Part shown: positions 1 to 64,000 of the stretch, piece by piece
Numbering within the stretch: the first letter of the stretch is position 1
Layout: each line of letters begins with the position of its first letter
NCBI GenBank assembly: GCA_001771185.1
Contig: METB01000001.1
Coordinates: forward strand, 94,520 to 158,519
Length of the DNA: 64,000 nucleotides
Origin: a candidate division Kazan bacterium RIFCSPHIGHO2_01_FULL_44_14
Lineage (GTDB): Bacteria; Patescibacteriota; Kazan-3B-28
Reading direction: 5' to 3'
Notes under the pieces: model-generated
Told to the model about the DNA's origin: nothing
Databases searched by the model: none
The model's input: the letters and a program-made list of their open reading frames with translations, nothing else
Position numbers and translations under genes: made by a program

Positions 1-304
1 TTAAACTGCTGACATAACAATTTTTAAGAATTTCTGCCTCCCCACCTCTTTCCTGTCCAAAAACCGGGCCGACTGTATGGATGACATATTTGGCCAACAA
101 ATTGTGTCCAGCCGTTATCCGTGCTTCTCCTGTTGGACAATACCCCAGTTTTCTACATTCTTGCGTCAGCCCCAACCCTGCCACACGATGAATAGCTCCC
201 GACACTCCACCACCAGCGGTTAGACGATTGTTGGCGGAATTCACAATGACATCCGCATCCTGTGCGGTGATATCTCCTTTAATCAGGACTGGCTTATATT
301 TCAT
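1..304 (-). CDS. Macro-domain protein (ADP-ribose / O-acetyl-ADP-ribose processing, MacroD/YmdB-like); partial, C-terminus runs off window start
   Basis: Manual minus-strand translation from the ATG at 302-304 gives [43 protein letters not shown]...[17 protein letters not shown]. This matches the macro-domain NAAN..L..GGGV..AI..AAG and V.H.VGP motifs. The frame stays open to position 1. Confidence 0.8.
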
Positions 305-403
305 AATTTGAGGACTACAAATGGATCTGAACGCATCTGGGTCAATTATAGAACCTTATGAGAACCTGTCTATCGGCAGACGGGGAAGCCAAAACCGCTA
401 AAG

Positions 404-1165
404 CTATAAGCTATTGAGCTCTTTATACATTTTAGCCACCTCCTCTGCTATAGATTCATACTCATTTCTGCCCACGACTTCTCTAATCTGGTCAATGTAC
501 CGCGTAGTCAACCTAAGGTGAAACGTTAAACCCAAAAATAAACCCTGTTGCATATAAAGTCCGTTCATCATCTCTGATTCTTTCGGATCCAACATTCCCC
601 TCACCACCATAGGGTTTGGATGATTCAGCCTACTTCCCCAAATATAAGCCTGCCCTATACGAGAAAAATCGAAGTCATTCAAGCAATGCTTATCGTGTAG
701 AGCCTTGAGCATCATATCCGCACTTAGACCCGCCCAACTATGTCTACCGTCCTTCAAATAAGATGGCACTTTTTCATACGACTCTGCCAGAATAGCAGAT
801 GATACGTCCAAATTAAGTGCCTCCTCTTGGTCCTTACCGCCAATCGATTTCAAAAACTCACGATCTTGGGTTAATTGAACCCAAAGATAGTCTTGAAATT
901 CCTTGGCCTTTTTATCTCTACCCTTCATTAACATATATTCAACGGTAAGCGAATACTCGGTTAGCTTGCGAGCCAAGTCTAAAACGCTCGCCGCAGCCTC
1001 CGTATGAGTAGCAAGATAATTGATATCCCTTAGTGCGGAAAAGGACACCCGATATATCCCCAACAGAACAGTCAAAAAATCATCTTGCTCAGTTCTTGCC
1101 CCTTCCGCCAATGGCTGGGTCGCAACCAGTAGTCTAACAAGCAACGACTTGAACCTATTTATCAT
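404..1165 (-). CDS. Hypothetical protein (253 aa), second gene of a two-gene operon; no recognisable domain
   Basis: Long ORF with an 11-nt overlap with the upstream ORF 1155..1886 (operonic). The macro-domain gene lies 100 bp downstream on the same strand. No motif is recognisable by eye. Confidence 0.6.
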   Translation of the reverse strand: MINRFKSLLVRLLVATQPLAEGARTEQDDFLTVLLGIYRVSFSALRDINYLATHTEAAASVLDLARKLTEYSLTVEYMLMKGRDKKAKEFQDYLWVQLTQDREFLKSIGGKDQEEALNLDVSSAILAESYEKVPSYLKDGRHSWAGLSADMMLKALHDKHCLNDFDFSRIGQAYIWGSRLNHPNPMVVRGMLDPKESEMMNGLYMQQGLFLGLTFHLRLTTRYIDQIREVVGRNEYESIAEEVAKMYKELNSL

Positions 1166-1886
1166 TAGTCACGACCTCCGCCACATCTACAAATGGCTCA
1201 ATTCGAAGATGTTGGTAAAGCAAATCTCGTATATCCCCAAAAATCTGATCAAGTGCCCCATCAATCTGAACCTGATTACTGGCTGCTATGCCGATCCATC
1301 GCTTCTGGGCCAATTCAAAAGATTCTACTATTTTACGCTTAAAGTGATCCACTGCTTCGGGTCGCATCCGATCTTTAAATGGTGAACTATCTCCCGATAC
1401 AGTAGCAAACACGCTTGCATCCACAAGATCCGCATCTGCAAACCGCATTCCCGTATGGTGATGCGGAACTCTGCACTCGGCTATCCCATTAAATACCTTA
1501 TAGAGTTGTCCTTTAATATGTTTAAGAGCCACCACCCACTCTTTGCCATTATTGGCCCGTCGTACATCTTTGGTTAGTACATCAAGAAAAGTTTTAACCT
1601 TATCCTTCAAACTATCAACGTCCTCTAGATAAGCATGGAGATGATGTTCGAGTGCCTCTGCACTGCTGATTTGCCCCGACTGATCGGGATAAAACTCGGT
1701 AAAATAAACTTCGTACCTTTTAACTTTTTTCAGAGCTTGGCTCAGAATCATAAGAAGTCCCAAGTACCTCTCCAACTCTCCATCATCCACACCAGTCTTA
1801 TCGATCCTGGTTATATACTGCTTCATTAGACACTCGGGATGAGCATAGACCATAACATCTGCAACTACCTTGTCAAAATTATTCAT
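1155..1886 (-). CDS. Hypothetical protein (243 aa), first gene of the two-gene operon; no recognisable domain
   Basis: Long ORF starting at ATG 1886 (MNNFDKVV...). It overlaps the downstream ORF by 11 nt. It sits inside a defence-island context. Confidence 0.6.
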   Translation of the reverse strand: MNNFDKVVADVMVYAHPECLMKQYITRIDKTGVDDGELERYLGLLMILSQALKKVKRYEVYFTEFYPDQSGQISSAEALEHHLHAYLEDVDSLKDKVKTFLDVLTKDVRRANNGKEWVVALKHIKGQLYKVFNGIAECRVPHHHTGMRFADADLVDASVFATVSGDSSPFKDRMRPEAVDHFKRKIVESFELAQKRWIGIAASNQVQIDGALDQIFGDIRDLLYQHLRIEPFVDVAEVVTNDK

Positions 1887-2010
1887 TTTAATCCTAAGAC
1901 ATATAAAATAGGTAAAACTTAGACCCAGACCAACTATACAGTGCTATCCCACCAGAGATCTGTCAATCACCTCCATAAAGGAGCTGCACAAAAATACAAA
2001 CTATCTATAT

Positions 2011-3180
2011 TCAACGATTTCCTTTTGCTCTATTATGCGTCTTACATAACATCTCACAGTTTTTGGCCGCCGTTTCGCCACCCTTACTCCATGCCGTTAC
2101 ATGATCTGCGTCCATTTCGTCTAACTTCCAAATCTTACTCTTGCTGGCATCATGTCCAATAGCACAATATGGACAGTTTGATTTACCTTGAGCTTCAGCC
2201 CTAGCAGTCTGTGTTGAATAAACAGCCTTCTTGGTCGCCTCATCAAAAACTCGAACATCGATCAATTTTGTGTCAATGGACCCACCGAGAATATACTCAA
2301 AAATGCCTTTGCGATTTTTGATGTACGGATCGCCATAGAGCTTATGCACCTCGGCTGATACTTTGGCTGGGTTGTATGATTTTTTGTGATACTCCTCGTA
2401 AAGTCGTCCCCATTCAAGCCCACGCATTTCGCTTTCTACGTCAGTAAATACGCTAGATACCCAATCAATGACGGTATTAAAATATTTTTTCAGCTCATCA
2501 ATATTTTTGTCTTTGCGATGCTTGCTCATGTAGTCGCCAATATTGCCTTTGCTTACCCAATCAAGAGCACATTCCAAAAATTCTTGCCTGTTGGCACTAC
2601 CTGATACATACGCACTCCATTTTTGAATATTGGCGTTTTGGCTATTACTGAATTCCTCTTTAGCTCTAGTTACGAACGGGCCGGAATACACGGCGTTGAG
2701 TAATTCCTGATTATTGAGCGGAACACCAGCAATATTGATTGTCTTAAACCATTCTTTTATCTGACTTTCTGTCCCTTCACACTCGTAAATGAGCAGTTTC
2801 GTTTCCAAAATTTTGACTTGCTTGTCTTTTGCCATACCGCCATAATATTGCTCCATGCCATTTTCGTCTTTGATGGCAAATTTGTCGGTGATAAATCGTC
2901 CGAGACTAGTGATGCGCTGTTGCCCGTCTAAGACTTCTAGGTTGTCGTCAGAAACTTTGTTGAAATAAATCAATCCTATCGGGTATCCTTTGAGAATTGA
3001 TTCAATAACGGCCATTTCTCTTTTGCCTCCGTCAGAAGCATAGATATAATTACGCTGATACTCTGGCTGAATCGTTAGTTTGCCGGATAAGCCAAACAAA
3101 CCCTTGCCTTCAAGTTCGTTATAGACGAACCCATCACAAATATCTTTGACTGTGGTGCTAGTCTTAAGTGTTGTTTTCAT
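2011..3180 (-). CDS. DUF262 (ParB/Srx-like, DGQQR motif) N-terminal domain fused to a C-terminal HNH nuclease; putative restriction-type endonuclease
   Basis: Motifs [11 protein letters not shown] and [10 protein letters not shown] are the DUF262 QR and DGQQR signatures. The C-terminus CPYCAIGHD...[10 protein letters not shown]...[15 protein letters not shown] is an HNH motif (CxxC...H...N...H). The start lies 4 nt after the upstream methyltransferase stop. Confidence 0.8.
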
Positions 3181-3184
3181 ATTA

Positions 3185-4282
3185 TTATTTCTTACGTCTT
3201 ATAAAAACTCGCTTAAAAGTTTCCTTGCCACTAATATGTGATCCGCGACCGTAAATTCTATTTGGATCTTGATCTATGCCTCGATTCGATCCAAGCAATT
3301 CAAACTGATCTGGATTATATTTATCTAAAAAACTGACAGGAACACCCATCACACCATCATAATCGCTTGGAATGGCATCGGTAAACGGAATTTCAATGGC
3401 ATCGTAGTTATCGTACTTATCATAAGATTTTTTGCCTTTAATCTCTTTGTGCTTGCTGTATTTTAAGTTCTCCTCCATTGTCATAAGTGGCAATATTTGG
3501 TGACGACGCCCATGATCAAGATTGGTAAACCAACAACAGTTTCTGAATTTCACCAAGCCAGTTTCTGGGTCATACACCCCGCCCGCATATTCTCTAGTAA
3601 TAGGCGTAGAAAAATAAGCGTTGCCAGCATTAAAGCCATTTCCTAACCACATTTTATTTTCTTTTATCAATGGAAATATTTCCTTGTAAATAATCGCACT
3701 TAGGTTACCAATGATAACGAATTTTTTATGATACTCAAAAAGCTGCTTCACATATTCACGAAATAGACTGAACGGCGGATTAGTTACCACAATATCGGAT
3801 TGTTCTAGTAATTTTATGCACTCGGGACCTCTAAAATCGCCATCTTTCTCAAGCGGCGTCCATTCATTATTTCTGTTTGCCCTTAACTGTTTGGCAATAT
3901 CTTTCAAGTTGAACTCACCGTCGCCGTCTATGTCCTTCACTTCGTTGATAATAAATTTGTTGGCGGTTACCTTTGGGCGGCCTTTTGCTTTTACAAGCGT
4001 TTTGTCATCACCAAACAAGCCTAATTGCGTGTTAGCAACAGGCGACGGCTTATAACTAGTTGTAATGAGCCGTTTTAATCCAAGCTTATTAAAATTGAGC
4101 ACAAAATAACGAAAAAAATTGCTCTCAAACGGATCATCGCAATTACAATACACCACCTGATCTCGAAACACATTGGGATTATATTCCAGATACGCCGAAA
4201 TCTCTTTTTGGATATCGCTATATTGGGTATAAAACTCATCGTTCTTTACCCTTTTTGCATTCGTAAGATTACTGTTTGCCAT
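3185..4282 (-). CDS. Putative N6-adenine DNA methyltransferase (gamma-class order: FYT motif X, then NPPF motif IV)
   Basis: NDEFYTQ near the N-terminus and IVVTNPPFS (the NPPF catalytic motif) are present. It is immediately upstream of and co-directional with the DUF262-HNH gene. Motif I is atypical ([12 protein letters not shown]), hence the moderate confidence. Confidence 0.65.
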
Positions 4283-4438
4283 AGTACATCCCGATAGTAC
4301 TCCAATATAAAATCCTCTTCTAAAGCCAGTTTTTGACTCCTTTAGTATAACTCAAAATAAGGCTTATTGGGACTGGACTTCGAGCCCCCTTCGGGCATCC
4401 TTACTCTGGTATAGACCGATAGACAAATGGAGGTGAAT

Positions 4439-5776
4439 ATGGCGCAAAACGAAGCGGTTTTAGAGACCCCAGAGGGGACCAGAGAAGCTCCCCAAGCAGA
4501 AGTTGGGAGATACTGCCTCTATGCCCGAAAGTCATCCGAATCGGACGAAAGACAGGCCTTATCCATCGACTCCCAAATCAAAGAGATGATGGCTATCGCC
4601 GAACGGGATGGTATTGAGGTGGTCGAGACAATCAGAGAGAGCCATTCAGCTAAGGATTCCGGCCAAAGACCGGAGTTTATGGAGCTTTTAAGGCGAATCA
4701 GAGAACAAGAGTTCAATGGAATTCTCACTTGGGCTCCCGACAGACTTTCGAGAAATGCAGGGGATTTGGGAGATCTGGTGGATATGATGGACCAAGGATT
4801 GCTGAAACACATCAAGACACCTAGCCAGATATTTAGGAATTCCCCCAATGAGAAATTCCTTTTAATGATTCTGTGCAGTCAGGCAAAGTTGGAAAATGAT
4901 AATCGAGGCATCAATGTAAAACGCGGAATGAAAAATAAATGCGACATGGGTTGGATGCCGTGTCTCCCTCCGCTTGGTTATCTGAACGATAAAGCAAATC
5001 ACACAATCATTGTCGATGCAGAACGAGCTCCGTTTATTAAAGAAGCATTTAATAAAGTCGCCGAGGAAGGCTATACCGGCAGAGCGTTATGGAGTTGGTT
5101 TAATAAAGAAACAGAATTTACAACCAGAGCGGGAAAGAAGATGGCTCTAAGTATGGTTCACAATATGCTGAGAAATCATTTTTACTACGGCCAGTTTATG
5201 CACGGCGGAGTAATGCACCAAGGTAAACATGAACCGCTGATTACAAAAGAGCTGTTTGATAAAGTCAGAGAAGCCATGCAAAAAGGCCCTCGGGGCAGAT
5301 ATGGCGAAAAAATGTTCGCCTTCACTCGAATGATAACCTGCGGAAGATGCGAACTTGGAATAACAGCTGAAGAAAAAGTTAAAAAGCTAAAAAATGGAGA
5401 AGGCCGACGACATGTCTACTACCATTGCAGCGGGTTTGGCAAATATCGATGTAAAGAGGGCTGGATGCGAGAAGCCGACCTTATTGAGCAATTTGTTGAG
5501 CTAATAGATGGAATGGATATCAACCGAATTGGAATGAGAGAGAAACTCCAAGAAGAAATTGAACGATACAATCGCTTCACCACCGGAGTACTCGGTATGA
5601 ATCCCGACACTTCCCCAATTCCCAGAGTAGACCTTAAAATGTACGCGAAATATATCTTGAGAGATGGTAGTCCAGAAGAAAAGCGAGAAATATTAAAGAA
5701 CATCAAAAACAAGGTGGTGCTGCACGATGGAAAACTATCGCTACAAAACACTCCGGAGTTAATTGAGCCCATCTAA
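4439..5776 (+). CDS. Large serine recombinase / serine integrase (resolvase catalytic domain, recombinase domain, zinc-ribbon)
   Basis: YCLYARKSSESDERQALSIDSQ is the resolvase catalytic-Ser motif. The protein is ~445 aa with a Cys-rich region (CGRCE...HCSGFGKYRC). GGAGGTG lies 5 nt before the ATG at 4439; an alternative in-frame ATG is at 4427. Confidence 0.85.
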   Translation: MAQNEAVLETPEGTREAPQAEVGRYCLYARKSSESDERQALSIDSQIKEMMAIAERDGIEVVETIRESHSAKDSGQRPEFMELLRRIREQEFNGILTWAPDRLSRNAGDLGDLVDMMDQGLLKHIKTPSQIFRNSPNEKFLLMILCSQAKLENDNRGINVKRGMKNKCDMGWMPCLPPLGYLNDKANHTIIVDAERAPFIKEAFNKVAEEGYTGRALWSWFNKETEFTTRAGKKMALSMVHNMLRNHFYYGQFMHGGVMHQGKHEPLITKELFDKVREAMQKGPRGRYGEKMFAFTRMITCGRCELGITAEEKVKKLKNGEGRRHVYYHCSGFGKYRCKEGWMREADLIEQFVELIDGMDINRIGMREKLQEEIERYNRFTTGVLGMNPDTSPIPRVDLKMYAKYILRDGSPEEKREILKNIKNKVVLHDGKLSLQNTPELIEPI

Positions 5777-5892
5777 CCCAACCATTGCGAAAAAGTTTAT
5801 AGTCTATGAGAAAAGTGGTTCATGCGCACCAGGAACGGTAATCTAGCTAGAGTAGGCTTACAACTCCCAACGGTATGATTTTGTACGGATAG

Positions 5893-7404
5893 TTATGCCT
5901 CGTTCTCTGGGGATAGTGAAACAAAGAGTTCGTAAAGTTTCTGAAATTTCTCACCAAATATTCGCCCAATCCTATTCCTTCTTATGGCATCCTGCAAATA
6001 CGACTCAGCATATGCTAATTCGGATTTTCGTCCAATGAGTTTCTTGAGTAGTGGCTTGCCAGAAGTTAATTTTAATATAGCAGTGTCGATTTTTGTCTTA
6101 GCCACATTTGACATAGTTTTCCAGACTGGGTCTTGAGACGATGCCATCTTGGATTTAATAGTTGACTGTACATTACTTTTGGTTACCCCCAGTACAGCAG
6201 ATACGATATCTAAATCGTACATAAGACACCCCTCCATGTCATACTGAGCCAACTTAATGAAGTGATTATCTCCTGGAAATTTGTCTGGCTGGTTATCACC
6301 ATCAGTCAAAAAAGAAACATTCGTAATAACAGAGGGTATGGAATTGCTAGCAAATAATTTATAGGCACTTTCTACTCCACCTTTTGCATTGTGTACCTCA
6401 ATCACATCAACAAGCTTTTGTGCACCCGAAATTTTTGCCAATGTCTCGATAACTATTTTATGGATATGGTCTTCTACAAAAACCACATGATTCCCCGATG
6501 GGTCATTAACTATCTTGAATACTCGCGTCCTGAGAGCATCTATTGTTTCTGATGTGGGGTTGCTAGATATTGCAAAGTGTTTAGCCTTACGGTTAATTTC
6601 CAGGAACTTAGAAATATTTTTATAGCCCTCTTCAAACACAATCATTGAATGAGTTGCTACCACAATTTGCTTATCGTATTCTTTGGCGAACCAATTTAAA
6701 TAGTCAAAAAAATACTTCTCGAACGACCAATTCAGATGTATCTCAGGTTCGTCTATAAGAAAAACATCATATTCATCACGTGCTTCATAAAGTTGGAATG
6801 CTAGAGATATGGATTCAGTCTCGCCTACACTCAATTGGTCTGTTGTAACTTTAAGAAAGCCAAACTTTTTTATGACAAAATCAGGAACATCCGCCTCCTC
6901 AAGTTTTAGGTCAACTATCTGATATTCGCTATATAATCGTCTCAGAATATTATTAAACTCTCTTACGGTACGCTTAAGAATGGTTATTTGGTCAACGCCT
7001 TCAGGTGTCACATTGCGCGCTTCGTGATAATGATACAAAACGATATCCGAAAATGGCGGATAGGTTTGATGGGATAGCTCTTCTAGTTTGCGATTATAGG
7101 CATTTTTTAAGTCATCCTTAATCTTACGTTGACTAGAAAATATCTCTTGTACACTTTGCTTAAATTTCCTTATTTCGATGCTTCGACTTGGGCTGTAAAC
7201 GGCAACCCTAAGGCCGGCCTGTCTAGATTGTTGCTCAATCTCAGATAAGAGTTTGCTTTTCCCGGAACCATTAATACCAGAGATAAGATTCAAGTGGGGA
7301 TTAAGATCGACGATTAGCCCATGCAAAAAATCTAACCCCTCGAGGTCTTTATAACCACTTGTAGTAGCACTTGCTAAAAATTTTACCAATCCGTCTTCAT
7401 TCAT
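5893..7404 (-). CDS. OLD-family nuclease (N-terminal ABC-type ATPase, C-terminal TOPRIM), stand-alone (class 1 OLD / GajA-like without an adjacent helicase)
   Basis: Walker A is LISGINGSGKSKLL, signature-like QLSVGE, Walker B VFLIDEPEIHLN. The TOPRIM motifs are HVVFVEDHIHKIVIE (conserved Glu) and SFLTDGDNQ (DxD). No UvrD-like partner gene is adjacent. Confidence 0.8.
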   Translation of the reverse strand: MNEDGLVKFLASATTSGYKDLEGLDFLHGLIVDLNPHLNLISGINGSGKSKLLSEIEQQSRQAGLRVAVYSPSRSIEIRKFKQSVQEIFSSQRKIKDDLKNAYNRKLEELSHQTYPPFSDIVLYHYHEARNVTPEGVDQITILKRTVREFNNILRRLYSEYQIVDLKLEEADVPDFVIKKFGFLKVTTDQLSVGETESISLAFQLYEARDEYDVFLIDEPEIHLNWSFEKYFFDYLNWFAKEYDKQIVVATHSMIVFEEGYKNISKFLEINRKAKHFAISSNPTSETIDALRTRVFKIVNDPSGNHVVFVEDHIHKIVIETLAKISGAQKLVDVIEVHNAKGGVESAYKLFASNSIPSVITNVSFLTDGDNQPDKFPGDNHFIKLAQYDMEGCLMYDLDIVSAVLGVTKSNVQSTIKSKMASSQDPVWKTMSNVAKTKIDTAILKLTSGKPLLKKLIGRKSELAYAESYLQDAIRRNRIGRIFGEKFQKLYELFVSLSPENEA

Positions 7405-7561
7405 TGTTTTATCAATTTGTCACAGCATTAGAATCAATCGACCGGACGCCACCATTCTAACACCAAAAAAGCCCCTTTGAAGGGTCTTCCTTGGAATATA
7501 TTTCTCACGCTTTTTTTATCGAGCTTACTAGGCAAGACGGTCACTTTGCCATTGTAGCTCT

Positions 7562-7635
7562 TGGCTGGGACGGAAGGACTCGAACCTTCGATCATGGGAC
7601 CAGAACCCATTGCCTTACCACTTGGCTACGTCCCA
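7562..7635 (-). tRNA. tRNA-Gln (anticodon CTG)
   Basis: A manual cloverleaf works. The acceptor TGGGACG/CGTCCCA has the U1:A72 pair, the D-stem is GCC/GGC, the anticodon stem is ATGGG/CCCAT with loop TTCTGGT, the T-arm is GAAGG-TTCGAGT-CCTTC, and the 3' end is an encoded GCCA. Confidence 0.8.
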
Positions 7636-7984
7636 CTAATAAGGCGTGAAAAAATAGTTTATCAATAAATTTGGTACGGAACCCGCCTACGCTCTACGAG
7701 CTTCGGAACGGGCAGGCAGGCGCCATCCGTTGTCTTATTTACCCCCGTAGCGAACTTCGCTCTGTTTCGGGGCCACTTGTCTGCCTGCCGATAGGCAGGG
7801 CTACACCCCATCACAATGAGTATTGAGTATAGAGAATTGGGTTATGAGTGTGAAGAGGGGTATCTGGAATTAGTGCAACCCCTCGGTCCTGCTGGACAGC
7901 AGGACTCGGGGAAACAAGGTTTATGTTTTAGTTTCTAGCTAGTCCAATTATCAGACATCTACCATGTCCGAAAGTATAAACCGA

Positions 7985-8299
7985 TTAGTATAGATATATC
8001 AAGACAATGGCAAAGACAGCCAACCAAATCAGAGTCCAGCCCACTAACCACAAGGCCTTGGACCAGTTTTTGTTTAGGGCCAGAAAAATTGGATAACCAA
8101 GCACCGCTCCGGCAGATAATACGGCAGTGATGACAAAAGTTACTGGCATTAAGACAAACCCAGTGGCGTTGGGTTTATCAGCAGTATTAACAAACTTATC
8201 TAGGTTAGTCATAAACCAGGTCCAACCCCAAAGTACGACACCGGCACTAATGGCTTGCCCTAAACCCAAGACCCAAATGGCAGTAGCAGATTTTTTCAT
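7985..8299 (-). CDS. Small hypothetical membrane protein (104 aa, ~3 TM helices)
   Basis: Hydrophobic ORF flanked on both sides by GC-rich palindromic repeat DNA. No homology is recognisable. Confidence 0.45.
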   Translation of the reverse strand: MKKSATAIWVLGLGQAISAGVVLWGWTWFMTNLDKFVNTADKPNATGFVLMPVTFVITAVLSAGAVLGYPIFLALNKNWSKALWLVGWTLIWLAVFAIVLIYLY

Positions 8300-8610
8300 G
8301 TGGCAGATGTGTTAACAATATGTTATCCCTGCCTGCCGGCAGGCTCGAGCCGAAAGCATGTCCTCGCGAAGGCGGGGACGAAGTGCTTAGACACCGGGAA
8401 TCCAGAAAAGAAAAAATAAAGAATGTTTTTGTTTCTGTCTGGATCCCCGCCTTCCTGCCCGAATCGCTACGCCCGCCAGAAATGTTGTATCTACTACGGG
8501 CTGGCGAATCGTTGCGGGCGGGCGCGGGGATGACGGATGAAGAATTTAGTGAAACGCGGCCTTTGGCCTAGATTCTTCGCTTCGCTCAGAATGACAGGTA
8601 AGGGAAAGAG

Positions 8611-9744
8611 CTATTTGAACAAGGAGGTGTAAATTTCTTCAGTATGGTCAATCATTCTGTCGGCTGAAAACTTAGACAAAGTGTTGGCTCCATTTTTGGC
8701 TAATTTGGTTTGGAGTTTTCGGTCATTCAACAGTTTCATTAGCACACCAGCTAACTTTTTCGAGTCCTTTGGTTCCACCAGAAGCCCATTATGATTTTGA
8801 GTGATAATTTCCGGAATTCCGCCAACTCTAGTTGCCACAACTGGGATTTCGGCCTTCATTGCCTCCAAAATCGTAATTCCAAAGGCCTCCGACAACGAGG
8901 GCAGAACAAAGATACGGAAGGTTTTCAGAGCCGGAAGAACATTTCCCATCGACCCAGTAAACACTACTCTATCCTCTAGTCCCGAACTTTTGATTAACTT
9001 TTCTAATTTGAATTTCAATGGGCCCTTACCGACCAGAACCAATTTTACTTTCGGCCATTTTTTCACCATCCGCGCCACCGCCTTAACTAAAGTTGCAGTA
9101 TCTTTGGCGGTGTTGAACGAACCGACTGTGCCAATCACAATGTCATCTGATGTAATGTTAAACTTGTCTTTAAAAGCCTGGATTTCGTCTTGGGTAATCT
9201 TGCGGGCTAGTGGCGTAATCCCGTTATAAATCGTGACGATTTTTTCGGGTTTACTAATTTTTGAATCAATCAGGAATTTGCGAACCGCGTTGCTGACGGC
9301 AATCACTTTGTCGGTTCCACCATCCAACATCCGCATCACACGCAGATGCGTCCAATGTAGAAGTGGATTGGCCAACTTGAACTCGTGAGTATAGGTATGT
9401 TCGGTATGTACTCGTTTAAACGGCATTCCCTTAGAAGCCATCCGACCAATCAAACCCGCCCGCTGCCCATGAGTATGAATGATATCGGGGTCATATTTTT
9501 TCAACAGTTTCGTAACCGCGCTAATTGCTGCCATATCAGCTCGACCCCGCATTGGCACTTGAAAAAACGGGATTTTACGCTTTTTTAACTGTTCGATCAA
9601 CGACCCAGGCGGAGCGATGACTGTAACATTGAATCGATGACTATTAATTCCCGACAGCAATGTTAAAAGATGTCTGGGCGCACCAGTTAAAGAACTATCG
9701 GCAATAATTTCAAAAATACTGATTTTTCCCAGTTTACGCATCAT
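8611..9744 (-). CDS. Glycosyltransferase family 4 (GT-B)
   Basis: C-terminal EAFGITILEAMKAEIPVVATRVGGIPEII, the E-x7-E GT4 motif. Confidence 0.85.
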   Translation of the reverse strand: MMRKLGKISIFEIIADSSLTGAPRHLLTLLSGINSHRFNVTVIAPPGSLIEQLKKRKIPFFQVPMRGRADMAAISAVTKLLKKYDPDIIHTHGQRAGLIGRMASKGMPFKRVHTEHTYTHEFKLANPLLHWTHLRVMRMLDGGTDKVIAVSNAVRKFLIDSKISKPEKIVTIYNGITPLARKITQDEIQAFKDKFNITSDDIVIGTVGSFNTAKDTATLVKAVARMVKKWPKVKLVLVGKGPLKFKLEKLIKSSGLEDRVVFTGSMGNVLPALKTFRIFVLPSLSEAFGITILEAMKAEIPVVATRVGGIPEIITQNHNGLLVEPKDSKKLAGVLMKLLNDRKLQTKLAKNGANTLSKFSADRMIDHTEEIYTSLFK

Positions 9745-9764
9745 GAATGGAATAGTGAAAAGTT

Positions 9765-9905
9765 ATAAGTGATAAGTGAAAAGTTGTGGTTACCCGACAA
9801 GTAATTTTTAATGATGAATTTTGAATTTTGAACCAATGAGATAATGTTTTAATTTTCAAACATTCAGTCATTGGGATTTGATTAGAAATTAGAAATTAAA
9901 AATTG
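9765..9905 (+). repeat. Copy 1 of a MITE-like intergenic repeat (other copies at 15518..15797 and inverted at 35884..36085)
   Basis: The shared sequence is gtgaaaagtt(a)taagtgataagt ... aagtaatttttaatgatgaattttgaattttga ... taattttgaaacattcagtcattgggatttgattagaaattagaaatt. All three copies align on it. Confidence 0.7.
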
Positions 9906-9920
9906 ACTATCCCCTGACCG

Positions 9921-11234
9921 CTAACTGCTAGATGCTAATTTCTTAATGGCTATTTTAATTCTAGAAATTGATTCGGTTTTGCCCAACGCCTCTAATAATT
10001 CTACCGGACTAGGACTGCCCATTTGACCAGATAGAGCCACACGGATTGGCCAAAACAAATCACCGGGATTAAGCCCTTCGACTGATAAAGTTTCATCCAA
10101 AATTGATTGAAGTTTAATTTGATTCCAAGCACTATCATCAATGGCTGATAAAACCTTAAGTCCAGTGTCTAACCCCTTGGCGGTTTGTTCGGGACTGCTT
10201 TTTTTGAATACCAACAAAGTGGCGTCGTATTCGGGGCTTTTGAAAAAGTACTCAATTAGCGAGGGAATTTCGGACAAGGTTTGGGCACGTTCCTGAATTA
10301 ACTTCAAAGCGGACTGAACCAACGGTTCGTCACCAGACAAATGCGCGATAAATGGTTCTGCCAATTTGGTGTATTCGTCCAATCCTTTTTGCATTAAGTA
10401 ATGCTGGTTTAAATGATTGAGATGTTTTAAATCAAACACGGCACCGGCCTTCTGCACCCGCTCCAGAGAAAATTTTTCAATCAGTTCTGCCATAGTGAAA
10501 AACTCTCCCCCATTTGCTCCGCCAGCTGGCAAAGACCAGCCCAACTGCGCTAGAAAATTAATAATTGCTTCGGGCAAGTAACCGGCCCGGATGTAACCGT
10601 CCAAACTAACATCGCCTGTCCGTTTACTCATTTTGGTTCGATCAGGATTCAAAATAAGCGGAATATGAGCAAATTGTGGAACAGACGCTCCGAGCGCTTC
10701 GTAGAGCAGGATATGTTTGGGAGTGTTACTTAAGTGATCTTCGCCTCGAATCACATGAGTAATGTTCATATCAATATCGTCAACCACATTGGCAAAATGG
10801 AAGGTTGGAGTCCCGTCTTTTTTTATTAAAACCACATCATCGAAGTCCTTGGAATTGAATTCAACTTGGCCACGAATAATGTCATCCACAATAATCGCCC
10901 GTGGTTCGGTTGGAAGTTTAAAATAAATTCCCCCATCCTGTTCGTAAGTTAAACCTTGTAACACTAACTTATCTAAATATTTTTGGTAGATATCCGATCG
11001 TTTACTTTGATAATAATCTTCATCCCAATTTAGACCTAGCCATTTCAAACCATTCACAATGCTCTCCTCAAACACCGACTCACTTCGCTCTTTGTCAGTA
11101 TCTTCAAACCGCAACACGAAAACGCCCCCGCCTTGTTTAGCATAGAGATAATTGAACAGTGCTGTTCTGGCACCGCCGATATGTAATGGCCCCGTAGGAC
11201 TAGGCGCAAAGCGCACCCGCACTTTCTTCTCCAT
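9921..11234 (-). CDS. gltX: Glutamate--tRNA ligase
   Basis: RFAPSPTGPLHIGGARTALFNY is the HIGH motif and KMSKR is present; class I GluRS length. Confidence 0.93.
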   Translation of the reverse strand: MEKKVRVRFAPSPTGPLHIGGARTALFNYLYAKQGGGVFVLRFEDTDKERSESVFEESIVNGLKWLGLNWDEDYYQSKRSDIYQKYLDKLVLQGLTYEQDGGIYFKLPTEPRAIIVDDIIRGQVEFNSKDFDDVVLIKKDGTPTFHFANVVDDIDMNITHVIRGEDHLSNTPKHILLYEALGASVPQFAHIPLILNPDRTKMSKRTGDVSLDGYIRAGYLPEAIINFLAQLGWSLPAGGANGGEFFTMAELIEKFSLERVQKAGAVFDLKHLNHLNQHYLMQKGLDEYTKLAEPFIAHLSGDEPLVQSALKLIQERAQTLSEIPSLIEYFFKSPEYDATLLVFKKSSPEQTAKGLDTGLKVLSAIDDSAWNQIKLQSILDETLSVEGLNPGDLFWPIRVALSGQMGSPSPVELLEALGKTESISRIKIAIKKLASSS

Positions 11235-11314
11235 GTTTACATTTTACCACGAGACGGTTTTGCCATAGATGTGCTAGTATAGTGACGAGCCATTTTGGCG
11301 AGGAGGTACCTTGA

Positions 11315-11824
11315 ATGGATATTCGGAAGACCTTGTTAGAGTTGAGGGGTTTGTGGGAATCTGACTACAAGGCAAGTTTTATCGAGGCCAGACGACTGCG
11401 GTTCGATCCTAGATACGGCGATTTGATCCTTTTGGTTATGCCAGCACTAAGCATTGTTTCAGACCCACAAGTGATCGAGCGGGAGTGTCGGTTCGCAAAA
11501 GAGCAGATAGAAAAAATCCGAAGCGGGCAACATCAATCTAACACCGTCGCTCTTGAGGATTTATTTCTCCACAAGATTTTCTTCCCTCTCTCGATTGAGG
11601 AACTCTTAGGGATTGAATTGGCTGATGCTCGCGAGCTAGTCCGGCAGGGATATATCTTGGAGGCAAAGCAGATTGTCTATCAGTTGCGACAAGAATTAGG
11701 AAACAGACCCAAGTCACTCCTCTTTGCCGATCTCAAGAGTATTTTAAAGACAATCCAAGTCATTCCCCAAGACATCGGCGTTACTGACACCGAATACGCC
11801 AACTGGATTCAAATGTTCCATTAA
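11315..11824 (+). CDS. Hypothetical protein (169 aa)
   Basis: ORF with an intrinsic terminator immediately downstream. No domain is recognised. Confidence 0.5.
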   Translation: MDIRKTLLELRGLWESDYKASFIEARRLRFDPRYGDLILLVMPALSIVSDPQVIERECRFAKEQIEKIRSGQHQSNTVALEDLFLHKIFFPLSIEELLGIELADARELVRQGYILEAKQIVYQLRQELGNRPKSLLFADLKSILKTIQVIPQDIGVTDTEYANWIQMFH

Positions 11825-11832
11825 TCACATTA

Positions 11833-11869
11833 GGCTACTTCCTATTTATTTAGGAAGTAGCCATTTTTA
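11833..11869 (+). terminator. Rho-independent terminator
   Basis: A perfect 12-bp stem ggctacttccta / taggaagtagcc with a 6-nt loop, followed by atttttat. Confidence 0.65.
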
Positions 11870-12004
11870 TGTAACACCAAAATCCGTCTTAACAATTAAC
11901 CACCAATACTGCCACCATTCAAACCCTCTTCAGTACCTTTCAAACCTTCGGTATCCATAATATTCATGATTATCTACTATCCTGTCCATTGTACTAAATA
12001 TTTA

Positions 12005-12035
12005 TAAAAAATCCCGTACTTTGACAGCACGGGAT
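12005..12035 (-). terminator. Rho-independent terminator (minus strand)
   Basis: The minus strand reads atcccgtgctgtcaaagtacgggat followed by tttttt. The stem is ATCCCGT/ACGGGAT. Confidence 0.55.
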
Positions 12036-12277
12036 TAATCCCAGGGATGAAGATAGCCCCGGCCGTTGCAGCAACGGCAAGAGTGCAGAGGGAGCCTGTC
12101 GTGTCTTCTTTCAACTGCGAGTCGACAATCGCACCTTTGACATTCAACTATCATCTCACCGCTAGAACCTTGCCTGGTTCGGCGGCTATCTCGAGTATAG
12201 GAACCCGGACACCGGCCAGTACCAACACAACAGAGACAAACACCACCACTTGGGGTCTTCTTCTTGGAGTCGGTCAC
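12035..12277 (-). CDS. Possible small Cys-rich protein (80 aa, 10 Cys); alternatively an untranslated GC-rich 3' region or ncRNA
   Basis: ORF with CLCCVGTGRC...CQRCDCR...CRCCNGRG ending at the terminator. An antisense ORF 12047..12370 also exists. This is ambiguous. Confidence 0.25.
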   Translation of the reverse strand: MTDSKKKTPSGGVCLCCVGTGRCPGSYTRDSRRTRQGSSGEMIVECQRCDCRLAVERRHDRLPLHSCRCCNGRGYLHPWD

Positions 12278-12303
12278 TTTTACTCACCACCTTCCAAGAT
12301 AAG

Positions 12304-13170
12304 TTACAAGACGTCCCTATGTTTCCTGACTTCCTGCATAAAGTCAACTGTAGCGACCTTAATCCGCTGACGGCGCCAAGGTTGGGTCAGAAACCGCCAC
12401 AGCCATTCTAAACCATGTCGTTGCCACCATTCAGGGGCTCGTTTGGCTGGCGACTTGGCTACTGGAGCATTTAGAGCCGTGGCTCCGGTAATAAAGTCCA
12501 ATGCCCCGCCAATTCCCATCACAATTGCCCCAGAGAGTTTTGGCAGTTCAGTTTCGATCCAGTCCATTTGCTGATTGGCCGGCAGGGCTAGAAAAATAAA
12601 TTTGGGCCGACTTAATTGAAGATGAGAGATAACTGTATCCATCGTGTCATATGGCGGACCGGCCACTGCTCCGGCCAATTGCAACTGTGGATACATTTGC
12701 TGAATCAAATTTCCAGCGGTTAGTGCGACACCGGGCTGACCACCTAAAAGAAAAACTGAATATCCGCATTCGCTGGCTAATTTAGCAATCTCCCAGACCA
12801 TGTCCGCACCAGTTAATCGTTCTGGAATAATATTTAGTGTCTTGGGAGCCAATACAATTGCCAAACTGGTCCAAGCAAACTGCCACCACTCTTGAAGATT
12901 ACGCAAAATTGGTTTAGCAGTTAGTGGTAATGATAAATATTTGGCGGCCCAAACCAACCCAAAGCCATCCACCAATGAAAGCGAGGCGTGATTGAGTAAT
13001 TCGCGAAATTCCGGATGGGCCAGAGAATACATCACCATCTCGGGATTGGGTGTAACAATATAATGATTTTGACCATCAACTGCTAAACCGTTAACCACTT
13101 GCAGGGCCTGTGGCAAAGTTAGGCAATCAACTTTCACTCCCAAGATTTCTATAGTTTTCCCGTTGTCCAT
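12304..13170 (-). CDS. WecB/TagA/CpsF-family glycosyltransferase (GT26)
   Basis: N-terminal IEILGVKVDCLTLPQALQ...YIVTPNPE is typical of the TagA/WecG family. The start was chosen at MDNGKT; an alternative ATG is at 13206. Confidence 0.75.
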   Translation of the reverse strand: MDNGKTIEILGVKVDCLTLPQALQVVNGLAVDGQNHYIVTPNPEMVMYSLAHPEFRELLNHASLSLVDGFGLVWAAKYLSLPLTAKPILRNLQEWWQFAWTSLAIVLAPKTLNIIPERLTGADMVWEIAKLASECGYSVFLLGGQPGVALTAGNLIQQMYPQLQLAGAVAGPPYDTMDTVISHLQLSRPKFIFLALPANQQMDWIETELPKLSGAIVMGIGGALDFITGATALNAPVAKSPAKRAPEWWQRHGLEWLWRFLTQPWRRQRIKVATVDFMQEVRKHRDVL

Positions 13171-13221
13171 AAAATTATTCTTGCAATATACTGAACGGCC
13201 GTTCATCTAATTGCAACTTTT

Positions 13222-14337
13222 TTATTCCGTTTGTTTCATTTGCTTTACGAGACGGTCGACTAGGGTTTTAATCTCGGACTGGAAGCGTTGGCGACTAAAT
13301 TTCTGGGCGTGTTCGGAAATTATACTGGGATCAAATTTGGTTTCTTTCTCAACAAATTCTTGAATGGCGGATTTTAAACTGGCAACGGTTTGTTCGGAAA
13401 AGAACAGGCCGGTTTTGCCATCGATAACCGTTTCTAAACAACCTCCTTTGCCGTAAGCAATCACTGGTTTACCGGCGGATTGAAGTTCAACCGGTACAAT
13501 CCCAAAGTCCTCCTCGCCAGGGAAAATCAACGCCCGACAAGTTCGAATATAGTCAATTTTTTGTTCGTCGCTAATCCAGCCGGTAATCGTAACCGTTGGA
13601 CCGGCCATGTGTTTAAGTTCGACTTCCATTTCCCCAGTGCCGATTACGATCAATGGCAATTCAAGTTCGTTACACACCCGAACCACCAAGTCCAGTCGCT
13701 TATATTGACTCAACCGCGCAATCGCAATGAAATGGCCTTTGTTCTCGTGAGAAATTTGAATTTTATCAGTATCGACTGATGGGTAAATTACGATTGATTC
13801 TCGCCGATAAAATTTGCGGATTCGGTCAGCGACATAATTTGAATTGGCAACATACTGATCAACTCGTGAAGCCCCGAGAAAATCCCAAATTCTAATTTTA
13901 CTCAAAATTCCTTTGACGACCGCTTTGACCATTCTATTCATTTGTTTATCCGCCAGGTAAATATGCCAAGCGTCCCACACATAGCGCATCGGAGTATGAA
14001 CATAGGAAATATGAATGGTGTGGGGATTAGTAAGAATGTTTTTGGCAAACGAATGAGAACTTGAAATCACCACATCAAAGTCGTCAAAATCAAAACTTTC
14101 AATAGCCAGAGCATAGAATGGAAGCAAAAATTTAGCGGGAACCCAACTCCATTTTTGTAAATAAGAAGTGATGATTTGACGATGGCCGAACCACGGGTTA
14201 AGTTTTTTGTCGTAAAACAGAGTATAAATTGGCGCTTCCGGGTAAAGATCGCTAATCGCTAAAGTCACTCGTTCGGCTCCGCCGAAGGTATGGAAGAAAT
14301 CGTGAACAATCGCAATGTTTGGCTTTTTGTCTGTCAT
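13222..14337 (-). CDS. Glycosyltransferase family 4
   Basis: EEDFGIVPVELQSAGKPVIAYGKGGCLETV is the GT4 motif. The start was trimmed to MTDKKPNIAIVHDF (ATG 14337). The longer ORF to 14484 would run through a conserved intergenic hairpin repeat and overlap the next gene. Confidence 0.8.
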   Translation of the reverse strand: MTDKKPNIAIVHDFFHTFGGAERVTLAISDLYPEAPIYTLFYDKKLNPWFGHRQIITSYLQKWSWVPAKFLLPFYALAIESFDFDDFDVVISSSHSFAKNILTNPHTIHISYVHTPMRYVWDAWHIYLADKQMNRMVKAVVKGILSKIRIWDFLGASRVDQYVANSNYVADRIRKFYRRESIVIYPSVDTDKIQISHENKGHFIAIARLSQYKRLDLVVRVCNELELPLIVIGTGEMEVELKHMAGPTVTITGWISDEQKIDYIRTCRALIFPGEEDFGIVPVELQSAGKPVIAYGKGGCLETVIDGKTGLFFSEQTVASLKSAIQEFVEKETKFDPSIISEHAQKFSRQRFQSEIKTLVDRLVKQMKQTE

Positions 14338-14435
14338 CCCGAATTCACGGTGTCCTGAGCCAGCCGAGGGATTTTGGGATCTAGTTATGGATTCTGAAAC
14401 AAGTTCAGAATGACCAGTTGATGTAGTTTCTTGGG

Positions 14436-15506
14436 TCATAGAGAAGTGATAATATCCTTTAGACGACGAGCCGACTTCTCCCACGAAAAATCAGCCAGCC
14501 GTCGTCTTCCAGCCGCCACATAGTGCGCTCTGGCGCTAGAATTGTCCAGTATCTGCCGGATTCCATTGGCAATCTGACTGGGTGAAGTTGGTTCAACCAA
14601 AACCCCGGCCTCTCCAGCAATTTCTTTCAAGGCACCCGAGTTACTAGTAACTACTGGCAGATCGTGAGCGAAGGCCTCCAAAATTGGCAAACCGAAACCT
14701 TCATACAACGAGGGAAACAGTAATAATTTGGCTCGCTGATAAAGAGTATTTAGTCCCATTTCCGAAACAAATCCCAGCAAATGGACTTGGTCGCTTAACC
14801 CATATTCTCTGGTCAAATCCTTGACCGGCTCTCCCAAATTTGTTGGACCGGCAAAGACCAAGTGTAAGTTGGGATAGGACGCCACTAGTTCGGCAAAAGC
14901 ATGAATAATATTAAATGGGTTTTTGCGCGGTTCGATTCGACCAACCACCAAAATAAATTCATCGGGAATTGGCAAATGGACTGGCTCAAGCGAGTCGATC
15001 GTGGATGGGACTGCGTTATAAACCACCTCGATTTGATTAACCGGCGTATTGAAATAATGTTCCAGGTCGAGCTTGGTTTGCTGACTGACGGCAATAATTT
15101 TAGTCGCAAACCGACGCGCCCGTTTGACGGTTAACCATGAACTTAACCAATTTTTGAAAGTATAAGCCCGAGGAAATCTCATAAAGGCCAAATCATGTAC
15201 GGTTGCCAGAACTTTACTCGGAAGCTTGCGCGGCAAAATATTACTGGGCGACCACCACACATCTAAGTGATCATGAGCAATCGCTTCGGACAGGGCGGTT
15301 TGGGTCCACCACCTGGTCGACGGAATAATTCGGCTGATAACATGAGAATGATTTTGGAATTGCCAAGGCAAAGTCGACGGAGTGTAAAGAATGTATTCTA
15401 AATCGCCCTCTAATTGCAACAGAGCATAAATTAGTTCTCGAGTTGCCACCTCCACACCAGTGGGCTGGGATTTGACCAAGGCCGATGCATCAATACCAAT
15501 ACGCAT
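14436..15506 (-). CDS. Glycosyltransferase family 4
   Basis: EGFGLPILEAFAHDLPVVTSNSGALKEIAG. Confidence 0.85.
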   Translation of the reverse strand: MRIGIDASALVKSQPTGVEVATRELIYALLQLEGDLEYILYTPSTLPWQFQNHSHVISRIIPSTRWWTQTALSEAIAHDHLDVWWSPSNILPRKLPSKVLATVHDLAFMRFPRAYTFKNWLSSWLTVKRARRFATKIIAVSQQTKLDLEHYFNTPVNQIEVVYNAVPSTIDSLEPVHLPIPDEFILVVGRIEPRKNPFNIIHAFAELVASYPNLHLVFAGPTNLGEPVKDLTREYGLSDQVHLLGFVSEMGLNTLYQRAKLLLFPSLYEGFGLPILEAFAHDLPVVTSNSGALKEIAGEAGVLVEPTSPSQIANGIRQILDNSSARAHYVAAGRRRLADFSWEKSARRLKDIITSL

Positions 15507-15517
15507 GGTGAAAAGTT

Positions 15518-15797
15518 AAAAGTTAAAAGTGATAAGTCCTCCTCCGCCTAAAGCTACGGAAGGATCTGTGATGAAAAGTGACGGCATTTATCCTCCTGCC
15601 GTCATCCCGGCAAAGGCCGGGATCGTATAAGATTCTGGATGCGTTCTGCTGTCCAGCAGAACTTACCAGAATGACGGATGTCCCGGCAAGTAATTTTGAA
15701 TGATGAATTTTGAATTTTGAGTGAATAACCCTAATATCTTAATTTTGAAACATTCAGTCATTGGAATTTGATTAGAAATTAGAAATTGGAAATTAAG
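15518..15797 (+). repeat. Copy 2 of the MITE-like repeat, carrying a ~135-bp internal insert rich in palindromes (gttctgctgtccagcagaac, ccagaatgacgg)
   Basis: The 5' part ggtgaaaagttaaaagttaaaagtgataagt and the 3' part aagtaattttgaatgatgaattttgaattttga...cattcagtcattggaatttgattagaaattagaaatt both match copy 1. Confidence 0.65.
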
Positions 15798-16000
15798 GTA
15801 TTCATTCGGCTTCGCTTGGAGGGAATAATAATCTAGTGGCTAGTATGACTTCTCACGGGACGGGTTTACTTCCGCAGGATGTTAAACTATTATTGGTCTG
15901 ACTGAATGGCTGATTTAACCAAAGGGGTGGACCGCTAGCCAGGTATGGTTGGTTTTGTGCCTGTAGACCAGGTTTTCCCCACTATCCTATTCTAACTCAT

Positions 16001-17419
16001 ATGGCTTATCAAAAGAATTGGCCCACTTTGCTGGCCTATGCTCTCGCGGTAATCGGGTTTTTCGTGGCGGCCGCCTATGCGGTAATGTATGCCACCGGCT
16101 ACCGGATTGATTTTGAGAGCTGGACGGTTCAAAAGACCGGGGTATTGGCGATTACCACTAAACCCAGCGGAGCAACGGTCATTTTGAACGATAGCCAACT
16201 AGCTCGCAAAACCCCGTTTACCCTACGCAATGCCTTACCCGGGCCATATCACATTAAATTAACATTGGCAGGATATCAGCCGTACGAAAAAGATGTGGAG
16301 GTGCTATCGAGCCAAGCCACCGAAGAACACAATGTTGACTTAGTCCTGGCGGAAATAAAATCAACCACCGTAGCCGAAAAGCTGACAGCGGTGTTAAACA
16401 TTGATAATGACATTTGGGCATTTGATTGGAACAAACAGTTTGTTAAAATCGGCGACCCAACTTCTCCATTAGGATTTGATAAAATGCCGACCAATGTTAA
16501 AACCGTCCTGACCCAAGCCACTGGGTTGTATTTGGCCAAGAAACATCCCAATAGCAACGATATAGCTTTGGGAGCGATGGTGGGCAGTAAACGCTGGCTG
16601 GTAATCGCTGATCCATTTGGCTATCGCGGTCAATTATTTGGCGCACCTTTTAATCAAGTCAGTGCAGAAAAATTGTTCTGGATTGATGCCGACCGACTAA
16701 TGTTATTAATCGGTAGTTCAATTTACACCATCGATCTGAATCTTAACCAAACCAATTTGTACGCCAAATCGGTTACTGGGGCTACCTATGATAACGGCCG
16801 GGCTTACTATGTGACTAAAAACTCCCACGGGCAAGTCACTTTGTATAGCGATGGGAATTTGTTTGACGATAAGTCCGCTGAAGTTGCATTCGACAATGTG
16901 CCAGTTGCCAGTAGTCACGAAATTATGGTAACACCCGAAGAAACCATTATTTTACTGACCGACAATCGCTCTAGCCGTGGACTTTGGCTAATCGATAAGG
17001 ACCCTAAAGCCAAGTCGCCAGAATATCAGTTGACCAAATTAGCTAGCGGAGTATATAACACGCTTTATGATTATCTCAACGAACAATTGTTTTTTGTTCA
17101 AGACAAAACTGTCAGCGCCTATGACACCACCAAACGAACGACTCAAAAATTGCGTCAATTCATTGATACCCCAACTTTAGTTGGCAAGCGCAACGAGAGT
17201 GTGTTTATTCAAAGTCAAAATAAGTTTTGGATTGGCGATCCATCTTTAAGCAATGTTTACGAAATTGTCAGCGCAACCAACACGACCCTGCTGTTAGGGT
17301 CGGATTCAAAACGGGTGTGGACACTCAAAGACGGCCAACTGTTAGAGTGGGTATTGCGGAATCCTGGTCAAGGAGTATTTGGAGTGTTGCCTAACTGGGT
17401 CGGCCGAGTCAGCGGTTAA
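16001..17419 (+). CDS. PEGA-domain membrane-anchored protein
   Basis: N-terminal TM helix, then SGATVILNDSQLARKTPFTLRNALPGPYHIKLTLAGYQPYEKDVEV, the PEGA motif. Confidence 0.7.
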   Translation: MAYQKNWPTLLAYALAVIGFFVAAAYAVMYATGYRIDFESWTVQKTGVLAITTKPSGATVILNDSQLARKTPFTLRNALPGPYHIKLTLAGYQPYEKDVEVLSSQATEEHNVDLVLAEIKSTTVAEKLTAVLNIDNDIWAFDWNKQFVKIGDPTSPLGFDKMPTNVKTVLTQATGLYLAKKHPNSNDIALGAMVGSKRWLVIADPFGYRGQLFGAPFNQVSAEKLFWIDADRLMLLIGSSIYTIDLNLNQTNLYAKSVTGATYDNGRAYYVTKNSHGQVTLYSDGNLFDDKSAEVAFDNVPVASSHEIMVTPEETIILLTDNRSSRGLWLIDKDPKAKSPEYQLTKLASGVYNTLYDYLNEQLFFVQDKTVSAYDTTKRTTQKLRQFIDTPTLVGKRNESVFIQSQNKFWIGDPSLSNVYEIVSATNTTLLLGSDSKRVWTLKDGQLLEWVLRNPGQGVFGVLPNWVGRVSG

Positions 17420-17452
17420 AACACTATCGACGATTAAAGTTGTCTATAATAA

Positions 17453-18241
17453 CTAAACTGGCAAAATAGTTGGCAGTTTAGGAATCTGCTGGAACGGAGC
17501 AAATGACTCAATATCAACTGGCGGACGGCCGACTAAATCTGCCTGTACAACTAACCGACGCAAACTGGTGCCAACTGGAGTGCAGGTCATTAAGGTAAGA
17601 ATTGGTTTGCCACTGCTGTTTAAAATATCAACTTGGCTGGGGTTGACTATGAATGACTGATTGACCCGATAAATATATTTGCCACCTTGGTAATAAACAT
17701 AAATCAAGTCGCCAACGGTTAATTTATCCAACAAAGCAAATACTTGATTAAACTTACCGCCATTCCACCAGTAGTATGAACTGTGACCGGTCAGAAATAC
17801 ATTGCCAACTCGTCCCGGCATCGCTGTGTTGGGATAATGCGCCACTCCATCTTTGATTGCCGTTAGAATGGCATCGTTGGACGACTCGGTCGGATAGACG
17901 ATCGGTGCGTCAACATTGATTTTGGGAATTAAAATTGTATCGGTTGCCGGAACGATTAGTTTTCGATTGAGGGTGTCGGTGACCTCCTGAATGTCTTGCA
18001 AATTGTCGCTAACCGATATCGGCAATTCATATTTTCGTGAGAAGTCAGTTGTGGGTGCTGAAAAATAATAAGATACTTTAGTATAAATGGTCGGCGCCAT
18101 CACAATCAGGGTCAGCAATACAAAGAAAAAAATAAATAGTCCGAGGAATTTCAATAGTTCGACTAAAATCCGACGGCGCGGTTTGCGAGCTGGCGGAGTG
18201 GGTGGATACCAATCGGGTTGAGAATCGAATCCATTCATCAT
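17453..18241 (-). CDS. Sortase-family transpeptidase
   Basis: N-terminal TM anchor, LTGHS, and TLMTC (the TLxTC catalytic-Cys motif). Confidence 0.8.
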   Translation of the reverse strand: MMNGFDSQPDWYPPTPPARKPRRRILVELLKFLGLFIFFFVLLTLIVMAPTIYTKVSYYFSAPTTDFSRKYELPISVSDNLQDIQEVTDTLNRKLIVPATDTILIPKINVDAPIVYPTESSNDAILTAIKDGVAHYPNTAMPGRVGNVFLTGHSSYYWWNGGKFNQVFALLDKLTVGDLIYVYYQGGKYIYRVNQSFIVNPSQVDILNSSGKPILTLMTCTPVGTSLRRLVVQADLVGRPPVDIESFAPFQQIPKLPTILPV

Positions 18242-18243
18242 GA

Positions 18244-18630
18244 TTAGGACGGCGGAGAATAGTTGCTCTTCTTGGATAGTTGTTCGTAGGTCATCAGACC
18301 CACTACCCGACTGCCGTCAGGGAAAACCCAGGTTGGGTATTGAGTAATATTGGCTTCCTTGGCAGCATCGGTTTGACCTCGACCATCCGGGGTGGAACTC
18401 TCGATGTAGGTAATATATTGAAATGCGTCACCGAATAGTTTCTCTTGTTTGATGCAGATATGACACCAAAAAGCGCCATACATCTTCACATCCTGGCTAG
18501 TTAAATGTTTGGCTAATCCCTCGTAATCTGGAGTAACTTTAGCCGATGAATAATTATACCAACCTGCCACCAACGCAGCGGCTAATAAAATGACCAGAAC
18601 GATAATTAGAGGTCGGATGTAGGTTTTCAT
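18244..18630 (-). CDS. Thioredoxin-fold thiol-disulfide oxidoreductase-like protein (membrane anchored, WCxxC)
   Basis: FWCHIC CxxC motif after an N-terminal TM segment. The start was taken at MKTYIRPLII. It is directly downstream of the sortase gene. Confidence 0.6.
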   Translation of the reverse strand: MKTYIRPLIIVLVILLAAALVAGWYNYSSAKVTPDYEGLAKHLTSQDVKMYGAFWCHICIKQEKLFGDAFQYITYIESSTPDGRGQTDAAKEANITQYPTWVFPDGSRVVGLMTYEQLSKKSNYSPPS

Positions 18631-18777
18631 AATGTTAATAATAGAAGGTGGATCAGTCCATGCTTCGCCCAAGGGCTACGCAGGACAAGCTTCTTTTGCG
18701 CAAAGTAATAACTGACAAGATATCCTTAATCAAAGTTTCGGATATCGTAGCCAAGCGTAGTTCGTTAAAACGAAGCT

Positions 18778-18863
18778 TGGTGGCCGAGGAGAGAGTCGGA
18801 CTCTCATGCCCTTGCAGGCACACGATTTTGAGTCGTGCGTGTCTACCATTCCACCACTCGGCC
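18778..18863 (-). tRNA. tRNA-Leu (anticodon CAA)
   Basis: The manual fold has acceptor GGCCGAG/CTCGGCC, D-stem GTG/CAC, anticodon stem CACGA/TCGTG with loop CTCAAAA, a long variable arm TGCC-TGCAAG-GGCA, T-arm GAGAG-TCCGACT-CTCTC and an encoded ACCA. The six-frame ORFs overlapping it are spurious. Confidence 0.85.
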
Positions 18864-18933
18864 ACAAAGTTAATCGCCAAATTTTAAATCACAAACTCCA
18901 AATTTTGATTATTGATTATTGTCGGTTTGATTA

Positions 18934-20148
18934 TTACTTGACTGGGAATTTCCTAGTCAAGACCTGCACTTCCTTTTTCACCGCCGATAATACAGCCGGA
19001 CTGCTAGGTTTGTCCACCACTTTAGCAATCATCATGGATACCTCGGCCATCTCCCGCTCCCCCATCCCCCGACTAGTTAACACTGAAGTTCCAAGTCGCA
19101 AACCAGACGGATCAAAGGGACTCCGCAGGTCACCCGGAATCATATTTTTGTTGGTGATAATTCCCACCTTTTCCAAAGCCCGTTCCGCCTTCATCCCAGT
19201 AATATTTTTGGAAGTTAAATCGATCAATATCATGTGATTGTTGGTCCCACCAGTAACGAGAGTGAAGCCCAATTTCCGTAGACCAATAGCCAGGGCTTTG
19301 GCGTTAGCCACTACAGCCAAAGCATAGCGTCTAAATTCTGGCTTGGATGCATTTTGTAAACAAATTGCTTTAGCCGCGGTAATGTTGTCGTGTGGACCAC
19401 CCTGTAACCCCGGGAAGATGGCCTTGTCAATGGCTTCGGCTAATTGTTTTTTACACATGATGATTGCGCCCCGAGGACCGCGTAAGGTTTTGTGGGTAGT
19501 GGTCATTACAATATCAGCGTGCGGAAATGGTTGAGGATGAACTCCGCCAGCAATTAGACCGGCGATATGAGAAATATCGGCTAATAAATATCCACCGGCT
19601 TTTTTAGCGATTTTGCCGAACCTGGCAAAATCAATTTCTCTGGGATAAGCCGTCGCTCCGCAGACAATAATTTTGGGCTTGAAAATTTTAGCCATGGTTT
19701 CGATTTCGTCGTAATTAAGTAAACCGGTCTCTGGATCAACTCCATACTGAATAAACTTATAGGCCTTGCCCGAAAAATTAACTTTGTGACCGTGGGTTAG
19801 ATGACCACCGTGGGGTAAACTCATACCCATGACCGTGTCACCAAATTTCAACAGAGCGGTGTAAATGGCAATGTTGGCCGGACTGCCGGAATAGGGTTGA
19901 ACATTGGCATGCTCGGCGCCAAAGAGTTTCTTGGCCGTATTTTGGGCGATGGTCTCAATTTGGTCAACTACCTCATTGCCACCATAGTAGCGTTTGCCGG
20001 GATAACCCTCGGAGTATTTATTCATTAAAACCGAGCCGGTCGCCTCGCGAATCTCGGCTGGAGCAATATTTTCTGACGCAATCAAAGACAGTGTCTCTTG
20101 TTGACGCTTGGCTTCGGCTTTAATTAGATCTTCGATAGTTTTAGACAC
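18934..20148 (-). CDS. glyA: Serine hydroxymethyltransferase
   Basis: LIASENIAPAEIREATGSVLMNKYSEGYPGKRYYGG...TTTHKTLRGPRG is the PLP-Lys region; SHMT-typical length. Confidence 0.95.
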   Translation of the reverse strand: MSKTIEDLIKAEAKRQQETLSLIASENIAPAEIREATGSVLMNKYSEGYPGKRYYGGNEVVDQIETIAQNTAKKLFGAEHANVQPYSGSPANIAIYTALLKFGDTVMGMSLPHGGHLTHGHKVNFSGKAYKFIQYGVDPETGLLNYDEIETMAKIFKPKIIVCGATAYPREIDFARFGKIAKKAGGYLLADISHIAGLIAGGVHPQPFPHADIVMTTTHKTLRGPRGAIIMCKKQLAEAIDKAIFPGLQGGPHDNITAAKAICLQNASKPEFRRYALAVVANAKALAIGLRKLGFTLVTGGTNNHMILIDLTSKNITGMKAERALEKVGIITNKNMIPGDLRSPFDPSGLRLGTSVLTSRGMGEREMAEVSMMIAKVVDKPSSPAVLSAVKKEVQVLTRKFPVK

Positions 20149-20361
20149 CTTTTTATTCTACCTGATTGCCGTTTGCAGGGGAACCAGGAAAAAGATATAC
20201 TGGGTCTGTTATTTTGCCCTAGAACCTGTTCTGTTAGAAACCGCCAAGGGGGACACTAAGTTGGTCTGCTTAGTTGGCGGCTGATGGGATGGAGTTGACC
20301 AATCATCTAGGGCGGTGGCAATAATTTTTCTAAATCATAGCCACATAAGGTTTTTAACGGG

Positions 20362-21639
20362 ATGAAAAAATACGCTTTTTTGTTAGGATCTCATCCGCTG
20401 ATTAGTTTCCTAGAGATCCTGAATATTTTATCGGTAGAGAAAATCCCCCATGGCTCAATTGAGCGAATGGCAGAGATTCTGATTATCCAACTAAAGACCA
20501 CCGACACAAAAATCAAAAAACTCCAAGAGATACTGGGCGGAACAATTAAAATTATCGAAATCGTGGATGACTACCGAGGCACGATTTTTCAGTTGGACAA
20601 AATCCTGACTCGGGAAAATTTGTTGGCTAATTATTTCTCGCAACATAGTAGCAAAATTAATTTTGGGATTTCGGTCTATACCACCAAATCACTGGTCTAT
20701 GCTGAAATTAATTGGCTCCGGAATTTTGCTTACCAACTGAAACGCCGGTTCAAGGACAAGTACAGCATCCGGTATGTGGATGAGAAAAATTTTGAGTTGT
20801 CCTCGGTGATGGTTGCGAATAATAAATTGGTGGAGACCGGCGCTGAAATCGTCATCATTAAACAGGAAAAAAGTTTCTTGGTCGGCCGAACTCGGACAGT
20901 GCAGGACTTCCGCAGTTATGCCCAGCGAGATATGGAAAAACCCAGTCCGAATCCAAAGTCAGGGATGTTGCCACCTAAGCTGGCCCAGATGATCCTGAAT
21001 CTGTCTCGCGATACTGGGCAAAACCAAGTGTTCGACCCGTTCTGTGGGAGCGGGATTATCCTACAGGAGGCCTTGCTAGTGGGCCTGGAGGTGCTAGGAG
21101 CCGACATTGAGCAAGAAGCCGTTGACGACACGGTCGAGAACCTGGAGTGGTTAATTAAGACCTACAATGCGGCAGCGCCAAAACTGGGCACCGAGAAAAT
21201 CAAAAAAATCAGTATTGCCGGCAAAGTCCGAGTGGCTGATGCGACTCGGTCGCGGTGGGAGAAGGCCAACCAAACCAATACTTTCATTGCCACCGAACCA
21301 TACCTGGGACCACCTCAACGGGGACCAGTATTAATCCATCACGCTAGAGAAATTGCGACCCAATTAGAGACCCTGTATTTGGGATTTTTCACTAACTTGA
21401 AAAAGAATTTCCCCAAGATCAAACGAATCGGAATTGTCTTCCCGATTATCAAAACCAATGAAGGATTGCTGTACTTGAATATTTTAGACAAGGTCAAAGA
21501 CCTCGGTTATATTCGGCGTGATTTTCTGCCAGCCGAGGAAGCCAAGAAAGAGGCGTTAGCAACCCATCGCGGAGGATTACTCTACTCTCGTCCAGACGCG
21601 TTCGTAATTAGAGAATTGTTCGTGTTTGAAAAAAGATAA
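20362..21639 (+). CDS. THUMP-domain RNA methyltransferase (putative tRNA/rRNA guanine-N2 methyltransferase)
   Basis: SAM motif I VFDPFCGSGIILQEA and a catalytic ATEPYLG ((D/N/E)PPY-like) motif. The N-terminal region is THUMP-like. Confidence 0.7.
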   Translation: MKKYAFLLGSHPLISFLEILNILSVEKIPHGSIERMAEILIIQLKTTDTKIKKLQEILGGTIKIIEIVDDYRGTIFQLDKILTRENLLANYFSQHSSKINFGISVYTTKSLVYAEINWLRNFAYQLKRRFKDKYSIRYVDEKNFELSSVMVANNKLVETGAEIVIIKQEKSFLVGRTRTVQDFRSYAQRDMEKPSPNPKSGMLPPKLAQMILNLSRDTGQNQVFDPFCGSGIILQEALLVGLEVLGADIEQEAVDDTVENLEWLIKTYNAAAPKLGTEKIKKISIAGKVRVADATRSRWEKANQTNTFIATEPYLGPPQRGPVLIHHAREIATQLETLYLGFFTNLKKNFPKIKRIGIVFPIIKTNEGLLYLNILDKVKDLGYIRRDFLPAEEAKKEALATHRGGLLYSRPDAFVIRELFVFEKR

Positions 21640-21877
21640 TGAGCGCTGGGCGACGCTCAACCCGCCGTTACTTTCCTCTTGGGGAAAGTAACCAAAGCCA
21701 TGGCCCTGTTCGCTCGGTCTATGAATAAAGAGCTAAATCTCCTTGGCGTTCTCGCCAAACTCCTCCCCGTGGTCGTCAAACATGCGGCTCCACCCCCGGA
21801 GATTTGGCTATTCATGAACGACCTCGCTCCGAAGGGCCGGTAGAAATATTGCCTGGGAGTGAATTATACAGTAACCT

Positions 21878-22204
21878 GTGGGTGTCTTGATGTGGCTTGA
21901 AAATTTGGAGGTAATTGTGATGGAAACGGCTGGAACAACTATGCCGTCTGAAGATCTGTCGTGGGATGAGAGATGGGCAATGGGGTTATGGCGCCTTTGC
22001 GAGTGGCTAAACAATGATTTGCCCCTAATCGCCAATCGCTTAATATCCAAAGCCATATCCATTTTGGGATGCTGGCTGGGTGTGGCAATTGGCTTGCTTC
22101 TACGAATCACGGGGGTCAGCTTCACGATAGTAATAATCATAATTTGGGTGGCAACTCTAATTATAGCCATTTCCTTATACCCCCCAGAGGACAACTATTG
22201 CTGA
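21878..22204 (+). CDS. Small hypothetical membrane protein (108 aa)
   Basis: ORF with 2 TM segments; one of three consecutive small + strand membrane ORFs in different frames. It could be a gene fragment. Confidence 0.3.
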   Translation: MGVLMWLENLEVIVMETAGTTMPSEDLSWDERWAMGLWRLCEWLNNDLPLIANRLISKAISILGCWLGVAIGLLLRITGVSFTIVIIIIWVATLIIAISLYPPEDNYC

Positions 22205-22274
22205 AATCTTTGTTACTAGTGCTTTGTTTTGAATTTGCGAAACTTCGCGTTCAGAAACCTTGGAGGTGAGTTGA

Positions 22275-22550
22275 GTGAAGAAAGTTTTAGTTTCCCTAGT
22301 GAAGTGGCTGGTGCTAGTTCCCCTTTCCGTTGCCACAATTGCCATAGTCGGTGTTTTTACCGGAATTATGGTCTACCTTGGCGGGAACGCAGTCATCAGC
22401 ATCTGCCAGTACCCGCCACAGTCGATAGACGCCTGGGGATGGGGATTTAGTTTGTCTCTAGCGCTGCTTCTGTTGGCCGGTGCAAGTTATGGCATCTCTA
22501 CGTTCTGCGAGTTTGCGCCAAGGATGGCAGTAAACCTGGAGTCGCTTTGA
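22275..22550 (+). CDS. Small hypothetical membrane protein (91 aa)
   Basis: ORF with 2-3 TM helices. No homology is recognisable. Confidence 0.3.
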   Translation: MKKVLVSLVKWLVLVPLSVATIAIVGVFTGIMVYLGGNAVISICQYPPQSIDAWGWGFSLSLALLLLAGASYGISTFCEFAPRMAVNLESL

Positions 22551-22600
22551 AGCAGTCCTTATTATTAAGTCTCAACCATCGAAATAGGAGGTGATGGGTT

Positions 22601-22885
22601 GTGAGAATGTCTGGCAAGCAAGAAAGCCCTGTTGCAAGAATGGAACGGTTGGCCAAACGGCTTCGACTTTTCTACTGGGTAGCGATCACGTTGCGCAACA
22701 TCATGTTTTGGACGATGCTGATTCGGATAACTAGCCTCGTACTAGTAGTTACCGATCACGCATCCCCAACAACCGTTACGTCATTAGTTCAGCTGAATGT
22801 GTCACACGCCCTTTCCTTCCTAATCATGGCAGGATTGGCTGCCGTGATTAAGCGTACCTTGGGAGACGAATTTACCCCCGGTTAA
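22601..22885 (+). CDS. Small hypothetical membrane protein (94 aa)
   Basis: ORF with TM helices. It ends inside a strong GC hairpin (22874..22900). Confidence 0.3.
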   Translation: MRMSGKQESPVARMERLAKRLRLFYWVAITLRNIMFWTMLIRITSLVLVVTDHASPTTVTSLVQLNVSHALSFLIMAGLAAVIKRTLGDEFTPG

Positions 22886-22900
22886 AACCCGGGGGTTTAA
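22874..22900 (+). terminator. Terminator-like GC hairpin
   Basis: acccccgg-ttaaaac-ccgggggt is an 8-bp G/C stem, followed by ttaaatt, a weak U-run. Confidence 0.45.
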
Positions 22901-22976
22901 ATTACCCCCCCCTTGACCCCAACCCCCAGATACGCTAATCTGGCAAAGTAGTAATTTGATGCTTCCCCCTATTTTA

Positions 22977-23062
22977 TGGGGTCCCCGAAATGGTCTAATT
23001 CCGATGAACAGAGAAATGAACATTTTGGGGAAGAGGAGAAATCCTTGAGCATCAAAAGCGCC
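22977..23062 (+). ncRNA. Conserved ~85-nt structured element, copy 1 (second copy at 32946..33030); putative small RNA or cis-regulatory leader upstream of rpmA
   Basis: gggGtccccgaaatggtctaattccgatgaacagagaaatgaacattttgggga... aligns with the copy at 32946. A 10-bp stem ccccgaaaug / cauuuugggg is preserved in both copies through a G-C to G-U change. Confidence 0.4.
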
Positions 23063-23108
23063 ATGTCAGCTTGCCTGACACAAGCGTTAAAGCGAAAGGA
23101 TTTGGACG

Positions 23109-23381
23109 ATGGCTCATGTAAAAGCGGCCGGGACATCTAAAAACCTGAAGGACTCCAAGCCAAAAATGCTCGGGGTCAAAATCTATGGCAACCAATCGGT
23201 AAAGACCGGTGATATTATCATTCGCCAACGCGGTCAGAAATATCGCTCTGGTGAAAATACCCAGATGGGTAAAGACCATACAATTTTCGCGATGAAGCCG
23301 GGCAAGGTGAACTTTAAAGTTCACCGGGTACGCAAAGATGGGATTCGGACGGCGACGGCAATGTTTGTGAGTGTACAATAG
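23109..23381 (+). CDS. rpmA: 50S ribosomal protein L27
   Basis: MAHVKAAGTSKNLKDSKPKMLGVKIYGNQ...RQRGQKYRSGENTQMGKDHTIFA matches the L27 family. Confidence 0.9.
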   Translation: MAHVKAAGTSKNLKDSKPKMLGVKIYGNQSVKTGDIIIRQRGQKYRSGENTQMGKDHTIFAMKPGKVNFKVHRVRKDGIRTATAMFVSVQ

Positions 23382-23478
23382 CCGACTTCCCGTCATGCTG
23401 AATTTAATTCAGCATCTACTCTCATAGATCCTGAAACTCCTCGGTTAACTCGGGACATCGCAAGTTCAGGACGACATT

Positions 23479-25143
23479 TTATTGTACTAGAGCCGTTGGT
23501 CGTTCGCTTCGCTCTAAGCCCTGCAACAGGGAGCTTTCGCGAATGACGGCACCAACAAATTCTCGAAACAGGGGATGCGGACGATTGGGGCGGGATTTAA
23601 ATTCGGGATGAAACTGGACCCCAACAAACCAAGGATGATCTTTGAGTTCTATAATCTCGACCAATTCATTGCTGGGCGAAATACCAGACAACACCATCCC
23701 GAATTTTTCAACATCTTTGCGATATTGATTATTAAATTCGAATCGGTGACGGTGACGCTCTGAAATCGGACTTTTTTGATAAGCATCATATGCTCGGCTG
23801 CCTTTTTTTAGTTCGGCCGGGTAAGCACCGAGCCGCATTGTTCCACCTTTATTCACGACTGTTTTTTGATATTCCATAATGTGAATCACTGGATGCGTGG
23901 TGGCTTCATCAAATTCAGTACTATTGGCGTCAGCCCAGCCCAACACATTGCGAGCAAATTCAATCACGGCAATCTGCATCCCCAAACATAATCCTAAATA
24001 TGGAATCTGATTTTCACGGCAATATTGGGATGCTTTGATCTTGCCTTCAATCCCACGAATCCCGAATCCACCTGGCACGACATAGCCATCGCAACCCCGC
24101 ATAGTTTCCGCCACATTAGTATTGGGGCTACCTAACTCTTCGGCATCAATCCAACGCAGTTTGACATCGACATTATGATACCAACTCGCAGCTCGAAGCG
24201 CTTCAAAAACACAAATATAGGTGTCTTCCATGGTAGTATATTTGGCAACAATGCCGATATTGATTTGTCGCTTGTCTGACTTAATTTTTCCAACCAACTC
24301 TTTCCATTCAGATAAGTTAGGGGACTGGGGGGTCAGTTTCAACTTCTCCTCAATCACTTCGCCTAAGCCATAATTTTCCAGCGTCAACGGAACTTCATAA
24401 ACCGTGTCAGCCGTTTCTAGTGGCACAATATTTTTAATCGGTAAATTACCGGCCCGAGCGATTTTATCCAATCCCGACCGAGAAATGGGATGATCGCTCC
24501 GACAGAAAACAGCGTCAGGAGTAATTCCCAATCCTTGCAAGTCACGAATACTGTATTGAGCCGGACGGGTCTTAACTTCTTTAGTAACACCCAAATAGGG
24601 CAAGAATACTGTATGGCAATACATCACATTGTCTTGACCTAGTTCATTCCGCATTTGGCGGATGGCTTCAAGATAGTGGAATCCTTCGAAATCCCCTACC
24701 GTTCCGCCAACTTCGACTACGGCAATATCAGCATTAACTTTAGTCGCTCCGCTGATAATTAATGATTTCACTTCATCGGTCAGGTGGGGGATTACCTGCA
24801 CTGTTTTTCCCAAGAAATCCCCTCTTCGTTCTCTGGCGATAACATCTGAATACACCCGACCAGTCATAATTGATGAGTCCTGGGTCAGATTTTCATCAAT
24901 GAACCGTTCGTAGTGGCCAAGGTCCAAATCGGTTTCGGCCCCATCATCGGTGACAAAAACTTCACCGTGTTCTCCTGGATTTAAAGTCCCAGCATCATAG
25001 TTGATGTACTGATCCAGCTTCTGCATAAAAATTTTGTATCCGCGGGCCTTTAAGATGTTGCCAATTGAAGCGGCGGCGATGCCTTTACCGAGACCGGATA
25101 GCACTCCCCCGGTGACAAAAATAAATTTAATTTGTTTTTCCAT
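23479..25143 (-). CDS. pyrG: CTP synthase
   Basis: MEKQIKFIFVTGGVLSGLGKGIAAASIGNILK at the N-terminus, then a GATase domain with GLCLGMQ. Confidence 0.95.
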   Translation of the reverse strand: MEKQIKFIFVTGGVLSGLGKGIAAASIGNILKARGYKIFMQKLDQYINYDAGTLNPGEHGEVFVTDDGAETDLDLGHYERFIDENLTQDSSIMTGRVYSDVIARERRGDFLGKTVQVIPHLTDEVKSLIISGATKVNADIAVVEVGGTVGDFEGFHYLEAIRQMRNELGQDNVMYCHTVFLPYLGVTKEVKTRPAQYSIRDLQGLGITPDAVFCRSDHPISRSGLDKIARAGNLPIKNIVPLETADTVYEVPLTLENYGLGEVIEEKLKLTPQSPNLSEWKELVGKIKSDKRQINIGIVAKYTTMEDTYICVFEALRAASWYHNVDVKLRWIDAEELGSPNTNVAETMRGCDGYVVPGGFGIRGIEGKIKASQYCRENQIPYLGLCLGMQIAVIEFARNVLGWADANSTEFDEATTHPVIHIMEYQKTVVNKGGTMRLGAYPAELKKGSRAYDAYQKSPISERHRHRFEFNNQYRKDVEKFGMVLSGISPSNELVEIIELKDHPWFVGVQFHPEFKSRPNRPHPLFREFVGAVIRESSLLQGLERSERPTALVQ

Positions 25144-25274
25144 AATTCTACTATTCTGAACGCTTCTTCGTCATTCTCTGGCTTGACCAGAGAATCCAGA
25201 AAAGAAAATTAAAATCTTTTTCTGTCTGGATCCTCGGGTTCCGTCGGAACGGCCCCGAGGATGACATCAGAATG

Positions 25275-26423
25275 TCACTTATAAACGCGTTCAATATATT
25301 CTGGAATCCGAGTAACGATTTCATAATTAATTGTGTCAGCCCAATCGGCAATATCGGTAGCTGTAATTTGTCTGTTCTGGCTTTTACCAATCAATACTAC
25401 CTCGTCCCCTACTTTGGCCCGTGGACGCCGACTAATATCTAAAATTGTCATATTCATACACACCCGACCAACGATGGGCACCCCCGCGCCTTTCAGTAGC
25501 GCAAACCCCATATTGCCAAGCGACCTCGGCAATCCTTCAGCATAACCGACTGGAATAACTCCCAGGGTCATCGCTTGCGGTGCCTGGAAAGTGTGACCAT
25601 AGCCAACATAAGCACCGGCCTTAATTCGTCTAACATGAATCAAGCGGGTCTTGTAGGTTAACGCCGGTCGCAACTTAAAACCGCGTGTCTTCTTGCTCCT
25701 TTTACACCAAAGTTCTACCCCCCGGGACGGCCAAAGACCGTACATTTCTATCCCTATCCTAACACAATTAAATCGACTGTCGGTTAGCATGGTGGTCGCA
25801 GCTGAAGCGGCTAATGAAATGAGCGGAACTTTAATTCCAAGGGTTTCGATTTTATTAATCGCCCGCTCAAAGACCCGAATTTGATCGTTAGTATAACTTT
25901 GATTTAATTCTTCAACACTGGCTAAATGCGAGTACAACCCTTCCAATTCAAAATAGCGCGGACGGGCCACAATGGCCTTGGTGGTTTTAATTAATTCATC
26001 AATCGTCGCAAATCCGAGGCGATTGATGCCAGTATCCAACTTGAGATGAACGATGGCTTTCTTGTTTAAAATATTCGTCAACCGAGCGGTAGTTCGATAC
26101 GACTCGGCATTGTAAATCGACATCGCCACTTTGTTTTTGATTAGGGTTGGAATGTCGTCTTTACTGACCGCTCCCAATACGACAATCGGCTGTAAGACAC
26201 CCTTGCGTCGCAACTCCAGCGCCTCACTAGCAGTTACTACACCCAGATGAGTCGCGCCGGAACGAAGTGCTTGGCGGGAAACTTCAAACAAGCCATGCCC
26301 ATAAGCATTGGCTTTAACTATCGCGATGATTTTTATTCCCGGCTTAAGTAGTCCTTTAATCTGCTTGATGTTGTGATCAATTGCTTTTAAGTCAATCGTC
26401 AACCAGGATAGCGGACTACTCAT
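25275..26423 (-). CDS. alr: Alanine racemase
   Basis: IAIVKANAYGHG is the PLP-binding Lys motif. Confidence 0.9.
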   Translation of the reverse strand: MSSPLSWLTIDLKAIDHNIKQIKGLLKPGIKIIAIVKANAYGHGLFEVSRQALRSGATHLGVVTASEALELRRKGVLQPIVVLGAVSKDDIPTLIKNKVAMSIYNAESYRTTARLTNILNKKAIVHLKLDTGINRLGFATIDELIKTTKAIVARPRYFELEGLYSHLASVEELNQSYTNDQIRVFERAINKIETLGIKVPLISLAASAATTMLTDSRFNCVRIGIEMYGLWPSRGVELWCKRSKKTRGFKLRPALTYKTRLIHVRRIKAGAYVGYGHTFQAPQAMTLGVIPVGYAEGLPRSLGNMGFALLKGAGVPIVGRVCMNMTILDISRRPRAKVGDEVVLIGKSQNRQITATDIADWADTINYEIVTRIPEYIERVYK

Positions 26424-26586
26424 TTACTACAACTTAATTTAAAACCCAAAGAGAAAACCGACCCAAAACCATTGTATGCCCCCTGAAACATACCTCTCTA
26501 TAGTACTACAAAATTCCCAAGGGGGAGCGGACAGTAGTCAATCCGATCTCTTCCCTTGATTAATTAGATTGGTATTCAGCGTCCCG

Positions 26587-28650
<2,064 letters not shown>

Positions 28651-28738
28651 TCAACAGAGAGATAAGCGGACCGTATAGTATTGGGCCACTTTTCACCTAC
28701 TTTATTATAGCCAAAATCACCTTTGGCTACAAGAGATT

Positions 28739-31024
28739 TTACTCGTCCCTTAGACGGGCCTTATGACGCTCTAGAAGCGTGTTTTCTACTATATCAGCAA
28801 CCCGCTCACGATCTTCTTTAGTGAGCGTACGCAAAGGCGACCTTAACTCAATATGGAAGGCCACACTACGCTGTCCCGAACCGACCGAGGAACGACCACG
28901 ATCCGATGAGTTAAAAATGTCGAATAGTTCAACTTTATCGACTAATGGATCGACTCCCCAAATATCTTTGACTAAATCAGCAATCCTAATGCGATCAGGG
29001 ATGAAGAAAGCCATGTCCATTTTAACAACTGGATATTTTGGTAGTGGGCGATACAGTTTGGTTCGACGCACATGTGAAACTAGCGCACCAACATCGAGCG
29101 TTACAATGGCCTCGGTTCCGTGCTCGGTTAGTTCACTCAAAATTGTTTGATCCAAGACAAGACGTAAGCCACTGACCCCTGTAACCTCCCGCCAAACCAC
29201 TCCACTCACACCCAATTCATCTAACAACATATCAACCAAACCCCGACCAATCCGATAGGCATCTTTTTCTCGAACTCGAATTGCTAATTGTTGGGTTTCA
29301 TTGGGCAACCCTGTTTGGGAGTGAGCAAAAACCGTGCTAAGTTCAAATACTCGAAAATCACTTCGACCAAATTCCAGTTGGGCTAGACCGTTGGTTAATT
29401 CGGTTTTTAAATGAGTTCCTTCACTGCTCAAGGGATTTGCCAGTTCTACCGCCCCGGTTGTGCCCTGGTCAAATGGATGAGTGTAGATTTCAATCAGACC
29501 TAACCTTACTAGCAGTTCCTTTATCCGATTAGACACCAACACAATTTCAGGTATCTGTGGCATCCTCAATTCCATCTTCGGCATCACCGCCGGGACTTGG
29601 TCAGTCCCATAAATCCGGATTATCTCTTCGGCAATGTCGGCCACACCTTCAATATCGGTTCGATAATGAGGGACTTCAATGGTCAAATTCTCATCTGTCA
29701 GCGTGGCGGGTAAGTCCAAGCGATTCAAAATATCTACCATTTCATCAATCGGAACTTCAATCCCGAGCAATTGATTAATCTTGTCTGGACTGACCGTCAA
29801 TGCCCGAGTTATAGGTGGCAATTTTTGATGGACATCAATTAAACCAGCAATGACTTTGCAACCAGGACAAAGTTCTTGAATCAAATTAGTAATCCGCTTT
29901 AAAGCCAGTTCTGGCAAGAAGATATCCAGTCCGCGTTCAAACCGGCCACTGGCATCAGTCCGTAATCCCAACCTCCGAGAAGTGTTGCGGATTGAAACCA
30001 AATCAAAATTAGCGACTTCAATCACAATTGATTGAGTCGCGTCAGTGACTCCACTCCCCTCTCCGCCGATAATTCCAGCGACGGCCAGGGGTTGTTTGGC
30101 GTTGGCAATTACTAACGTTTGATTGTTTAATTTATAATTCGTGCCATCTAATCCGAGTAAGGCCTCCCCTGGTTTGGCCATTCTTACCACAATGTCTTTC
30201 CCACTAATTTTATCGTAATCAAAAGTATGAATTGGGTTACCTAATTCCAACATGACATAGTTGGCAGCATCAACGATATTATTGATTGGCCGAAGTCCAG
30301 AGGACAATAAAACACTTTGCATCCAGTCCGGCGAAGGCCCAACGCTAACTTGTTGAATTACTCGCGCCATATACCTAGGACAAGCCATCGAATCCTGGAC
30401 TGTTACTTGCAAAAAATCATTAACCCGACCACCTGCTTCTTTAACATCAATATTAATCGGCGGAGTAAAATCCTGTTTTAAAACAGTGGTAATTTCCCTG
30501 GCTAGGGATTTATAAGAAATATAGTCCGGCCGATTGGCTAAGATTTTCAAGTCAAGCACACTATCTCCTTCTTCTCCCAGCACTTCACTTAGAGATGTCC
30601 CCGGTGTCCGGTTGGAATCTAAAATCATAATTCCCGAAGCGTCGCCAGTTCGTCCCAATTCGGCCTGACTACACAACATTCCACTAGAGCGTTCACCCCG
30701 AATAACGGCTGACCGAATGGTCGTACCGTCTGGCAAAACTGCACCGATGGTTGCGACTGGGACTTTCTGACCAACAGCGATGTTGTGAGCCCCGCAAACA
30801 ATGTCTAGGACTTCTCCGCCAACATCTACTTTGGTTAGTTGAAGTTTATCGGCGTTAGGGTGTGGCGCAATATTTAAAATTTCACCCACTACAAAATTGG
30901 CCCACTTTCCGCTCGTAGTGATGGACTCAACTTCAGTGATATGCAAATAAATTAAATCGGACAACTCTTGGGGAGAGAGTTTCAGGTCCAACCACGATTT
31001 AAGTAATTGATAAGAAAATTTCAT
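28739..31024 (-). CDS. pheT: Phenylalanine--tRNA ligase beta subunit
   Basis: N-terminal MKFSYQLLKSWLDLKLSPQELSDLI...tRNA-binding domain; ~760 aa B3/B4 and B5 architecture. Confidence 0.93.
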   Translation of the reverse strand: MKFSYQLLKSWLDLKLSPQELSDLIYLHITEVESITTSGKWANFVVGEILNIAPHPNADKLQLTKVDVGGEVLDIVCGAHNIAVGQKVPVATIGAVLPDGTTIRSAVIRGERSSGMLCSQAELGRTGDASGIMILDSNRTPGTSLSEVLGEEGDSVLDLKILANRPDYISYKSLAREITTVLKQDFTPPINIDVKEAGGRVNDFLQVTVQDSMACPRYMARVIQQVSVGPSPDWMQSVLLSSGLRPINNIVDAANYVMLELGNPIHTFDYDKISGKDIVVRMAKPGEALLGLDGTNYKLNNQTLVIANAKQPLAVAGIIGGEGSGVTDATQSIVIEVANFDLVSIRNTSRRLGLRTDASGRFERGLDIFLPELALKRITNLIQELCPGCKVIAGLIDVHQKLPPITRALTVSPDKINQLLGIEVPIDEMVDILNRLDLPATLTDENLTIEVPHYRTDIEGVADIAEEIIRIYGTDQVPAVMPKMELRMPQIPEIVLVSNRIKELLVRLGLIEIYTHPFDQGTTGAVELANPLSSEGTHLKTELTNGLAQLEFGRSDFRVFELSTVFAHSQTGLPNETQQLAIRVREKDAYRIGRGLVDMLLDELGVSGVVWREVTGVSGLRLVLDQTILSELTEHGTEAIVTLDVGALVSHVRRTKLYRPLPKYPVVKMDMAFFIPDRIRIADLVKDIWGVDPLVDKVELFDIFNSSDRGRSSVGSGQRSVAFHIELRSPLRTLTKEDRERVADIVENTLLERHKARLRDE

Positions 31025-31066
31025 TGTTTTGTTGATTTGTTGTCATCCTGAGTGCTAACGAAGGAT

Positions 31067-31354
31067 CTAGCGAAGCGTCATGACATCTTTCATCAACGGG
31101 TTCACACTTTGTATTAATTTCAACTTTTTCGCACGTGTCCAGCCCTTAATCTTTTTTTCAGCAGTAATAGCTTCCGTTGGACTTGGGAATTCTTGAGACC
31201 AAATTATCTTATATAACCGATACCGACCAGAAAACGACTTTGCATTGTTGGTTTTATGTTCGTAGATACGTCTCTCGGGATTATTTGTAATACCAGTATA
31301 TAAAACATTGTTGTTATAATTCGTAGCAATATAGACATACCATGTTTTGTTCAT
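31067..31354 (-). CDS. Small GIY-YIG domain protein
   Basis: WYVYIATNYNNNVLYTGITNNPERRIYEH is a GIY-YIG motif. The gene is inserted between pheT and pheS. Confidence 0.7.
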   Translation of the reverse strand: MNKTWYVYIATNYNNNVLYTGITNNPERRIYEHKTNNAKSFSGRYRLYKIIWSQEFPSPTEAITAEKKIKGWTRAKKLKLIQSVNPLMKDVMTLR

Positions 31355-31467
31355 ATGCGACCTACGGTCTAGATTCTTCGCGGAGCATGTCCTGAAGAAC
31401 TGAAGGGCTCAGAATGACGGAAAATAATGGCGGGAATGACGAAGGGTGGCGCGGGAATGACAGTTAA

Positions 31468-32475
31468 TTAAAATTCTTCCAAAAAATCTAAATTGCCTGA
31501 TAAAAACAACCGAATATCATCGATACCATGCTTTAACATCGTGATCCGATCTATCCCCAGACCAAAAGCAAACCCAGAAAATTCGGTTGGATCAATATCA
31601 CCGTTTTTTAGAACAGTTGGATGAACCATTCCACAGCCCATTAGCTCTAGCCAATGCCCTTTAAACCAAATATCAACTTCAAAACTGGGCTCGGTGAATG
31701 GAAAGAAACTCGGTCGGAGTCGGGTTTTAACTTCCGAACCCAAAATGTCCTTAACTATTGTATCGATGACGGCCTTAAGATGAGCCACTGTAATCCCCCG
31801 ATCAATTAACAATCCTTCGAGTTGATAAAAGACCGAACTATGAGTGGCGTCCTCGGCCTCATAACGGAAGGTCCGTCCGGGAGCGATAATCCGAATTGGT
31901 GGCCGGTGCTCTTTCATATACCGAATCTGCACGGGTGAGGTGTGGGTACGAAGAAGGAATTTGGAATTTTGTCCGTCAGCTGACGGATTGAATTTTGAAC
32001 CTACCGACTCTTTCAGCCAGAAGGTGTCCCAAGCATCTCTGGCTGGATGGTTGTCGGGAATATTTAAAAGATTAAAATTATTTTCTTCGGTCTCAACCTC
32101 TGGGCCATCTGCCACCGAGAAACCCAGTCCTCGAAACAGTTTGACTAGTTCATTGGTAGTTTGAGTTAAGGGATGCAACCGGCCTAATGGTGGATGAAGT
32201 CCTGGGATAGTGGGATCAAATAATTCAACTTCGGCTTTAGGTTGTCGCTCGGCCAACTGATTTAACCGTTCGGCCAGTTGCTGTTTGATTTGATTACCCA
32301 ACTGGCCAGCCACTGCTTTCTGTTCGATCGGAAGATCGGCAATTTGACCGAGCAAGTGATTCAGTTCCGATTTACGCCCCAGATATTTGGTCCGCAAAAT
32401 TTCATAATTGGCTGGATTGGCCGACGCAATCTCGGATTGGGCCTGGAGCCATAATTGTTTGAGTTTATCTTCCAT
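31468..32475 (-). CDS. pheS: Phenylalanine--tRNA ligase alpha subunit
   Basis: Class II motifs FRYEAEDATHSSVFYQLEGL and GLGIDRITML. Confidence 0.95.
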   Translation of the reverse strand: MEDKLKQLWLQAQSEIASANPANYEILRTKYLGRKSELNHLLGQIADLPIEQKAVAGQLGNQIKQQLAERLNQLAERQPKAEVELFDPTIPGLHPPLGRLHPLTQTTNELVKLFRGLGFSVADGPEVETEENNFNLLNIPDNHPARDAWDTFWLKESVGSKFNPSADGQNSKFLLRTHTSPVQIRYMKEHRPPIRIIAPGRTFRYEAEDATHSSVFYQLEGLLIDRGITVAHLKAVIDTIVKDILGSEVKTRLRPSFFPFTEPSFEVDIWFKGHWLELMGCGMVHPTVLKNGDIDPTEFSGFAFGLGIDRITMLKHGIDDIRLFLSGNLDFLEEF

Positions 32476-32487
32476 TGAATAACTTTC

Positions 32488-32850
32488 CTATTCTACTTTA
32501 ATCTTAAAATAAACTTCTAGCAGTAAACCAATCACTACAACCATCACGATATTCCACCAAGCCAGGACATTAAGCCACTGGAGAATTAGAACGCCAATAC
32601 CAGCCAAACCTAACAGCGCACCATGACGCAGAGCGGTCCAAAATCGCTTAGCCCCAGTCAACCGAGTGTATAAAGCGTACAAAACTAAGGTGAATCCCCC
32701 AACCATTGTTACCCCCAAACTGATTAGGAACAGAACTAATCCGACATAGCCAACCGTGGTGGGGTCAAAATAAATCAGCACCAAACTCCAGGCAATGATC
32801 GTCAGACCGGTAGTGATGGCTGTACCGATTAAATAACTAGTAACAGGCAT
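32488..32850 (-). CDS. Hypothetical membrane protein (120 aa, 4 TM)
   Basis: Hydrophobic ORF 12 nt downstream of pheS. Confidence 0.5.
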   Translation of the reverse strand: MPVTSYLIGTAITTGLTIIAWSLVLIYFDPTTVGYVGLVLFLISLGVTMVGGFTLVLYALYTRLTGAKRFWTALRHGALLGLAGIGVLILQWLNVLAWWNIVMVVVIGLLLEVYFKIKVE

Positions 32851-32945
32851 AACCTAAGTATATCTGAAATCAAAAAAGCCACGCCACTAGCGTGGCTTAT
32901 AATTATCAGATTTACTCTTGAAACTGTGGGCTAGTTCTCTTGATT

Positions 32946-33030
32946 GGGACCCCGAAATGGTCTAATCCCGATGAGCAGAGGAATGAATATTTTGGGGAGA
33001 AGGAAAAACAATTGAGTGACAAAAGCATCC
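32946..33030 (+). ncRNA. Conserved ~85-nt structured element, copy 2
   Basis: gggaccccgaaatggtctaatcccgatgagcagaggaatgaatattttggggagaaggaaaaa aligns with 22977..23062. It precedes a ~480-bp ORF-free region. Confidence 0.4.
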
Positions 33031-33503
33031 CGGCGAGCCGAGATAGCGTAACACGAAATTGTTTGGATATAAAATAAGGGGTCATACAGGCGCCCTAAAA
33101 TAAAAAATTAAATGGCGTGATGACCCCTTAAGGTGCAAACACCGAACCGTCCCGCCGACGCAACTGACCAGCAGTCACTATCGAAAAGTTTTTGGATGAA
33201 GAACAAAACGAATTTTGTTTTTATTTTTCCAACACGGGACAGTGTCGGAAAGCGAAGCACCACTGGGGGGAGTGATACCTCGCTTCCCGACACTCTCGCT
33301 AATACTTGTTGTCAAAGGCCTTCACCAAATTATATCACTGTACCACAAGCGAAACCCTTCGTCAATACTCCTAGCCAGTAAAGCCGATATTAGTGGCTTC
33401 TGGAGCACAAAGTTTTTTAGTTATCCCCACCCAGTAGAAGATATTGGATGGCACTTTGTGCCAATCAGAGAAATCCAATATACTCTACCAGGTTTAACCC
33501 GTT

Positions 33504-35870
33504 TTACCCCAAAATCTGGTCGGTTGGTTCTGGGATTACCATAAAGTCCGGTAATGAGTTGAGTACCTTTTGCCCATATTCTTTGGTTAGTAGCCGACTG
33601 TCCAAAATTACCAAAGGTAACTTCAGTCGCTTAACCTGGTGGAGAATCTCTTTCAGTCGCATGATTCCCCGAGCCAGAGTATAGGTTTCAAATCCATCCT
33701 CGACATCGCTCAACACCTTGGCCTGGGGCCGAGATACTGCCTCAAATGGGATTTTTCCCAGAATCAGCCGGTCAAATCCAGAGGCGTAAGATTGGACCCG
33801 ATCAAACCAGTAGTAATGCCCCAGCAGAACAAACCTGGAGTGCTTAGACAAAAGCTCGGGAATAAGTGAAGCGTTCCCAACTGTATCATAATTTTCCAAG
33901 ACCGCTTTGGTGGCCTGGGCTTCCACGAACAAGTCCCCAAACAGTTGACGGGCCTCATAAGCAGAATTGAGTAAAAATAAAATTTTATTATCTCGTTCTA
34001 AAGTTCTTTCCGCCAACTGATGCAAAGCATAGGAGTAGTCGTTCCCTTCTGGCATATCTTGGGCTAATACCAATTCGGTTTTGGATGACTGACCGACGAT
34101 CTTCCCTGTTCCCTCACCAAAAACCGAATTTAAATAAGCAAAACTGCCACTCACTGATAATCCAGGGCCCAAGACCGTCAATCCACCAGCCCGATCAATT
34201 AGTCGATGCAGGATCTGGAGATTAGATTGGGCTGGAACAATTTCCAAGAAGAATCGGTTGCCGTCGACAAATAGAAAATAGCGTCGATCGGCTGACAACT
34301 CGGCGACCGCCCTAAAATCGTCAATCAATTTACTAGTGCGTTTAGCTTGGGCCTGACCAGCCGAACTGGTGACGGTTTTAATCCCCTCCAAATAGTTAGT
34401 TAAATGATCAGCTGCCGAAGTTAAGGCAGTTTTTAGTCCATCAGTTATCAGGTCCGGCATCAATTCGATATTGCGCTCATACACGGATACTGGCGGATGG
34501 ATTGTATAAATCCCAACTAGCGCTTCGGTGACTGTCTGCAAGTCACCACCAAAATGATTTAACGATTTGAACAAACTGTCCGCCAGTTTTACATCAACAA
34601 CTCGAATATGCTGGTGAACAAAATCCCGCCGACTGCTAACCGCTGCCGCAAAATAAATCGCCGAGAAGGTTCTGGACTGACTAGCGAATAAAGCATCTTC
34701 CAATAGCAACGGGTGGGCAGTTACCAGATTGCGTCCATCCAAGTCCGTCATATCCAACAACCCATTGGCCGAAGTAATTAAGATGTCTCCGGTCGGCTCA
34801 ATTCCCGGATTGTGCGGGGATAATTTTTGCTCCCATTGATATTGTTCATCCCGAGACAGATACAATCGGCTGTAATCCATCCCCCACTCTTCCCGCCAAA
34901 TTACAACTTTAGCCACCAACTTGGCTTCTAATGCACTTAGATCATCTCGATCCTTTACTAGATCAACTTCTGCATCAGTTCGATACCACAAGTTAGAGGG
35001 ATAGCGTGGGACCAAGTCGGTCTTAATCGTTTTCCCCACTCGAGTCCAGTTGGTTTGATAAAATAACCGATCCGGGACAATAACAATTGCTGGGTGATGA
35101 ACACTAGCATAGGCCAGCGTTAGAGCGGTGGGATTATCATCAAAATGAGTTTCGATAAAATTAATTTTCCCCTCTTGGGCCGTAGCGATTTGTTCAACTG
35201 ATGGCTTAGCTGATTTTATTTCTTTCACCAGTCCATCAATCTCATCGCCATCATGTCGGGGAGTTAATTTTAAGTCAGTAAAAGCGGGTGGTTGAGCAAT
35301 CAACCAACCCCAAGTCCAGGCAGTTTCGGGCACCAACTCGGCAATGCGTCGGCGGGTAGTTGGTTTTAAATTGGCGGTTTGCTGAACTAAAAATTTAAAC
35401 AAATCCACGGTGGCCAATACATCCGCCATTGCCCGATGAGACGGTTGGTGAGGAAACCCTAAAGAATGAGCCATATATTCCAAACTGTAATAGGACTGGG
35501 ACGGCAAAACGGTATAAGCCAATTCCAAGGTGTCGAGCGCCGGATTGGTCAGTTCAGCTTTGTTGTTGTTTAAAAATTCAATATCAAAACCAATGTTATG
35601 CCCAACAATTGGAGCGGACCCAATAAATTTGCGAATTTGGTCCATCGCCTCGGCAATGGTTGGCTGACCAACTAAATCCGCCGGAGTAATGCCGGTCAAA
35701 GCCACGACAGTCGGTGAGATTTCTTGATTAGTCGAAATTAATAAATTTAACTCCCCGACTATTTCGGCGTGGCCGTTCAATCGAACAGCGGCAAATTCAA
35801 TAATGTCGTCAATTTTAGCATTGACGCCGGTCGTTTCCACATCTAGAACGATATATTCTGAATACAGCAT
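33504..35870 (-). CDS. DnaQ-like 3'-5' exonuclease domain fused to a large DinG-like C-terminal region, without a recognisable Walker A or DEAH motif
   Basis: The N-terminus carries DEDDh motifs: VLDVETTG, GHNIGFDIEFL, HRAMADV. The ~600-aa C-terminal extension resembles the exonuclease-DinG architecture, but no GxGKT or DEAH is seen by eye. Confidence 0.7.
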   Translation of the reverse strand: MLYSEYIVLDVETTGVNAKIDDIIEFAAVRLNGHAEIVGELNLLISTNQEISPTVVALTGITPADLVGQPTIAEAMDQIRKFIGSAPIVGHNIGFDIEFLNNNKAELTNPALDTLELAYTVLPSQSYYSLEYMAHSLGFPHQPSHRAMADVLATVDLFKFLVQQTANLKPTTRRRIAELVPETAWTWGWLIAQPPAFTDLKLTPRHDGDEIDGLVKEIKSAKPSVEQIATAQEGKINFIETHFDDNPTALTLAYASVHHPAIVIVPDRLFYQTNWTRVGKTIKTDLVPRYPSNLWYRTDAEVDLVKDRDDLSALEAKLVAKVVIWREEWGMDYSRLYLSRDEQYQWEQKLSPHNPGIEPTGDILITSANGLLDMTDLDGRNLVTAHPLLLEDALFASQSRTFSAIYFAAAVSSRRDFVHQHIRVVDVKLADSLFKSLNHFGGDLQTVTEALVGIYTIHPPVSVYERNIELMPDLITDGLKTALTSAADHLTNYLEGIKTVTSSAGQAQAKRTSKLIDDFRAVAELSADRRYFLFVDGNRFFLEIVPAQSNLQILHRLIDRAGGLTVLGPGLSVSGSFAYLNSVFGEGTGKIVGQSSKTELVLAQDMPEGNDYSYALHQLAERTLERDNKILFLLNSAYEARQLFGDLFVEAQATKAVLENYDTVGNASLIPELLSKHSRFVLLGHYYWFDRVQSYASGFDRLILGKIPFEAVSRPQAKVLSDVEDGFETYTLARGIMRLKEILHQVKRLKLPLVILDSRLLTKEYGQKVLNSLPDFMVIPEPTDQILG

Positions 35871-35883
35871 TATACAAATAAAT

Positions 35884-36085
35884 TCTTAATTTCTAATTTC
35901 GAATCAAATCCCAATGACTGAATGTTTCAAAATTAAGATATTGAGATATTGATTCAAAATTCAAAATTCATCATTAAAAATTACTTGCTGGAACATTACA
36001 ACTTTTCATCGCAGATCCTTCCGTAGTTCTGCCGTACGGCAGAACGAAGGAGGACTTTTCACCTATCACTTCCCTCATTTGTCAT
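35884..36085 (-). repeat. Copy 3 (inverted) of the MITE-like repeat, with a palindromic insert ccgtagttctgccgtacggcagaacgaagg
   Basis: Its reverse complement matches aagtaatttttaatgatgaattttgaattttga...cattcagtcattgggatttgattcgaaattagaaatt and ...gtgataggtgaaaagt. Confidence 0.65.
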
Positions 36086-36108
36086 TTGTCATTTGTCATT
36101 TGTCATTT
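36081..36108. repeat. (tgtcatt)x4 perfect heptanucleotide microsatellite
   Basis: tgtcatttgtcatttgtcatttgtcatt lies immediately upstream of the cdaR stop / MITE end. Confidence 0.9.
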
Positions 36109-36110
36109 AT

Positions 36111-37310
36111 CTACCGAACCCTGCTTAATACCACTTCGACTTTGATGGGCGCGAAACTCACCACCTCTACCCCAGTCGGTGTAGTAAACATGCCTTGATT
36201 TATCTCAATCATATTAGCCCCAGATAGAGCCCCCCGCAAGTCGAGATTTAAGATAACATCATTCCGAGTCAGACCCTTGAGCATTTCCGGAGCCCCGGCC
36301 AAAATCACCTGGATACTGCCCGGGTTGGTAGTAGTAACGCTAAAGCCCTCGGTCACATTAGCATACTGGGGAACAACCGTTAACTGCTTGGTGCCTTGAG
36401 ATGACCCGATCGTGACGGTGGTTAAAATTAGATTTTCCCCGACCAAACTAATTCCATTAGGTAAATCGACTGCCACTTGGTCGGTGAAATTTTTGGTCCG
36501 ACCGTTTAAGTTAATCGGGGTGGTGGTGAGATATGCCAATTGGTCGAGGGCTTGTTGAGTGCCGGACACCAGCACCACTGCTGGTTCAAATTTGACTTCC
36601 TGCACCCAAAATCCGCCCGGCAATTTATTTACAAAACTGGCCTTGAGCCCAAGATTGCGCGAAGCCGCTCCCGGACCAATCTCGATGTTGGCTTGACCTT
36701 CGGCGGGAGACATTCGCACCGCTCCAAGCGACTGACCACCGCCATTATCGGCCTGAAAGCTAATTGGCACCGTAAATGATTCTCGCCGATGACTAATTGT
36801 AACCTCGGCACTAGCGTGAGTAATTTTGTCCAACAAAGCACCCGCCCCATAAATCGTCACTCGATCGGGTACGACTTTGGCCTGTTTGACACTATAACCG
36901 TCTGCTACCCAACCAGTCGTATTTAAAACCACCGGCACAATTTTTGATACCTCAACATCAAGATCAACAACCACTTCGGTTGGCTGATAATTAATTAACC
37001 GAATGTTGTTGGGTACCGCCAAGGGAACAATCGGCCGGCTGTAACGACCCGGCGTAGCGATGCCACTTAAATCCAACTGGAATTGGAATGAAATATCATT
37101 TAGTTTAGTGATAGCGTAGGGCCGACCAGAAATTTTGGCCGTGACGGTAGTAACACCATTTGCCACTGCTAAACCAGCCGGTAAATTTTTTACGATAATT
37201 GGGGCCGACCAGGATTTCGTCTGATAAGACAAGGCATAAACATTTACCCAAATCAGCACGGCAGTGATAATCAGTATCACGCGTATAGATGTAATATCAG
37301 AAAATCGCAT
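36111..37310 (-). CDS. cdaR: YbbR-domain protein (CdaR, regulator of the diadenylate cyclase)
   Basis: N-terminal TM segment followed by repeated YbbR-like beta-rich domains. It is immediately downstream of cdaA and overlaps it by 1 nt. Confidence 0.75.
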   Translation of the reverse strand: MRFSDITSIRVILIITAVLIWVNVYALSYQTKSWSAPIIVKNLPAGLAVANGVTTVTAKISGRPYAITKLNDISFQFQLDLSGIATPGRYSRPIVPLAVPNNIRLINYQPTEVVVDLDVEVSKIVPVVLNTTGWVADGYSVKQAKVVPDRVTIYGAGALLDKITHASAEVTISHRRESFTVPISFQADNGGGQSLGAVRMSPAEGQANIEIGPGAASRNLGLKASFVNKLPGGFWVQEVKFEPAVVLVSGTQQALDQLAYLTTTPINLNGRTKNFTDQVAVDLPNGISLVGENLILTTVTIGSSQGTKQLTVVPQYANVTEGFSVTTTNPGSIQVILAGAPEMLKGLTRNDVILNLDLRGALSGANMIEINQGMFTTPTGVEVVSFAPIKVEVVLSRVR

Positions 37311-38149
37311 TAAGCCGATGGATAAACGAGTATGGTTTTGAGAATCCGAGATAATTCAGATGGAGTCAGATTTTTGTAAGTATCATCGCCATGCAATAAC
37401 ATAATGTCGCCAATGGTTTTATTTACCACTACCACCACCGTTCCCCAATCCTTGGCCACTTTCTTGATGATTGGATTGGTGGCCGAAAATAACACTTTGG
37501 CTCGGGGTGACAGCAAAGTCGAACCAGCCGAAACAATTCGGTTAGTATCAATAATCACCGCTCCCCGACCTAAAACCGAACCGTTGCCGAAGAAGTCAAT
37601 CAGCAATTCGCTGGTCACTACCGAATTCATTTTGGTCCCATTTTCAATTAGCCGAATCAGGGACTTGTCTTTTTTGATAACAATTAATGACGGTTTGTGC
37701 GCTCGGCTCAAAACCGCAGTAGCTTCGGCCACGGCCTTAATCATTTGTTGAATGTCACCGACACTCGCCCGAGGTTGAGTTCCAGCTGGGTTCAAGCGCG
37801 GTCCTGTCGATTCTAGCACGGCCTTAATTTCTGGTGCGTACAAGGCGGCTACGGCTAGCAGAGCAATCATAATTAAACTACTAGCAACAATGAACAGCGC
37901 CCAGAGTCCCAACGTCCGAGCGATGAGAGCCATTAATAACAAAAAAAGGATTTTGGGGAAAATTTTAATTAGGTCACTCCGGCGCAATTTTTTATACAAC
38001 CACCAGAGTACAGCAAAGACCAGAACGATATCGATTAAACCCAAAAGTGAGAACTGGCCAGCTATCCCCTGCCAAAACAGTGCAGCAGTACTTTCCACTG
38101 TCGCCCAACTCAATTGAATTTGCTCAATTAATTTCAACCACAAGTTCAT
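37310..38149 (-). CDS. cdaA: Diadenylate cyclase CdaA (DAC domain, 3 N-terminal TM helices)
   Basis: GSVLGRGAVIIDTNRIVSAGSTLLSP and TNPIIKKVAKDWGTVVVVVNKTIGDI match DisA_N/DAC motifs. Confidence 0.8.
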   Translation of the reverse strand: MNLWLKLIEQIQLSWATVESTAALFWQGIAGQFSLLGLIDIVLVFAVLWWLYKKLRRSDLIKIFPKILFLLLMALIARTLGLWALFIVASSLIMIALLAVAALYAPEIKAVLESTGPRLNPAGTQPRASVGDIQQMIKAVAEATAVLSRAHKPSLIVIKKDKSLIRLIENGTKMNSVVTSELLIDFFGNGSVLGRGAVIIDTNRIVSAGSTLLSPRAKVLFSATNPIIKKVAKDWGTVVVVVNKTIGDIMLLHGDDTYKNLTPSELSRILKTILVYPSA

Positions 38150-38207
38150 TCACTCTCCTCGTGTTTAACTAGTTTATAATACGACAAAAGTAAGAGTTTG
38201 AGAAAAA

Positions 38208-38277
38208 GCCCCGTAGAAGCAATTTGGGATGCCAGAGGCATTGGCGCAAAGCGCAACCAAATTTTCTCTACGGGGCC
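38208..38277 (-). ncRNA. Highly structured ~70-nt element in the cdaA 5' leader region
   Basis: Outer arms gccccgtagaagcaatttggg / aaattttctctacggggc, about 19 bp. Inner hairpins are gatgcc..ggcatt and gcgc-aaa-gcgc. Confidence 0.35.
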
Positions 38278-38537
38278 AAAGTCAGCAGCCAGAGCTGCAA
38301 TGCGCGATGCGCGGAACCATAAACCGCTTACGCATCAGGTACACCTCCCTTGTGGGGGTTAGGGTCAGAAAACGGCCTTTCGGCCGTTGTAGTCACCTAC
38401 CTTTTAAGTATAGCAAAGCCGTCAACCCCCATTCCCAGCTTCGTCATGCTGAATTTGGTTCAGCATCTAGATTCTGAAACAAGTTCAGAATGACCGATGA
38501 AACGAAACTGGGAAAGGGCGACAGAACAAGACCCAAA

Positions 38538-38804
38538 TTACTTCTTCTTGGAGACCCAGTTGTAGACACCGGCAAACACCCAACCGATGATGTAGCCGAC
38601 AATAAAGGCCACTATCAACAGCCAGATAGCGCTTCCCCACGAGAAGACACCTACGGTCATTGGATTGGCCATGAAATGCAAACTACACACCCAATCGATG
38701 AACTGTTGGCCCATGCCACCAGCTACAATCAAAATCCAAACCAAATGGACGAGGGCAACAAACCAAGCCACCGTCAGGGCGACACGATGCTGAAATGCTT
38801 TCAT
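38538..38804 (-). CDS. Small hypothetical membrane protein (88 aa)
   Basis: Hydrophobic ORF with 2-3 TM. The overlapping + strand ORF 38490..38939 is judged less likely. Confidence 0.4.
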   Translation of the reverse strand: MKAFQHRVALTVAWFVALVHLVWILIVAGGMGQQFIDWVCSLHFMANPMTVGVFSWGSAIWLLIVAFIVGYIIGWVFAGVYNWVSKKK

Positions 38805-38846
38805 AGTACCCCCAATAAAATAATATACCGCTTAAAGTGTATCATC

Positions 38847-39242
38847 TTATTCAGTAGTTTTTCCATCAAATTCTTCGGGACGGGCAATAGCATCGGCCTT
38901 GGTTACCCGCACCGTTCCATTGATATGTTCGGGTGGTGAGTAGAGGGTATAAAGTTTAAGTTCAACTGAACTCATATTGATAACATTGTGGTTTGAGCCG
39001 GCTGGGACAATGACCGCGTCTCCATCGGCCACTTGATAAGTATTATCATCAATTACCACTTGTCCGCTCCCCGCCTCGAATCGGAAAAATTGGTCGATAT
39101 TTGGATGGACTTCAGCGCCAATTTCCTCGCCCGGCTTTAGAGTCATCAGTACCAATTGGGTGTGATGACCAGTGTATAACACTCGCCGAAAATCGGTGTT
39201 GGCAAGAGTCATTTTTTCGATATTGTCGTGATATCCTCGCAT
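38847..39242 (-). CDS. Cupin-domain protein
   Basis: GAEVHPNIDQFFRFEAGSGQVVIDDNTYQVADGDAVIVPAGSNHNVIN is a cupin_2 pattern. Confidence 0.65.
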   Translation of the reverse strand: MRGYHDNIEKMTLANTDFRRVLYTGHHTQLVLMTLKPGEEIGAEVHPNIDQFFRFEAGSGQVVIDDNTYQVADGDAVIVPAGSNHNVINMSSVELKLYTLYSPPEHINGTVRVTKADAIARPEEFDGKTTE

Positions 39243-39337
39243 AAGAAAAAAGTTAGTAATATAACACTTTCATTATAGGCCTTGGATATGAAAAAGGCGG
39301 GACAAAGTCCCGCCTTTTAAATAAAAGAAGCCGAAAG

Positions 39338-39817
39338 TTACATGAAGACCTCTGTCATCTTTCCGTGAAAACCTTTGTGGAATTCACAAACCGCAACCTC
39401 CCTGCCACAACCGTGTTCGTTCACGATGATTATCACTACCGCTGGGTGATGACAACCAGGTCGTCTACAAACTTGACCAGGTTCCGCCGGAGTGTAGTAG
39501 GCAGAGTCCATGTACTCGAATAGGCAGAAGTAATCCTCTGGTTTTAGCGCCGAGAAGGATTCTTCTTTGCTTAGCTCGGTCTCGCAAAAGCGAGTAACTC
39601 GGCCGGATTTATACCACCGAGGTGAGACGCCGGGGGAACCGAACTCGTTGTCTAAACTTGGTCCGAATTTGACATTGATGGTCCCGTCGGGGTCACCATC
39701 TTCGACAATCCCCACTACCACGCCCGTCTTCCCGTGATAGGTATAGGTCTTATTTCCGTTACCAAGGTCAACCTTCACAATATCGCCAATCGTAAATGAC
39801 ATCTTAGTCACCTCCAA
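39338..39817 (-). CDS. Hypothetical protein (159 aa) with a C-terminal Cys/His cluster
   Basis: ORF with CRRPGCHH...HGCGREVAVCEFH, a possible metal-binding region. Confidence 0.5.
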   Translation of the reverse strand: MEVTKMSFTIGDIVKVDLGNGNKTYTYHGKTGVVVGIVEDGDPDGTINVKFGPSLDNEFGSPGVSPRWYKSGRVTRFCETELSKEESFSALKPEDYFCLFEYMDSAYYTPAEPGQVCRRPGCHHPAVVIIIVNEHGCGREVAVCEFHKGFHGKMTEVFM

Positions 39818-39892
39818 AATTTGAACACTAATCTAAATCAAAATGTAAAGGGACATCCAGCCCCCTCCAAGATATGAACATTGTATCATGGA

Positions 39893-40621
39893 CTACAGAC
39901 CAGCCAGACGGACCACCAAGAACAGCGTCCCGGCCCCAAACAGAGTCATCAGCGTGGTTAAAAATTTCGGATGAGCATGATGGCTCTCGGGAATCAAATC
40001 GCTGGCTCCAACATACAGGAAAAACCCAGCAAAGATTGCCAGGAGAATCCCCAACATTGATTCTGGCAAAGTAAAAAATAAAGTTGCCACAATCCCCAAG
40101 ACCGGAGCGATAGCGTCCACTAATAGCCACTTGAAAGCCAGACTACTGTCTTTGGAGTTTTTCAATAAAACGCTGATTGTATTAATCCCGTCAGAAAAAT
40201 CGTGAGTCAAGACCGCAACCGCGACCACTATTCCAACTGCCGAAGAAACCTGGAAACCAACCCCAATTGCTAATCCGTCTAGGAAACTATGGACTGAAAG
40301 TGTACTGCCACCTAAAATCCCACGCCGAGAAGAGGCATGATGGTGATTATCGGATGACTCATTATGATAATGCAACAATACCCAACGGTCTAACAGCAAA
40401 TAGGCCAAAAATCCGGCACCAATAAAACTGGCGATAGTAGCAACGGAATAAAATTGCTGACCGATCAATTGGGCCTCTGGAATCAAATCAAAAAATGCCA
40501 CGCCAATCACAGCGCCGGCGGAAAATCCGAGGATAAGATGGAGTTTGTCCTTGAATCGGAGGGCCAACCAACCACCCAGTAGAGTGGACAGGAAAGCCAG
40601 TACAGCAGATAAAATCAACAT
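39893..40621 (-). CDS. ZIP-family metal transporter (ZupT-like)
   Basis: Multiple TM helices, a His-rich loop HHHASSRRG, and the conserved HSFLDGLAIG / HDFSDG ZIP motifs. Confidence 0.85.
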   Translation of the reverse strand: MLILSAVLAFLSTLLGGWLALRFKDKLHLILGFSAGAVIGVAFFDLIPEAQLIGQQFYSVATIASFIGAGFLAYLLLDRWVLLHYHNESSDNHHHASSRRGILGGSTLSVHSFLDGLAIGVGFQVSSAVGIVVAVAVLTHDFSDGINTISVLLKNSKDSSLAFKWLLVDAIAPVLGIVATLFFTLPESMLGILLAIFAGFFLYVGASDLIPESHHAHPKFLTTLMTLFGAGTLFLVVRLAGL

Positions 40622-40843
40622 GGTAACTATCCAGATAGTGAATATCTAGACCATTATATCGCACTGCCAGAGCCCAAGAGCCAAAAATTACTTTTTAGAA
40701 AAATCAGCCCAAAGCGAGATAAGCCCCAAAGCAAAAAATAATCCGGCTTCGAGCCAGTTTGATTTTTGGATGGCTTCGATTAGCGCAATACCAAAGAAAA
40801 TAACAAATACCGCAAGATTGGTGTAAGTAATGTTTTTCATAAT

Positions 40844-40892
40844 TGGCAGACCGTGGTGGAGCCTGCCTGCCGGTAGGCAGGGAAGTTAGAAC
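40844..40892. repeat. Intergenic repeat family R1, copy a (others at 41957..42008 and truncated at 46343..46372)
   Basis: tggcagaccgtggtggag-cctgcctgccggtaggcagg-gaagttag; the embedded hairpin is CCTGCC..GGCAGG. Confidence 0.7.
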
Positions 40893-40912
40893 CTTTCGAG
40901 CAAAAGTTGAAA

Positions 40913-41854
40913 TTATTTATACTTGAAATTCACATCGCGTTGCTCGGCAGGAAGCTGATAGCCATCAGTTTCGAAAGGATAAGCAAGCACCCCGCTGGGA
41001 AAAATTACATCAGGACTATAACTTTTCCAATAAAAGAATGACCCCGGTTGAACAAGATGAAGATGCCTGTCCCCATTTTTGATGTTTAGATTTACTGATG
41101 TATTAGGTACGTCGAAGTAGAAGTCAGCAAAGGAGTGAGTACCAACACCATCCGGTGCGGGTACAGTACCAGCGAATCCAATTAATTCCCCGCGTTTTAC
41201 CTTGTATCTGATTAGAGCGCCGTATGAAGCTGCATTACCCATGGGTGAAAGCGTATAATTCCCATCCCAAAATAATTGGTATCCCTGGGCTGGCGGCGCC
41301 TTGAGGTCGTTACTTAAACTTTGAGTGTGTCCGGTCAATAGAGGTGAGGTCAATAAATGATATACGGTCATATGCACCCCCGGCCAATCAGGGCTTGTAG
41401 ACTCGAAGAATAATTTTACATCATCGGAATGGGTAGATAATCCTCCCGAAACAATCTGAGTACTGGTATCTCGAAAGCCAACTAGCACCATATCGAACGG
41501 TGCGAGTACGGGCGAACCGCCTTTATAAGCTTCAAAGCTCATACCAGGCTTATGCTCGTAAGGTTCCCATCCTGGATGGCCGCCAACCTTTGGGCCCAGT
41601 GTAATTATGCCAGGGTCAGCGCCTGTGCCGTATAGCTCCGTATGAGTATTGATACCTATCATACTGGGTGGCGGGGAAGTAATTGCAGATGCGCTCGTAG
41701 CGGGCACGCCCTGAGTGGGTGCGGAAATTGGTGTTTGAGAATTTTTATATTGCCTTACACCGATGTAACTAATACAACCGAGAACAAAAATCCCCACAAC
41801 AATTACGGTGGATATTGAGCTTTGAAAGAGGCCCTTGTTTGATTTATTAACCAT
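40913..41854 (-). CDS. Hypothetical membrane-anchored / secreted protein (313 aa)
   Basis: N-terminal TM/signal anchor, a Ser/Pro/Thr-rich linker and an HLHL motif. Any peptidase assignment is uncertain. Confidence 0.55.
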   Translation of the reverse strand: MVNKSNKGLFQSSISTVIVVGIFVLGCISYIGVRQYKNSQTPISAPTQGVPATSASAITSPPPSMIGINTHTELYGTGADPGIITLGPKVGGHPGWEPYEHKPGMSFEAYKGGSPVLAPFDMVLVGFRDTSTQIVSGGLSTHSDDVKLFFESTSPDWPGVHMTVYHLLTSPLLTGHTQSLSNDLKAPPAQGYQLFWDGNYTLSPMGNAASYGALIRYKVKRGELIGFAGTVPAPDGVGTHSFADFYFDVPNTSVNLNIKNGDRHLHLVQPGSFFYWKSYSPDVIFPSGVLAYPFETDGYQLPAEQRDVNFKYK

Positions 41855-41956
41855 ATTAAAAAACAGAATAACACTTCTTTAAGCGTACTCCCGCTGGCGT
41901 AAAACCACCAATGGACACTTCTGAGATGAATTACTTCGAGCGACTGACTATTTTAC

Positions 41957-42008
41957 TGGCAGACCGTGGTGGAGCCTGCCTGCCGGTAGGCAGGGAAGTT
42001 AGGACTAC
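41957..42008. repeat. R1 repeat copy b
   Basis: tggcagaccgtggtggagcctgcctgccggtaggcagggaagttagg is identical to copy a over 46 nt. Confidence 0.7.
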
Positions 42009-42009
42009 C

Positions 42010-42564
42010 TTAACTGGGTTGGTACGAGTTTAATATATCACCAACCACCACCCTCCGTCCGCCCCTTACATAACGTAAGCCATTGGGGTGATAGGTGGCC
42101 AACACGGGGTATCCCTCAACCGTCACTACTTTCCCATGGTCTTGTCGTAGATTGATTGGTTTTTGGGTTAGTGCTTCAAACGGTTTCTTACCCAATGCGA
42201 TAATTATTCGAGGACGCACCATCTTTATTTCTTCAAGTAAATATTTACGACAAACCTCGGCAGCGGTTTTGAAGTCCTTGGGATCTTCACTTACGAGCCA
42301 CCTTACCACATTGGTAATATAAACATCGTCTCGCTTTAATCCAGAATCTGCCAAAATAGAATTTAGAATTGAACCACCCATTCCCATAAATGGTCTGCCT
42401 AATTCAGTGTTCAACTTCGTAGGAGATTCTCCGACGAACATCACTTTTGCCCCAATCCTTCCTTCGCTTGGCACCAATCCAACATTACCCGCAACAGCCA
42501 TTATCGCAGGGTCTTTTAGCATTTTAGTGACAATAGTATTGTTTGAGACAAATTGCTTATCCAT
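42010..42564 (-). CDS. Uracil-DNA glycosylase superfamily protein (family 4/5-like)
   Basis: VMFVGESPTKLNTELGRPFMGMGGSILN (GE(A/S)PG...PF.G..G) and YHPNGLRY (the HPS-like motif). Confidence 0.75.
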   Translation of the reverse strand: MDKQFVSNNTIVTKMLKDPAIMAVAGNVGLVPSEGRIGAKVMFVGESPTKLNTELGRPFMGMGGSILNSILADSGLKRDDVYITNVVRWLVSEDPKDFKTAAEVCRKYLLEEIKMVRPRIIIALGKKPFEALTQKPINLRQDHGKVVTVEGYPVLATYHPNGLRYVRGGRRVVVGDILNSYQPS

Positions 42565-42622
42565 ATATCTATCTTACCAAGTTCCAATTCCCATCCGTTC
42601 TGCAAAATAAAAAACCCTCGCG

Positions 42623-44314
42623 CTATGGAGCGCGAGGGGGTTCGAATGAATATCCCAGAGAATCAAGGCGAACAGCAAACTGCTCTAATGCTACGAGAAG
42701 GTTTCGTAGATACGACTGAGCAACGGCATCGGTGACTGAAGAAGATATGGAAAACAATAAATTGTCCCAATTATCACCAGTGCACATTGAAGGGTGGCGC
42801 ATGTATGGCACCCAAATCTCAATTCTAAACCCGAAATTCCATGGCCAGCCAGCACTATTAACTTGACTATCACGGATGAGATCGCGTAGCTTTTTTCTCA
42901 GTCGGCAATTTCGAAACAATAGCGACCACAGTCGATAGTCGACGTCGATACACTGCATTAGGCCGTGCAAATATGCTTTGACATACGATAACAGACGAGC
43001 TGTTTCTCGGTGAGCATAATCTCGTCTTTCTCGTTCGGCTACTCGCTTGTCCCGCTCGGCTTGTTCGGCTAGTTGCCTATCCCGCTCGGCTTGTTCGGCT
43101 AGTTGCCTATCCCGCTTGGCTTGTTCTGCCAACTGTTTGTTGTGTTCAACTCGCTCGGCTTGTTCGGCTACTTCTTTGTCTCGTTTGGCTTGCTCGGCGA
43201 TCCGTTTGGTTTTGGCATCCAGTTCGGCTTGCTCAGCAGCTTTTTTTGCTATCGCTTCTTTCTGTGCTAACTTGCGCTGAAGTTTTTGCCGCTTCCAACG
43301 AGCTCGTTTAGCTAAATAGTCCCTCACCGCCTTCTGATAATCGACAAACTCTTTATTAGACGACGAGGGAAAATCGCTGAGTAAAGCAATTGGGATACAT
43401 GCCTCATCAATGTCAATCGCCTTCTGAACTATGCCAAGAACCGTCTTAATCGACTGACCAATCCAAGCACCGTATAGTGCCTGCCCTAGCCAGTAGGTGG
43501 CATTAGTGGCGTCCAGCTTAACGATTATCGACGATATTTGAAACGCTTGCTGAAAATCGCCTAACCGATGACATGCTTGAGCCAGATTAATCAGTCCCCG
43601 CACCCGATGCCCGGTAGTGCGAGCACATTTTGTAGCCAGTTCAAAACTGCGCCTGGCTTCCGACCAGTTGTTGCGAATCAGGTGGATGTGACCCAAGTGG
43701 TAGTAAGCCAAGTAAGCGGTTGTGTCGTGCCTCAACGACTTCAGCAACTGTTTTTCAGCTAATTCGAATTCCTGCTGATAAAACCACAGTAGACCTTGTT
43801 CGATGTGTTGACGAGCGGTATTGGCAAGCGGGTTACGCAACACATCAACTACCTGCCGTCCAATGCTCACTAGCTGTGTCGCTGACCAGTTTAGAGTGAC
43901 TAATTGTTGGTTAGTTTTATCTAACTTGGTACCGATATAGCCTAACTGATTATTGGTTTTGTCCAATTGATGACTAACGTGGTCTAGCCGATTGCCGACA
44001 GCCATCATGGTAAGGTCAAGAAACTGAGCTACTCGATCAAGTTCACGAACAATGTCTTTAGTAGATTGACCGATGGCCAATTCCATTGACCGCCTAAGAC
44101 TGTTGATGGTGTATTCTATTTCTGAGGAAAGGGCGTCGTACAGATCGGATTGAGATTCTAGTTCGGACTGCAGGTTTCCCAACTGCAAACTCAGCGACTG
44201 GCCAAGCGATCGGAGGGCGGAGGTGGTATCCATCGTCCCCCGCTGTACAATGTTTTCCATCCCCCACAGGGGTTCGGTCAACACAAGATCTAGACGAGAG
44301 TGTTCGATGCTCAC
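42623..44314 (-). CDS. TPR-like / coiled-coil repeat protein (563 aa) with tandem RQLAEQAERD decapeptide repeats
   Basis: The central region is helical, TPR-like. The C-terminal part contains AEQAKRDKEVAEQAERVEHNKQLAEQAKRDRQLAEQAERDRQLAEQAERDKRVAE, encoded by a 30-bp tandem DNA repeat. Confidence 0.6.
   Translation of the reverse strand: MSIEHSRLDLVLTEPLWGMENIVQRGTMDTTSALRSLGQSLSLQLGNLQSELESQSDLYDALSSEIEYTINSLRRSMELAIGQSTKDIVRELDRVAQFLDLTMMAVGNRLDHVSHQLDKTNNQLGYIGTKLDKTNQQLVTLNWSATQLVSIGRQVVDVLRNPLANTARQHIEQGLLWFYQQEFELAEKQLLKSLRHDTTAYLAYYHLGHIHLIRNNWSEARRSFELATKCARTTGHRVRGLINLAQACHRLGDFQQAFQISSIIVKLDATNATYWLGQALYGAWIGQSIKTVLGIVQKAIDIDEACIPIALLSDFPSSSNKEFVDYQKAVRDYLAKRARWKRQKLQRKLAQKEAIAKKAAEQAELDAKTKRIAEQAKRDKEVAEQAERVEHNKQLAEQAKRDRQLAEQAERDRQLAEQAERDKRVAERERRDYAHRETARLLSYVKAYLHGLMQCIDVDYRLWSLLFRNCRLRKKLRDLIRDSQVNSAGWPWNFGFRIEIWVPYMRHPSMCTGDNWDNLLFSISSSVTDAVAQSYLRNLLVALEQFAVRLDSLGYSFEPPRAP
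43051..43140. repeat. In-frame 30-bp tandem repeat (2 perfect and 1 degenerate units, with further degenerate units on each side)
   Basis: cccgctcggcttgttcggctagttgcctat x2 exactly, then cccgcttggcttgttctgccaactgtttgt. Confidence 0.85.
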
Positions 44315-44437
44315 AAGGCACCTCCTTTAGAATATAGATTGTCAATTCGGGTTGCCCCGATACAAAAACCAGTCTTAGGATAGCGCTAAAACTATCAGAG
44401 AGTCAAGTAGAAATCTGCTCTGGGAGTGACAAAATAT

Positions 44438-44527
44438 TGGCAGGACAGCTGAATTCCGGTTATTCCTAAGGAGTAAAAATGGAGGGTTTTGGGTAGGTCA
44501 TCTGCCACTTAGGTTCATTATAGAACC
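44438..44527 (-). promoter_or_regulatory. Intergenic repeat family R2, copy a (others at 45241..45330 and 47922..48012); conserved putative promoter plus leader
   Basis: The three copies share tggcagg(a/g)cag...ccaaggag(t)aaa...gggtaggtc...gggttcattatag(a/g)acc. The minus strand reads ggt(t/c)ctataatgaacc, a perfect TATAAT, oriented toward a downstream minus-strand gene in each case. Confidence 0.5.
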
Positions 44528-44539
44528 TACGCAATAAAA

Positions 44540-44863
44540 CTATACATTACCTATTAGAGCGAACTGGAAAAAGTATCGATTCAAAGATACCCATTCCGGA
44601 CTATCCGCAGTGGTTTGGCTTTGCCATGTCTGAACCAAAACTTCTCTGGCTCTGGCAATTTCTCGTAGGCGAGACCCATCAGTTTGGCTTTGCAGGGTTA
44701 AATCAATTAGTTCAAGCATTCGTTCAAAGGCCCGTTCGGCGATGGCATCGTCTTTACCTCGCCACTTGAGCATTCGGCTGACTTCACTACCAACATTGCC
44801 TAACTGTTGAGGTAGAGTTAGTTTAGACCAACTTTGGATTAGAGCATCTGAATGATGGTTCAT
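44540..44863 (-). CDS. Small hypothetical protein (107 aa), downstream member of an overlapping gene pair
   Basis: ORF overlapping the upstream ORF by 4 nt (ATGA). It is helical with no recognisable domain. Confidence 0.5.
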   Translation of the reverse strand: MNHHSDALIQSWSKLTLPQQLGNVGSEVSRMLKWRGKDDAIAERAFERMLELIDLTLQSQTDGSRLREIARAREVLVQTWQSQTTADSPEWVSLNRYFFQFALIGNV

Positions 44864-45204
44864 ATAATCAATTGTTTTACGATATTGATAATTTTTTCTT
44901 TTGTCTCTGTATCATCAACTCCACGGGAACGATTGTTTTGTGAAGGACGAATATTAATCATGGAATCGAATTCTATCCAGTCATCAGTTTGGATATCTGG
45001 ATAGAGATTAATACCCCAAAGATTGGTTTGAATGGAGCCCTGTTCTAATAATAAAGCCTCTTCATCGGCATGGAGTTCTCCACCGACCGCCATAATACCT
45101 TGCTCAATATCAACCACGCACTTAACTAAATCACCAAATCGTTCTTTGGCGATTTCCGTAAGTTCGGTTCGAGAAATAGGTTGAGTAATAATTCTGATAT
45201 TCAT
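44860..45204 (-). CDS. Small hypothetical protein (114 aa), upstream member of the overlapping pair
   Basis: The ORF start at 45204 is 32 bp downstream of R2 copy b. The 4-nt overlap with the next ORF fits a TA-like or two-component arrangement. Confidence 0.5.
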   Translation of the reverse strand: MNIRIITQPISRTELTEIAKERFGDLVKCVVDIEQGIMAVGGELHADEEALLLEQGSIQTNLWGINLYPDIQTDDWIEFDSMINIRPSQNNRSRGVDDTETKEKIINIVKQLII

Positions 45205-45240
45205 AAACTGGTTAAAGATTGATTATAGATAATTCTCGGA

Positions 45241-45330
45241 TGGCAGGGCAGACGGGTTGAGATTACGCGCCCAAGGAGATAAATTAAGGTTTTGAAAGGG
45301 TCTTTAGGGGGACGGGTTCATTATAGGACC
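45241..45330 (-). promoter_or_regulatory. R2 repeat copy b
   Basis: tggcagggcagacgggttgagatt...cccaaggagataaa...gggttcattataggacc; the minus strand carries ggtcctataatgaacc. Confidence 0.5.
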
Positions 45331-45409
45331 CACAGGGATAAATCTAAGCGCTACTTGACTGTTTACCGTATAGCGTGTAGAGTACAAGTATACACATGAT
45401 AAATACCTC

Positions 45410-45940
45410 CTATGGGTTCTGTCCCTGGGCGGTATTTTTCGTTTTAGAGCCATCCCCTATTTTCCGGGTAAGATTGTCCATATAGATAATCTTCTCCTTG
45501 GCCGTTTGTTTTAACAATGACGAGCAGGTCTTTTTGTATGGGCTTAAGACGGCTCGAAGTTTGTGGTTGTCGTAGAGATGTCGCACGAGAGAATAGAAAT
45601 CACCGTCGCTGGTAATAATCACGGCTTGGTCATATTTGTCGTAGTCCAGCATGGCTTGGAGCACTAAATCGGCGTCGACATTCCCCTTAATATTGCCGTC
45701 TCCGTCTGGGATAGTCGGCTTGAATTTCACTACAAATCCGGCTTTTTGGAAAAGATCATAGAGGTCATTATGCTTAGCAACATAGCCAATGAATAAGTAG
45801 GCAATATCAACTCCATACTTTTCAGCTAAGTAGCGACGAAATCTAACCCAATCAATCTTCCAACCCAATGACTCGATGCCCCGATAGACATTTTGACTAT
45901 CGATAAAGGCGTAGTGATTTTGTGGTAGTTTTCCGTGCAT
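45410..45940 (-). CDS. NYN-domain (LabA-like, PIN-related) putative ribonuclease
   Basis: AFIDSQNVY...DGNIKGNVDADLVLQAM...AVIITSDGDF is the NYN/LabA acidic-residue pattern. Confidence 0.7.
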   Translation of the reverse strand: MHGKLPQNHYAFIDSQNVYRGIESLGWKIDWVRFRRYLAEKYGVDIAYLFIGYVAKHNDLYDLFQKAGFVVKFKPTIPDGDGNIKGNVDADLVLQAMLDYDKYDQAVIITSDGDFYSLVRHLYDNHKLRAVLSPYKKTCSSLLKQTAKEKIIYMDNLTRKIGDGSKTKNTAQGQNP

Positions 45941-45996
45941 ATTTTAATAATACCCTACTCTAAGAGAGATAGGGTGGGAACGGAGTTCCAAATTAG

Positions 45997-46320
45997 TTAC
46001 ACAGATATCTTTTCACCGATATTATCAAAAACCGTCACATCTCCCTTGTCATACTCGCCCATTTCAAATCCGTCGTATTCAAAATGGTCGCCATCTTGAT
46101 AAAAATACAGGGCTGTTTTTAAATCCAATACTAAGATAAATCCGCGCTTGGTGCCAGCTGTCGGGTATAAATCTATTCTATGGGTATCACCAAAAATCTC
46201 ATGCGCTTTATCAAATACCGGATTAGCAACACCAAGTTCTTTGGCAAACAACCTAAAGGCAGCCCATGGCCAAAGTTTTAGTAATAATTTACGGTGCCAA
46301 GAAATTTTTCTGTTAGCCAT
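45997..46320 (-). CDS. Hypothetical protein (107 aa)
   Basis: ORF 56 bp upstream of, and co-directional with, the NYN gene. No domain is recognised. Confidence 0.45.
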   Translation of the reverse strand: MANRKISWHRKLLLKLWPWAAFRLFAKELGVANPVFDKAHEIFGDTHRIDLYPTAGTKRGFILVLDLKTALYFYQDGDHFEYDGFEMGEYDKGDVTVFDNIGEKISV

Positions 46321-46342
46321 AAATCGATATTCTATTCTTTGC

Positions 46343-46372
46343 TGGCAGACCGTGGTGGAGGAAGTCAGGACA
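46343..46372. repeat. R1 repeat copy c (lacks the cctgcctgccggtaggcagg hairpin)
   Basis: tggcagaccgtggtggag-gaagtcaggac. Confidence 0.6.
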
Positions 46373-46390
46373 CAGATGATAATATCCTAC

Positions 46391-47788
46391 TCAGACGGGC
46401 TGGGCCAAATTGTGTCTTTTCTGTCTAGATAAAACAATGGCATTCACTACCCAGAAAGCTACAAAACTAACAACCACTGCTGGAATAAAAGCTTCCACTG
46501 GACTGATCCAGAGAAAAGCAACTAATGTGATTGTGCCCAAGACGATACTCCAAAGTGCTGCTTGCGAAGTAGCCTTTTTCCAATAAAAGCCAAAAACAAT
46601 TGTGGGTATTAACACCGCCACAAAACTTACAGCCTCGATAGCAAGATGCGCTAAGCTAAAGATAGCAATTGCCACAATTACGGCGATTGCTCCCACAATA
46701 AATGTAGTCCAACGGCTCAAGTGTAAGGTCTGAGCTTCGGTTAATTTTTTACCAAATGTTTCTTGTGTTAAATCATGCACTATGGTCATGCTCATAATCA
46801 AAAGCATCGTATCCGCTGAAGACATAATAGCAGCAAAGAAACCAGCCAGCACCACGCCAAACATTACTGGTGAAAGGAATGAATTAAGCAGCTGCGGAAC
46901 CACCATATTGGCTTCTATGCCAGGCAATAATATATGCCCGTAGATTCCAAGCAGGGTTCCCATAATGATGAAGGCAAAGGTTACAAAAGCACCTACTGTC
47001 ATTGCCCATTTTACATTCTTGGCCGTATCTCCAGCGTAGGTTCTTTGCCATATATCAGAGCTCGTGATATTGGTTGCACCTAAAAACAGGAAGCCAAAAA
47101 CAAAAACATACCATGGCGCGAATTCACTACCGCCTAAGAACGAAGCTGGCAGGTTAGTAATAGCTTGAAAACCGCCTCCTTGCGCAATCAGCATGGGGAG
47201 AAATATAGCCAAAAGACCCAGCATAACGATGAACTGAAATATGTCTGTGCGGATATCAGCCCTCAGCCCTCCTATTGTCGTGTAAAGCACTACAATGCCG
47301 CCTCCAATTGCAGTCGCCCAGATGGGGTCAAGTCCACCCACGGCGGCGACAAAGACGCCTAACCCTAGAATCTGGAGAGCTAGCCATAACGCGTAGGTAA
47401 TTAAGTTGACTACCATACCAGCTACTTGAACTGCCTTTGAGTAACGATGTTTCAAGAAGTCGGGAAGGGTGAAGGCCCCATGTGTATCACCGAACTCTTT
47501 AATTTTTGGTGCGAAGAACCTGGCATATATCAAAAAATATACAAACATCGAGCTCAGCAGAAACAATGTTGCTAACCCACCACCTGAATATGCGATGCTG
47601 GCATTGGACAAAAGAGCGCCTACCCCAATAAAGCTAGACACCAGGGTTGCAACCAATACAAACTTATTTGTCTTCCGAGAGTTAACCCAATAATCTGCTA
47701 AGCCGACTTTTTTACGATCCCATACACCGATTAAGAAGATAATCAGGAAAAAGATACCGACAATCCAAATTGCTGTTGAGTTTATCAT
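46391..47788 (-). CDS. Sodium:solute symporter (SSF) family transporter
   Basis: About 12 TM helices with SSF-typical N-terminal helices and GG-rich segments. The start was taken at MINSTAIWIVG (ATG 47788). The ORF extends to 47902 but its leading 38 residues are non-hydrophobic. Confidence 0.8.
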   Translation of the reverse strand: MINSTAIWIVGIFFLIIFLIGVWDRKKVGLADYWVNSRKTNKFVLVATLVSSFIGVGALLSNASIAYSGGGLATLFLLSSMFVYFLIYARFFAPKIKEFGDTHGAFTLPDFLKHRYSKAVQVAGMVVNLITYALWLALQILGLGVFVAAVGGLDPIWATAIGGGIVVLYTTIGGLRADIRTDIFQFIVMLGLLAIFLPMLIAQGGGFQAITNLPASFLGGSEFAPWYVFVFGFLFLGATNITSSDIWQRTYAGDTAKNVKWAMTVGAFVTFAFIIMGTLLGIYGHILLPGIEANMVVPQLLNSFLSPVMFGVVLAGFFAAIMSSADTMLLIMSMTIVHDLTQETFGKKLTEAQTLHLSRWTTFIVGAIAVIVAIAIFSLAHLAIEAVSFVAVLIPTIVFGFYWKKATSQAALWSIVLGTITLVAFLWISPVEAFIPAVVVSFVAFWVVNAIVLSRQKRHNLAQPV

Positions 47789-47921
47789 ATATTGATTATA
47801 ACAAAGCTTATCACGATGTATATGGAATTTGGCAGGGGCCATCCTACGCTCTAATGAGCTACGGAATGACAATTCCCTACAACCGTTCCATAGTTCTGCC
47901 AAATGGCAGAACGACGGACGG

Positions 47922-48012
47922 TGGCAGGACAGACGGGTTCAGACCCTCCCCCCAAGGAGTAAAAACGAGGATATTGGGTAGGTCGTCTGGCACTTGGGTT
48001 CATTATAGAACC
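47922..48012 (-). promoter_or_regulatory. R2 repeat copy c, in the divergent intergenic region between the SSF transporter and the R-M methyltransferase
   Basis: tggcaggacagacgggttcagaccc...ccaaggagtaaaaa...gggtaggtcgtctggcacttgggttcattatagaacc. Confidence 0.5.
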
Positions 48013-48127
48013 TAAGGAGAAAATGAGACAAATGAGACATCCCATGAAAAGACCTCGATGTCTTATTTTAGGGATTACCCTGCTGTATCTAGGTCTTCCA
48101 TGAACCGTGGGTTAAGATAGTAGTAGG

Positions 48128-49762
48128 ATGAAGTTCATGGTCGATGAGAGTGTGCAGAAGTTAAGAGGGGGGTATTATACACCCCTAGATTTAGCAACTT
48201 TTCTTGCCAAATGGGTTAACGGAGTTAATCCCGAGAAGGTTTTAGAGCCTAGCTGTGGAGATGGGGTATTTTTTAGTGCTTTTGCGCATATTGGCGGATT
48301 AGCACAAGGGCGTATAACTGGGTTTGAGCTTGATCCACGTGAAGCCATCAAGGCTCGCACCAAAGCAACGCAATGTAAGGTGCGAGCTAAGATTCACCAA
48401 GAAGATTTTTTGGGTTGGGCCAAAAACAAGCTCGGAGATGGAGCTGTGTCATTTGATGCAGTAGTGGGCAATCCACCCTTTATTAGGTACCAATATCTCC
48501 CTCCAGAATTTCAGAGTCAAGCCGAGGCAATCTTCCGGACACTGGGTCTACCTTTCACAAAACACACCAATGCATGGGTTCCTTTTGTCCTTGCATCTAT
48601 TGCTCTACTAAGACCGGGAGGGCGTCTTGCTATGGTCGTACCAGCTGAAATTATTCATATCCCCCACGCTCAAGCACTGAGGACGTATTTGGGAAAAAGT
48701 TGTAGACGTATAGTAATTGTTGACCCAGAAGAAATGTGGTTTGATGAAACGCTACAAGGTACCGTTTTGTTGCTTGCCGAAAAACTGCATGATAGTTCAG
48801 ATCATCCTCATGGATTAGGAATTTATCCTGTCAAAGGGAGAGAGTTTCTATTACTGGATCCCGAGACTGTATTCATGTCACCAAAAGCCATAAATGGTAA
48901 AACTATCGAGGGTAAATGGACTAGAGCATTATTAGACTCTTCGACGCTGGCCTTGATAGATAAGCTAACGAGACACCCAAATGTTCATGTTTTTAAAGAC
49001 ATAGCGGACGTAGATGTTGGGATAGTCACGGGTGCTAATGATTATTTTTTGGTATCAGAAAAAACGGTTAAGCAGTTCCACTTGTCTCCTTGGGCTCATC
49101 CCATGTTCGGCCGTAGCCAGCAATGTCCGGGCATTATATTTGATAAGACCCAGCATCAAGCCAATATTAAAGGAGATAAACCAGCCTACTTTATTTGGTT
49201 CTCAAAAGATGAGAGGTTACAAGATTCTAACGCTCTGGCGTATATACAGCATGGGGAAAAACAGAATTTTCATATTCGATATAAATGTCGCGTTAGAGCT
49301 CCTTGGTATTCTGTTACTTCTGTTTATGCAACCGAGATTGGCATGTTAAAAAGGGCACATAATTTACCTCGTCTTGTACTCAATAAGATGGGCGCTTTTA
49401 CTACCGACACGGCATATAGGATTAATAGCCAGATTCCTGCTAAACAGCTGGTCGGTAGTTTCATTAATTCGCTCACGGCTCTGAGTGCAGAATTAGAAGG
49501 TCGTCATTACGGTGGTGGTGTTCTAGAATTGGTTCCCTCTGAAATTGAACACCTATTGTTGCCTATACCTGACGACACTGTATTCGACTTAGGAGAACTA
49601 GACGATCTTGTACGCACGGCAGATACTGAGCTGATATTGCGCAAACAAGACACAAGGATATTAACTCCGCTTGGTATTTCGGAGGCTGAACGACTTAAAC
49701 TTTTAACTGGTTGGAAAAAATTGCGGAATAGGCGTCAACGCATATCGCAACTGGAAGATTAG
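48128..49762 (+). CDS. N6-adenine DNA methyltransferase (gamma-class, TaqI/Eco57I-like) with a C-terminal target-recognition domain
   Basis: Motif X GGYYTPLDLATFLAKW, motif I LEPSCGDGVFF, motif IV VVGNPPFIRY. Confidence 0.85.
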   Translation: MKFMVDESVQKLRGGYYTPLDLATFLAKWVNGVNPEKVLEPSCGDGVFFSAFAHIGGLAQGRITGFELDPREAIKARTKATQCKVRAKIHQEDFLGWAKNKLGDGAVSFDAVVGNPPFIRYQYLPPEFQSQAEAIFRTLGLPFTKHTNAWVPFVLASIALLRPGGRLAMVVPAEIIHIPHAQALRTYLGKSCRRIVIVDPEEMWFDETLQGTVLLLAEKLHDSSDHPHGLGIYPVKGREFLLLDPETVFMSPKAINGKTIEGKWTRALLDSSTLALIDKLTRHPNVHVFKDIADVDVGIVTGANDYFLVSEKTVKQFHLSPWAHPMFGRSQQCPGIIFDKTQHQANIKGDKPAYFIWFSKDERLQDSNALAYIQHGEKQNFHIRYKCRVRAPWYSVTSVYATEIGMLKRAHNLPRLVLNKMGAFTTDTAYRINSQIPAKQLVGSFINSLTALSAELEGRHYGGGVLELVPSEIEHLLLPIPDDTVFDLGELDDLVRTADTELILRKQDTRILTPLGISEAERLKLLTGWKKLRNRRQRISQLED

Positions 49763-50904
49763 TCAATCTCGAGCACAAATCTATTCGAATCATTCATATC
49801 TCTGTATAGCGAGAGTGTACGTCCAATTAGATTTGTGCGAGCTATATATTCCGAAAACGGCCCCCAGCTGAGACGGGTCATTGCGTTTCTTTGTCTGTAG
49901 GTTGTACTTGTAGTGTCGGTGCTGTGATGAATATCCAGAGCAAGCTCACCACAGTACACGCCCTTTATTATAAGTTGAAATGTCGCGCTGGATTCTTCTA
50001 CATTACCAGTTGGACTAGGTGTCCATATCAGGTGGCTAAACACAACATCTCTAAAATAATGTCTGTGATCTATGTGGGTATCGAGAAGACCCTTGTCCAG
50101 GTTAATAGAGCCCGTACGATGTGTTTGTGCCGCTTGGGGAATATTAAGATCTCTTTCGGTGAGAGGCTTACTATCCCAGACTAGTTCAAGATTTGATGCA
50201 GGTTGGACAGGAACGTTCTCTATATTTTGATTCTGTGGGATTATTGTAGCTGCAACTATTTCTCTACGGAGGGGGGTAGTTCTGAGTTGTATACGTGTTA
50301 TAGTATCGTCGACAGACCTTGCTGTTACAGGGTGAGGTGAGGAGGTTTTTGATTCATCAAGTAGCCGACCACTTGATTGTAGATGAGCCAGTTCTTCTTT
50401 GGTGTTAACTAAAAAAATATGCTCTGGGTCGCAAGTCATTAAGTCAAGGAGTTGATCTTGGACATTCAAAACTATGTCATGATCTGCAGTAATATTCAAA
50501 TCTAATGTGAGTGCCAAACTAGACTCTATGTTATTATTCAGACCACCGATAGTGAGATTAGCACTTCCTATCACCATCCTTGCTTCGTTGGGACCTTTGG
50601 CAAAGTAGAGTTTGGGGTGAAAAATAACAGTGCGGGCCCCCGTATCTACCACATAGAGGGTCACTCCCAAATCAATTAATCTTTCTAGACCTTGTAGGGA
50701 AGTTATATCGTTGCGTATACCCACAAAGAACTTTGCCCTGTCTACGAACGGACGCAGAGCTTCTTCAATAAGGCGAACTCCGTCATTATTCACAAAGGCA
50801 ATACTGAAAATAATCTCTTCTATTTCAGGAGTTTCTAGCACTGTTTTTACTGCTTGAACATGGGTATCCGCAGTAAAACCTTGGAGGATAAAACGTGTGG
50901 GCAT
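49759..50904 (-). CDS. Phospholipase-D-superfamily (HKD) nuclease; putative BfiI-like restriction endonuclease
   Basis: FHPKLYFAKGPNEARMVIGSANLTIGGL is the HxK(x)4D...GSxN HKD motif in the N-terminal half. The ~200-aa C-terminal domain is a candidate DNA-binding domain. The gene is convergent with the MTase, and the 3' ends overlap by 4 nt. Confidence 0.75.
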   Translation of the reverse strand: MPTRFILQGFTADTHVQAVKTVLETPEIEEIIFSIAFVNNDGVRLIEEALRPFVDRAKFFVGIRNDITSLQGLERLIDLGVTLYVVDTGARTVIFHPKLYFAKGPNEARMVIGSANLTIGGLNNNIESSLALTLDLNITADHDIVLNVQDQLLDLMTCDPEHIFLVNTKEELAHLQSSGRLLDESKTSSPHPVTARSVDDTITRIQLRTTPLRREIVAATIIPQNQNIENVPVQPASNLELVWDSKPLTERDLNIPQAAQTHRTGSINLDKGLLDTHIDHRHYFRDVVFSHLIWTPSPTGNVEESSATFQLIIKGVYCGELALDIHHSTDTTSTTYRQRNAMTRLSWGPFSEYIARTNLIGRTLSLYRDMNDSNRFVLEID

Positions 50905-50939
50905 TTTTACTTGTGTAGAAACTATATATCTTGGCTGGC

Positions 50940-52220
50940 CTAGAGAGACCCTGACCCCCCTACCGGCAGCTTATCCGTGCCCTGTGTCTGACTGACGGAG
51001 GGTATTTGAGGGCTGACAGGAGAAACTTTATTAGATTCTCGAGGCTCTACCTCAATGGGTTGAAGTTGAGAAATCGATTCAACGGAAGCACCGAGTTCCT
51101 TGAGTCTTTCAACTTGAGGGAGCACCATACTATCTAACGAGCCAACAGCCGAATTGTATTTTTTAGTGGCACTTGACAGATTACTCCCAATACCTACAAA
51201 GTGTTCTGCAAAAGTTTTTAATCTAATTCCTAGGGTGCCCACTTGTTTCATTATTTCGACTGCATTTTCTGCAGCCTTGTGTTGCTTCCATGCATGAGCA
51301 ATTAGAAGTATCAAAGGCATGATTGTAGCCGGACTGGCTAACATAACACTTTTGTTCTGGGCTTCCCTGTATAGGCTGGGATCTTTTTCGAAGACGGCTC
51401 TGACCGCAGCTTCACCTGGGATAAACATAATGACGTACGGGATACGATTATCCAAATATCTCTGGTATTCTTTGGTAGATAATGCTTTAACCCGATTCTT
51501 AAGACTAGTAGAAAATAAACCAAGGTGTCTCTCCTTTTCCGCTTCATCAGTGGTCTCTACAGCCCTCATAAAATCTTCAAGACTAGCTTTAGAATCAACG
51601 GCAAGTTTGAGCCCCCCAGGTAAATTAATAATGATGTCTGGTCGTAATGAAGATTCTTCTCCGGATAAAGTTTGTTGAACCAGAAAGTCCGTGCCTTCTT
51701 GTAAACCACATTCAGTAAGAATGTTTTTTAAGACAGTCTCACCCCACCTCCCCCTCACCGGACTGGCAGAAGACAAAACGGCTTTTAGTGACAACGTACT
51801 TTGTTCAATTTTCGTACCCGTATCTAACACCCGTTTAATGCTTTCTCCCAAAGCCCCAAATTGTTCATTTCTCTGTGTTTCCCAGCTTGCAACTTTCTCA
51901 TTGACCGATTTAACTGATTTATCAATATTATCGGCTATATTTTTAAAGCCAGTCTCTTTATGCTCCAAGTCTGTATTAATGACTTCCCGGGCTGACTTAA
52001 ATTGCTCAAGAAAATCCCGAGAGTGCTGTCGTAAAACCTCATTAGCTACGGACTTAAATCGATCACTGAGTTCTTCTTCGGTTTTTTGTATTGCGGTAGA
52101 TATTTTTTGCTCCGCCACGATTTCGGCATCTTTTCTTGCATTTTTAATAAATCCGGCTATAAAATAGCCCACCAGTCCCCCCAGAACAAAAGTCGCGACA
52201 GGAACTAAGTAAAGCATCAT
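50940..52220 (-). CDS. rmuC: DNA recombination protein RmuC
   Basis: N-terminal TM plus coiled coil, then the RmuC core RGRWGETVLKNIL...LPGG...KASLEDF. Confidence 0.85.
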   Translation of the reverse strand: MMLYLVPVATFVLGGLVGYFIAGFIKNARKDAEIVAEQKISTAIQKTEEELSDRFKSVANEVLRQHSRDFLEQFKSAREVINTDLEHKETGFKNIADNIDKSVKSVNEKVASWETQRNEQFGALGESIKRVLDTGTKIEQSTLSLKAVLSSASPVRGRWGETVLKNILTECGLQEGTDFLVQQTLSGEESSLRPDIIINLPGGLKLAVDSKASLEDFMRAVETTDEAEKERHLGLFSTSLKNRVKALSTKEYQRYLDNRIPYVIMFIPGEAAVRAVFEKDPSLYREAQNKSVMLASPATIMPLILLIAHAWKQHKAAENAVEIMKQVGTLGIRLKTFAEHFVGIGSNLSSATKKYNSAVGSLDSMVLPQVERLKELGASVESISQLQPIEVEPRESNKVSPVSPQIPSVSQTQGTDKLPVGGSGSL

Positions 52221-52304
52221 CGTGAATTTAATTAGTTATATTTAAAATTGATAGCTTATAATCCTCCTGGGGAGACGGGCGGGTCGCTTGACTCGCGCAC
52301 TTGA

Positions 52305-52378
52305 TGGCAGGGGCGAGAGGAGTCGGACCTCTACTTAGAGTTTTGGAGACTCTCGTGATACCGTTTCACTACGCCCCT
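52305..52378 (-). tRNA. tRNA-Trp (anticodon CCA)
   Basis: The manual fold has acceptor AGGGGCG/CGCCCCT, D-stem GTGA/TCAC, anticodon stem AGAGT/ACTCT with loop CTCCAAA, T-arm AGAGG-TCCGACT-CCTCT and an encoded GCCA. Confidence 0.85.
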
Positions 52379-52406
52379 ATATCTGGTACACAGGTGTATT
52401 TTATCA

Positions 52407-52436
52407 CAAACCCCGCTACTGGGGCGGGGGTTTCGA
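52407..52436. terminator. Bidirectional GC hairpin / terminator between tRNA-Trp and rpmG
   Basis: aaaccccgc-tactgg-ggcggggg-ttt; stem CCCCGC/GCGGGG with A/T runs on both sides. Confidence 0.45.
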
Positions 52437-52594
52437 CAGGCGATTCTATAAGATTCTGGTCGCGCTTCGTTTGCCAGAATGACCCTTCTACGCTCTGGTG
52501 AGCTACGCAGGGCTACGCGAAAGAGAGAAAAAATGGATCCCTGCCTTCGCGGGAATGACAAACACTACCCTCACCCGCTCGTTCTCACTACTCA

Positions 52595-52777
52595 CTATTT
52601 GGTCTCTTTGTGCTCGGTGGTTTTTTTGCAAAGACGACAGAATTTCTTCCGTTCCAGTCGGTCAGGAGTATTCTTGGGGTTTTTGCGGGTTGAATAAGAC
52701 GCCCGTTTGCACTCGGTACACATCAACTTGATGATGGGACGCTTAATCTTTTTTTGAACTTTACCTTTTTGAGCCAT
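52595..52777 (-). CDS. rpmG: 50S ribosomal protein L33
   Basis: [58 protein letters not shown] matches L33, including the Cys4 zinc ribbon. Confidence 0.85.
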
Positions 52778-52902
52778 AATATTTAATAAATACTAAATTC
52801 TAATATCTAAATCTTAAACAAGCACGAAATTCTAAATTATAAACAGGTTTGAGAAATTGGGATTTGGGGTTTGTTTAGTGTTTAGGATTTCTAATTTAGA
52901 GT

Positions 52903-53766
52903 TTAGACCTTCTTTACCTGAAGGAAGTCCAACTCGACGGGGGTTTCGCGGCCAAAGATAGATACCAACACTTTAATTTTACCCCGCTCTTCGTCTACTT
53001 CAGAAACAGTCCCGTCGTAATTCTTGAATGGGCCATCATTGATGTGGACCAAATCACCCACTCGTAAATCAATCTTGTACTTGGGTTCTTCGACTGCCAT
53101 CCGCTTGAGAATTGTCTTAATTTCAGTATCTGATACTGGGACTGGCACAGTGCCAGAACCGATAAAGCCGGTGACATTCGGAGTATTGCGAACGACATAC
53201 CAAGAATCCTCGGTTACATTCATATTTACCAGTACATAGCCGGGGAAAATTTTCTTTTCCACCGTTTTGCGCTTACCGGCCCGAATTTCAATTTGATTTT
53301 CTTTGGGGACTAAGACATCAAAGATTTTATCCTGCATGTCCAAAGAAGCAATTCTTTGATGTAAACTTTCAGCCACGGCGTCTTCGTAACCAGAATAAGT
53401 ATGTAGAACATACCACTGGCCAGGCCATTTAGTACTGGTAGTTGAAGCGTCCACGGCTGGAGCAATGGTTGGCTCTTCTTGAACATCATCGTCCTCTTCT
53501 TCGGCTTCCACAACCGATTCGGTTACGTCAGTTACGGTATCAGGAACTGTCTCTTCTTCGATATCGACTGCAGGGACTTCTTCGGCGACCGGCTCTGGAT
53601 TAGCGTCTTCTGCTGGAACTGCATTGTCCCCCACTACCTCCATAGGAGTTTCTTCCTCCTTCGCCAAGGATTCCTCCTGCGTTAAAACTTCAGAGGACTC
53701 ATGGTCGGAGGGCTGCACCTCTGGCTTGTCTGGTTGAATTGATTGATCTTGGTCTTGGTCGGTCAT
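52903..53766 (-). CDS. nusG: Transcription termination/antitermination factor NusG with a ~110-aa acidic N-terminal extension
   Basis: The NGN domain is [18 protein letters not shown] and the KOW is [21 protein letters not shown]. The N-terminus is a D/E/P/V-rich low-complexity stretch. Confidence 0.9.
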
Positions 53767-53771
53767 TTGGT

Positions 53772-54080
53772 TTATTGAGTTACATCGATATTGCCATTAC
53801 TGGTCTGGATGTCTCCCACATTAATATCCGGCGCAGTAACGGTTTGGCTGGACTGATTAGACGAACTAGACAGAGCGGTCAAATATTTAATTCCGGTAGT
53901 AAAGATATAATCGACTCCGCCAATAAAAACGGCAAAAATTAACGAGACGCCAATTACTACCAAAGTTAGGTTGATAACTGTCCGCCGACTTGGCCAAGTT
54001 ACTTTGGCTAATTCAGTTCTGGCTTCATGGAAAAATTTTAGAATGGATTTAAACATTTTGAGAAGATAGATTCTGGACAA
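53772..54080 (-). CDS. secE: Preprotein translocase subunit SecE (with a C-terminal extension)
   Basis: [45 protein letters not shown] is the SecE TM motif. It is immediately upstream of nusG. Confidence 0.8.
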
Positions 54081-54287
54081 ACCAGAATGACGAATATTAT
54101 TTTCTTTTCTGGATTCCCGCCTGCCTGGGAATGACAGAGAGTGGCGCGGGAATGACGAAAGGTGGAGTGAGGAGCAGACGGAATAAAATCTTGATAGGGA
54201 GGGAGAGCAGTGAGCTTGGCCTTTAGGCCGGTCTTTTGCCCGTGAGCGTCGAGAGGGAACCCACTGGGTTCCTCTCGAAACGTTAAT

Positions 54288-54701
54288 TTAACGCTTCGAG
54301 AACTGCGGTGCCCGACGAGCTCGTCTTAAACCTGGCTTCTTGCGCTCTTTGACTCTCGCATCACGGGTAAGTAAACCGGCTTTTTTCAGTGAGGTCTTCA
54401 TATCGACATCAAAAGCGACCAGTGCCCGGGCAATTCCGTGACGAATTGCATCGGCTTGAGCAGCGATTCCGCCACCAGAAACCCGAGCTGAAACATCAAA
54501 ACTCTTGGCCATGCCGGTCAATTTTAACGGTTCCATCACCACCTCGGTCAAATGGGAAGGATTGAAATACTTCTCCCCTTTTTGATTGTTAACCACTAAC
54601 TTACCGTCTTTCCCTTTGTATAACCGCACCCGCGCAGTAGCGGTTTTGCGGCGACCAGTGCCATAGAAATATTGTCCAGTAAAAACAGTTGAACTCTCCA
54701 T
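54288..54701 (-). CDS. rpsI: 30S ribosomal protein S9
   Basis: [15 protein letters not shown] near the N-terminus; C-terminus ...[12 protein letters not shown]. Confidence 0.92.
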
Positions 54702-54733
54702 TAGTTTGAAATTTGTAATTTGTAATTTGACAT

Positions 54734-55168
54734 TTATATATTCACCGGTTTAGGTTGTTGACCAACATGGGGATGTTCGGCCCCAGCGTAAATCTTTAAC
54801 CGATTCATTAATACATGACGCAATTTATTTTTGGGCAACATCCCGTCCACGGCATGCTCCAACACTCGCGTTGGATGCTGGTCAATTAATTGCTGGGCTG
54901 TTCGGGTCTTCAGCCCACCGGGATAACCGCTGTGACGCGAATAGGTCTTGGCCAACAATTTATTGCCGGTCAATTTCACTGTTTCAGCATTAACAACAAT
55001 CACATTGGTTTTGGCATCGACTGCTCCATTGAATTGAGGCATGTCTTTGCCCATTAATAATTTAGCGATGCCCGTAGCCAGCCGTCCGAGCACCCGATCT
55101 TTGGCGTCCACTAAAAACCAGCGTTCTGGAAGTTGATGAGATGGAATATGTGGCGTTGCCTTTTTCAT
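54734..55168 (-). CDS. rplM: 50S ribosomal protein L13
   Basis: [25 protein letters not shown]; conserved position upstream of rpsI. Confidence 0.92.
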
Positions 55169-55225
55169 TGTTGATACATAATAGTCCTTCGACTCGGCTA
55201 ATGCCTCGCTCGGGAAATAAAATTT

Positions 55226-55579
55226 TTAGACAAATTCAATAATGGCGGTGGGAGCGGCATCACCGGCTCGAAAGCCCTTTTTGACCACTCGAACATAACC
55301 GCCAACCCGAGTTTTATAGCGAGGAGCGATGACCAGCATCATTTTTTTAACTACCACCTGGTTGTTATACAGTTCCCCCATCAACTTTTGCTTAGCAGCC
55401 AGAGTACCTAGTTTGGCCGTGGTCATCATCTTTTCAATTTTTGGCTTCAAGGCCTTGGCTTTGGCCTCTGTAGTCTCAATCCGCTCGTGCAAAATTAAAG
55501 CAGTTAGCAGACCTTTTAACAAAGCCGACCGTTGCCCTTTTACCCGACCTAATTTAGTCCCCGTCATCCGATGTCGCAT
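55226..55579 (-). CDS. rplQ: 50S ribosomal protein L17
   Basis: MRHRMTGTKLGRVKGQRSALLKGLLTALILHERIETT. Confidence 0.92.
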   Translation of the reverse strand: MRHRMTGTKLGRVKGQRSALLKGLLTALILHERIETTEAKAKALKPKIEKMMTTAKLGTLAAKQKLMGELYNNQVVVKKMMLVIAPRYKTRVGGYVRVVKKGFRAGDAAPTAIIEFV

Positions 55580-55631
55580 AAAATCAATTAAAAATTAAAA
55601 ATGAATAATTAAAAAATGTGGAATAAAGAAA

Positions 55632-56567
55632 TTATGAATTATCAGGGTTGAATTCCAGACCCAGCTCTTCCAGTTTGGCGACGATTTCATCTAATGCCTT
55701 GGCGCCTAAACCCTTTAGACCTTGCAATTTTTCGGCGCCCAATTCCAAAATGTCGCTAACTTTTTTAATCCCGTTATTGACCAGGGCATTGGTGGTACGA
55801 ATCGATAAATTAATTTCGTCAATATTGAAGTCGCGGACATCACCCGTCACCGTTTCTTCTTCTTCAACTGGAACCTCAATGTCTGATGGAGTTGCTCCAA
55901 ACACACTCAACTGATTCGATAAAATTTGAGCACTCTGCTTTAACGCTTCATCGGGAGCAATCGTGCCGTTAGTTAGAATGTCGAGTGTTAGTTTGTCATA
56001 GTTAACCGCTTCACCGACTCGAGTTGGTTCCACTTTGAAAGCGACTTTCTGGACCGGAGAAAAAGCGGCGTCAATCGCAATTGTTCCAATCGAAAAACTT
56101 TCATCATTAATTTCTTCGCTGGGCAGATAGCCCCGACCAGACGCCACTCGGATTTCCATGTCGAGAGTAGATTTATCAGACAAGGTAGCAATTTCATTCT
56201 CTGGATTCAAGAGTTCAACAGAACTGGGCAACTGCAGGTCGGCGCCAGTAATCATACCGGCTTTAGTGGCATGCAGTTTAATCACAACTGGACCGGCTTC
56301 ATGCAGTTTAAAGCAAAGCCGTTTGAGGTTCAAAACTATCTGCACCGCATCTTCTGTGACTCCTGGGATTGCGGAAAATTCGTGATCGATACCGGAAATT
56401 TTAACGGCCACCACGGCCGCCCCGGGTAGTGAACTTAATAAAATCCTCCGGATGGCATTGCCGATGGTAGTGCCATAACCCGGAAAGAACGGTTCTACGA
56501 TAAAGACCGCCCGATTACCGGCTTTTTCTTCTATTTTGATGCTTGGCAGATTAATCTCATTGATCAT
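55632..56567 (-). CDS. rpoA: DNA-directed RNA polymerase subunit alpha
   Basis: N-terminal domain ...EPFFPGYGTTIGNAIRRILLSSLPG and a C-terminal alpha-CTD; it sits between rpsD and rplQ. Confidence 0.93.
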   Translation of the reverse strand: MINEINLPSIKIEEKAGNRAVFIVEPFFPGYGTTIGNAIRRILLSSLPGAAVVAVKISGIDHEFSAIPGVTEDAVQIVLNLKRLCFKLHEAGPVVIKLHATKAGMITGADLQLPSSVELLNPENEIATLSDKSTLDMEIRVASGRGYLPSEEINDESFSIGTIAIDAAFSPVQKVAFKVEPTRVGEAVNYDKLTLDILTNGTIAPDEALKQSAQILSNQLSVFGATPSDIEVPVEEEETVTGDVRDFNIDEINLSIRTTNALVNNGIKKVSDILELGAEKLQGLKGLGAKALDEIVAKLEELGLEFNPDNS

Positions 56568-56590
56568 AAGTAGCTCCCCAATAAAAATTA

Positions 56591-57217
56591 TTACCTTGAA
56601 TAGAACTCAATAATTAATTTTTCGTTGAACGGAACTTCGATTTCGTCACGGATTGGCAGAGAGATTACTTCAATACTGAACTTACTAGAATCAACTTTCA
56701 ACCAGCTAACTGGTTTATTGGCTTTTATGGTCTCTTCCAACTTGGTTTTAATCGCCGGTTTAGTGATGGACAAAGTGATTACATCACCCGGTCGAACTTG
56801 GATCGAAGGGACATCGACTTTACGACCGTTTAGTGAAAAATGTCCATGGCTAACTAACTGACGAGCCGCCGGATGTGAATCTACTAGACCGGCCCGATAG
56901 ATAACATTGTCTAACCGAGTTTCGACGCCAATCAACATCGCAATGTCGGTTGAACTGGTCTGGCGCTTTCCTGCCGTGTAATATTTTTTCAGTTGCTTGG
57001 CCGTTAGGTGATAAAACACTCTGGCCTTTTGCTTCTCTTTCAACTGTTGACCATAGCCAGTTAACCTGACAAATGCCCGTTTCTTGCCATGAATACCTGG
57101 CGGCTGCTTGCGATGCAGTTTAACATACTTAGCCGCAGCGGCACGATCACCGCTCATGGCGAATTCTTCGCCGAGCCCCCGGACTTTTTTCATGGTTGGA
57201 CCAGTATATCTACCCAT
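56591..57217 (-). CDS. rpsD: 30S ribosomal protein S4
   Basis: MGRYTGPTMKKVRGLGEEF..., an S4 domain. Confidence 0.92.
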   Translation of the reverse strand: MGRYTGPTMKKVRGLGEEFAMSGDRAAAAKYVKLHRKQPPGIHGKKRAFVRLTGYGQQLKEKQKARVFYHLTAKQLKKYYTAGKRQTSSTDIAMLIGVETRLDNVIYRAGLVDSHPAARQLVSHGHFSLNGRKVDVPSIQVRPGDVITLSITKPAIKTKLEETIKANKPVSWLKVDSSKFSIEVISLPIRDEIEVPFNEKLIIEFYSR

Positions 57218-57253
57218 AAAATAAATTTCTAATGACTAATGACAAATTTCTAA

Positions 57254-57718
57254 TTATACGCGCCGCGCTTTACGCGCTCGGGGGCCATTATGAGGGATTG
57301 GAGTCATGTCTTTAATCGATGTTACATCCACACCGGCTTGGGCAATTGCCCGAATCGCTGCATCCCGACCAGTTCCGACGCCCTGGACAAAAATTTGAAG
57401 ACGCTGCAAACCGGTAGTAAGAGCTTTGCCAATCGCAGCCGAAGCGGCCTTGGAAGCGGCGAAAGAAGTTGACTTTTTCGAACCACGGAAACCCTGCTGT
57501 CCGGCTGAACCAGTGGCGATTACTCTGCCTTCAGTATCGGTAATGGTAATCAGGGTGTTATTAAAGGTGGACTTAATATAAACCCGACCCTCAACCACAT
57601 TTAGCTTGACCCGCTTTTTCTTTGGTTTAGCAGCCGCCTTAGCCGCCATGGCTTGTTGCTTGGCTTCGGACTTCTTGCCCTTCTCTGCCTTCTTTTGTAA
57701 TCTTTTCTTTCTCGACAT
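57254..57718 (-). CDS. rpsK: 30S ribosomal protein S11 (with a Lys/Ala-rich N-terminal extension)
   Basis: GRVYIKSTFNNTLITITDTEGRVIATGSAGQQGFRGSKKSTSFAA. Confidence 0.9.
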   Translation of the reverse strand: MSRKKRLQKKAEKGKKSEAKQQAMAAKAAAKPKKKRVKLNVVEGRVYIKSTFNNTLITITDTEGRVIATGSAGQQGFRGSKKSTSFAASKAASAAIGKALTTGLQRLQIFVQGVGTGRDAAIRAIAQAGVDVTSIKDMTPIPHNGPRARKARRV

Positions 57719-57805
57719 AATAAGTAATGAGTTATTAGTTGCGAGTTATGAGTGATAGAGATGACTTTGCTCTCACTACTCAATTCTCGTTACTCGATAC
57801 TGCTT

Positions 57806-58192
57806 CTAGGTCTTATCTCCGGTCTTCTTCCGGCCACTGCCCATCGTTACCCGCTTACCGCGCTTGGTTCTGGCATTGGTCTTGGTTCGCTGACCATGTA
57901 CTGGCAATTTGCGAGCGTGACGCTGACCCCGGTAACTGCCAATATCTCTTAGTCGTCTAATATTTGTAGACACCTCTCTCCGTAAATCCCCTTCAACTAC
58001 CGATTGTTTTTCGACTAATTCTCTTAACTTAGCTTCTTCGCTTTCGGTTAAATCTTTAGTCCGCGTGGTTGGATCAATCTTGGCGTTAGCCAGAATATCG
58101 GCACTCAACTGCCGACCAATACCATAAATCGCCGTCAAAGCGATGTCGATTTTTTTCTTGTCATCCAAGTTAATTCCAGCTAGTCGAACCAT
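57806..58192 (-). CDS. rpsM: 30S ribosomal protein S13
   Basis: MVRLAGINLDDKKKIDIALTAIYGIGRQLS. Confidence 0.92.
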   Translation of the reverse strand: MVRLAGINLDDKKKIDIALTAIYGIGRQLSADILANAKIDPTTRTKDLTESEEAKLRELVEKQSVVEGDLRREVSTNIRRLRDIGSYRGQRHARKLPVHGQRTKTNARTKRGKRVTMGSGRKKTGDKT

Positions 58193-58289
58193 TATGAATA
58201 ATTAAGAATGAAGAATGAAGAATTTTGGCAGTTCCGATTTATCTGAGTTCCGAACATTTTTAATTTTTACTTTTTAATTTGTAATTATT

Positions 58290-58403
58290 TTAACCTTGTC
58301 TCTGCTTATGTTTTTTAGTTGGACAGATGACCATCACTACACCCTCCCGCTTGATGACACGACATTTTTTGCAGATAGGTTTTACTGAAGCTGAAACTTT
58401 CAT
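58290..58403 (-). CDS. rpmJ: 50S ribosomal protein L36
   Basis: [37 protein letters not shown] is a 37-aa L36 with a zinc ribbon. The start was trimmed from the longer ORF to the conserved MKV. Confidence 0.88.
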
Positions 58404-58443
58404 TCTTTCTTTGTTCTCTTTACTAGATACTAGATACTGAATA

Positions 58444-58659
58444 CTACTTATGTCGATAGGTGATTCTCCCCTTCTCAATATCGTAGGGGCTCATTTCAAC
58501 GGACACCTTATCCCCGGGCAAAATCTTAATATAATGCATCCGCATCTTGCCGGAAATATGGGCTAAAATGATATGGCCACCCTCAATTTCCACCTTGAAG
58601 GTGGCATTGGGGAGGGCTTCTACCACGGTGCCCTCAAGTTCGATTACCTGCTTATCTGA
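58444..58659 (-). CDS. infA: Translation initiation factor IF-1
   Basis: [61 protein letters not shown]. The ORF continues 5 codons further upstream. Confidence 0.9.
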
Positions 58660-58770
58660 CATAAAAATTATCACCGCCAGAGGCGGGACACCCTGCTAAC
58701 ATCTATTAACTATATGTAAATCAACACTTGGCGGTGGCTTTGCCTATTATTCTATTTTTCCCTGGATTAG

Positions 58771-59538
58771 TCAAGATTTAGGGCTCCCAATGAGCGTTTC
58801 CAAAGGAGTAATCACCTCGTACCCCTGGTCGGTCACCAAAACGGTATGTTCAAACTCGGCGACCGGTTTACCATCGGCTGTCCTGACACTCCAGTCATCT
58901 GCTTCGGTAATGGTCTCTTCATCGCCCAGACCAACAATCGGCTCAATGGCAAGGGCCGTCCCGGCGATTAGAGTTGGACTGGAGCCAGGAGTAGTAAAGT
59001 TAGGAATCATCGGGTTCTCGTGAAGCCGATGGCCTACCCCATGCCCGACAAACTGACGGAAAATGGTTAGCCCCTTGCCTGTGAGAGTTTTTTCAATGGC
59101 GCCGGAGACAGCGCTGACCTTGGCACCGGACCTGACTTCACTAGTCCCAGCCAACAGCGCCGCGTAGGCACCGTCCATTAATCGTTTTACAATCGGACTA
59201 ACTTGCCCAACCGCCCAAGTCACCGCCGCATCAGTATGCAGACCGCGATAATACAAACCCATGTCAACTGTGATAATATCGCCTGCCTGCAAAACCGTGT
59301 CGCTGGGAATACAATGAACTACTTGGTCATTCACGCAGAGACAAACTGGTGCCGGATATCCTTCAAATCCCTGGAACGATGGCAGACCACCTTGGCGTTT
59401 AGCTTCAGTTTCAGCCAAACGAGACAAAGTTTGTAAGTTGGTTCCAGGTTTTATTTCCCGGCGCAGTCGTTCCAGAATTAAGACCAGACGACGTCCTCCC
59501 TCCCGCAGATCGGCAATTTCTTCGTCAGTCAATTTCAT
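58771..59538 (-). CDS. map: Methionine aminopeptidase (type I)
   Basis: Pita-bread fold motifs (DMGLYYRGLHTDAAVTW, HGVGHRLHE); it follows adk in the conserved operon. Confidence 0.9.
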   Translation of the reverse strand: MKLTDEEIADLREGGRRLVLILERLRREIKPGTNLQTLSRLAETEAKRQGGLPSFQGFEGYPAPVCLCVNDQVVHCIPSDTVLQAGDIITVDMGLYYRGLHTDAAVTWAVGQVSPIVKRLMDGAYAALLAGTSEVRSGAKVSAVSGAIEKTLTGKGLTIFRQFVGHGVGHRLHENPMIPNFTTPGSSPTLIAGTALAIEPIVGLGDEETITEADDWSVRTADGKPVAEFEHTVLVTDQGYEVITPLETLIGSPKS

Positions 59539-60110
59539 AAGCCGAGTACCTGATTAATGGTCTGCTTCACTTTGGCTACAGTTTGGTCTCCATCAACTAT
59601 AATCAACCGGTGAGTTTTTTTAAAATACGGTAGCAACTTTTTGGCTTGATTTTGAAAAATATTAATTCGCCGTTTGATTACAACCGGGTTTTGGTCATCG
59701 GGCCGACCTTGGGTATTGGCTCGATGCAATAATCGAGCCCGAATGACTGACACCGACAGTTTCAAATACACCATCACAACCTTTCGACCGGCTCGATCAA
59801 GCAAACTTTCCAAATCCTTCACCTGCGCATCGCTCCTGGGATAACCATCAAAGAGAATTGGCTGACGACTGGCCAACTGCAGATAATTTCTGACGATTTG
59901 TTTAGTTACAACTCTTGGGATTAGCCGGCCAGTATTGGTCATCGCTTTGACGCGTTTGGCCAACTCTGAACGACCTTGGGCTAGGTGCCTAATCTCTGCT
60001 CCCATATCCAAATGATGGGCTTTTAATTTTTTAACCAACAATTCGGCTTGGGTTCCTTTACCAGAACCGGGGCCACCATACAAGATAATATCGGAATTAA
60101 ATTTCGTCAT
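59535..60110 (-). CDS. adk: Adenylate kinase (short form without a zinc LID)
   Basis: ILYGGPGSGKGTQAE P-loop; conserved position after secY. Confidence 0.9.
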   Translation of the reverse strand: MTKFNSDIILYGGPGSGKGTQAELLVKKLKAHHLDMGAEIRHLAQGRSELAKRVKAMTNTGRLIPRVVTKQIVRNYLQLASRQPILFDGYPRSDAQVKDLESLLDRAGRKVVMVYLKLSVSVIRARLLHRANTQGRPDDQNPVVIKRRINIFQNQAKKLLPYFKKTHRLIIVDGDQTVAKVKQTINQVLGL

Positions 60111-61371
60111 ATTGCTTCATGATCAGTTGAGCCCTGACCTGACGCATGGTCTCTAATGCCACCGATACCACAATCAACAAACCAGTACCGCCTAGAGTTA
60201 AAGTGGTAACTCCGGTCATGGACTGCGCCAATAACGGCAGAACCGCAATCAGACCCAGAAAGATAGCGCCAGCCAAAGTAATTCGATTAGAAACAAAACT
60301 TAAAAAATCGATGGTCTGCTTTCCTGGCCGAATACCAGGAATAAATCCGCCCGATCGCTGAATATTTTCGGCGACATTTTCGGGCTTGAAAATAACCCAA
60401 GTGTAAAAATAGGTAAATCCAACCACTAGAACAAAGTAGAGAATGCCGTAAAAGAGTTGGTCTTGAAACAGTTTTTGGACGGCATTAGCGGCACTGGCAA
60501 TCCACGGCGTTCTGGCCGCCGCAAAGAATGAGGCGATTAGTCCAGGAAACATGAGTAGCGACAATGCAAAAATAATTGGAATGACTCCGGCCTGGTTAAC
60601 TCGAAGCGGTAAATGATTGGTCTGACCAGAAAATAAGCGATTGCCGCCGCCACGCCCGGCATATGCAATCGGGATATTGCGTTGACCTTCGCTGATATAG
60701 ACCACAAAATAAATTGTCACAATGGCCAAGATGACAAAAATAATTAAGTTCATCATTTTCCCCAAATCAAACAATGCCAATGTACTAGACAAAGAAGTCG
60801 GCAAGGCGGCTAAAATTCCCATAAAGATAATTAACGACACCCCATTGCCAATCCCCATCTCGGTAATCAGTTCTCCAATCCACATTAACAGCATGGTTCC
60901 ACCAGTAATCACCAATAAGATAGCAACCATCCGTAATGGTGAAATGGAGCCCAAAATCGACACATCGGACCGCTGAAGCAAAGCCACCATCCCCCAGGCC
61001 TGTAATAATGCCAATGGCACGGTGAGATACCTGGTATATTGATTGATTTTGCGCCGACCGTATTCACCCTCTTTTTGAAGGGCCTCCATGCTCGGCAAAG
61101 CCATCGTCATCAGCTGCATAATAATTGACGCATTAATGTACGGCGCCACTCCCATCATCGCAATCGAGAATTTATTCAAAGCCCCGCCGGAGAATAAGTC
61201 CACCAGTCCCAAAAATTGATTACTGGAAAAGACCTGTTGCAAAGCCACTACATTAACCCCCGGCATTGGAGTGTGAACGATTAATCGAACGATCGCCAAT
61301 AATCCAATCGTAATCAAGATCCGATTGCGCAGATCCTTGTGCTTAACTATTTGGCGAATTACATCCATCAT
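60097..61371 (-). CDS. secY: Preprotein translocase subunit SecY
   Basis: 10-TM protein with SecY motifs (GVAPYINASIIMQL, ...GGTGLLIVVSV). Confidence 0.93.
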   Translation of the reverse strand: MMDVIRQIVKHKDLRNRILITIGLLAIVRLIVHTPMPGVNVVALQQVFSSNQFLGLVDLFSGGALNKFSIAMMGVAPYINASIIMQLMTMALPSMEALQKEGEYGRRKINQYTRYLTVPLALLQAWGMVALLQRSDVSILGSISPLRMVAILLVITGGTMLLMWIGELITEMGIGNGVSLIIFMGILAALPTSLSSTLALFDLGKMMNLIIFVILAIVTIYFVVYISEGQRNIPIAYAGRGGGNRLFSGQTNHLPLRVNQAGVIPIIFALSLLMFPGLIASFFAAARTPWIASAANAVQKLFQDQLFYGILYFVLVVGFTYFYTWVIFKPENVAENIQRSGGFIPGIRPGKQTIDFLSFVSNRITLAGAIFLGLIAVLPLLAQSMTGVTTLTLGGTGLLIVVSVALETMRQVRAQLIMKQYDEI

Positions 61372-61373
61372 AA

Positions 61374-61829
61374 TTACTTAACAATTTTAATTGTACCGCC
61401 GGCTCCCTCAATCTTCTTACGAGCCGGTTCGGAAATAAAGTGAGTTTGAATGGTTAAGTTGGTTGAGATCTCCCCTTCTCCCAAAACTTTGACCCTAGTA
61501 TCTGGACCGATTAACCCAGCTTGATGCAACCTTTCAATGGTTAAGATATTGTCATTCAAATAGCGCGACAAGTCCTTTAGATTCAACCGAAAAACCGAGA
61601 ATTTGCGGTGAGCCCGGAATCCCTTCTTTTTGGCGATTCGCTGGACTAATGGCATCTGGCCACCTTCAAACTTGGCGGACAGTTTTTTACCCGTCCGAGC
61701 TTTCTGACCTTTATTACCCCGACCGGAAGTATTTCCGCCACCAGCACTATTACCTCGTCCAACCCGTTTACGGGATGGATAGCGAGTTCCTTTGACGGCA
61801 CCATGAAGAGTAGTGATTTCTAGCGTCAT
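61374..61829 (-). CDS. rplO: 50S ribosomal protein L15
   Basis: GRGNSAGGGNTSGRGNKGQKAR is Gly-rich, as in L15. It lies directly after rpsE with no intervening L30 gene. Confidence 0.9.
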   Translation of the reverse strand: MTLEITTLHGAVKGTRYPSRKRVGRGNSAGGGNTSGRGNKGQKARTGKKLSAKFEGGQMPLVQRIAKKKGFRAHRKFSVFRLNLKDLSRYLNDNILTIERLHQAGLIGPDTRVKVLGEGEISTNLTIQTHFISEPARKKIEGAGGTIKIVK

Positions 61830-62407
61830 ACGGTTTCCTCCTGGGCTTTTGATTTATTATCTCTATCCCTGCTAGACCTTGAGCCACGTTGTTCAAAAAT
61901 TGCTTTCGGAGAAATCATTTGGCTCAATGCATCAATGGTCGCTACAATATTGCTAATTTTATTGCTCGAACCAAGCATTTTAGCGGCTGCATCTTTTACT
62001 CCAACCAAATCTAAGACCACCCGGACTGGACCGCCAGCAATCAACCCGGTTCCGGACTGGGCTGGTTTAATTAAAACATGAGCGCTTTTGTGCTTACCTT
62101 CCACCAAATACGGCAGAGTTCCCTTATTTAAATAGACCGTTCTCATGTCCTTCTTGGCGTCCGTCACGGCCTTGGCCACGGCGGTAGTCACATCGGCGGC
62201 TTTGCCTAAACCGTAAGCGACTCGACCATTCTTGTCACCAATCACAACTAAAGCCCGAAACCGCATTCGCTTACCGCCCTTGACCACTCGAGTGACTCGG
62301 TTAATCTCAACTACCCGCTCTTCAAATTCCTTGGGAGCTGCAGCCGGACGCCGACGTCCGCCCCGAGCCGAAGAATTTGATCCTGATTGGTTGTGACTAT
62401 CAGCCAT
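61826..62407 (-). CDS. rpsE: 30S ribosomal protein S5
   Basis: VVEINRVTRVVKGGKRMRFRALVVIGDKNGRVAYGLGKA. Confidence 0.92.
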   Translation of the reverse strand: MADSHNQSGSNSSARGGRRRPAAAPKEFEERVVEINRVTRVVKGGKRMRFRALVVIGDKNGRVAYGLGKAADVTTAVAKAVTDAKKDMRTVYLNKGTLPYLVEGKHKSAHVLIKPAQSGTGLIAGGPVRVVLDLVGVKDAAAKMLGSSNKISNIVATIDALSQMISPKAIFEQRGSRSSRDRDNKSKAQEETV

Positions 62408-62413
62408 AATTAA

Positions 62414-62764
62414 TTAAAATTTTAAGCCGTGTTCGCGAGCGGCTTCAGCTAAAGCCCGGACTCGGCCATGATATCTATATTCGCCCCGATCAAGTGCGAC
62501 TTGGGTAACACCAGCCGACTTAGCCGCTTCGGCAATCAGTGCCCCAACTTGAGTAGCAGAGGTGATTTTACCGTCCTTCGATTTAATTTTGATACTATTG
62601 GCAGTCGCCAAAACCTTACCAGACGCATCAATAATTTGAGCATAAATGGCTTGATTACTGCGATAGATTGACAACCGCGGACGATTCATGTTTGATTGCA
62701 ACCGAACCCGAGTGCGATTACGGCGCAATTGGCGTTGCTTGGTTGTGAGAGATTGTTCACTCAT
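62414..62764 (-). CDS. rplR: 50S ribosomal protein L18
   Basis: [17 protein letters not shown]...[17 protein letters not shown]. Confidence 0.9.
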
Positions 62765-62772
62765 AAATTTCC

Positions 62773-63312
62773 TTAAGCTGTCTTAGCGGCCTTCCCGGCT
62801 TTGCGTCGAATAGTTTCGTCGCTATATTTAATTCCCTTACCTTTATATGGTTCTGGTTTCTTAATCGATCGGATCAAGGCGGCCATATGACCAACTCGCT
62901 GCTTATCAATCCCGGAAACAATCAACTGGTTTTTGTCTTGTTTGATCTCTACTCCCTCAATAATATCCAGCACGACTGGATGAGAGAATCCAACACTTAA
63001 TACGACCTGGTTGCCACGTAATTCGGCCTTAAATCCCACTCCATTAATTTCTAAAGTCCGAGTGAAACCGTCGGTCACTCCTTTAATATTATTATTGAGT
63101 AGCGAACGAATCAAACCATGCAGGGCTTTAGTCGCCTTAATTTCGTTCAGCCGTTTGACCGCCAGAGTGCCATTTTGCTGTTCCACTACAATATTGTCAG
63201 GGATAACTGTAGCCAGTTCACCTTTGGGTCCCTTAACCTGCACTAACCGATCTGTAATCGAAACGGAAGCGTTGATGGGAACAGTAATTAAAATTTTACC
63301 TATTTTAGACAT
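62773..63312 (-). CDS. rplF: 50S ribosomal protein L6
   Basis: [19 protein letters not shown]..., a two-domain L6. Confidence 0.9.
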
Positions 63313-63421
63313 GGCTAACGCAATTAAAAATGAAAAATGAAAAATGAAAAATTAAGAAATTCGGAACTATTCGGCTGCACCAATTTTGTAATTTGTAATT
63401 TATAATTTGTAATTTTCATGA

Positions 63422-63823
63422 TTACCAAATCTTGAATAATACTTCTCCGCCCAAATTAACTGTTCGGGCTTGAGTATCGGTCATCACTCCCTGCGAAGTA
63501 GAAACTACCGCAGTGCCAACTCCACCCAGGACCCGAATCAGCCGATTGACTGGAGTATAAATTCGCTGTCCAGGCCGACTTACTCGCTGCAGACCTTGGA
63601 TGACCGAGGCACCGTTGGAAGCATATTTCAGGGTAATTTTAATTTCTTGGAATGAACTATCTTTGACTGGAGATATAACTGCTTCCTTAATATAACCATC
63701 GGCTTGAAGCAATTGAGCAATCTCTAGTTTCAACCGCGAATACGGCACCACGACTAGTGGCTTATGCACAGCCGCCGCATTACGAATGCGAGTTAATAAA
63801 TCAGCAATTGGATCGGTAGTCAT
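63422..63823 (-). CDS. rpsH: 30S ribosomal protein S8
   Basis: MTTDPIADLLTRIRNA..., an S8 signature. Confidence 0.92.
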   Translation of the reverse strand: MTTDPIADLLTRIRNAAAVHKPLVVVPYSRLKLEIAQLLQADGYIKEAVISPVKDSSFQEIKITLKYASNGASVIQGLQRVSRPGQRIYTPVNRLIRVLGGVGTAVVSTSQGVMTDTQARTVNLGGEVLFKIW

Positions 63824-63938
63824 TATATGAATTAGTTAACAGTTAAAGGTTAACAGTTAATAGTTTAGGTAGAAGAGATAGAGATTTATATAAATTTTTA
63901 TTCACTTTTCACTATTAACTTTTAACTTGATTGTTTTA

Positions 63939-64000
63939 TTACCAACTGGCTTTTTTTATTCCCGGTAACTTACCTTGACGGGCCAAGTCCCTAAAGCAGA
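63939..64000 (-). CDS. rpsN: 30S ribosomal protein S14 (C-terminal fragment; the gene continues beyond the window end)
   Basis: Minus-strand translation ends ...KLPGIKKASW*, the conserved S14 C-terminus, in the expected position upstream of rpsH. Confidence 0.7.
   Translation of the reverse strand, partial: CFRDLARQGKLPGIKKASW

Follow-up and report, generated by a model that had tools for sequence, protein, structure and literature searches.

R2 repeats of a Kazan-group bacterium look like reusable joints between swappable accessory-gene blocks

The attL and attR repeats of islands inserted at the 3' ends of tRNA genes, including those in tandem accretions, terminate with the last bases of the tRNA gene itself, and for the att sites of serine recombinases about 50 bp is sufficient. 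In integrons and CALINs (e.g. the VCR arrays of Vibrio), attC repeats of constant length follow the stop codons of short, unrelated, co-oriented genes in an array that begins at a single fixed site. The Correia elements of Neisseria and the BIME and ERIC sequences of enterobacteria are short intergenic repeats composed of interchangeable modules, which can lend a -10 box to their neighbours. Finally, sibling trans-acting sRNAs such as LhrC of Listeria and RsaE of staphylococci occur as clustered copies with their own promoters and CU-rich seeds complementary to the Shine-Dalgarno (SD) sequence. Here we describe R2, a repeat found in a 64,000-nucleotide stretch of DNA (the window) from an uncultured Kazan-group (CPR) bacterium. 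Its copies resemble reusable joints between swappable blocks of accessory genes more than they do a regulatory leader common to several units.

A preliminary description had listed three co-oriented copies of ~90 bp in the window, and a search of the 64 kb with an nhmmer profile of these copies bore this out, recovering exactly three full copies, all on the minus strand, with E-values in the range of 1e-27 to 1e-32 (5e-32, 4e-28 and 3e-27). As had also been reported, all three share the core box GGTYCTATAATGAACC, the motif CTCCTT and a terminal CCTGCCA, and each points toward a minus-strand gene, the start of which lies 36–133 nt away. Copy c1 (44438..44527, with its CCTGCCA end at 44438) lies 12 nt past the stop codon of a 107-aa gene and 123 nt ahead of the GTG (44314) of a TPR gene, while c2 (45241..45330, ending at 45241) lies 79 nt past the stop codon of an NYN gene and 36 nt ahead of the ATG (45204) of DUF5674, toward which, together with the 107-aa gene, it points. 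Copy c3 (47922..48012, ending at 47922) faces an SSF gene (ATG 47788). Pairwise identity among the three is 64–78%, and they represent two subtypes, type A (c1 and c3) and type B (c2).

R2 consists of three constant boxes, K1 (GGTTCTATAATGAACC), K2 (AUUWWHCUCCUU) and K3 (GUCUGYCCUGCCA), and two exchangeable modules, V1, which is 36 nt long and of type A, B or C, and V2, which is ~27 nt long and hairpin-prone. The 5' and 3' modules combine freely, as expected of a junction: c1 joins a type A 5' module to a type II 3' module, c3 joins type A to type I, and c2 carries a type B 5' module. The distance from TATAAT to CTGCCA is always 85–86 nt. TATAAT itself is invariant except in one copy (TATAAC) and has a purine 7 nt downstream; an extended -10 TG is found in none of the copies, and a -35 box only in those with an upstream module. 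CTCCTT is invariant and set in an A/U-rich context, and in most variants V2 can form a hairpin closed by GGG..CCC whose inner stems differ. An att-type model does not account for the retention of 90 nt in which CTCCTT never varies and the length stays constant.

At c3 the conserved block (~47829-48045) is wider than R2 itself. Within the upstream module (30 nt, TGTCTCATTTGTCTCATTTTCTCCTTA; 48013..48045, minus strand) are a direct repeat of 9 nt and, 18 nt from TATAAT, a -35-like TTGTCT, and the same module also precedes R2 in L034, L022, L018, L031, L026, L037 and L043. On the trailing side (47829..47921, minus strand) another two pieces end in CTGCCA, namely the hairpin GTTCTGCCATTTGGCAGAAC and the piece GGGAATTGTCATTCCGTAGC..GGATGGCCCCTGCCA, and this downstream block recurs in L022 and L024 with 93% identity over 46 nt.

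The terminal (C)CCTGCCA of R2 is also the 3' end (…CCCCTGCCA) of the window's tRNA-Trp (CCA) gene, located at 52305..52378 on the minus strand and ending in ...CTCGCCCCTGCCA; R2 and a second repeat family, D10, both terminate at this sequence. The trailer of the same tRNA (TCAAGTGCGCGAGTCAAGCGACCCGCCC..., 52265..52304, minus strand) follows R2 in L034, L031, L013, L030, L026, L036 and L038, with 94% identity over 36 nt to L031 and L034 and matches at 37/43 positions in a further comparison; in the Kazan contig L033/L041 it appears again 2.6 kb downstream, following an R2 copy. These identities argue for a junction role, as does L044, where a genuine tRNA-Trp 3' fragment (z = 10.5) occupies the position of c2 directly upstream of DUF5674. 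Arguing against such a role, the R2 interior has no significant similarity to tRNA-Trp beyond the last 7–9 nt (z 0–1.7). D10-type repeats, also CTGCCA-terminated and on the minus strand, are found between the SSF and 107-aa genes (46343..46371, 97% identical over 33 nt to L036), between the UDG and 313-aa genes (41957..42005), and at 40844..40892, where the next ATG lies 3 nt past CTGCCA. In total, seven CTGCCA-terminated repeats in a single orientation delimit the gene blocks at 40.8–48.0 kb, in further support of a junction role, and 15/29 minus-strand CTGCCA sites are intergenic versus 19% of the window.

Comparison of relatives places this array at a variable locus. In the window, L041, L039, L040 and L042, nusG is followed by tRNA-Trp, and the stretch from tRNA-Trp to dac-ybbR has syntenic ends and variable content. 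In the window, L041 and L038, this stretch contains R2 or fragments of it in the same orientation as the tRNA, consistent with a junction; at three tRNA-Trp hot spots sampled without bias (L039, L040 and L042) R2 is absent, which counts against one. L040 and L042 carry the same tRNA-Trp, and in L040 a 9.3-kb island is inserted right after CCTGCCAG. This island encodes a large serine recombinase and ends at its far side in a D10-like ...CCCCCTGCCA repeat, again as expected of junctions.

With reservations, we read R2 as a mosaic, att-like repeat at cassette junctions, which in addition bears an outward-facing promoter box of putative function. R2 and D10 would, equally tentatively, represent two families of CCA-terminated junction repeats that punctuate an accessory array anchored at the tRNA-Trp 3' end. 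Blocks of DNA would be inserted or replaced downstream of tRNA-Trp at R2/D10 joints, through site-specific recombination of the large-serine-recombinase kind, as at the same site in L040, through homologous exchange at the conserved boxes, or through a combination of the two, with R2 itself as the presumed recombination substrate. Each joint would travel along with its blocks, and its -10 box would probably restart transcription toward whatever comes next.

When related genomes are compared, their homology is interrupted at the two conserved R2 ends, K1 and K3. At c2, the window and L043 differ in R2 type and upstream gene, and homology returns right after CTGCCA (35/36 positions); the DUF5674 gene itself has diverged (86%), which speaks against a junction, and here mosaicism through homologous exchange may be the explanation instead of a clean site-specific joint. 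Copy c1 is 100% identical to its copy in L043, a close relative. Copy c3 differs from L036 (1756-1846) at 3/91 positions despite unrelated flanking genes and a DUF5674 DNA identity of only 76%, and other copies (L038, L045) are decaying, a pattern favouring a junction. The HEPN genes of L012, L019 and L024 encode proteins 94–98% identical, and the R2 bodies that follow them differ beyond K1. A candidate for the class of enzyme acting at R2 junctions, judging from its domains (Resolvase, Recombinase, Zn_ribbon_recom), is the large serine recombinase gene at 4427..5776 (plus strand), located in a separate defence island beside tRNA-Gln. Its product is 59% identical to the L018 recombinase and 57% to a fragment in L024, and in both contigs these same-family recombinases lie 0.5–2 kb from R2, again in keeping with a junction. 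On the other side, no recombinase was found within the window's tRNA-Trp array, and neither a circular or excised form nor an empty-versus-filled pair was seen for an R2-bounded block.

In its layout the locus resembles tRNA-associated islands: R2 ends with a tRNA's last bases, often has the trailer of that tRNA after it, lies downstream of one and the same tRNA in the same orientation and bounds variable accessory and defence genes, with a recombinase-bearing island at the very same site in L040. Unlike att repeats of such islands, R2 has just 7–9 nt plus trailer in common with the tRNA, adds ~80 nt of conserved sequence (TATAAT box, CTCCTT and exchangeable modules), delimits blocks of one to three genes devoid of an integrase, and coexists with another repeat family. 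The resemblance to attC arrays lies in the constant length, the position after stop codons of short, unrelated, co-oriented genes in consecutive intergenic regions, and the single fixed start of the array; a cassette-array reading was likewise raised for the DUF1874 motif (Weinberg et al. 2017, PMC5737381). Unlike attC, however, R2 has no RYYYAAC/GTTRRRY core sites, is not an imperfect palindrome as a whole (type B lacks even GGCAG/CUGCC ends), has no IntI-type tyrosine recombinase and is anchored at a tRNA gene end rather than an attI site. R2 shares with Correia, BIME and ERIC elements a short modular intergenic form and the possible supply of a -10 box, but it has neither terminal inverted repeats nor a TA duplication, its few copies cluster near one tRNA gene instead of being dispersed, and it is common to different CPR genomes at 95–100% identity.

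The preliminary description had interpreted R2 as a portable promoter with a cis-acting anti-SD leader, co-regulating downstream units by occluding their ribosome-binding sites. Portability stood, as ~20 further copies were found in CPR/Kazan-like contigs, with the same boxes and length, and with unrelated neighbouring genes, in no fewer than 17 contigs besides the window. The promoter claim survives in part: TATAAT is, by sequence, a plausible -10 box and presumably fires, perfect gene-sense TATAAT is infrequent between the genes of this genome (11 boxes in all), and the non-R2 boxes examined lie ~6–66 nt upstream of a start codon, but the extended -10 is absent and the -35 is not conserved. 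The leader fared worse. Although all three window copies face a co-directional gene, and the next start lies merely 5–21 nt past R2 in L036 and L037, the TPR gene alone among those downstream has an SD, an AAGGAGG to which CUCCUU could pair. DUF5674 and SSF lack one, and for each a separate TATAAT lies between R2 and the start codon (minus strand, 45222..45227 and 47795..47800), the latter only 6 nt ahead of the start in a leaderless-type arrangement independent of R2. In L012, R2 runs immediately into an intrinsic terminator, beyond which the following gene has a promoter of its own; a terminator also lies ~80 nt past R2, after the trailer, in L034 and L013, and R2 in L011 and L022 is followed by a convergent gene. 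R2 is tied to the upstream stop codon (0–16 nt away in at least seven cases) rather than to the downstream start (5 to 270 nt off), and D10 repeats hold equivalent positions with no promoter box. We regard this interpretation as highly unlikely.

The terminators and convergent genes fit better with a family of independent small-RNA genes, in which the K1 promoter would yield a tRNA-sized RNA of ~74 nt ending in ..GCCA whose exposed CU-rich CUCCUU binds SD sequences in trans, as in the sibling sRNAs; since R2 shares the tRNA-Trp trailer, it perhaps shares tRNA-Trp 3' processing as well. The TATAAT with its purine, the constant spacing to CCA, the CTCCTT in its A/U-rich setting, the V2 hairpins and a conservation well above that of adjoining coding DNA are compatible with this view, and like LhrC and RsaE, R2 has several clustered copies, each with a promoter-like box and a conserved CU-rich motif complementary to AAGGAG. 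It is nevertheless unlikely. R2 matches no Rfam family, RNAalifold gave no consensus fold on either strand, the best hand-drawn fold pairs 65.5% of cells versus 42–58% in slid controls, and folding z-scores fall mostly between 0 and -2, so that support for a conserved fold such as LhrC and RsaE have is weak. Most copies, including all three in the window, lack a terminator, copies are decaying or disrupted in L038 and L045, several related genomes have no R2, and free module exchange with breakpoints at the R2 ends is unexpected for a conserved RNA gene. Quite unlikely, too, is the possibility that R2 is a mobile element, small and non-autonomous (a MITE or derived from IS200/IS605), which would insert on the 3' side of CTGCCA targets such as the tRNA-Trp end, always in the same direction, and form the target anew at its 3' terminus. 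Where the upstream module is present, copies do have ..CTGCCA(C) to their left and CTGCCA to their right (L034, L022, L018, L031, L037, L043), a small hairpin insert, TCCTTCGCCAAGGCTTCGGAATGGCCCTGCCA, directly follows one CTGCCA and ends in another, orientation is uniform, near-identical copies occur across different genomes, and L037 encodes a Y1 (RAYT-like) transposase. Yet terminal inverted repeats are absent, the dissimilar left and right hairpins fit IS200/IS605 ends poorly, the REP-like repeats around the L037 transposase differ in sequence from R2, and the left-side CTGCCA is missing from many copies (c1, c2, c3, L012, L036). The copies are also few and clustered, and the viral, phage and plasmid collections searched held none.

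The promoter-like box also occurs apart from R2. The 16-mer GGTYCTATAATGAMCC, allowing up to two mismatches, has 4 occurrences in the window versus 0.11 expected, a count reached in 0/100 shuffles. The fourth match (340..355, minus strand), GGTTCTATAATTGACC, covers the box and not the rest of R2; it is preceded by CCCCGTCTGCCGA and lies 45 nt ahead of the ATG of a macro-domain gene, where the recombinase island linked to tRNA-Gln has its far end.

Three copies of the approximately 90-bp R2 repeat were confirmed on the minus strand of the window, at 44438–44527 (c1, facing a TPR gene), 45241–45330 (c2, facing the genes for DUF5674 and a 107-aa protein), and 47922–48012 (c3, facing an SSF transporter gene). 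A search with GGTYCTATAATGAMCC, tolerating 2 mismatches, returned 4 matches in the window against 0.11 expected, and a profile search recovered exactly three full copies (E values of 5e-32 to 3e-27) together with a box-only match at 340–355. The three copies are 64–78% identical in pairwise comparisons; c1 and c3 have a type A 5′ module in common, c2 carries a type B module, and the conserved stretch at c3 extends further, from about 47829 to 48045. The portability claimed for this module in the preliminary description holds, as further copies were found in other CPR contigs. A single-pattern scan with one genome per species identified R2 in three CPR MAGs, and a metagenome scan, likewise with one pattern, added about 12 more real copies. 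Still others are carried by homologous loci from CPR or Kazan-like genomes (designated L0xx), namely L036 (two copies), L037, L041 (three), L043 (two), L044, and L045; these loci were fetched by their protein neighbors and hence without pattern selection. The DUF5674 protein encoded beside R2 has >8000 homologs, the named ones from Patescibacteria, the best named relatives of NusG belong to candidate division Kazan (81% and 75% identity), and the same-species contigs originate in groundwater metagenomes. R2 is a real repeat belonging to an undescribed and widely shared CPR element, and literature searches on R2 and on CPR intergenic repeats or attC sites returned nothing on R2.

All copies follow one layout, in which the three constant boxes K1 (GGTTCTATAATGAACC), K2 (AUUWWHCUCCUU), and K3 (GUCUGYCCUGCCA) are interleaved with two exchangeable modules, V1 of about 36 nt (types A, B, and C plus variants) and V2 of about 27 nt. 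The modules combine freely, with A-I, B-I, A-II, and C-II all represented, and the distance from TATAAT to the CTGCCA end is 85–86 nt in every full copy, bar one with a 75-nt insertion. V2 usually forms a hairpin closed by GGG..CCC, with inner stems that vary among variants, GGCAG/CUGCC ends are present in types A and C and absent from type B, and the palindrome at the left of the repeat (GGTTC-TATAAT-GAACC) is unlike the right hairpin. Reading frames across R2 show no conservation among copies. A small protein was discarded as a candidate, as the frame from the ATG in TATAATG stops after 6–7 codons in most copies and the AAGGAG + ATG arrangement of the opposite strand is unconserved.

The TATAAT hexamer matches a sigma-70-type −10 box and is present in all copies except one with TATAAC. 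Its constancy, the purine found 7 nt 3′ of it in all copies, and the scarcity of perfect gene-sense intergenic TATAAT in the window (11 only) make a predicted −10 function credible. A −35-like TTGTCT at 18 nt is found only in copies with a 30-nt upstream module; copies situated directly after a stop codon have no −35 box, and the extended −10 TG (positions −15/−14) occurs in no R2 copy, whereas other promoters in these genomes do show TGnTAnAAT. Outside R2, the TATAAT boxes that were checked (the proximal boxes of SSF and DUF5674 and those of gyrB, zip, and a 131-aa gene, the box at 33329 being excluded) lie 6–66 nt 5′ of a start codon, and a search for a start codon near the box at 52836 found none.

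The preliminary description had viewed R2 as a portable promoter whose anti-SD leader (CUCCUU) occludes the ribosome-binding sites of the genes that follow. Portability and a plausible predicted promoter survive from this model, but occlusion does not, because several features of the R2 neighborhoods count against it. Among the three downstream genes, an SD (AAGGAGG) complementary to the leader motif precedes only the TPR gene, with none in DUF5674 or SSF, and the latter two have a proximal TATAAT of their own between R2 and the ATG (at 45222 and 47795, respectively). Nor is the leader continuous with a gene to be regulated elsewhere: in L012, an intrinsic terminator lies directly 3′ of R2 and a separate promoter precedes the next gene, a terminator lies ~80 nt 3′ of R2 in L034 and L013, and in L011 and L022 the following gene is convergent. 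To these points are added the restriction of the −35-like element to copies with the upstream module and the position of R2 relative to coding sequences. R2 starts 0–1 nt past the stop codon in L012, L019, L024, and L036 and 12–16 nt past it in c1 and L030 (0–16 nt in at least seven cases), and the distance to the next start codon varies from 5 to 270 nt, so that R2 is joined tightly to the upstream stop codon, unlike its variable spacing to the next start. A promoter with a cis-acting anti-SD leader is accordingly the least probable of the readings entertained here, and we consider it very unlikely.

The end of R2 coincides with the final bases of the window's tRNA-Trp gene (52305–52378, minus strand; ...CGCCCCTGCCA). 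The tRNA-Trp trailer of the window also recurs after R2 in L034 and L031 (94% over 36 nt by BLAST, or 37/43 positions), a variant tRNA-Trp trailer follows R2 in L013, L030, L026, L036, and L038, and a Kazan contig (L033/L041) carries tRNA-Trp with its trailer and then, 2.6 kb downstream, an R2 with a 77% identical trailer. The shared (C)CCTGCCA plus trailer thus constitutes a direct repeat of a tRNA 3′ end at a boundary, as in att repeats. In L044, moreover, a true tRNA-Trp 3′ fragment lies directly 5′ of DUF5674, at the position held by c2 in the window; it matches the T arm of the L039 tRNA at 16/16 nt (z = 10.5).

The tRNA-Trp gene sits just 3′ of nusG in the window, L041, L039, L040, and L042, and the stretch that extends from it to dac-ybbR varies in gene content among genomes. 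Accessory and defense genes are abundant in this interval, among them restriction-modification, PLD nuclease, NYN, HEPN, Fic, patatin, Ltp, and reverse transcriptase genes. R2 lies downstream of and co-oriented with tRNA-Trp in the window, L033/L041, and L038, and is absent from the three other tRNA-Trp hot spots sampled (L039, L040, and L042). Between 40.8 and 48.0 kb of the window, seven co-oriented CTGCCA-terminated repeats (three R2, three of the second CTGCCA-terminated family, D10, and the block trailing c3) delimit blocks of one to three genes. Of the minus-strand CTGCCA occurrences in the window, 15/29 are intergenic, as compared with 19% of the window that is intergenic.

Comparisons among loci reveal signs of DNA exchange at these borders. 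L043 is close to the window, with c1, the spacer, and the start of the TPR gene 100% identical; where the window has c2, L043 carries another R2 type and another preceding gene (71% identical to the pre-R2 gene of L034), and homology with the window restarts immediately 3′ of CTGCCA. Because DUF5674 itself has diverged there, homologous mosaicism may also be at work in this comparison. The HEPN proteins of L012, L019, and L024 are 94–98% identical and are followed by differing R2 bodies, homology stopping just past K1. Conversely, c3 and an L036 copy differ at 3/91 positions despite unrelated neighbor genes and 76% DNA identity of DUF5674, and the copies in L038 and L045 are decayed or disrupted. 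As for recombinases, L040 and L042 have the same tRNA-Trp, and a 9.3-kb island inserted in L040 directly 3′ of CCTGCCAG encodes a 551-aa large serine recombinase and terminates at its far end in a D10-like ...ACCACCCCCTGCCA repeat. Serine recombinases also lie 0.5–2 kb from R2 in L018 and L024; these are 57–59% identical to the window's enzyme (4427–5776, plus strand), which sits in a defense island adjoining tRNA-Gln, outside the tRNA-Trp array. The window's tRNA-Trp array itself has no recombinase gene, and the loci compared yielded neither an excised form of an R2-bounded block nor a clean empty-versus-filled pair.

The reading best supported by these sequence comparisons, to which we assign a probability slightly short of even, is that R2 is a mosaic cassette-junction repeat with a tRNA-Trp-like end and an outward-facing −10 box. 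A pure recombination-joint model gives no account of the invariant CTCCTT or the constant length of R2, and therefore an independent tRNA-sized RNA gene retains appreciable weight as a rival, although we judge it unlikely. Rfam searches gave no match to R2 at the gathering threshold, at E ≤ 10 for the region, or at E ≤ 0.1 for 13 homologous loci, and no consensus RNA fold emerged on either strand (RNAalifold, −0.14 kcal/mol); in the best hand-drawn fold, 65.5% of cells pair versus 42–58% in slid controls, a weak pairing signal. The coexistence of near-identical and decaying copies also fits DNA that moves or is exchanged better than it fits an RNA gene inherited vertically. A small target-specific mobile element is less probable still, given that R2 has no TIRs and no matching subterminal hairpins at its two ends, the dissimilar left palindrome and right hairpin speaking against a MITE or IS200/IS605 origin. 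Just as improbable, in our estimation, is a further reading in which R2 and D10 would be the attC equivalents of an integron-like cassette-capturing system in CPR, the tRNA-Trp 3′ end (...CTGCCA) would serve as attI, the recombination would be carried out in trans by a large serine recombinase, and each captured cassette would come with a joint that remakes the CTGCCA target and gives the next cassette a promoter. R2 does resemble attC in its position within an array, at the 3′ end of cassettes that all face one way. Canonical attC is nevertheless rejected, as the core sites (RYYYAAC ... GTTRRRY) are missing on both strands of all copies, whose ends read GGTTC... and ...CTGCCA; neither R2 strand has a consensus fold of the attC-like whole-site imperfect hairpin kind, and no IntI integrase or tyrosine recombinase is encoded among the genes at 39–53 kb of the window or in related loci.

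Several other known classes were tried and set aside. For a dif/Xer-like 11-6-11 site around TATAAT, the palindrome reaches 7–9 bp in some copies and is not retained in types B and C. A RAYT/REP system was rejected, since the repeat flanking the Y1 transposase of L037 differs from R2. A DGR template repeat was considered for the L018 copy, which comes after a DGR-type reverse transcriptase gene (motif LGNLTSQ), yet there are no adenine-specific differences and most copies have no nearby reverse transcriptase. Neither ARAGORN nor the Rfam tRNA model detects a tRNA or pseudo-tRNA in R2, and the interior is not significantly like tRNA-Trp: z scores were 0–1.7 when the R2 3′ modules, minus their CCTGCCA end, were locally aligned with five tRNA-Trp genes. 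A phage or plasmid origin was rejected as well: BLAST searches of phage and plasmid collections were without match, and in viral contigs a single chance match was obtained with the full R2 pattern, two other R2 patterns gave none, and the 28 matches to a 19-mer of the upstream module were unrelated 9-nt tandem repeats.

Patescibacteria have tiny genomes, and the routes by which they gain and express accessory and defense genes are poorly understood. R2 is a conserved, modular family whose members end in the 3′ terminus of tRNA-Trp and mark the borders of exchangeable gene blocks. Should it prove to be a recombination joint, R2 would define a hot spot and a possible mechanism of gene flux in the CPR, and would supply a sequence tag with which to locate such arrays in metagenomes. 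If the RNA-gene reading were instead true, R2 would represent a new class of tRNA-sized RNA specific to the CPR.

The region contains a number of other repeats. The D10 copies lie at 40844–40892, 41957–42005, and 46343–46371, two of them with an inserted palindrome (CCTGCCTACCGGCAGGCAGG), and have homologs in L036, L037, and L040, the last being the far end of the serine-recombinase island. A hairpin insert, TCCTTCGCCAAGGCTTCGGAATGGCC(C)TGCCA, occurs right after CTGCCA and is itself CTGCCA-ended, resembling a target duplication; it is found in L036 (9960–10010), L038 (2685–2722), and L019, and after R2 in L022/L024. The R2 copies of L030, L036, L045, and L026 are interrupted by other small GC-rich hairpin inserts. 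In L037 (250–1180), the RAYT-like Y1 transposase gene (365–1027) has REP-like repeats (GGTCAAAAGAGAACCGTCCCTAATCCCC) on both sides; the one upstream is inverted, and the three downstream are direct. A LOOT RNA (Rfam RF03000, 75 bits), the sole other Rfam match, lies at 1617–1736 of L018, 165 nt 3′ of the R2 copy.

The defense island adjoining tRNA-Gln (7562–7635, minus strand) spans 340–7635 of the window and contains, besides the serine recombinase gene, genes for an AAA_15/AbiEii-like ATPase (5893–7404), an EcoRI-type methylase (3185–4282), a GmrSD + HNH nuclease (2011–3180), DUF5677 (404–1165), and a 243-aa protein. At its far end, CCCCGTCTGCCGA is followed by the R2-like, box-only K1 (340–355) before a macro-domain gene. 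Elsewhere in the window, A/T-rich repeats of 130–250 nt, all intergenic, occur at 9752–9904, 15505–15794, and 35881–36008; they contain short tandem units (AATTTTGA, TAAGTGA), and two of the copies are direct and one is inverted, with 86–92% arm identity. An 87-nt direct repeat (82% identity) is located in two gene-poor stretches, at 22973–23059, just 5′ of the ribosomal protein L27 gene (23109–23381, plus strand), and at 32940–33026, and may represent a leader or a small gene. Within the TPR/coiled-coil gene, a 30-nt tandem repeat at 43023–43220 encodes the peptide AEQAKRD/AEQAERD. For the SSF gene (46391–47902), public assemblies call a start at an ATG within a conserved repeat block, ..GGATGGCCCCTGCCA, which gives 483 aa; the ATG at 47788 (465 aa) is favored as the predicted start by the Pfam domain and by a TATAAT 6 nt upstream, and from it the SSF transcript would probably be leaderless.

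Follow-up and report, generated by a model that had tools for sequence, protein, structure and literature searches.

A probable two-gene Type II restriction-modification system with a BfiI-like nuclease and an M.Eco57I-like methyltransferase in a candidate division Kazan bacterium

Results

Two convergent genes of candidate division Kazan bacterium RIFCSPHIGHO2_01_FULL_44_14 (contig METB01000001.1) probably form a self-contained Type II restriction-modification system of two genes, consisting of a BfiI-like nuclease and an M.Eco57I-like methyltransferase. They are located in a stretch of 64,000 nt, referred to here as the window, which was analysed as a whole. The original prediction had proposed a restriction-modification pair, and this reading is supported by the identity of the domains, by the conservation of the catalytic residues and by the linkage of the genes. 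Judged from their sequences, the nuclease and methyltransferase genes are separate, adjacent and conserved together, the arrangement by which a Type II system is recognised.

The methyltransferase gene (positions 48128..49762, forward strand) is an ORF of 544 aa, for which gene callers choose an alternative start at the second ATG (48137, 541 aa). The nuclease gene (49759..50904, reverse strand) is an ORF of 381 aa, encoding a PLD nuclease domain, a linker and a B3-like domain. As had been predicted, the 3′ ends of the two genes overlap by 4 nt (49759..49762, TTAG, both strands), with TAG as the stop codon on the forward strand and TAA as that on the reverse strand. Both ORFs are regarded as genuine and not as chance readings, because the methyltransferase gave strong profile matches and 1285 clusters of homologs were found for the HKD protein. 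The nuclease gene is adjoined by rmuC (50940..52220, reverse strand; Pfam RmuC 1e-80). This gene had been described as lying immediately downstream; the adjacency is correct, but both genes are read from the same strand and rmuC comes first, upstream of the nuclease gene by a gap of 35 nt. On contigs with an identical RmuC, used for an empty-site comparison, the gene order was unchanged. A search of the window for a controller protein and for promoter and terminator signals gave nothing above shuffled expectation, and the window lacks the small ribbon-helix-helix gene that precedes the methyltransferase gene at 12 other loci.

In sequence comparison the pair is a conserved two-gene module. Of 80 genomes, drawn from many phyla, about 75 have the methyltransferase gene directly downstream of the nuclease gene and convergent with it. 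The same 4-nt overlap (YTAR) is present in 44 of the 59 homologous loci that could be evaluated, and an overlap of 20 nt occurs in seven. No third conserved gene was found beside the pair in 86 loci. The pair also occurs on plasmids, and the flanks of the loci are unrelated. Most of the 120 nuclease homolog clusters listed cover 97–100% of the query. The family is distributed over the Patescibacteria, at least five further phyla of bacteria and one Woesearchaeota MAG (archaeal lineage), and public databases already hold members of it under generic names. PLD restriction enzymes had been called rare in the original prediction, which was not borne out. The present family is large and widespread. 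No carriage of the family was seen in 50,697 phage records, and no biochemical characterisation of any member was found in the literature and databases searched.

The product of the first gene is predicted to be an M.Eco57I-like gamma-class N6-adenine DNA methyltransferase. The motifs quoted for this class earlier are legible in the translation in the gamma-class order X-I-IV (GGYYTP, EPSCGDG, NPPF), with an M_Eco57I_C recognition domain C-terminal to them. The profile searches agree, with Pfam matches to M_Eco57I_C (PF22837, 6.5e-83), N6_Mtase (PF02384, 1.1e-12) and Eco57I (PF07669, 1.1e-11), and a match of the PADLOC MTase_II profile PDLC03267 spanning residues 1-538 (1.7e-185). The catalytic half (residues 1-258; 48128..48901, forward strand) contains motifs X, I and IV and aligns with residues 15-187 of M.TaqI, the TaqI methyltransferase being the best solved relative. 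The target-recognition half (residues 259-526; 48902..49705, forward strand) corresponds to PF22837. Plasmid methyltransferases of 541 aa that partner Eco57I-type IIG enzymes share 52% identity with the window methyltransferase, recognition domain included, and the recognition half is 52–53% identical to its counterpart in plasmid-encoded methyltransferases of E. coli and Acinetobacter, likewise partners of such enzymes. Eco57I/AcuI-type systems (CTGAAG) consist of a IIG enzyme and a separate M.Eco57I-like methyltransferase, a methyltransferase family they have in common with the window. The layout of the plasmid systems is also that of the window, with the 541-aa methyltransferase convergent with an enzyme of about 998 aa. 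The nucleases are different: that of the Eco57I type is a bifunctional PD-(D/E)XK-methyltransferase of about 1000 aa, whereas the window nuclease is a PLD-B3 protein of 381 aa.

The N-terminal part of the nuclease (residues 1-186; 50347..50904, reverse strand) is a PLD nuclease domain with a single HKD motif. The HKD/PLD signature reported earlier (HPKLYF...GSANLT) was confirmed in the translation, and the catalytic motif H96-x-K98...N116...E127 (FHPKLY...GSANLT...NNNIE; 50524..50619, reverse strand) aligns with residues H105, K107, N125 and E136 of BfiI, the functions of which have been described (PMC4081073). These four residues (His, Lys, Asn, Glu) are invariant across 64 homologs. The PADLOC REase_II profiles match the nuclease at residues 65-142 only. 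In the predicted structure, the PLD domain is followed by a disordered, flexible linker of about 50 aa (residues 187-236; 50197..50346, reverse strand), with pLDDT values below 50 at residues 187-199 and 223-232. The C-terminal 145 aa (residues 237-381; 49762..50196, reverse strand) are modelled as a B3-like pseudobarrel, presumed to bind DNA and to be the recognition domain; the loops expected to touch DNA have lower pLDDT values, of 62–71. A candidate specificity domain had been anticipated at the C-terminus with a size of about 200 aa, of which the presence as a candidate was upheld, but not the size.

The linker of the homologs is K/A/P-rich and variable in length and sequence, exceeding 100 aa in some. 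A domain swap considered for locus L074 was rejected, as its protein proved to be an ordinary member whose linker is long and Ala/Pro-rich. Among the 150 representatives listed, which are mostly proteins of 370–430 aa, the C-domain is always C-terminal; the shorter proteins are fragment-like.

The BfiI-like design proposed at the outset, an N-terminal HKD domain with a C-terminal B3-like domain, is largely supported by the conserved catalytic residues and by the domains of the predicted structure. BfiI and BmrI (Type IIS, ACTGGG; PDB 2c1l, 3zi5) show the same succession of a single-HKD N-domain with these four catalytic residues, a linker and a B3-like C-domain. Like the window nuclease, they measure about 360–380 aa and have no ATPase partner. 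The identity between BfiI and the window nuclease is about 19%, and homology to BfiI/BmrI over the full length was not found: the similarity is confined to approximately 85 residues around the HKD motif (4.6e-9) and the likeness of the C-domains is undetectable by sequence. The linker of about 50 aa in the window nuclease compares with 29 aa in BfiI/BmrI (PMC2094064), so that the cleavage geometry may differ from that of BfiI. The window nuclease is partnered by one gamma-class N6-adenine methyltransferase, unlike BfiI, for which Sapranauskas and colleagues are reported to have described two accompanying cytosine methyltransferases in 2000. Given these different methyltransferase partners, the recognition sequence almost certainly differs from that of BfiI.

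The site recognised may be CTGAAG-like or of the CTNNAG type, since the methyltransferase is close to the partners of Eco57I-type enzymes. A tie by name between the 52% identical plasmid methyltransferases and Eco57I or AcuI was not obtained, their clusters carrying generic names only, and for this reason the link to CTGAAG is one that we infer. To look for k-mer depletion, 6-mers were counted with Markov correction in the window (64 kb) and at 80 homologous loci, without a matched control set. No depletion of a recognition site was detectable in the window (CTGAAG 0.93, CTCGAG 0.91), and CTGAAG was weakly depleted in the 80 loci (0.86). The most depleted 6-mer in the loci was CTCGAG (0.41), with counts below expectation in 73 of 80. 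Its depletion was rejected as evidence of a recognition site, the 6-mer being equally depleted in three loci that have no methyltransferase (L076, L077 and L079) and close to expectation in the window, while palindromes are generally low and the counts have no matched controls.

Discussion

If the pair acts as a Type II system, the monomeric TaqI/M.Eco57I-like methyltransferase would read a specific DNA sequence with its C-terminal domain, and N6 methylation of adenine in this recognition sequence would serve as the self mark on host DNA. One methyltransferase would have to guard both strands, unless hemimethylation suffices. Because each nuclease chain has a single HKD motif, the enzyme is expected to be a homodimer, in which the N-domains of two subunits would pair to form one composite active site. 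The pseudobarrel, on its flexible linker, would recognise its target sequence in unmethylated form. If the dimer behaves as BfiI does, it would engage two sites and cleave the two strands sequentially, some way off the site, by means of a covalent phospho-histidine intermediate, requiring neither Mg2+ nor ATP. Both genes would be inherited and transferred as a single convergent, overlapping cassette.

An improbable alternative is an ATP-dependent enzyme of the NgoAVII/CglI type, in which the PLD-B3 protein would be an R-subunit that needs a DEAD-family helicase-like partner encoded elsewhere. R.NgoAVII and R.CglI (GCCGC) are R-subunits that also combine PLD and B3-like domains. Their genes lie in three-gene operons that include an ATPase (PMC4267653), and this DEAD-family ATPase is required for cleavage (PMC4267653, PMC5737866). 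In the present family such an ATPase gene is unlinked: no DEAD-family helicase-like ATPase (N/H subunit), other helicase or third gene is kept beside the pair in the 86 loci, and its neighbours in the window are rmuC and a solute symporter. The family profile favours BfiI (4.6e-9) over R.NgoAVII (0.16), and the window nuclease did not match Pfam RE_NgoFVII (PF09565) at E ≤ 0.01, with two homologs giving sub-threshold matches.

It is also quite improbable that the nuclease has decayed into a disabled relic or serves as a DNA-binding regulator, which would leave the methyltransferase effectively an orphan in a small-genome organism. Truncated or solitary pieces of the family do exist, namely a C-domain of 144 aa standing alone on a Lysinibacillus plasmid, N-domain-only matches at the three loci without methyltransferase mentioned above, and frameshifted copies at loci L053 and L080. 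The window nuclease, however, is full length, has kept all invariant and catalytic residues and is identical across 13 contigs.

A role of the HKD protein in DNA repair or recombination with the adjoining rmuC, instead of restriction, is very unlikely. The position of rmuC would allow co-transcription with the nuclease gene and some defence systems contain RmuC domains (PADLOC RTasRmuC match), but rmuC was found beside the pair in none of 85 other loci, against the roughly 75 of 80 genomes for the methyltransferase.

There is even less to be said for a modification-dependent (Type IV-like) nuclease resembling SauUSI, although SauUSI is the top fold match. SauUSI and MtsD of MANTIS are PLD nucleases fused to an SF2 helicase-like ATPase and equipped with other recognition modules; the former depends on modification, and MANTIS comprises four genes. 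Neither feature is seen here and the motor is absent, the window nuclease having no helicase or ATPase domain. Given the obligate linkage to a methyltransferase, targeting the methylation of its own cassette would be self-destructive. Membership of MANTIS, DISARM or MADS was likewise rejected, the pair being without an ATPase or other companion genes.

A phospholipid-metabolism enzyme (cardiolipin/phosphatidylserine synthase type) paired by coincidence with the methyltransferase, which the original prediction had named as the reading to check against, is virtually dismissed: the single HKD motif and 186-aa domain resemble Nuc and BfiI, nucleases rank first by sequence as well as by fold, with BfiI, SauUSI, Nuc and NucT and not phospholipid enzymes as the closest solved relatives, and the protein is fused to a DNA-binding fold, strictly linked to a DNA methyltransferase and has no membrane segments evident in its sequence. 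Nuc (Salmonella plasmid) and NucT (Helicobacter) are non-specific nucleases of about 150 aa without a recognition domain or methyltransferase, unlike the window nuclease.

The Type II restriction-modification system proposed here is of a kind already known, and the pair adds a member to it without changing any concept. To our knowledge, the characterised restriction enzymes with a PLD fold fall into just two lineages, BfiI/BmrI and NgoAVII/CglI. It is conceivable, though rather doubtful, that the family represents a third, widespread PLD-B3 lineage beside these, in which all members have one specificity, the methyltransferase lineage has been exchanged with Eco57I-type IIG partners, and the nuclease is a metal- and ATP-independent (near-)isoschizomer of the Eco57I-type site (CTGAAG-like/CTNNAG) with a long-linker geometry unlike that of BfiI. 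The B3-like domain is about as well conserved as the recognition domain of the methyltransferase, which suggests one specificity throughout the family. Such a lineage could supply a new metal-independent site-specific nuclease as a reagent and engineering module, set apart by its methyltransferase partner and by the much greater length of its linker. It would also be another case for studying how B3-like domains read DNA, and an example of partner exchange, with one methyltransferase lineage serving unrelated nucleases. For the host, the intact pair suggests that a reduced candidate-phylum genome keeps a complete restriction barrier.

Gene organization

The original prediction of a convergent pair was confirmed in the translations of the window: the methyltransferase gene (48128..49762, + strand, 544 aa) and the nuclease gene (49759..50904, − strand, 381 aa) are both exactly as placed and share the four bases TTAG at their ends, TAG being the stop of the forward gene and TAA that of the reverse gene. 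Gene callers place the start of the methyltransferase at 48137, three codons further in, which gives 541 aa. The motifs quoted in the prediction were also read, GGYYTP, EPSCGDG and NPPF in the methyltransferase and FHPKLYF...GSANLT...NNNIE in the nuclease. The G+C content of the pair (0.42–0.46) is the same as that of its flanks. The nuclease matches a ‘hypothetical protein’ of RIFCSPHIGHO2_01_FULL_44_14 at 100% identity.

A predicted BfiI-like nuclease

Pfam gave only a sub-threshold PLDc_2 match over residues 71–132 of the nuclease (23.3 bits, cut-off 27), and a search of NCBIfam gave no match. Among solved structures, BfiI (2c1l) was the best sequence match (4.9e-4 with the single sequence, 4.6e-9 with a profile built from 64 homologs); the PLD domain of SauUSI came next (2.5e-6), and R.NgoAVII matched weakly (0.16). 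Residues H96, K98, N116 and E127 align with H105, K107, N125 and E136 of BfiI, which have been named as catalytic (PMC4081073), and all four are invariant in 64 of 64 homologs. With one HKD motif per chain, an active site would need a dimer, as in Nuc and BfiI. Alignment with enzymes of the cardiolipin synthase type, which would have pointed to phospholipid metabolism, was not observed, nucleases being the top matches.

Modelling with AlphaFold2 from the alignment of the 64 sequences (mean pLDDT 80.8) gave a compact N-terminal domain (residues 1–186), a disordered stretch with pLDDT below 50 at residues 187–199 and 223–232, and a beta-rich C-terminal domain (residues 237–381; pLDDT mostly 80–92, 62–71 in the loops of 251–280). 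In a fold search with the model, SauUSI (19.0), BfiI (18.9), Nuc (15.7) and NucT (15.0) were placed above phospholipases and phosphatidylserine synthase. The C-terminal domain has no Pfam family and no sequence match in the PDB. It matched B3-like pseudobarrels, namely BfiI-C bound to DNA (3zi5, 8.1), FUS3 B3 (8.1), EcoRII-N (7.8), VRN1 (6.7), RAV1 (6.5), NgoAVII B3 (6.1) and UbaLAI B3 (5.9). The predicted model is what supports the assignment of this part as a B3-like DNA-binding pseudobarrel, as had been anticipated.

Differences from BfiI were also found. Sequence similarity is confined to the HKD region, and the partner is a single N6-adenine methyltransferase, whereas BfiI is partnered by cytosine methyltransferases. 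The linker is about 50 aa (more than 100 aa in some homologs) versus 29 aa in BfiI/BmrI (PMC2094064).

Conservation of the pair

Homologs of the nuclease form 1285 clusters at 90% identity; most of the 120 clusters listed are about 370–430 aa and cover 97–100% of the query. The C-terminal domain has 475 representatives at 50% identity and, among the 150 listed, is always C-terminal, mostly in proteins of 370–430 aa. The family is large and its architecture largely fixed.

Scanning one genome per species for homologous loci gave 80, found in Patescibacteria, a Woesearchaeota MAG, Alpha-, Beta- and Gammaproteobacteria, Acidobacteriota, Verrucomicrobiota, Planctomycetota, Nitrospirota and Sulfurospirillum. 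At about 75 of the 80, a methyltransferase with 48–64% identity to that of the window lies directly downstream of the nuclease on the opposite strand. Exceptions are one co-directional arrangement (L037), three loci matching the N-terminal nuclease part only, without methyltransferase (L076, L077, L079), a truncated match beside a divergently placed methyltransferase of only 34% identity (L065), and a few frameshifted or truncated nuclease copies in which the methyltransferase is kept (L053, L080, L085). Of the 59 loci in which the ends of both ORFs could be set, 44 have the exact 4-nt YTAR overlap and seven others a 20-nt overlap. Small plasmids of Yoonia and Roseobacter also carry the pair. 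At one locus of an Arenimonas MAG (L041), a second PLD-family paralog of 424 aa and 26% identity lies just past the methyltransferase (8224–9498, − strand), which is thus flanked by two PLD-type nuclease genes.

Flanking genes differ and are unrelated between loci. Clustering of the ORFs over 86 loci left the nuclease and methyltransferase as the only conserved genes, barring two small ORFs upstream of the methyltransferase, a ribbon-helix-helix gene in 12 loci and another in 10, neither of which is present in the window. The ribbon-helix-helix gene overlaps the methyltransferase start in these 12 PLD-type loci (e.g. L003, 8837–9079, − strand) and was also seen in Eco57I-type loci of Xanthomonas and Mesorhizobium plasmids (L088, 2714–2908; L089, 2708–2905). 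It is probably a transcriptional controller shared by both types of loci.

The methyltransferase lineage

Residues 259–526 of the methyltransferase match Pfam M_Eco57I_C (6.5e-83), N6_Mtase and Eco57I are matched as well, and a PADLOC Type II methyltransferase profile spans the protein end to end (residues 1–538, 1.7e-185). M.TaqI is the best solved relative (6e-09). The gamma-class description was correct: motifs X, I and IV occur in this order, and the recognition domain lies C-terminal to them.

Plasmids of E. coli, Klebsiella and Acinetobacter encode 541-aa methyltransferases of 52% identity (catalytic half 52%, recognition half 52–53%), the convergent partners of which, about 998 aa long, carry Pfam Eco57I and HSDR_N domains. 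This is the Eco57I-type layout, in which the methyltransferase is separate from a Type IIG enzyme. Eco57I-type enzymes are also the partners of remoter relatives (33–36% identity) on plasmids of Xanthomonas, Mesorhizobium and Lysinibacillus. Homologs partnered with the PLD nuclease show 57–64% identity. One methyltransferase lineage thus serves two unrelated nuclease types.

On the Lysinibacillus capsici plasmid pFN9A (L005, 5001–5435), a standalone 144-aa homolog of the nuclease C-terminal domain (38% identity) adjoins a 1004-aa Eco57I-type IIG enzyme and a 33%-identical M.Eco57I-like methyltransferase. This homolog, perhaps a regulator or a remnant, hints that the B3-like domain travels with this methyltransferase lineage.

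Proposed mechanism

The best-supported reading of the analysis is a two-gene Type II system that would work like BfiI. The methyltransferase would mark an adenine in the site, and the nuclease would dimerize via its PLD domains, with two subunits making up a single active site. The B3-like domains would bind sites lacking methylation, and the flexible linker would allow the catalytic dimer to reach both strands and cut one after the other, with no need for metal or ATP. Observed here are the domains, the conservation of the catalytic residues and the linkage of the two genes; the other steps are taken from BfiI (PMC4081073, PMC2853115, PMC3973309). The main rival, an ATP-dependent enzyme like NgoAVII/CglI (PMC4267653), is disfavoured because none of the 86 loci has a linked ATPase gene; ORF clustering found no linked helicase in them either.

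The kind of system proposed is known: BfiI/BmrI and NgoAVII/CglI have been described as PLD-fold restriction enzymes that carry B3-like domains. The supposed rarity of PLD-type restriction enzymes was overstated: a 2014 review calls them ‘far from rare’ and puts the putative ones in REBASE at more than 40 (PMC4081073). The nuclease family itself does look uncharacterised, since its C-terminal domain lacks a Pfam family, NCBIfam has no model for it, PADLOC restriction-enzyme profiles match the HKD motif only, its members are named ‘hypothetical protein’, ‘phospholipase D family protein’ or ‘HKD family nuclease’, and no description was found in the literature searched. It is of modest interest to restriction enzymologists and a possible metal-independent reagent.

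Recognition site

Eco57I and AcuI recognise CTGAAG (PMC4309577). The plasmid systems could not be tied to either by name, their homolog clusters carrying generic names only. Hypothetically, the site of the window system could be CTGAAG-like or of the CTNNAG type. Word avoidance did not reveal the site. Relative to expectation, CTGAAG occurs in the window at 0.93 and CTCGAG at 0.91. CTCGAG is the most depleted hexamer in the 80 loci (0.41), but was rejected as site evidence: palindromes are generally low, the three methyltransferase-less loci are equally depleted and there were no matched controls. Of all hexamers in the 64-kb window, GCCGGC shows the strongest under-representation (18 observed, 41 expected, both strands), which may reflect a different restriction system in the Kazan genome.

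Genomic surroundings

rmuC (Pfam RmuC, 1e-80) does adjoin the nuclease gene, but lies upstream of it on the same strand and not downstream as first described. It is absent beside the pair in all 85 other loci; it is a neighbour rather than a part of the system.

A direct repeat, GTAGCTCA-NN-AGAGCGTAG, is present only twice in 64 kb (0.07 expected), at 47844–47862 and 52488–52506, both on the − strand. Between the copies lie 4.64 kb with the methyltransferase, nuclease, rmuC and tRNA-Trp, and each copy lies about 50–100 nt upstream of a − strand gene (a symporter and tRNA-Trp). The motif is similar to a tRNA D-arm; Rfam and ARAGORN gave no match for the repeat, for which an att-like scar and a shared regulatory element are two possible explanations.

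The two candidate-phylum genomes examined, Kazan and Parcubacteria, both carry the cassette downstream of rplM-rpsI and in the same orientation (window 54288–55168; L001 5137–5992); it follows rpsI immediately in L001 and is separated from it by a few genes in the window. NusG (52903–53766, − strand, 287 aa) has a long N-terminal extension of about 110 aa that is strongly acidic, with many E, D, P and V residues. A 563-aa ORF (42623–44314, − strand) contains a mid-protein run of near-identical heptad-like repeats of the AEQAERD(K/R) type, and a cluster of small genes past the symporter (44540–45940, − strand) encodes a 176-aa NYN-domain protein, a 114-aa DUF5674 protein and two unassigned ORFs of 107 aa.
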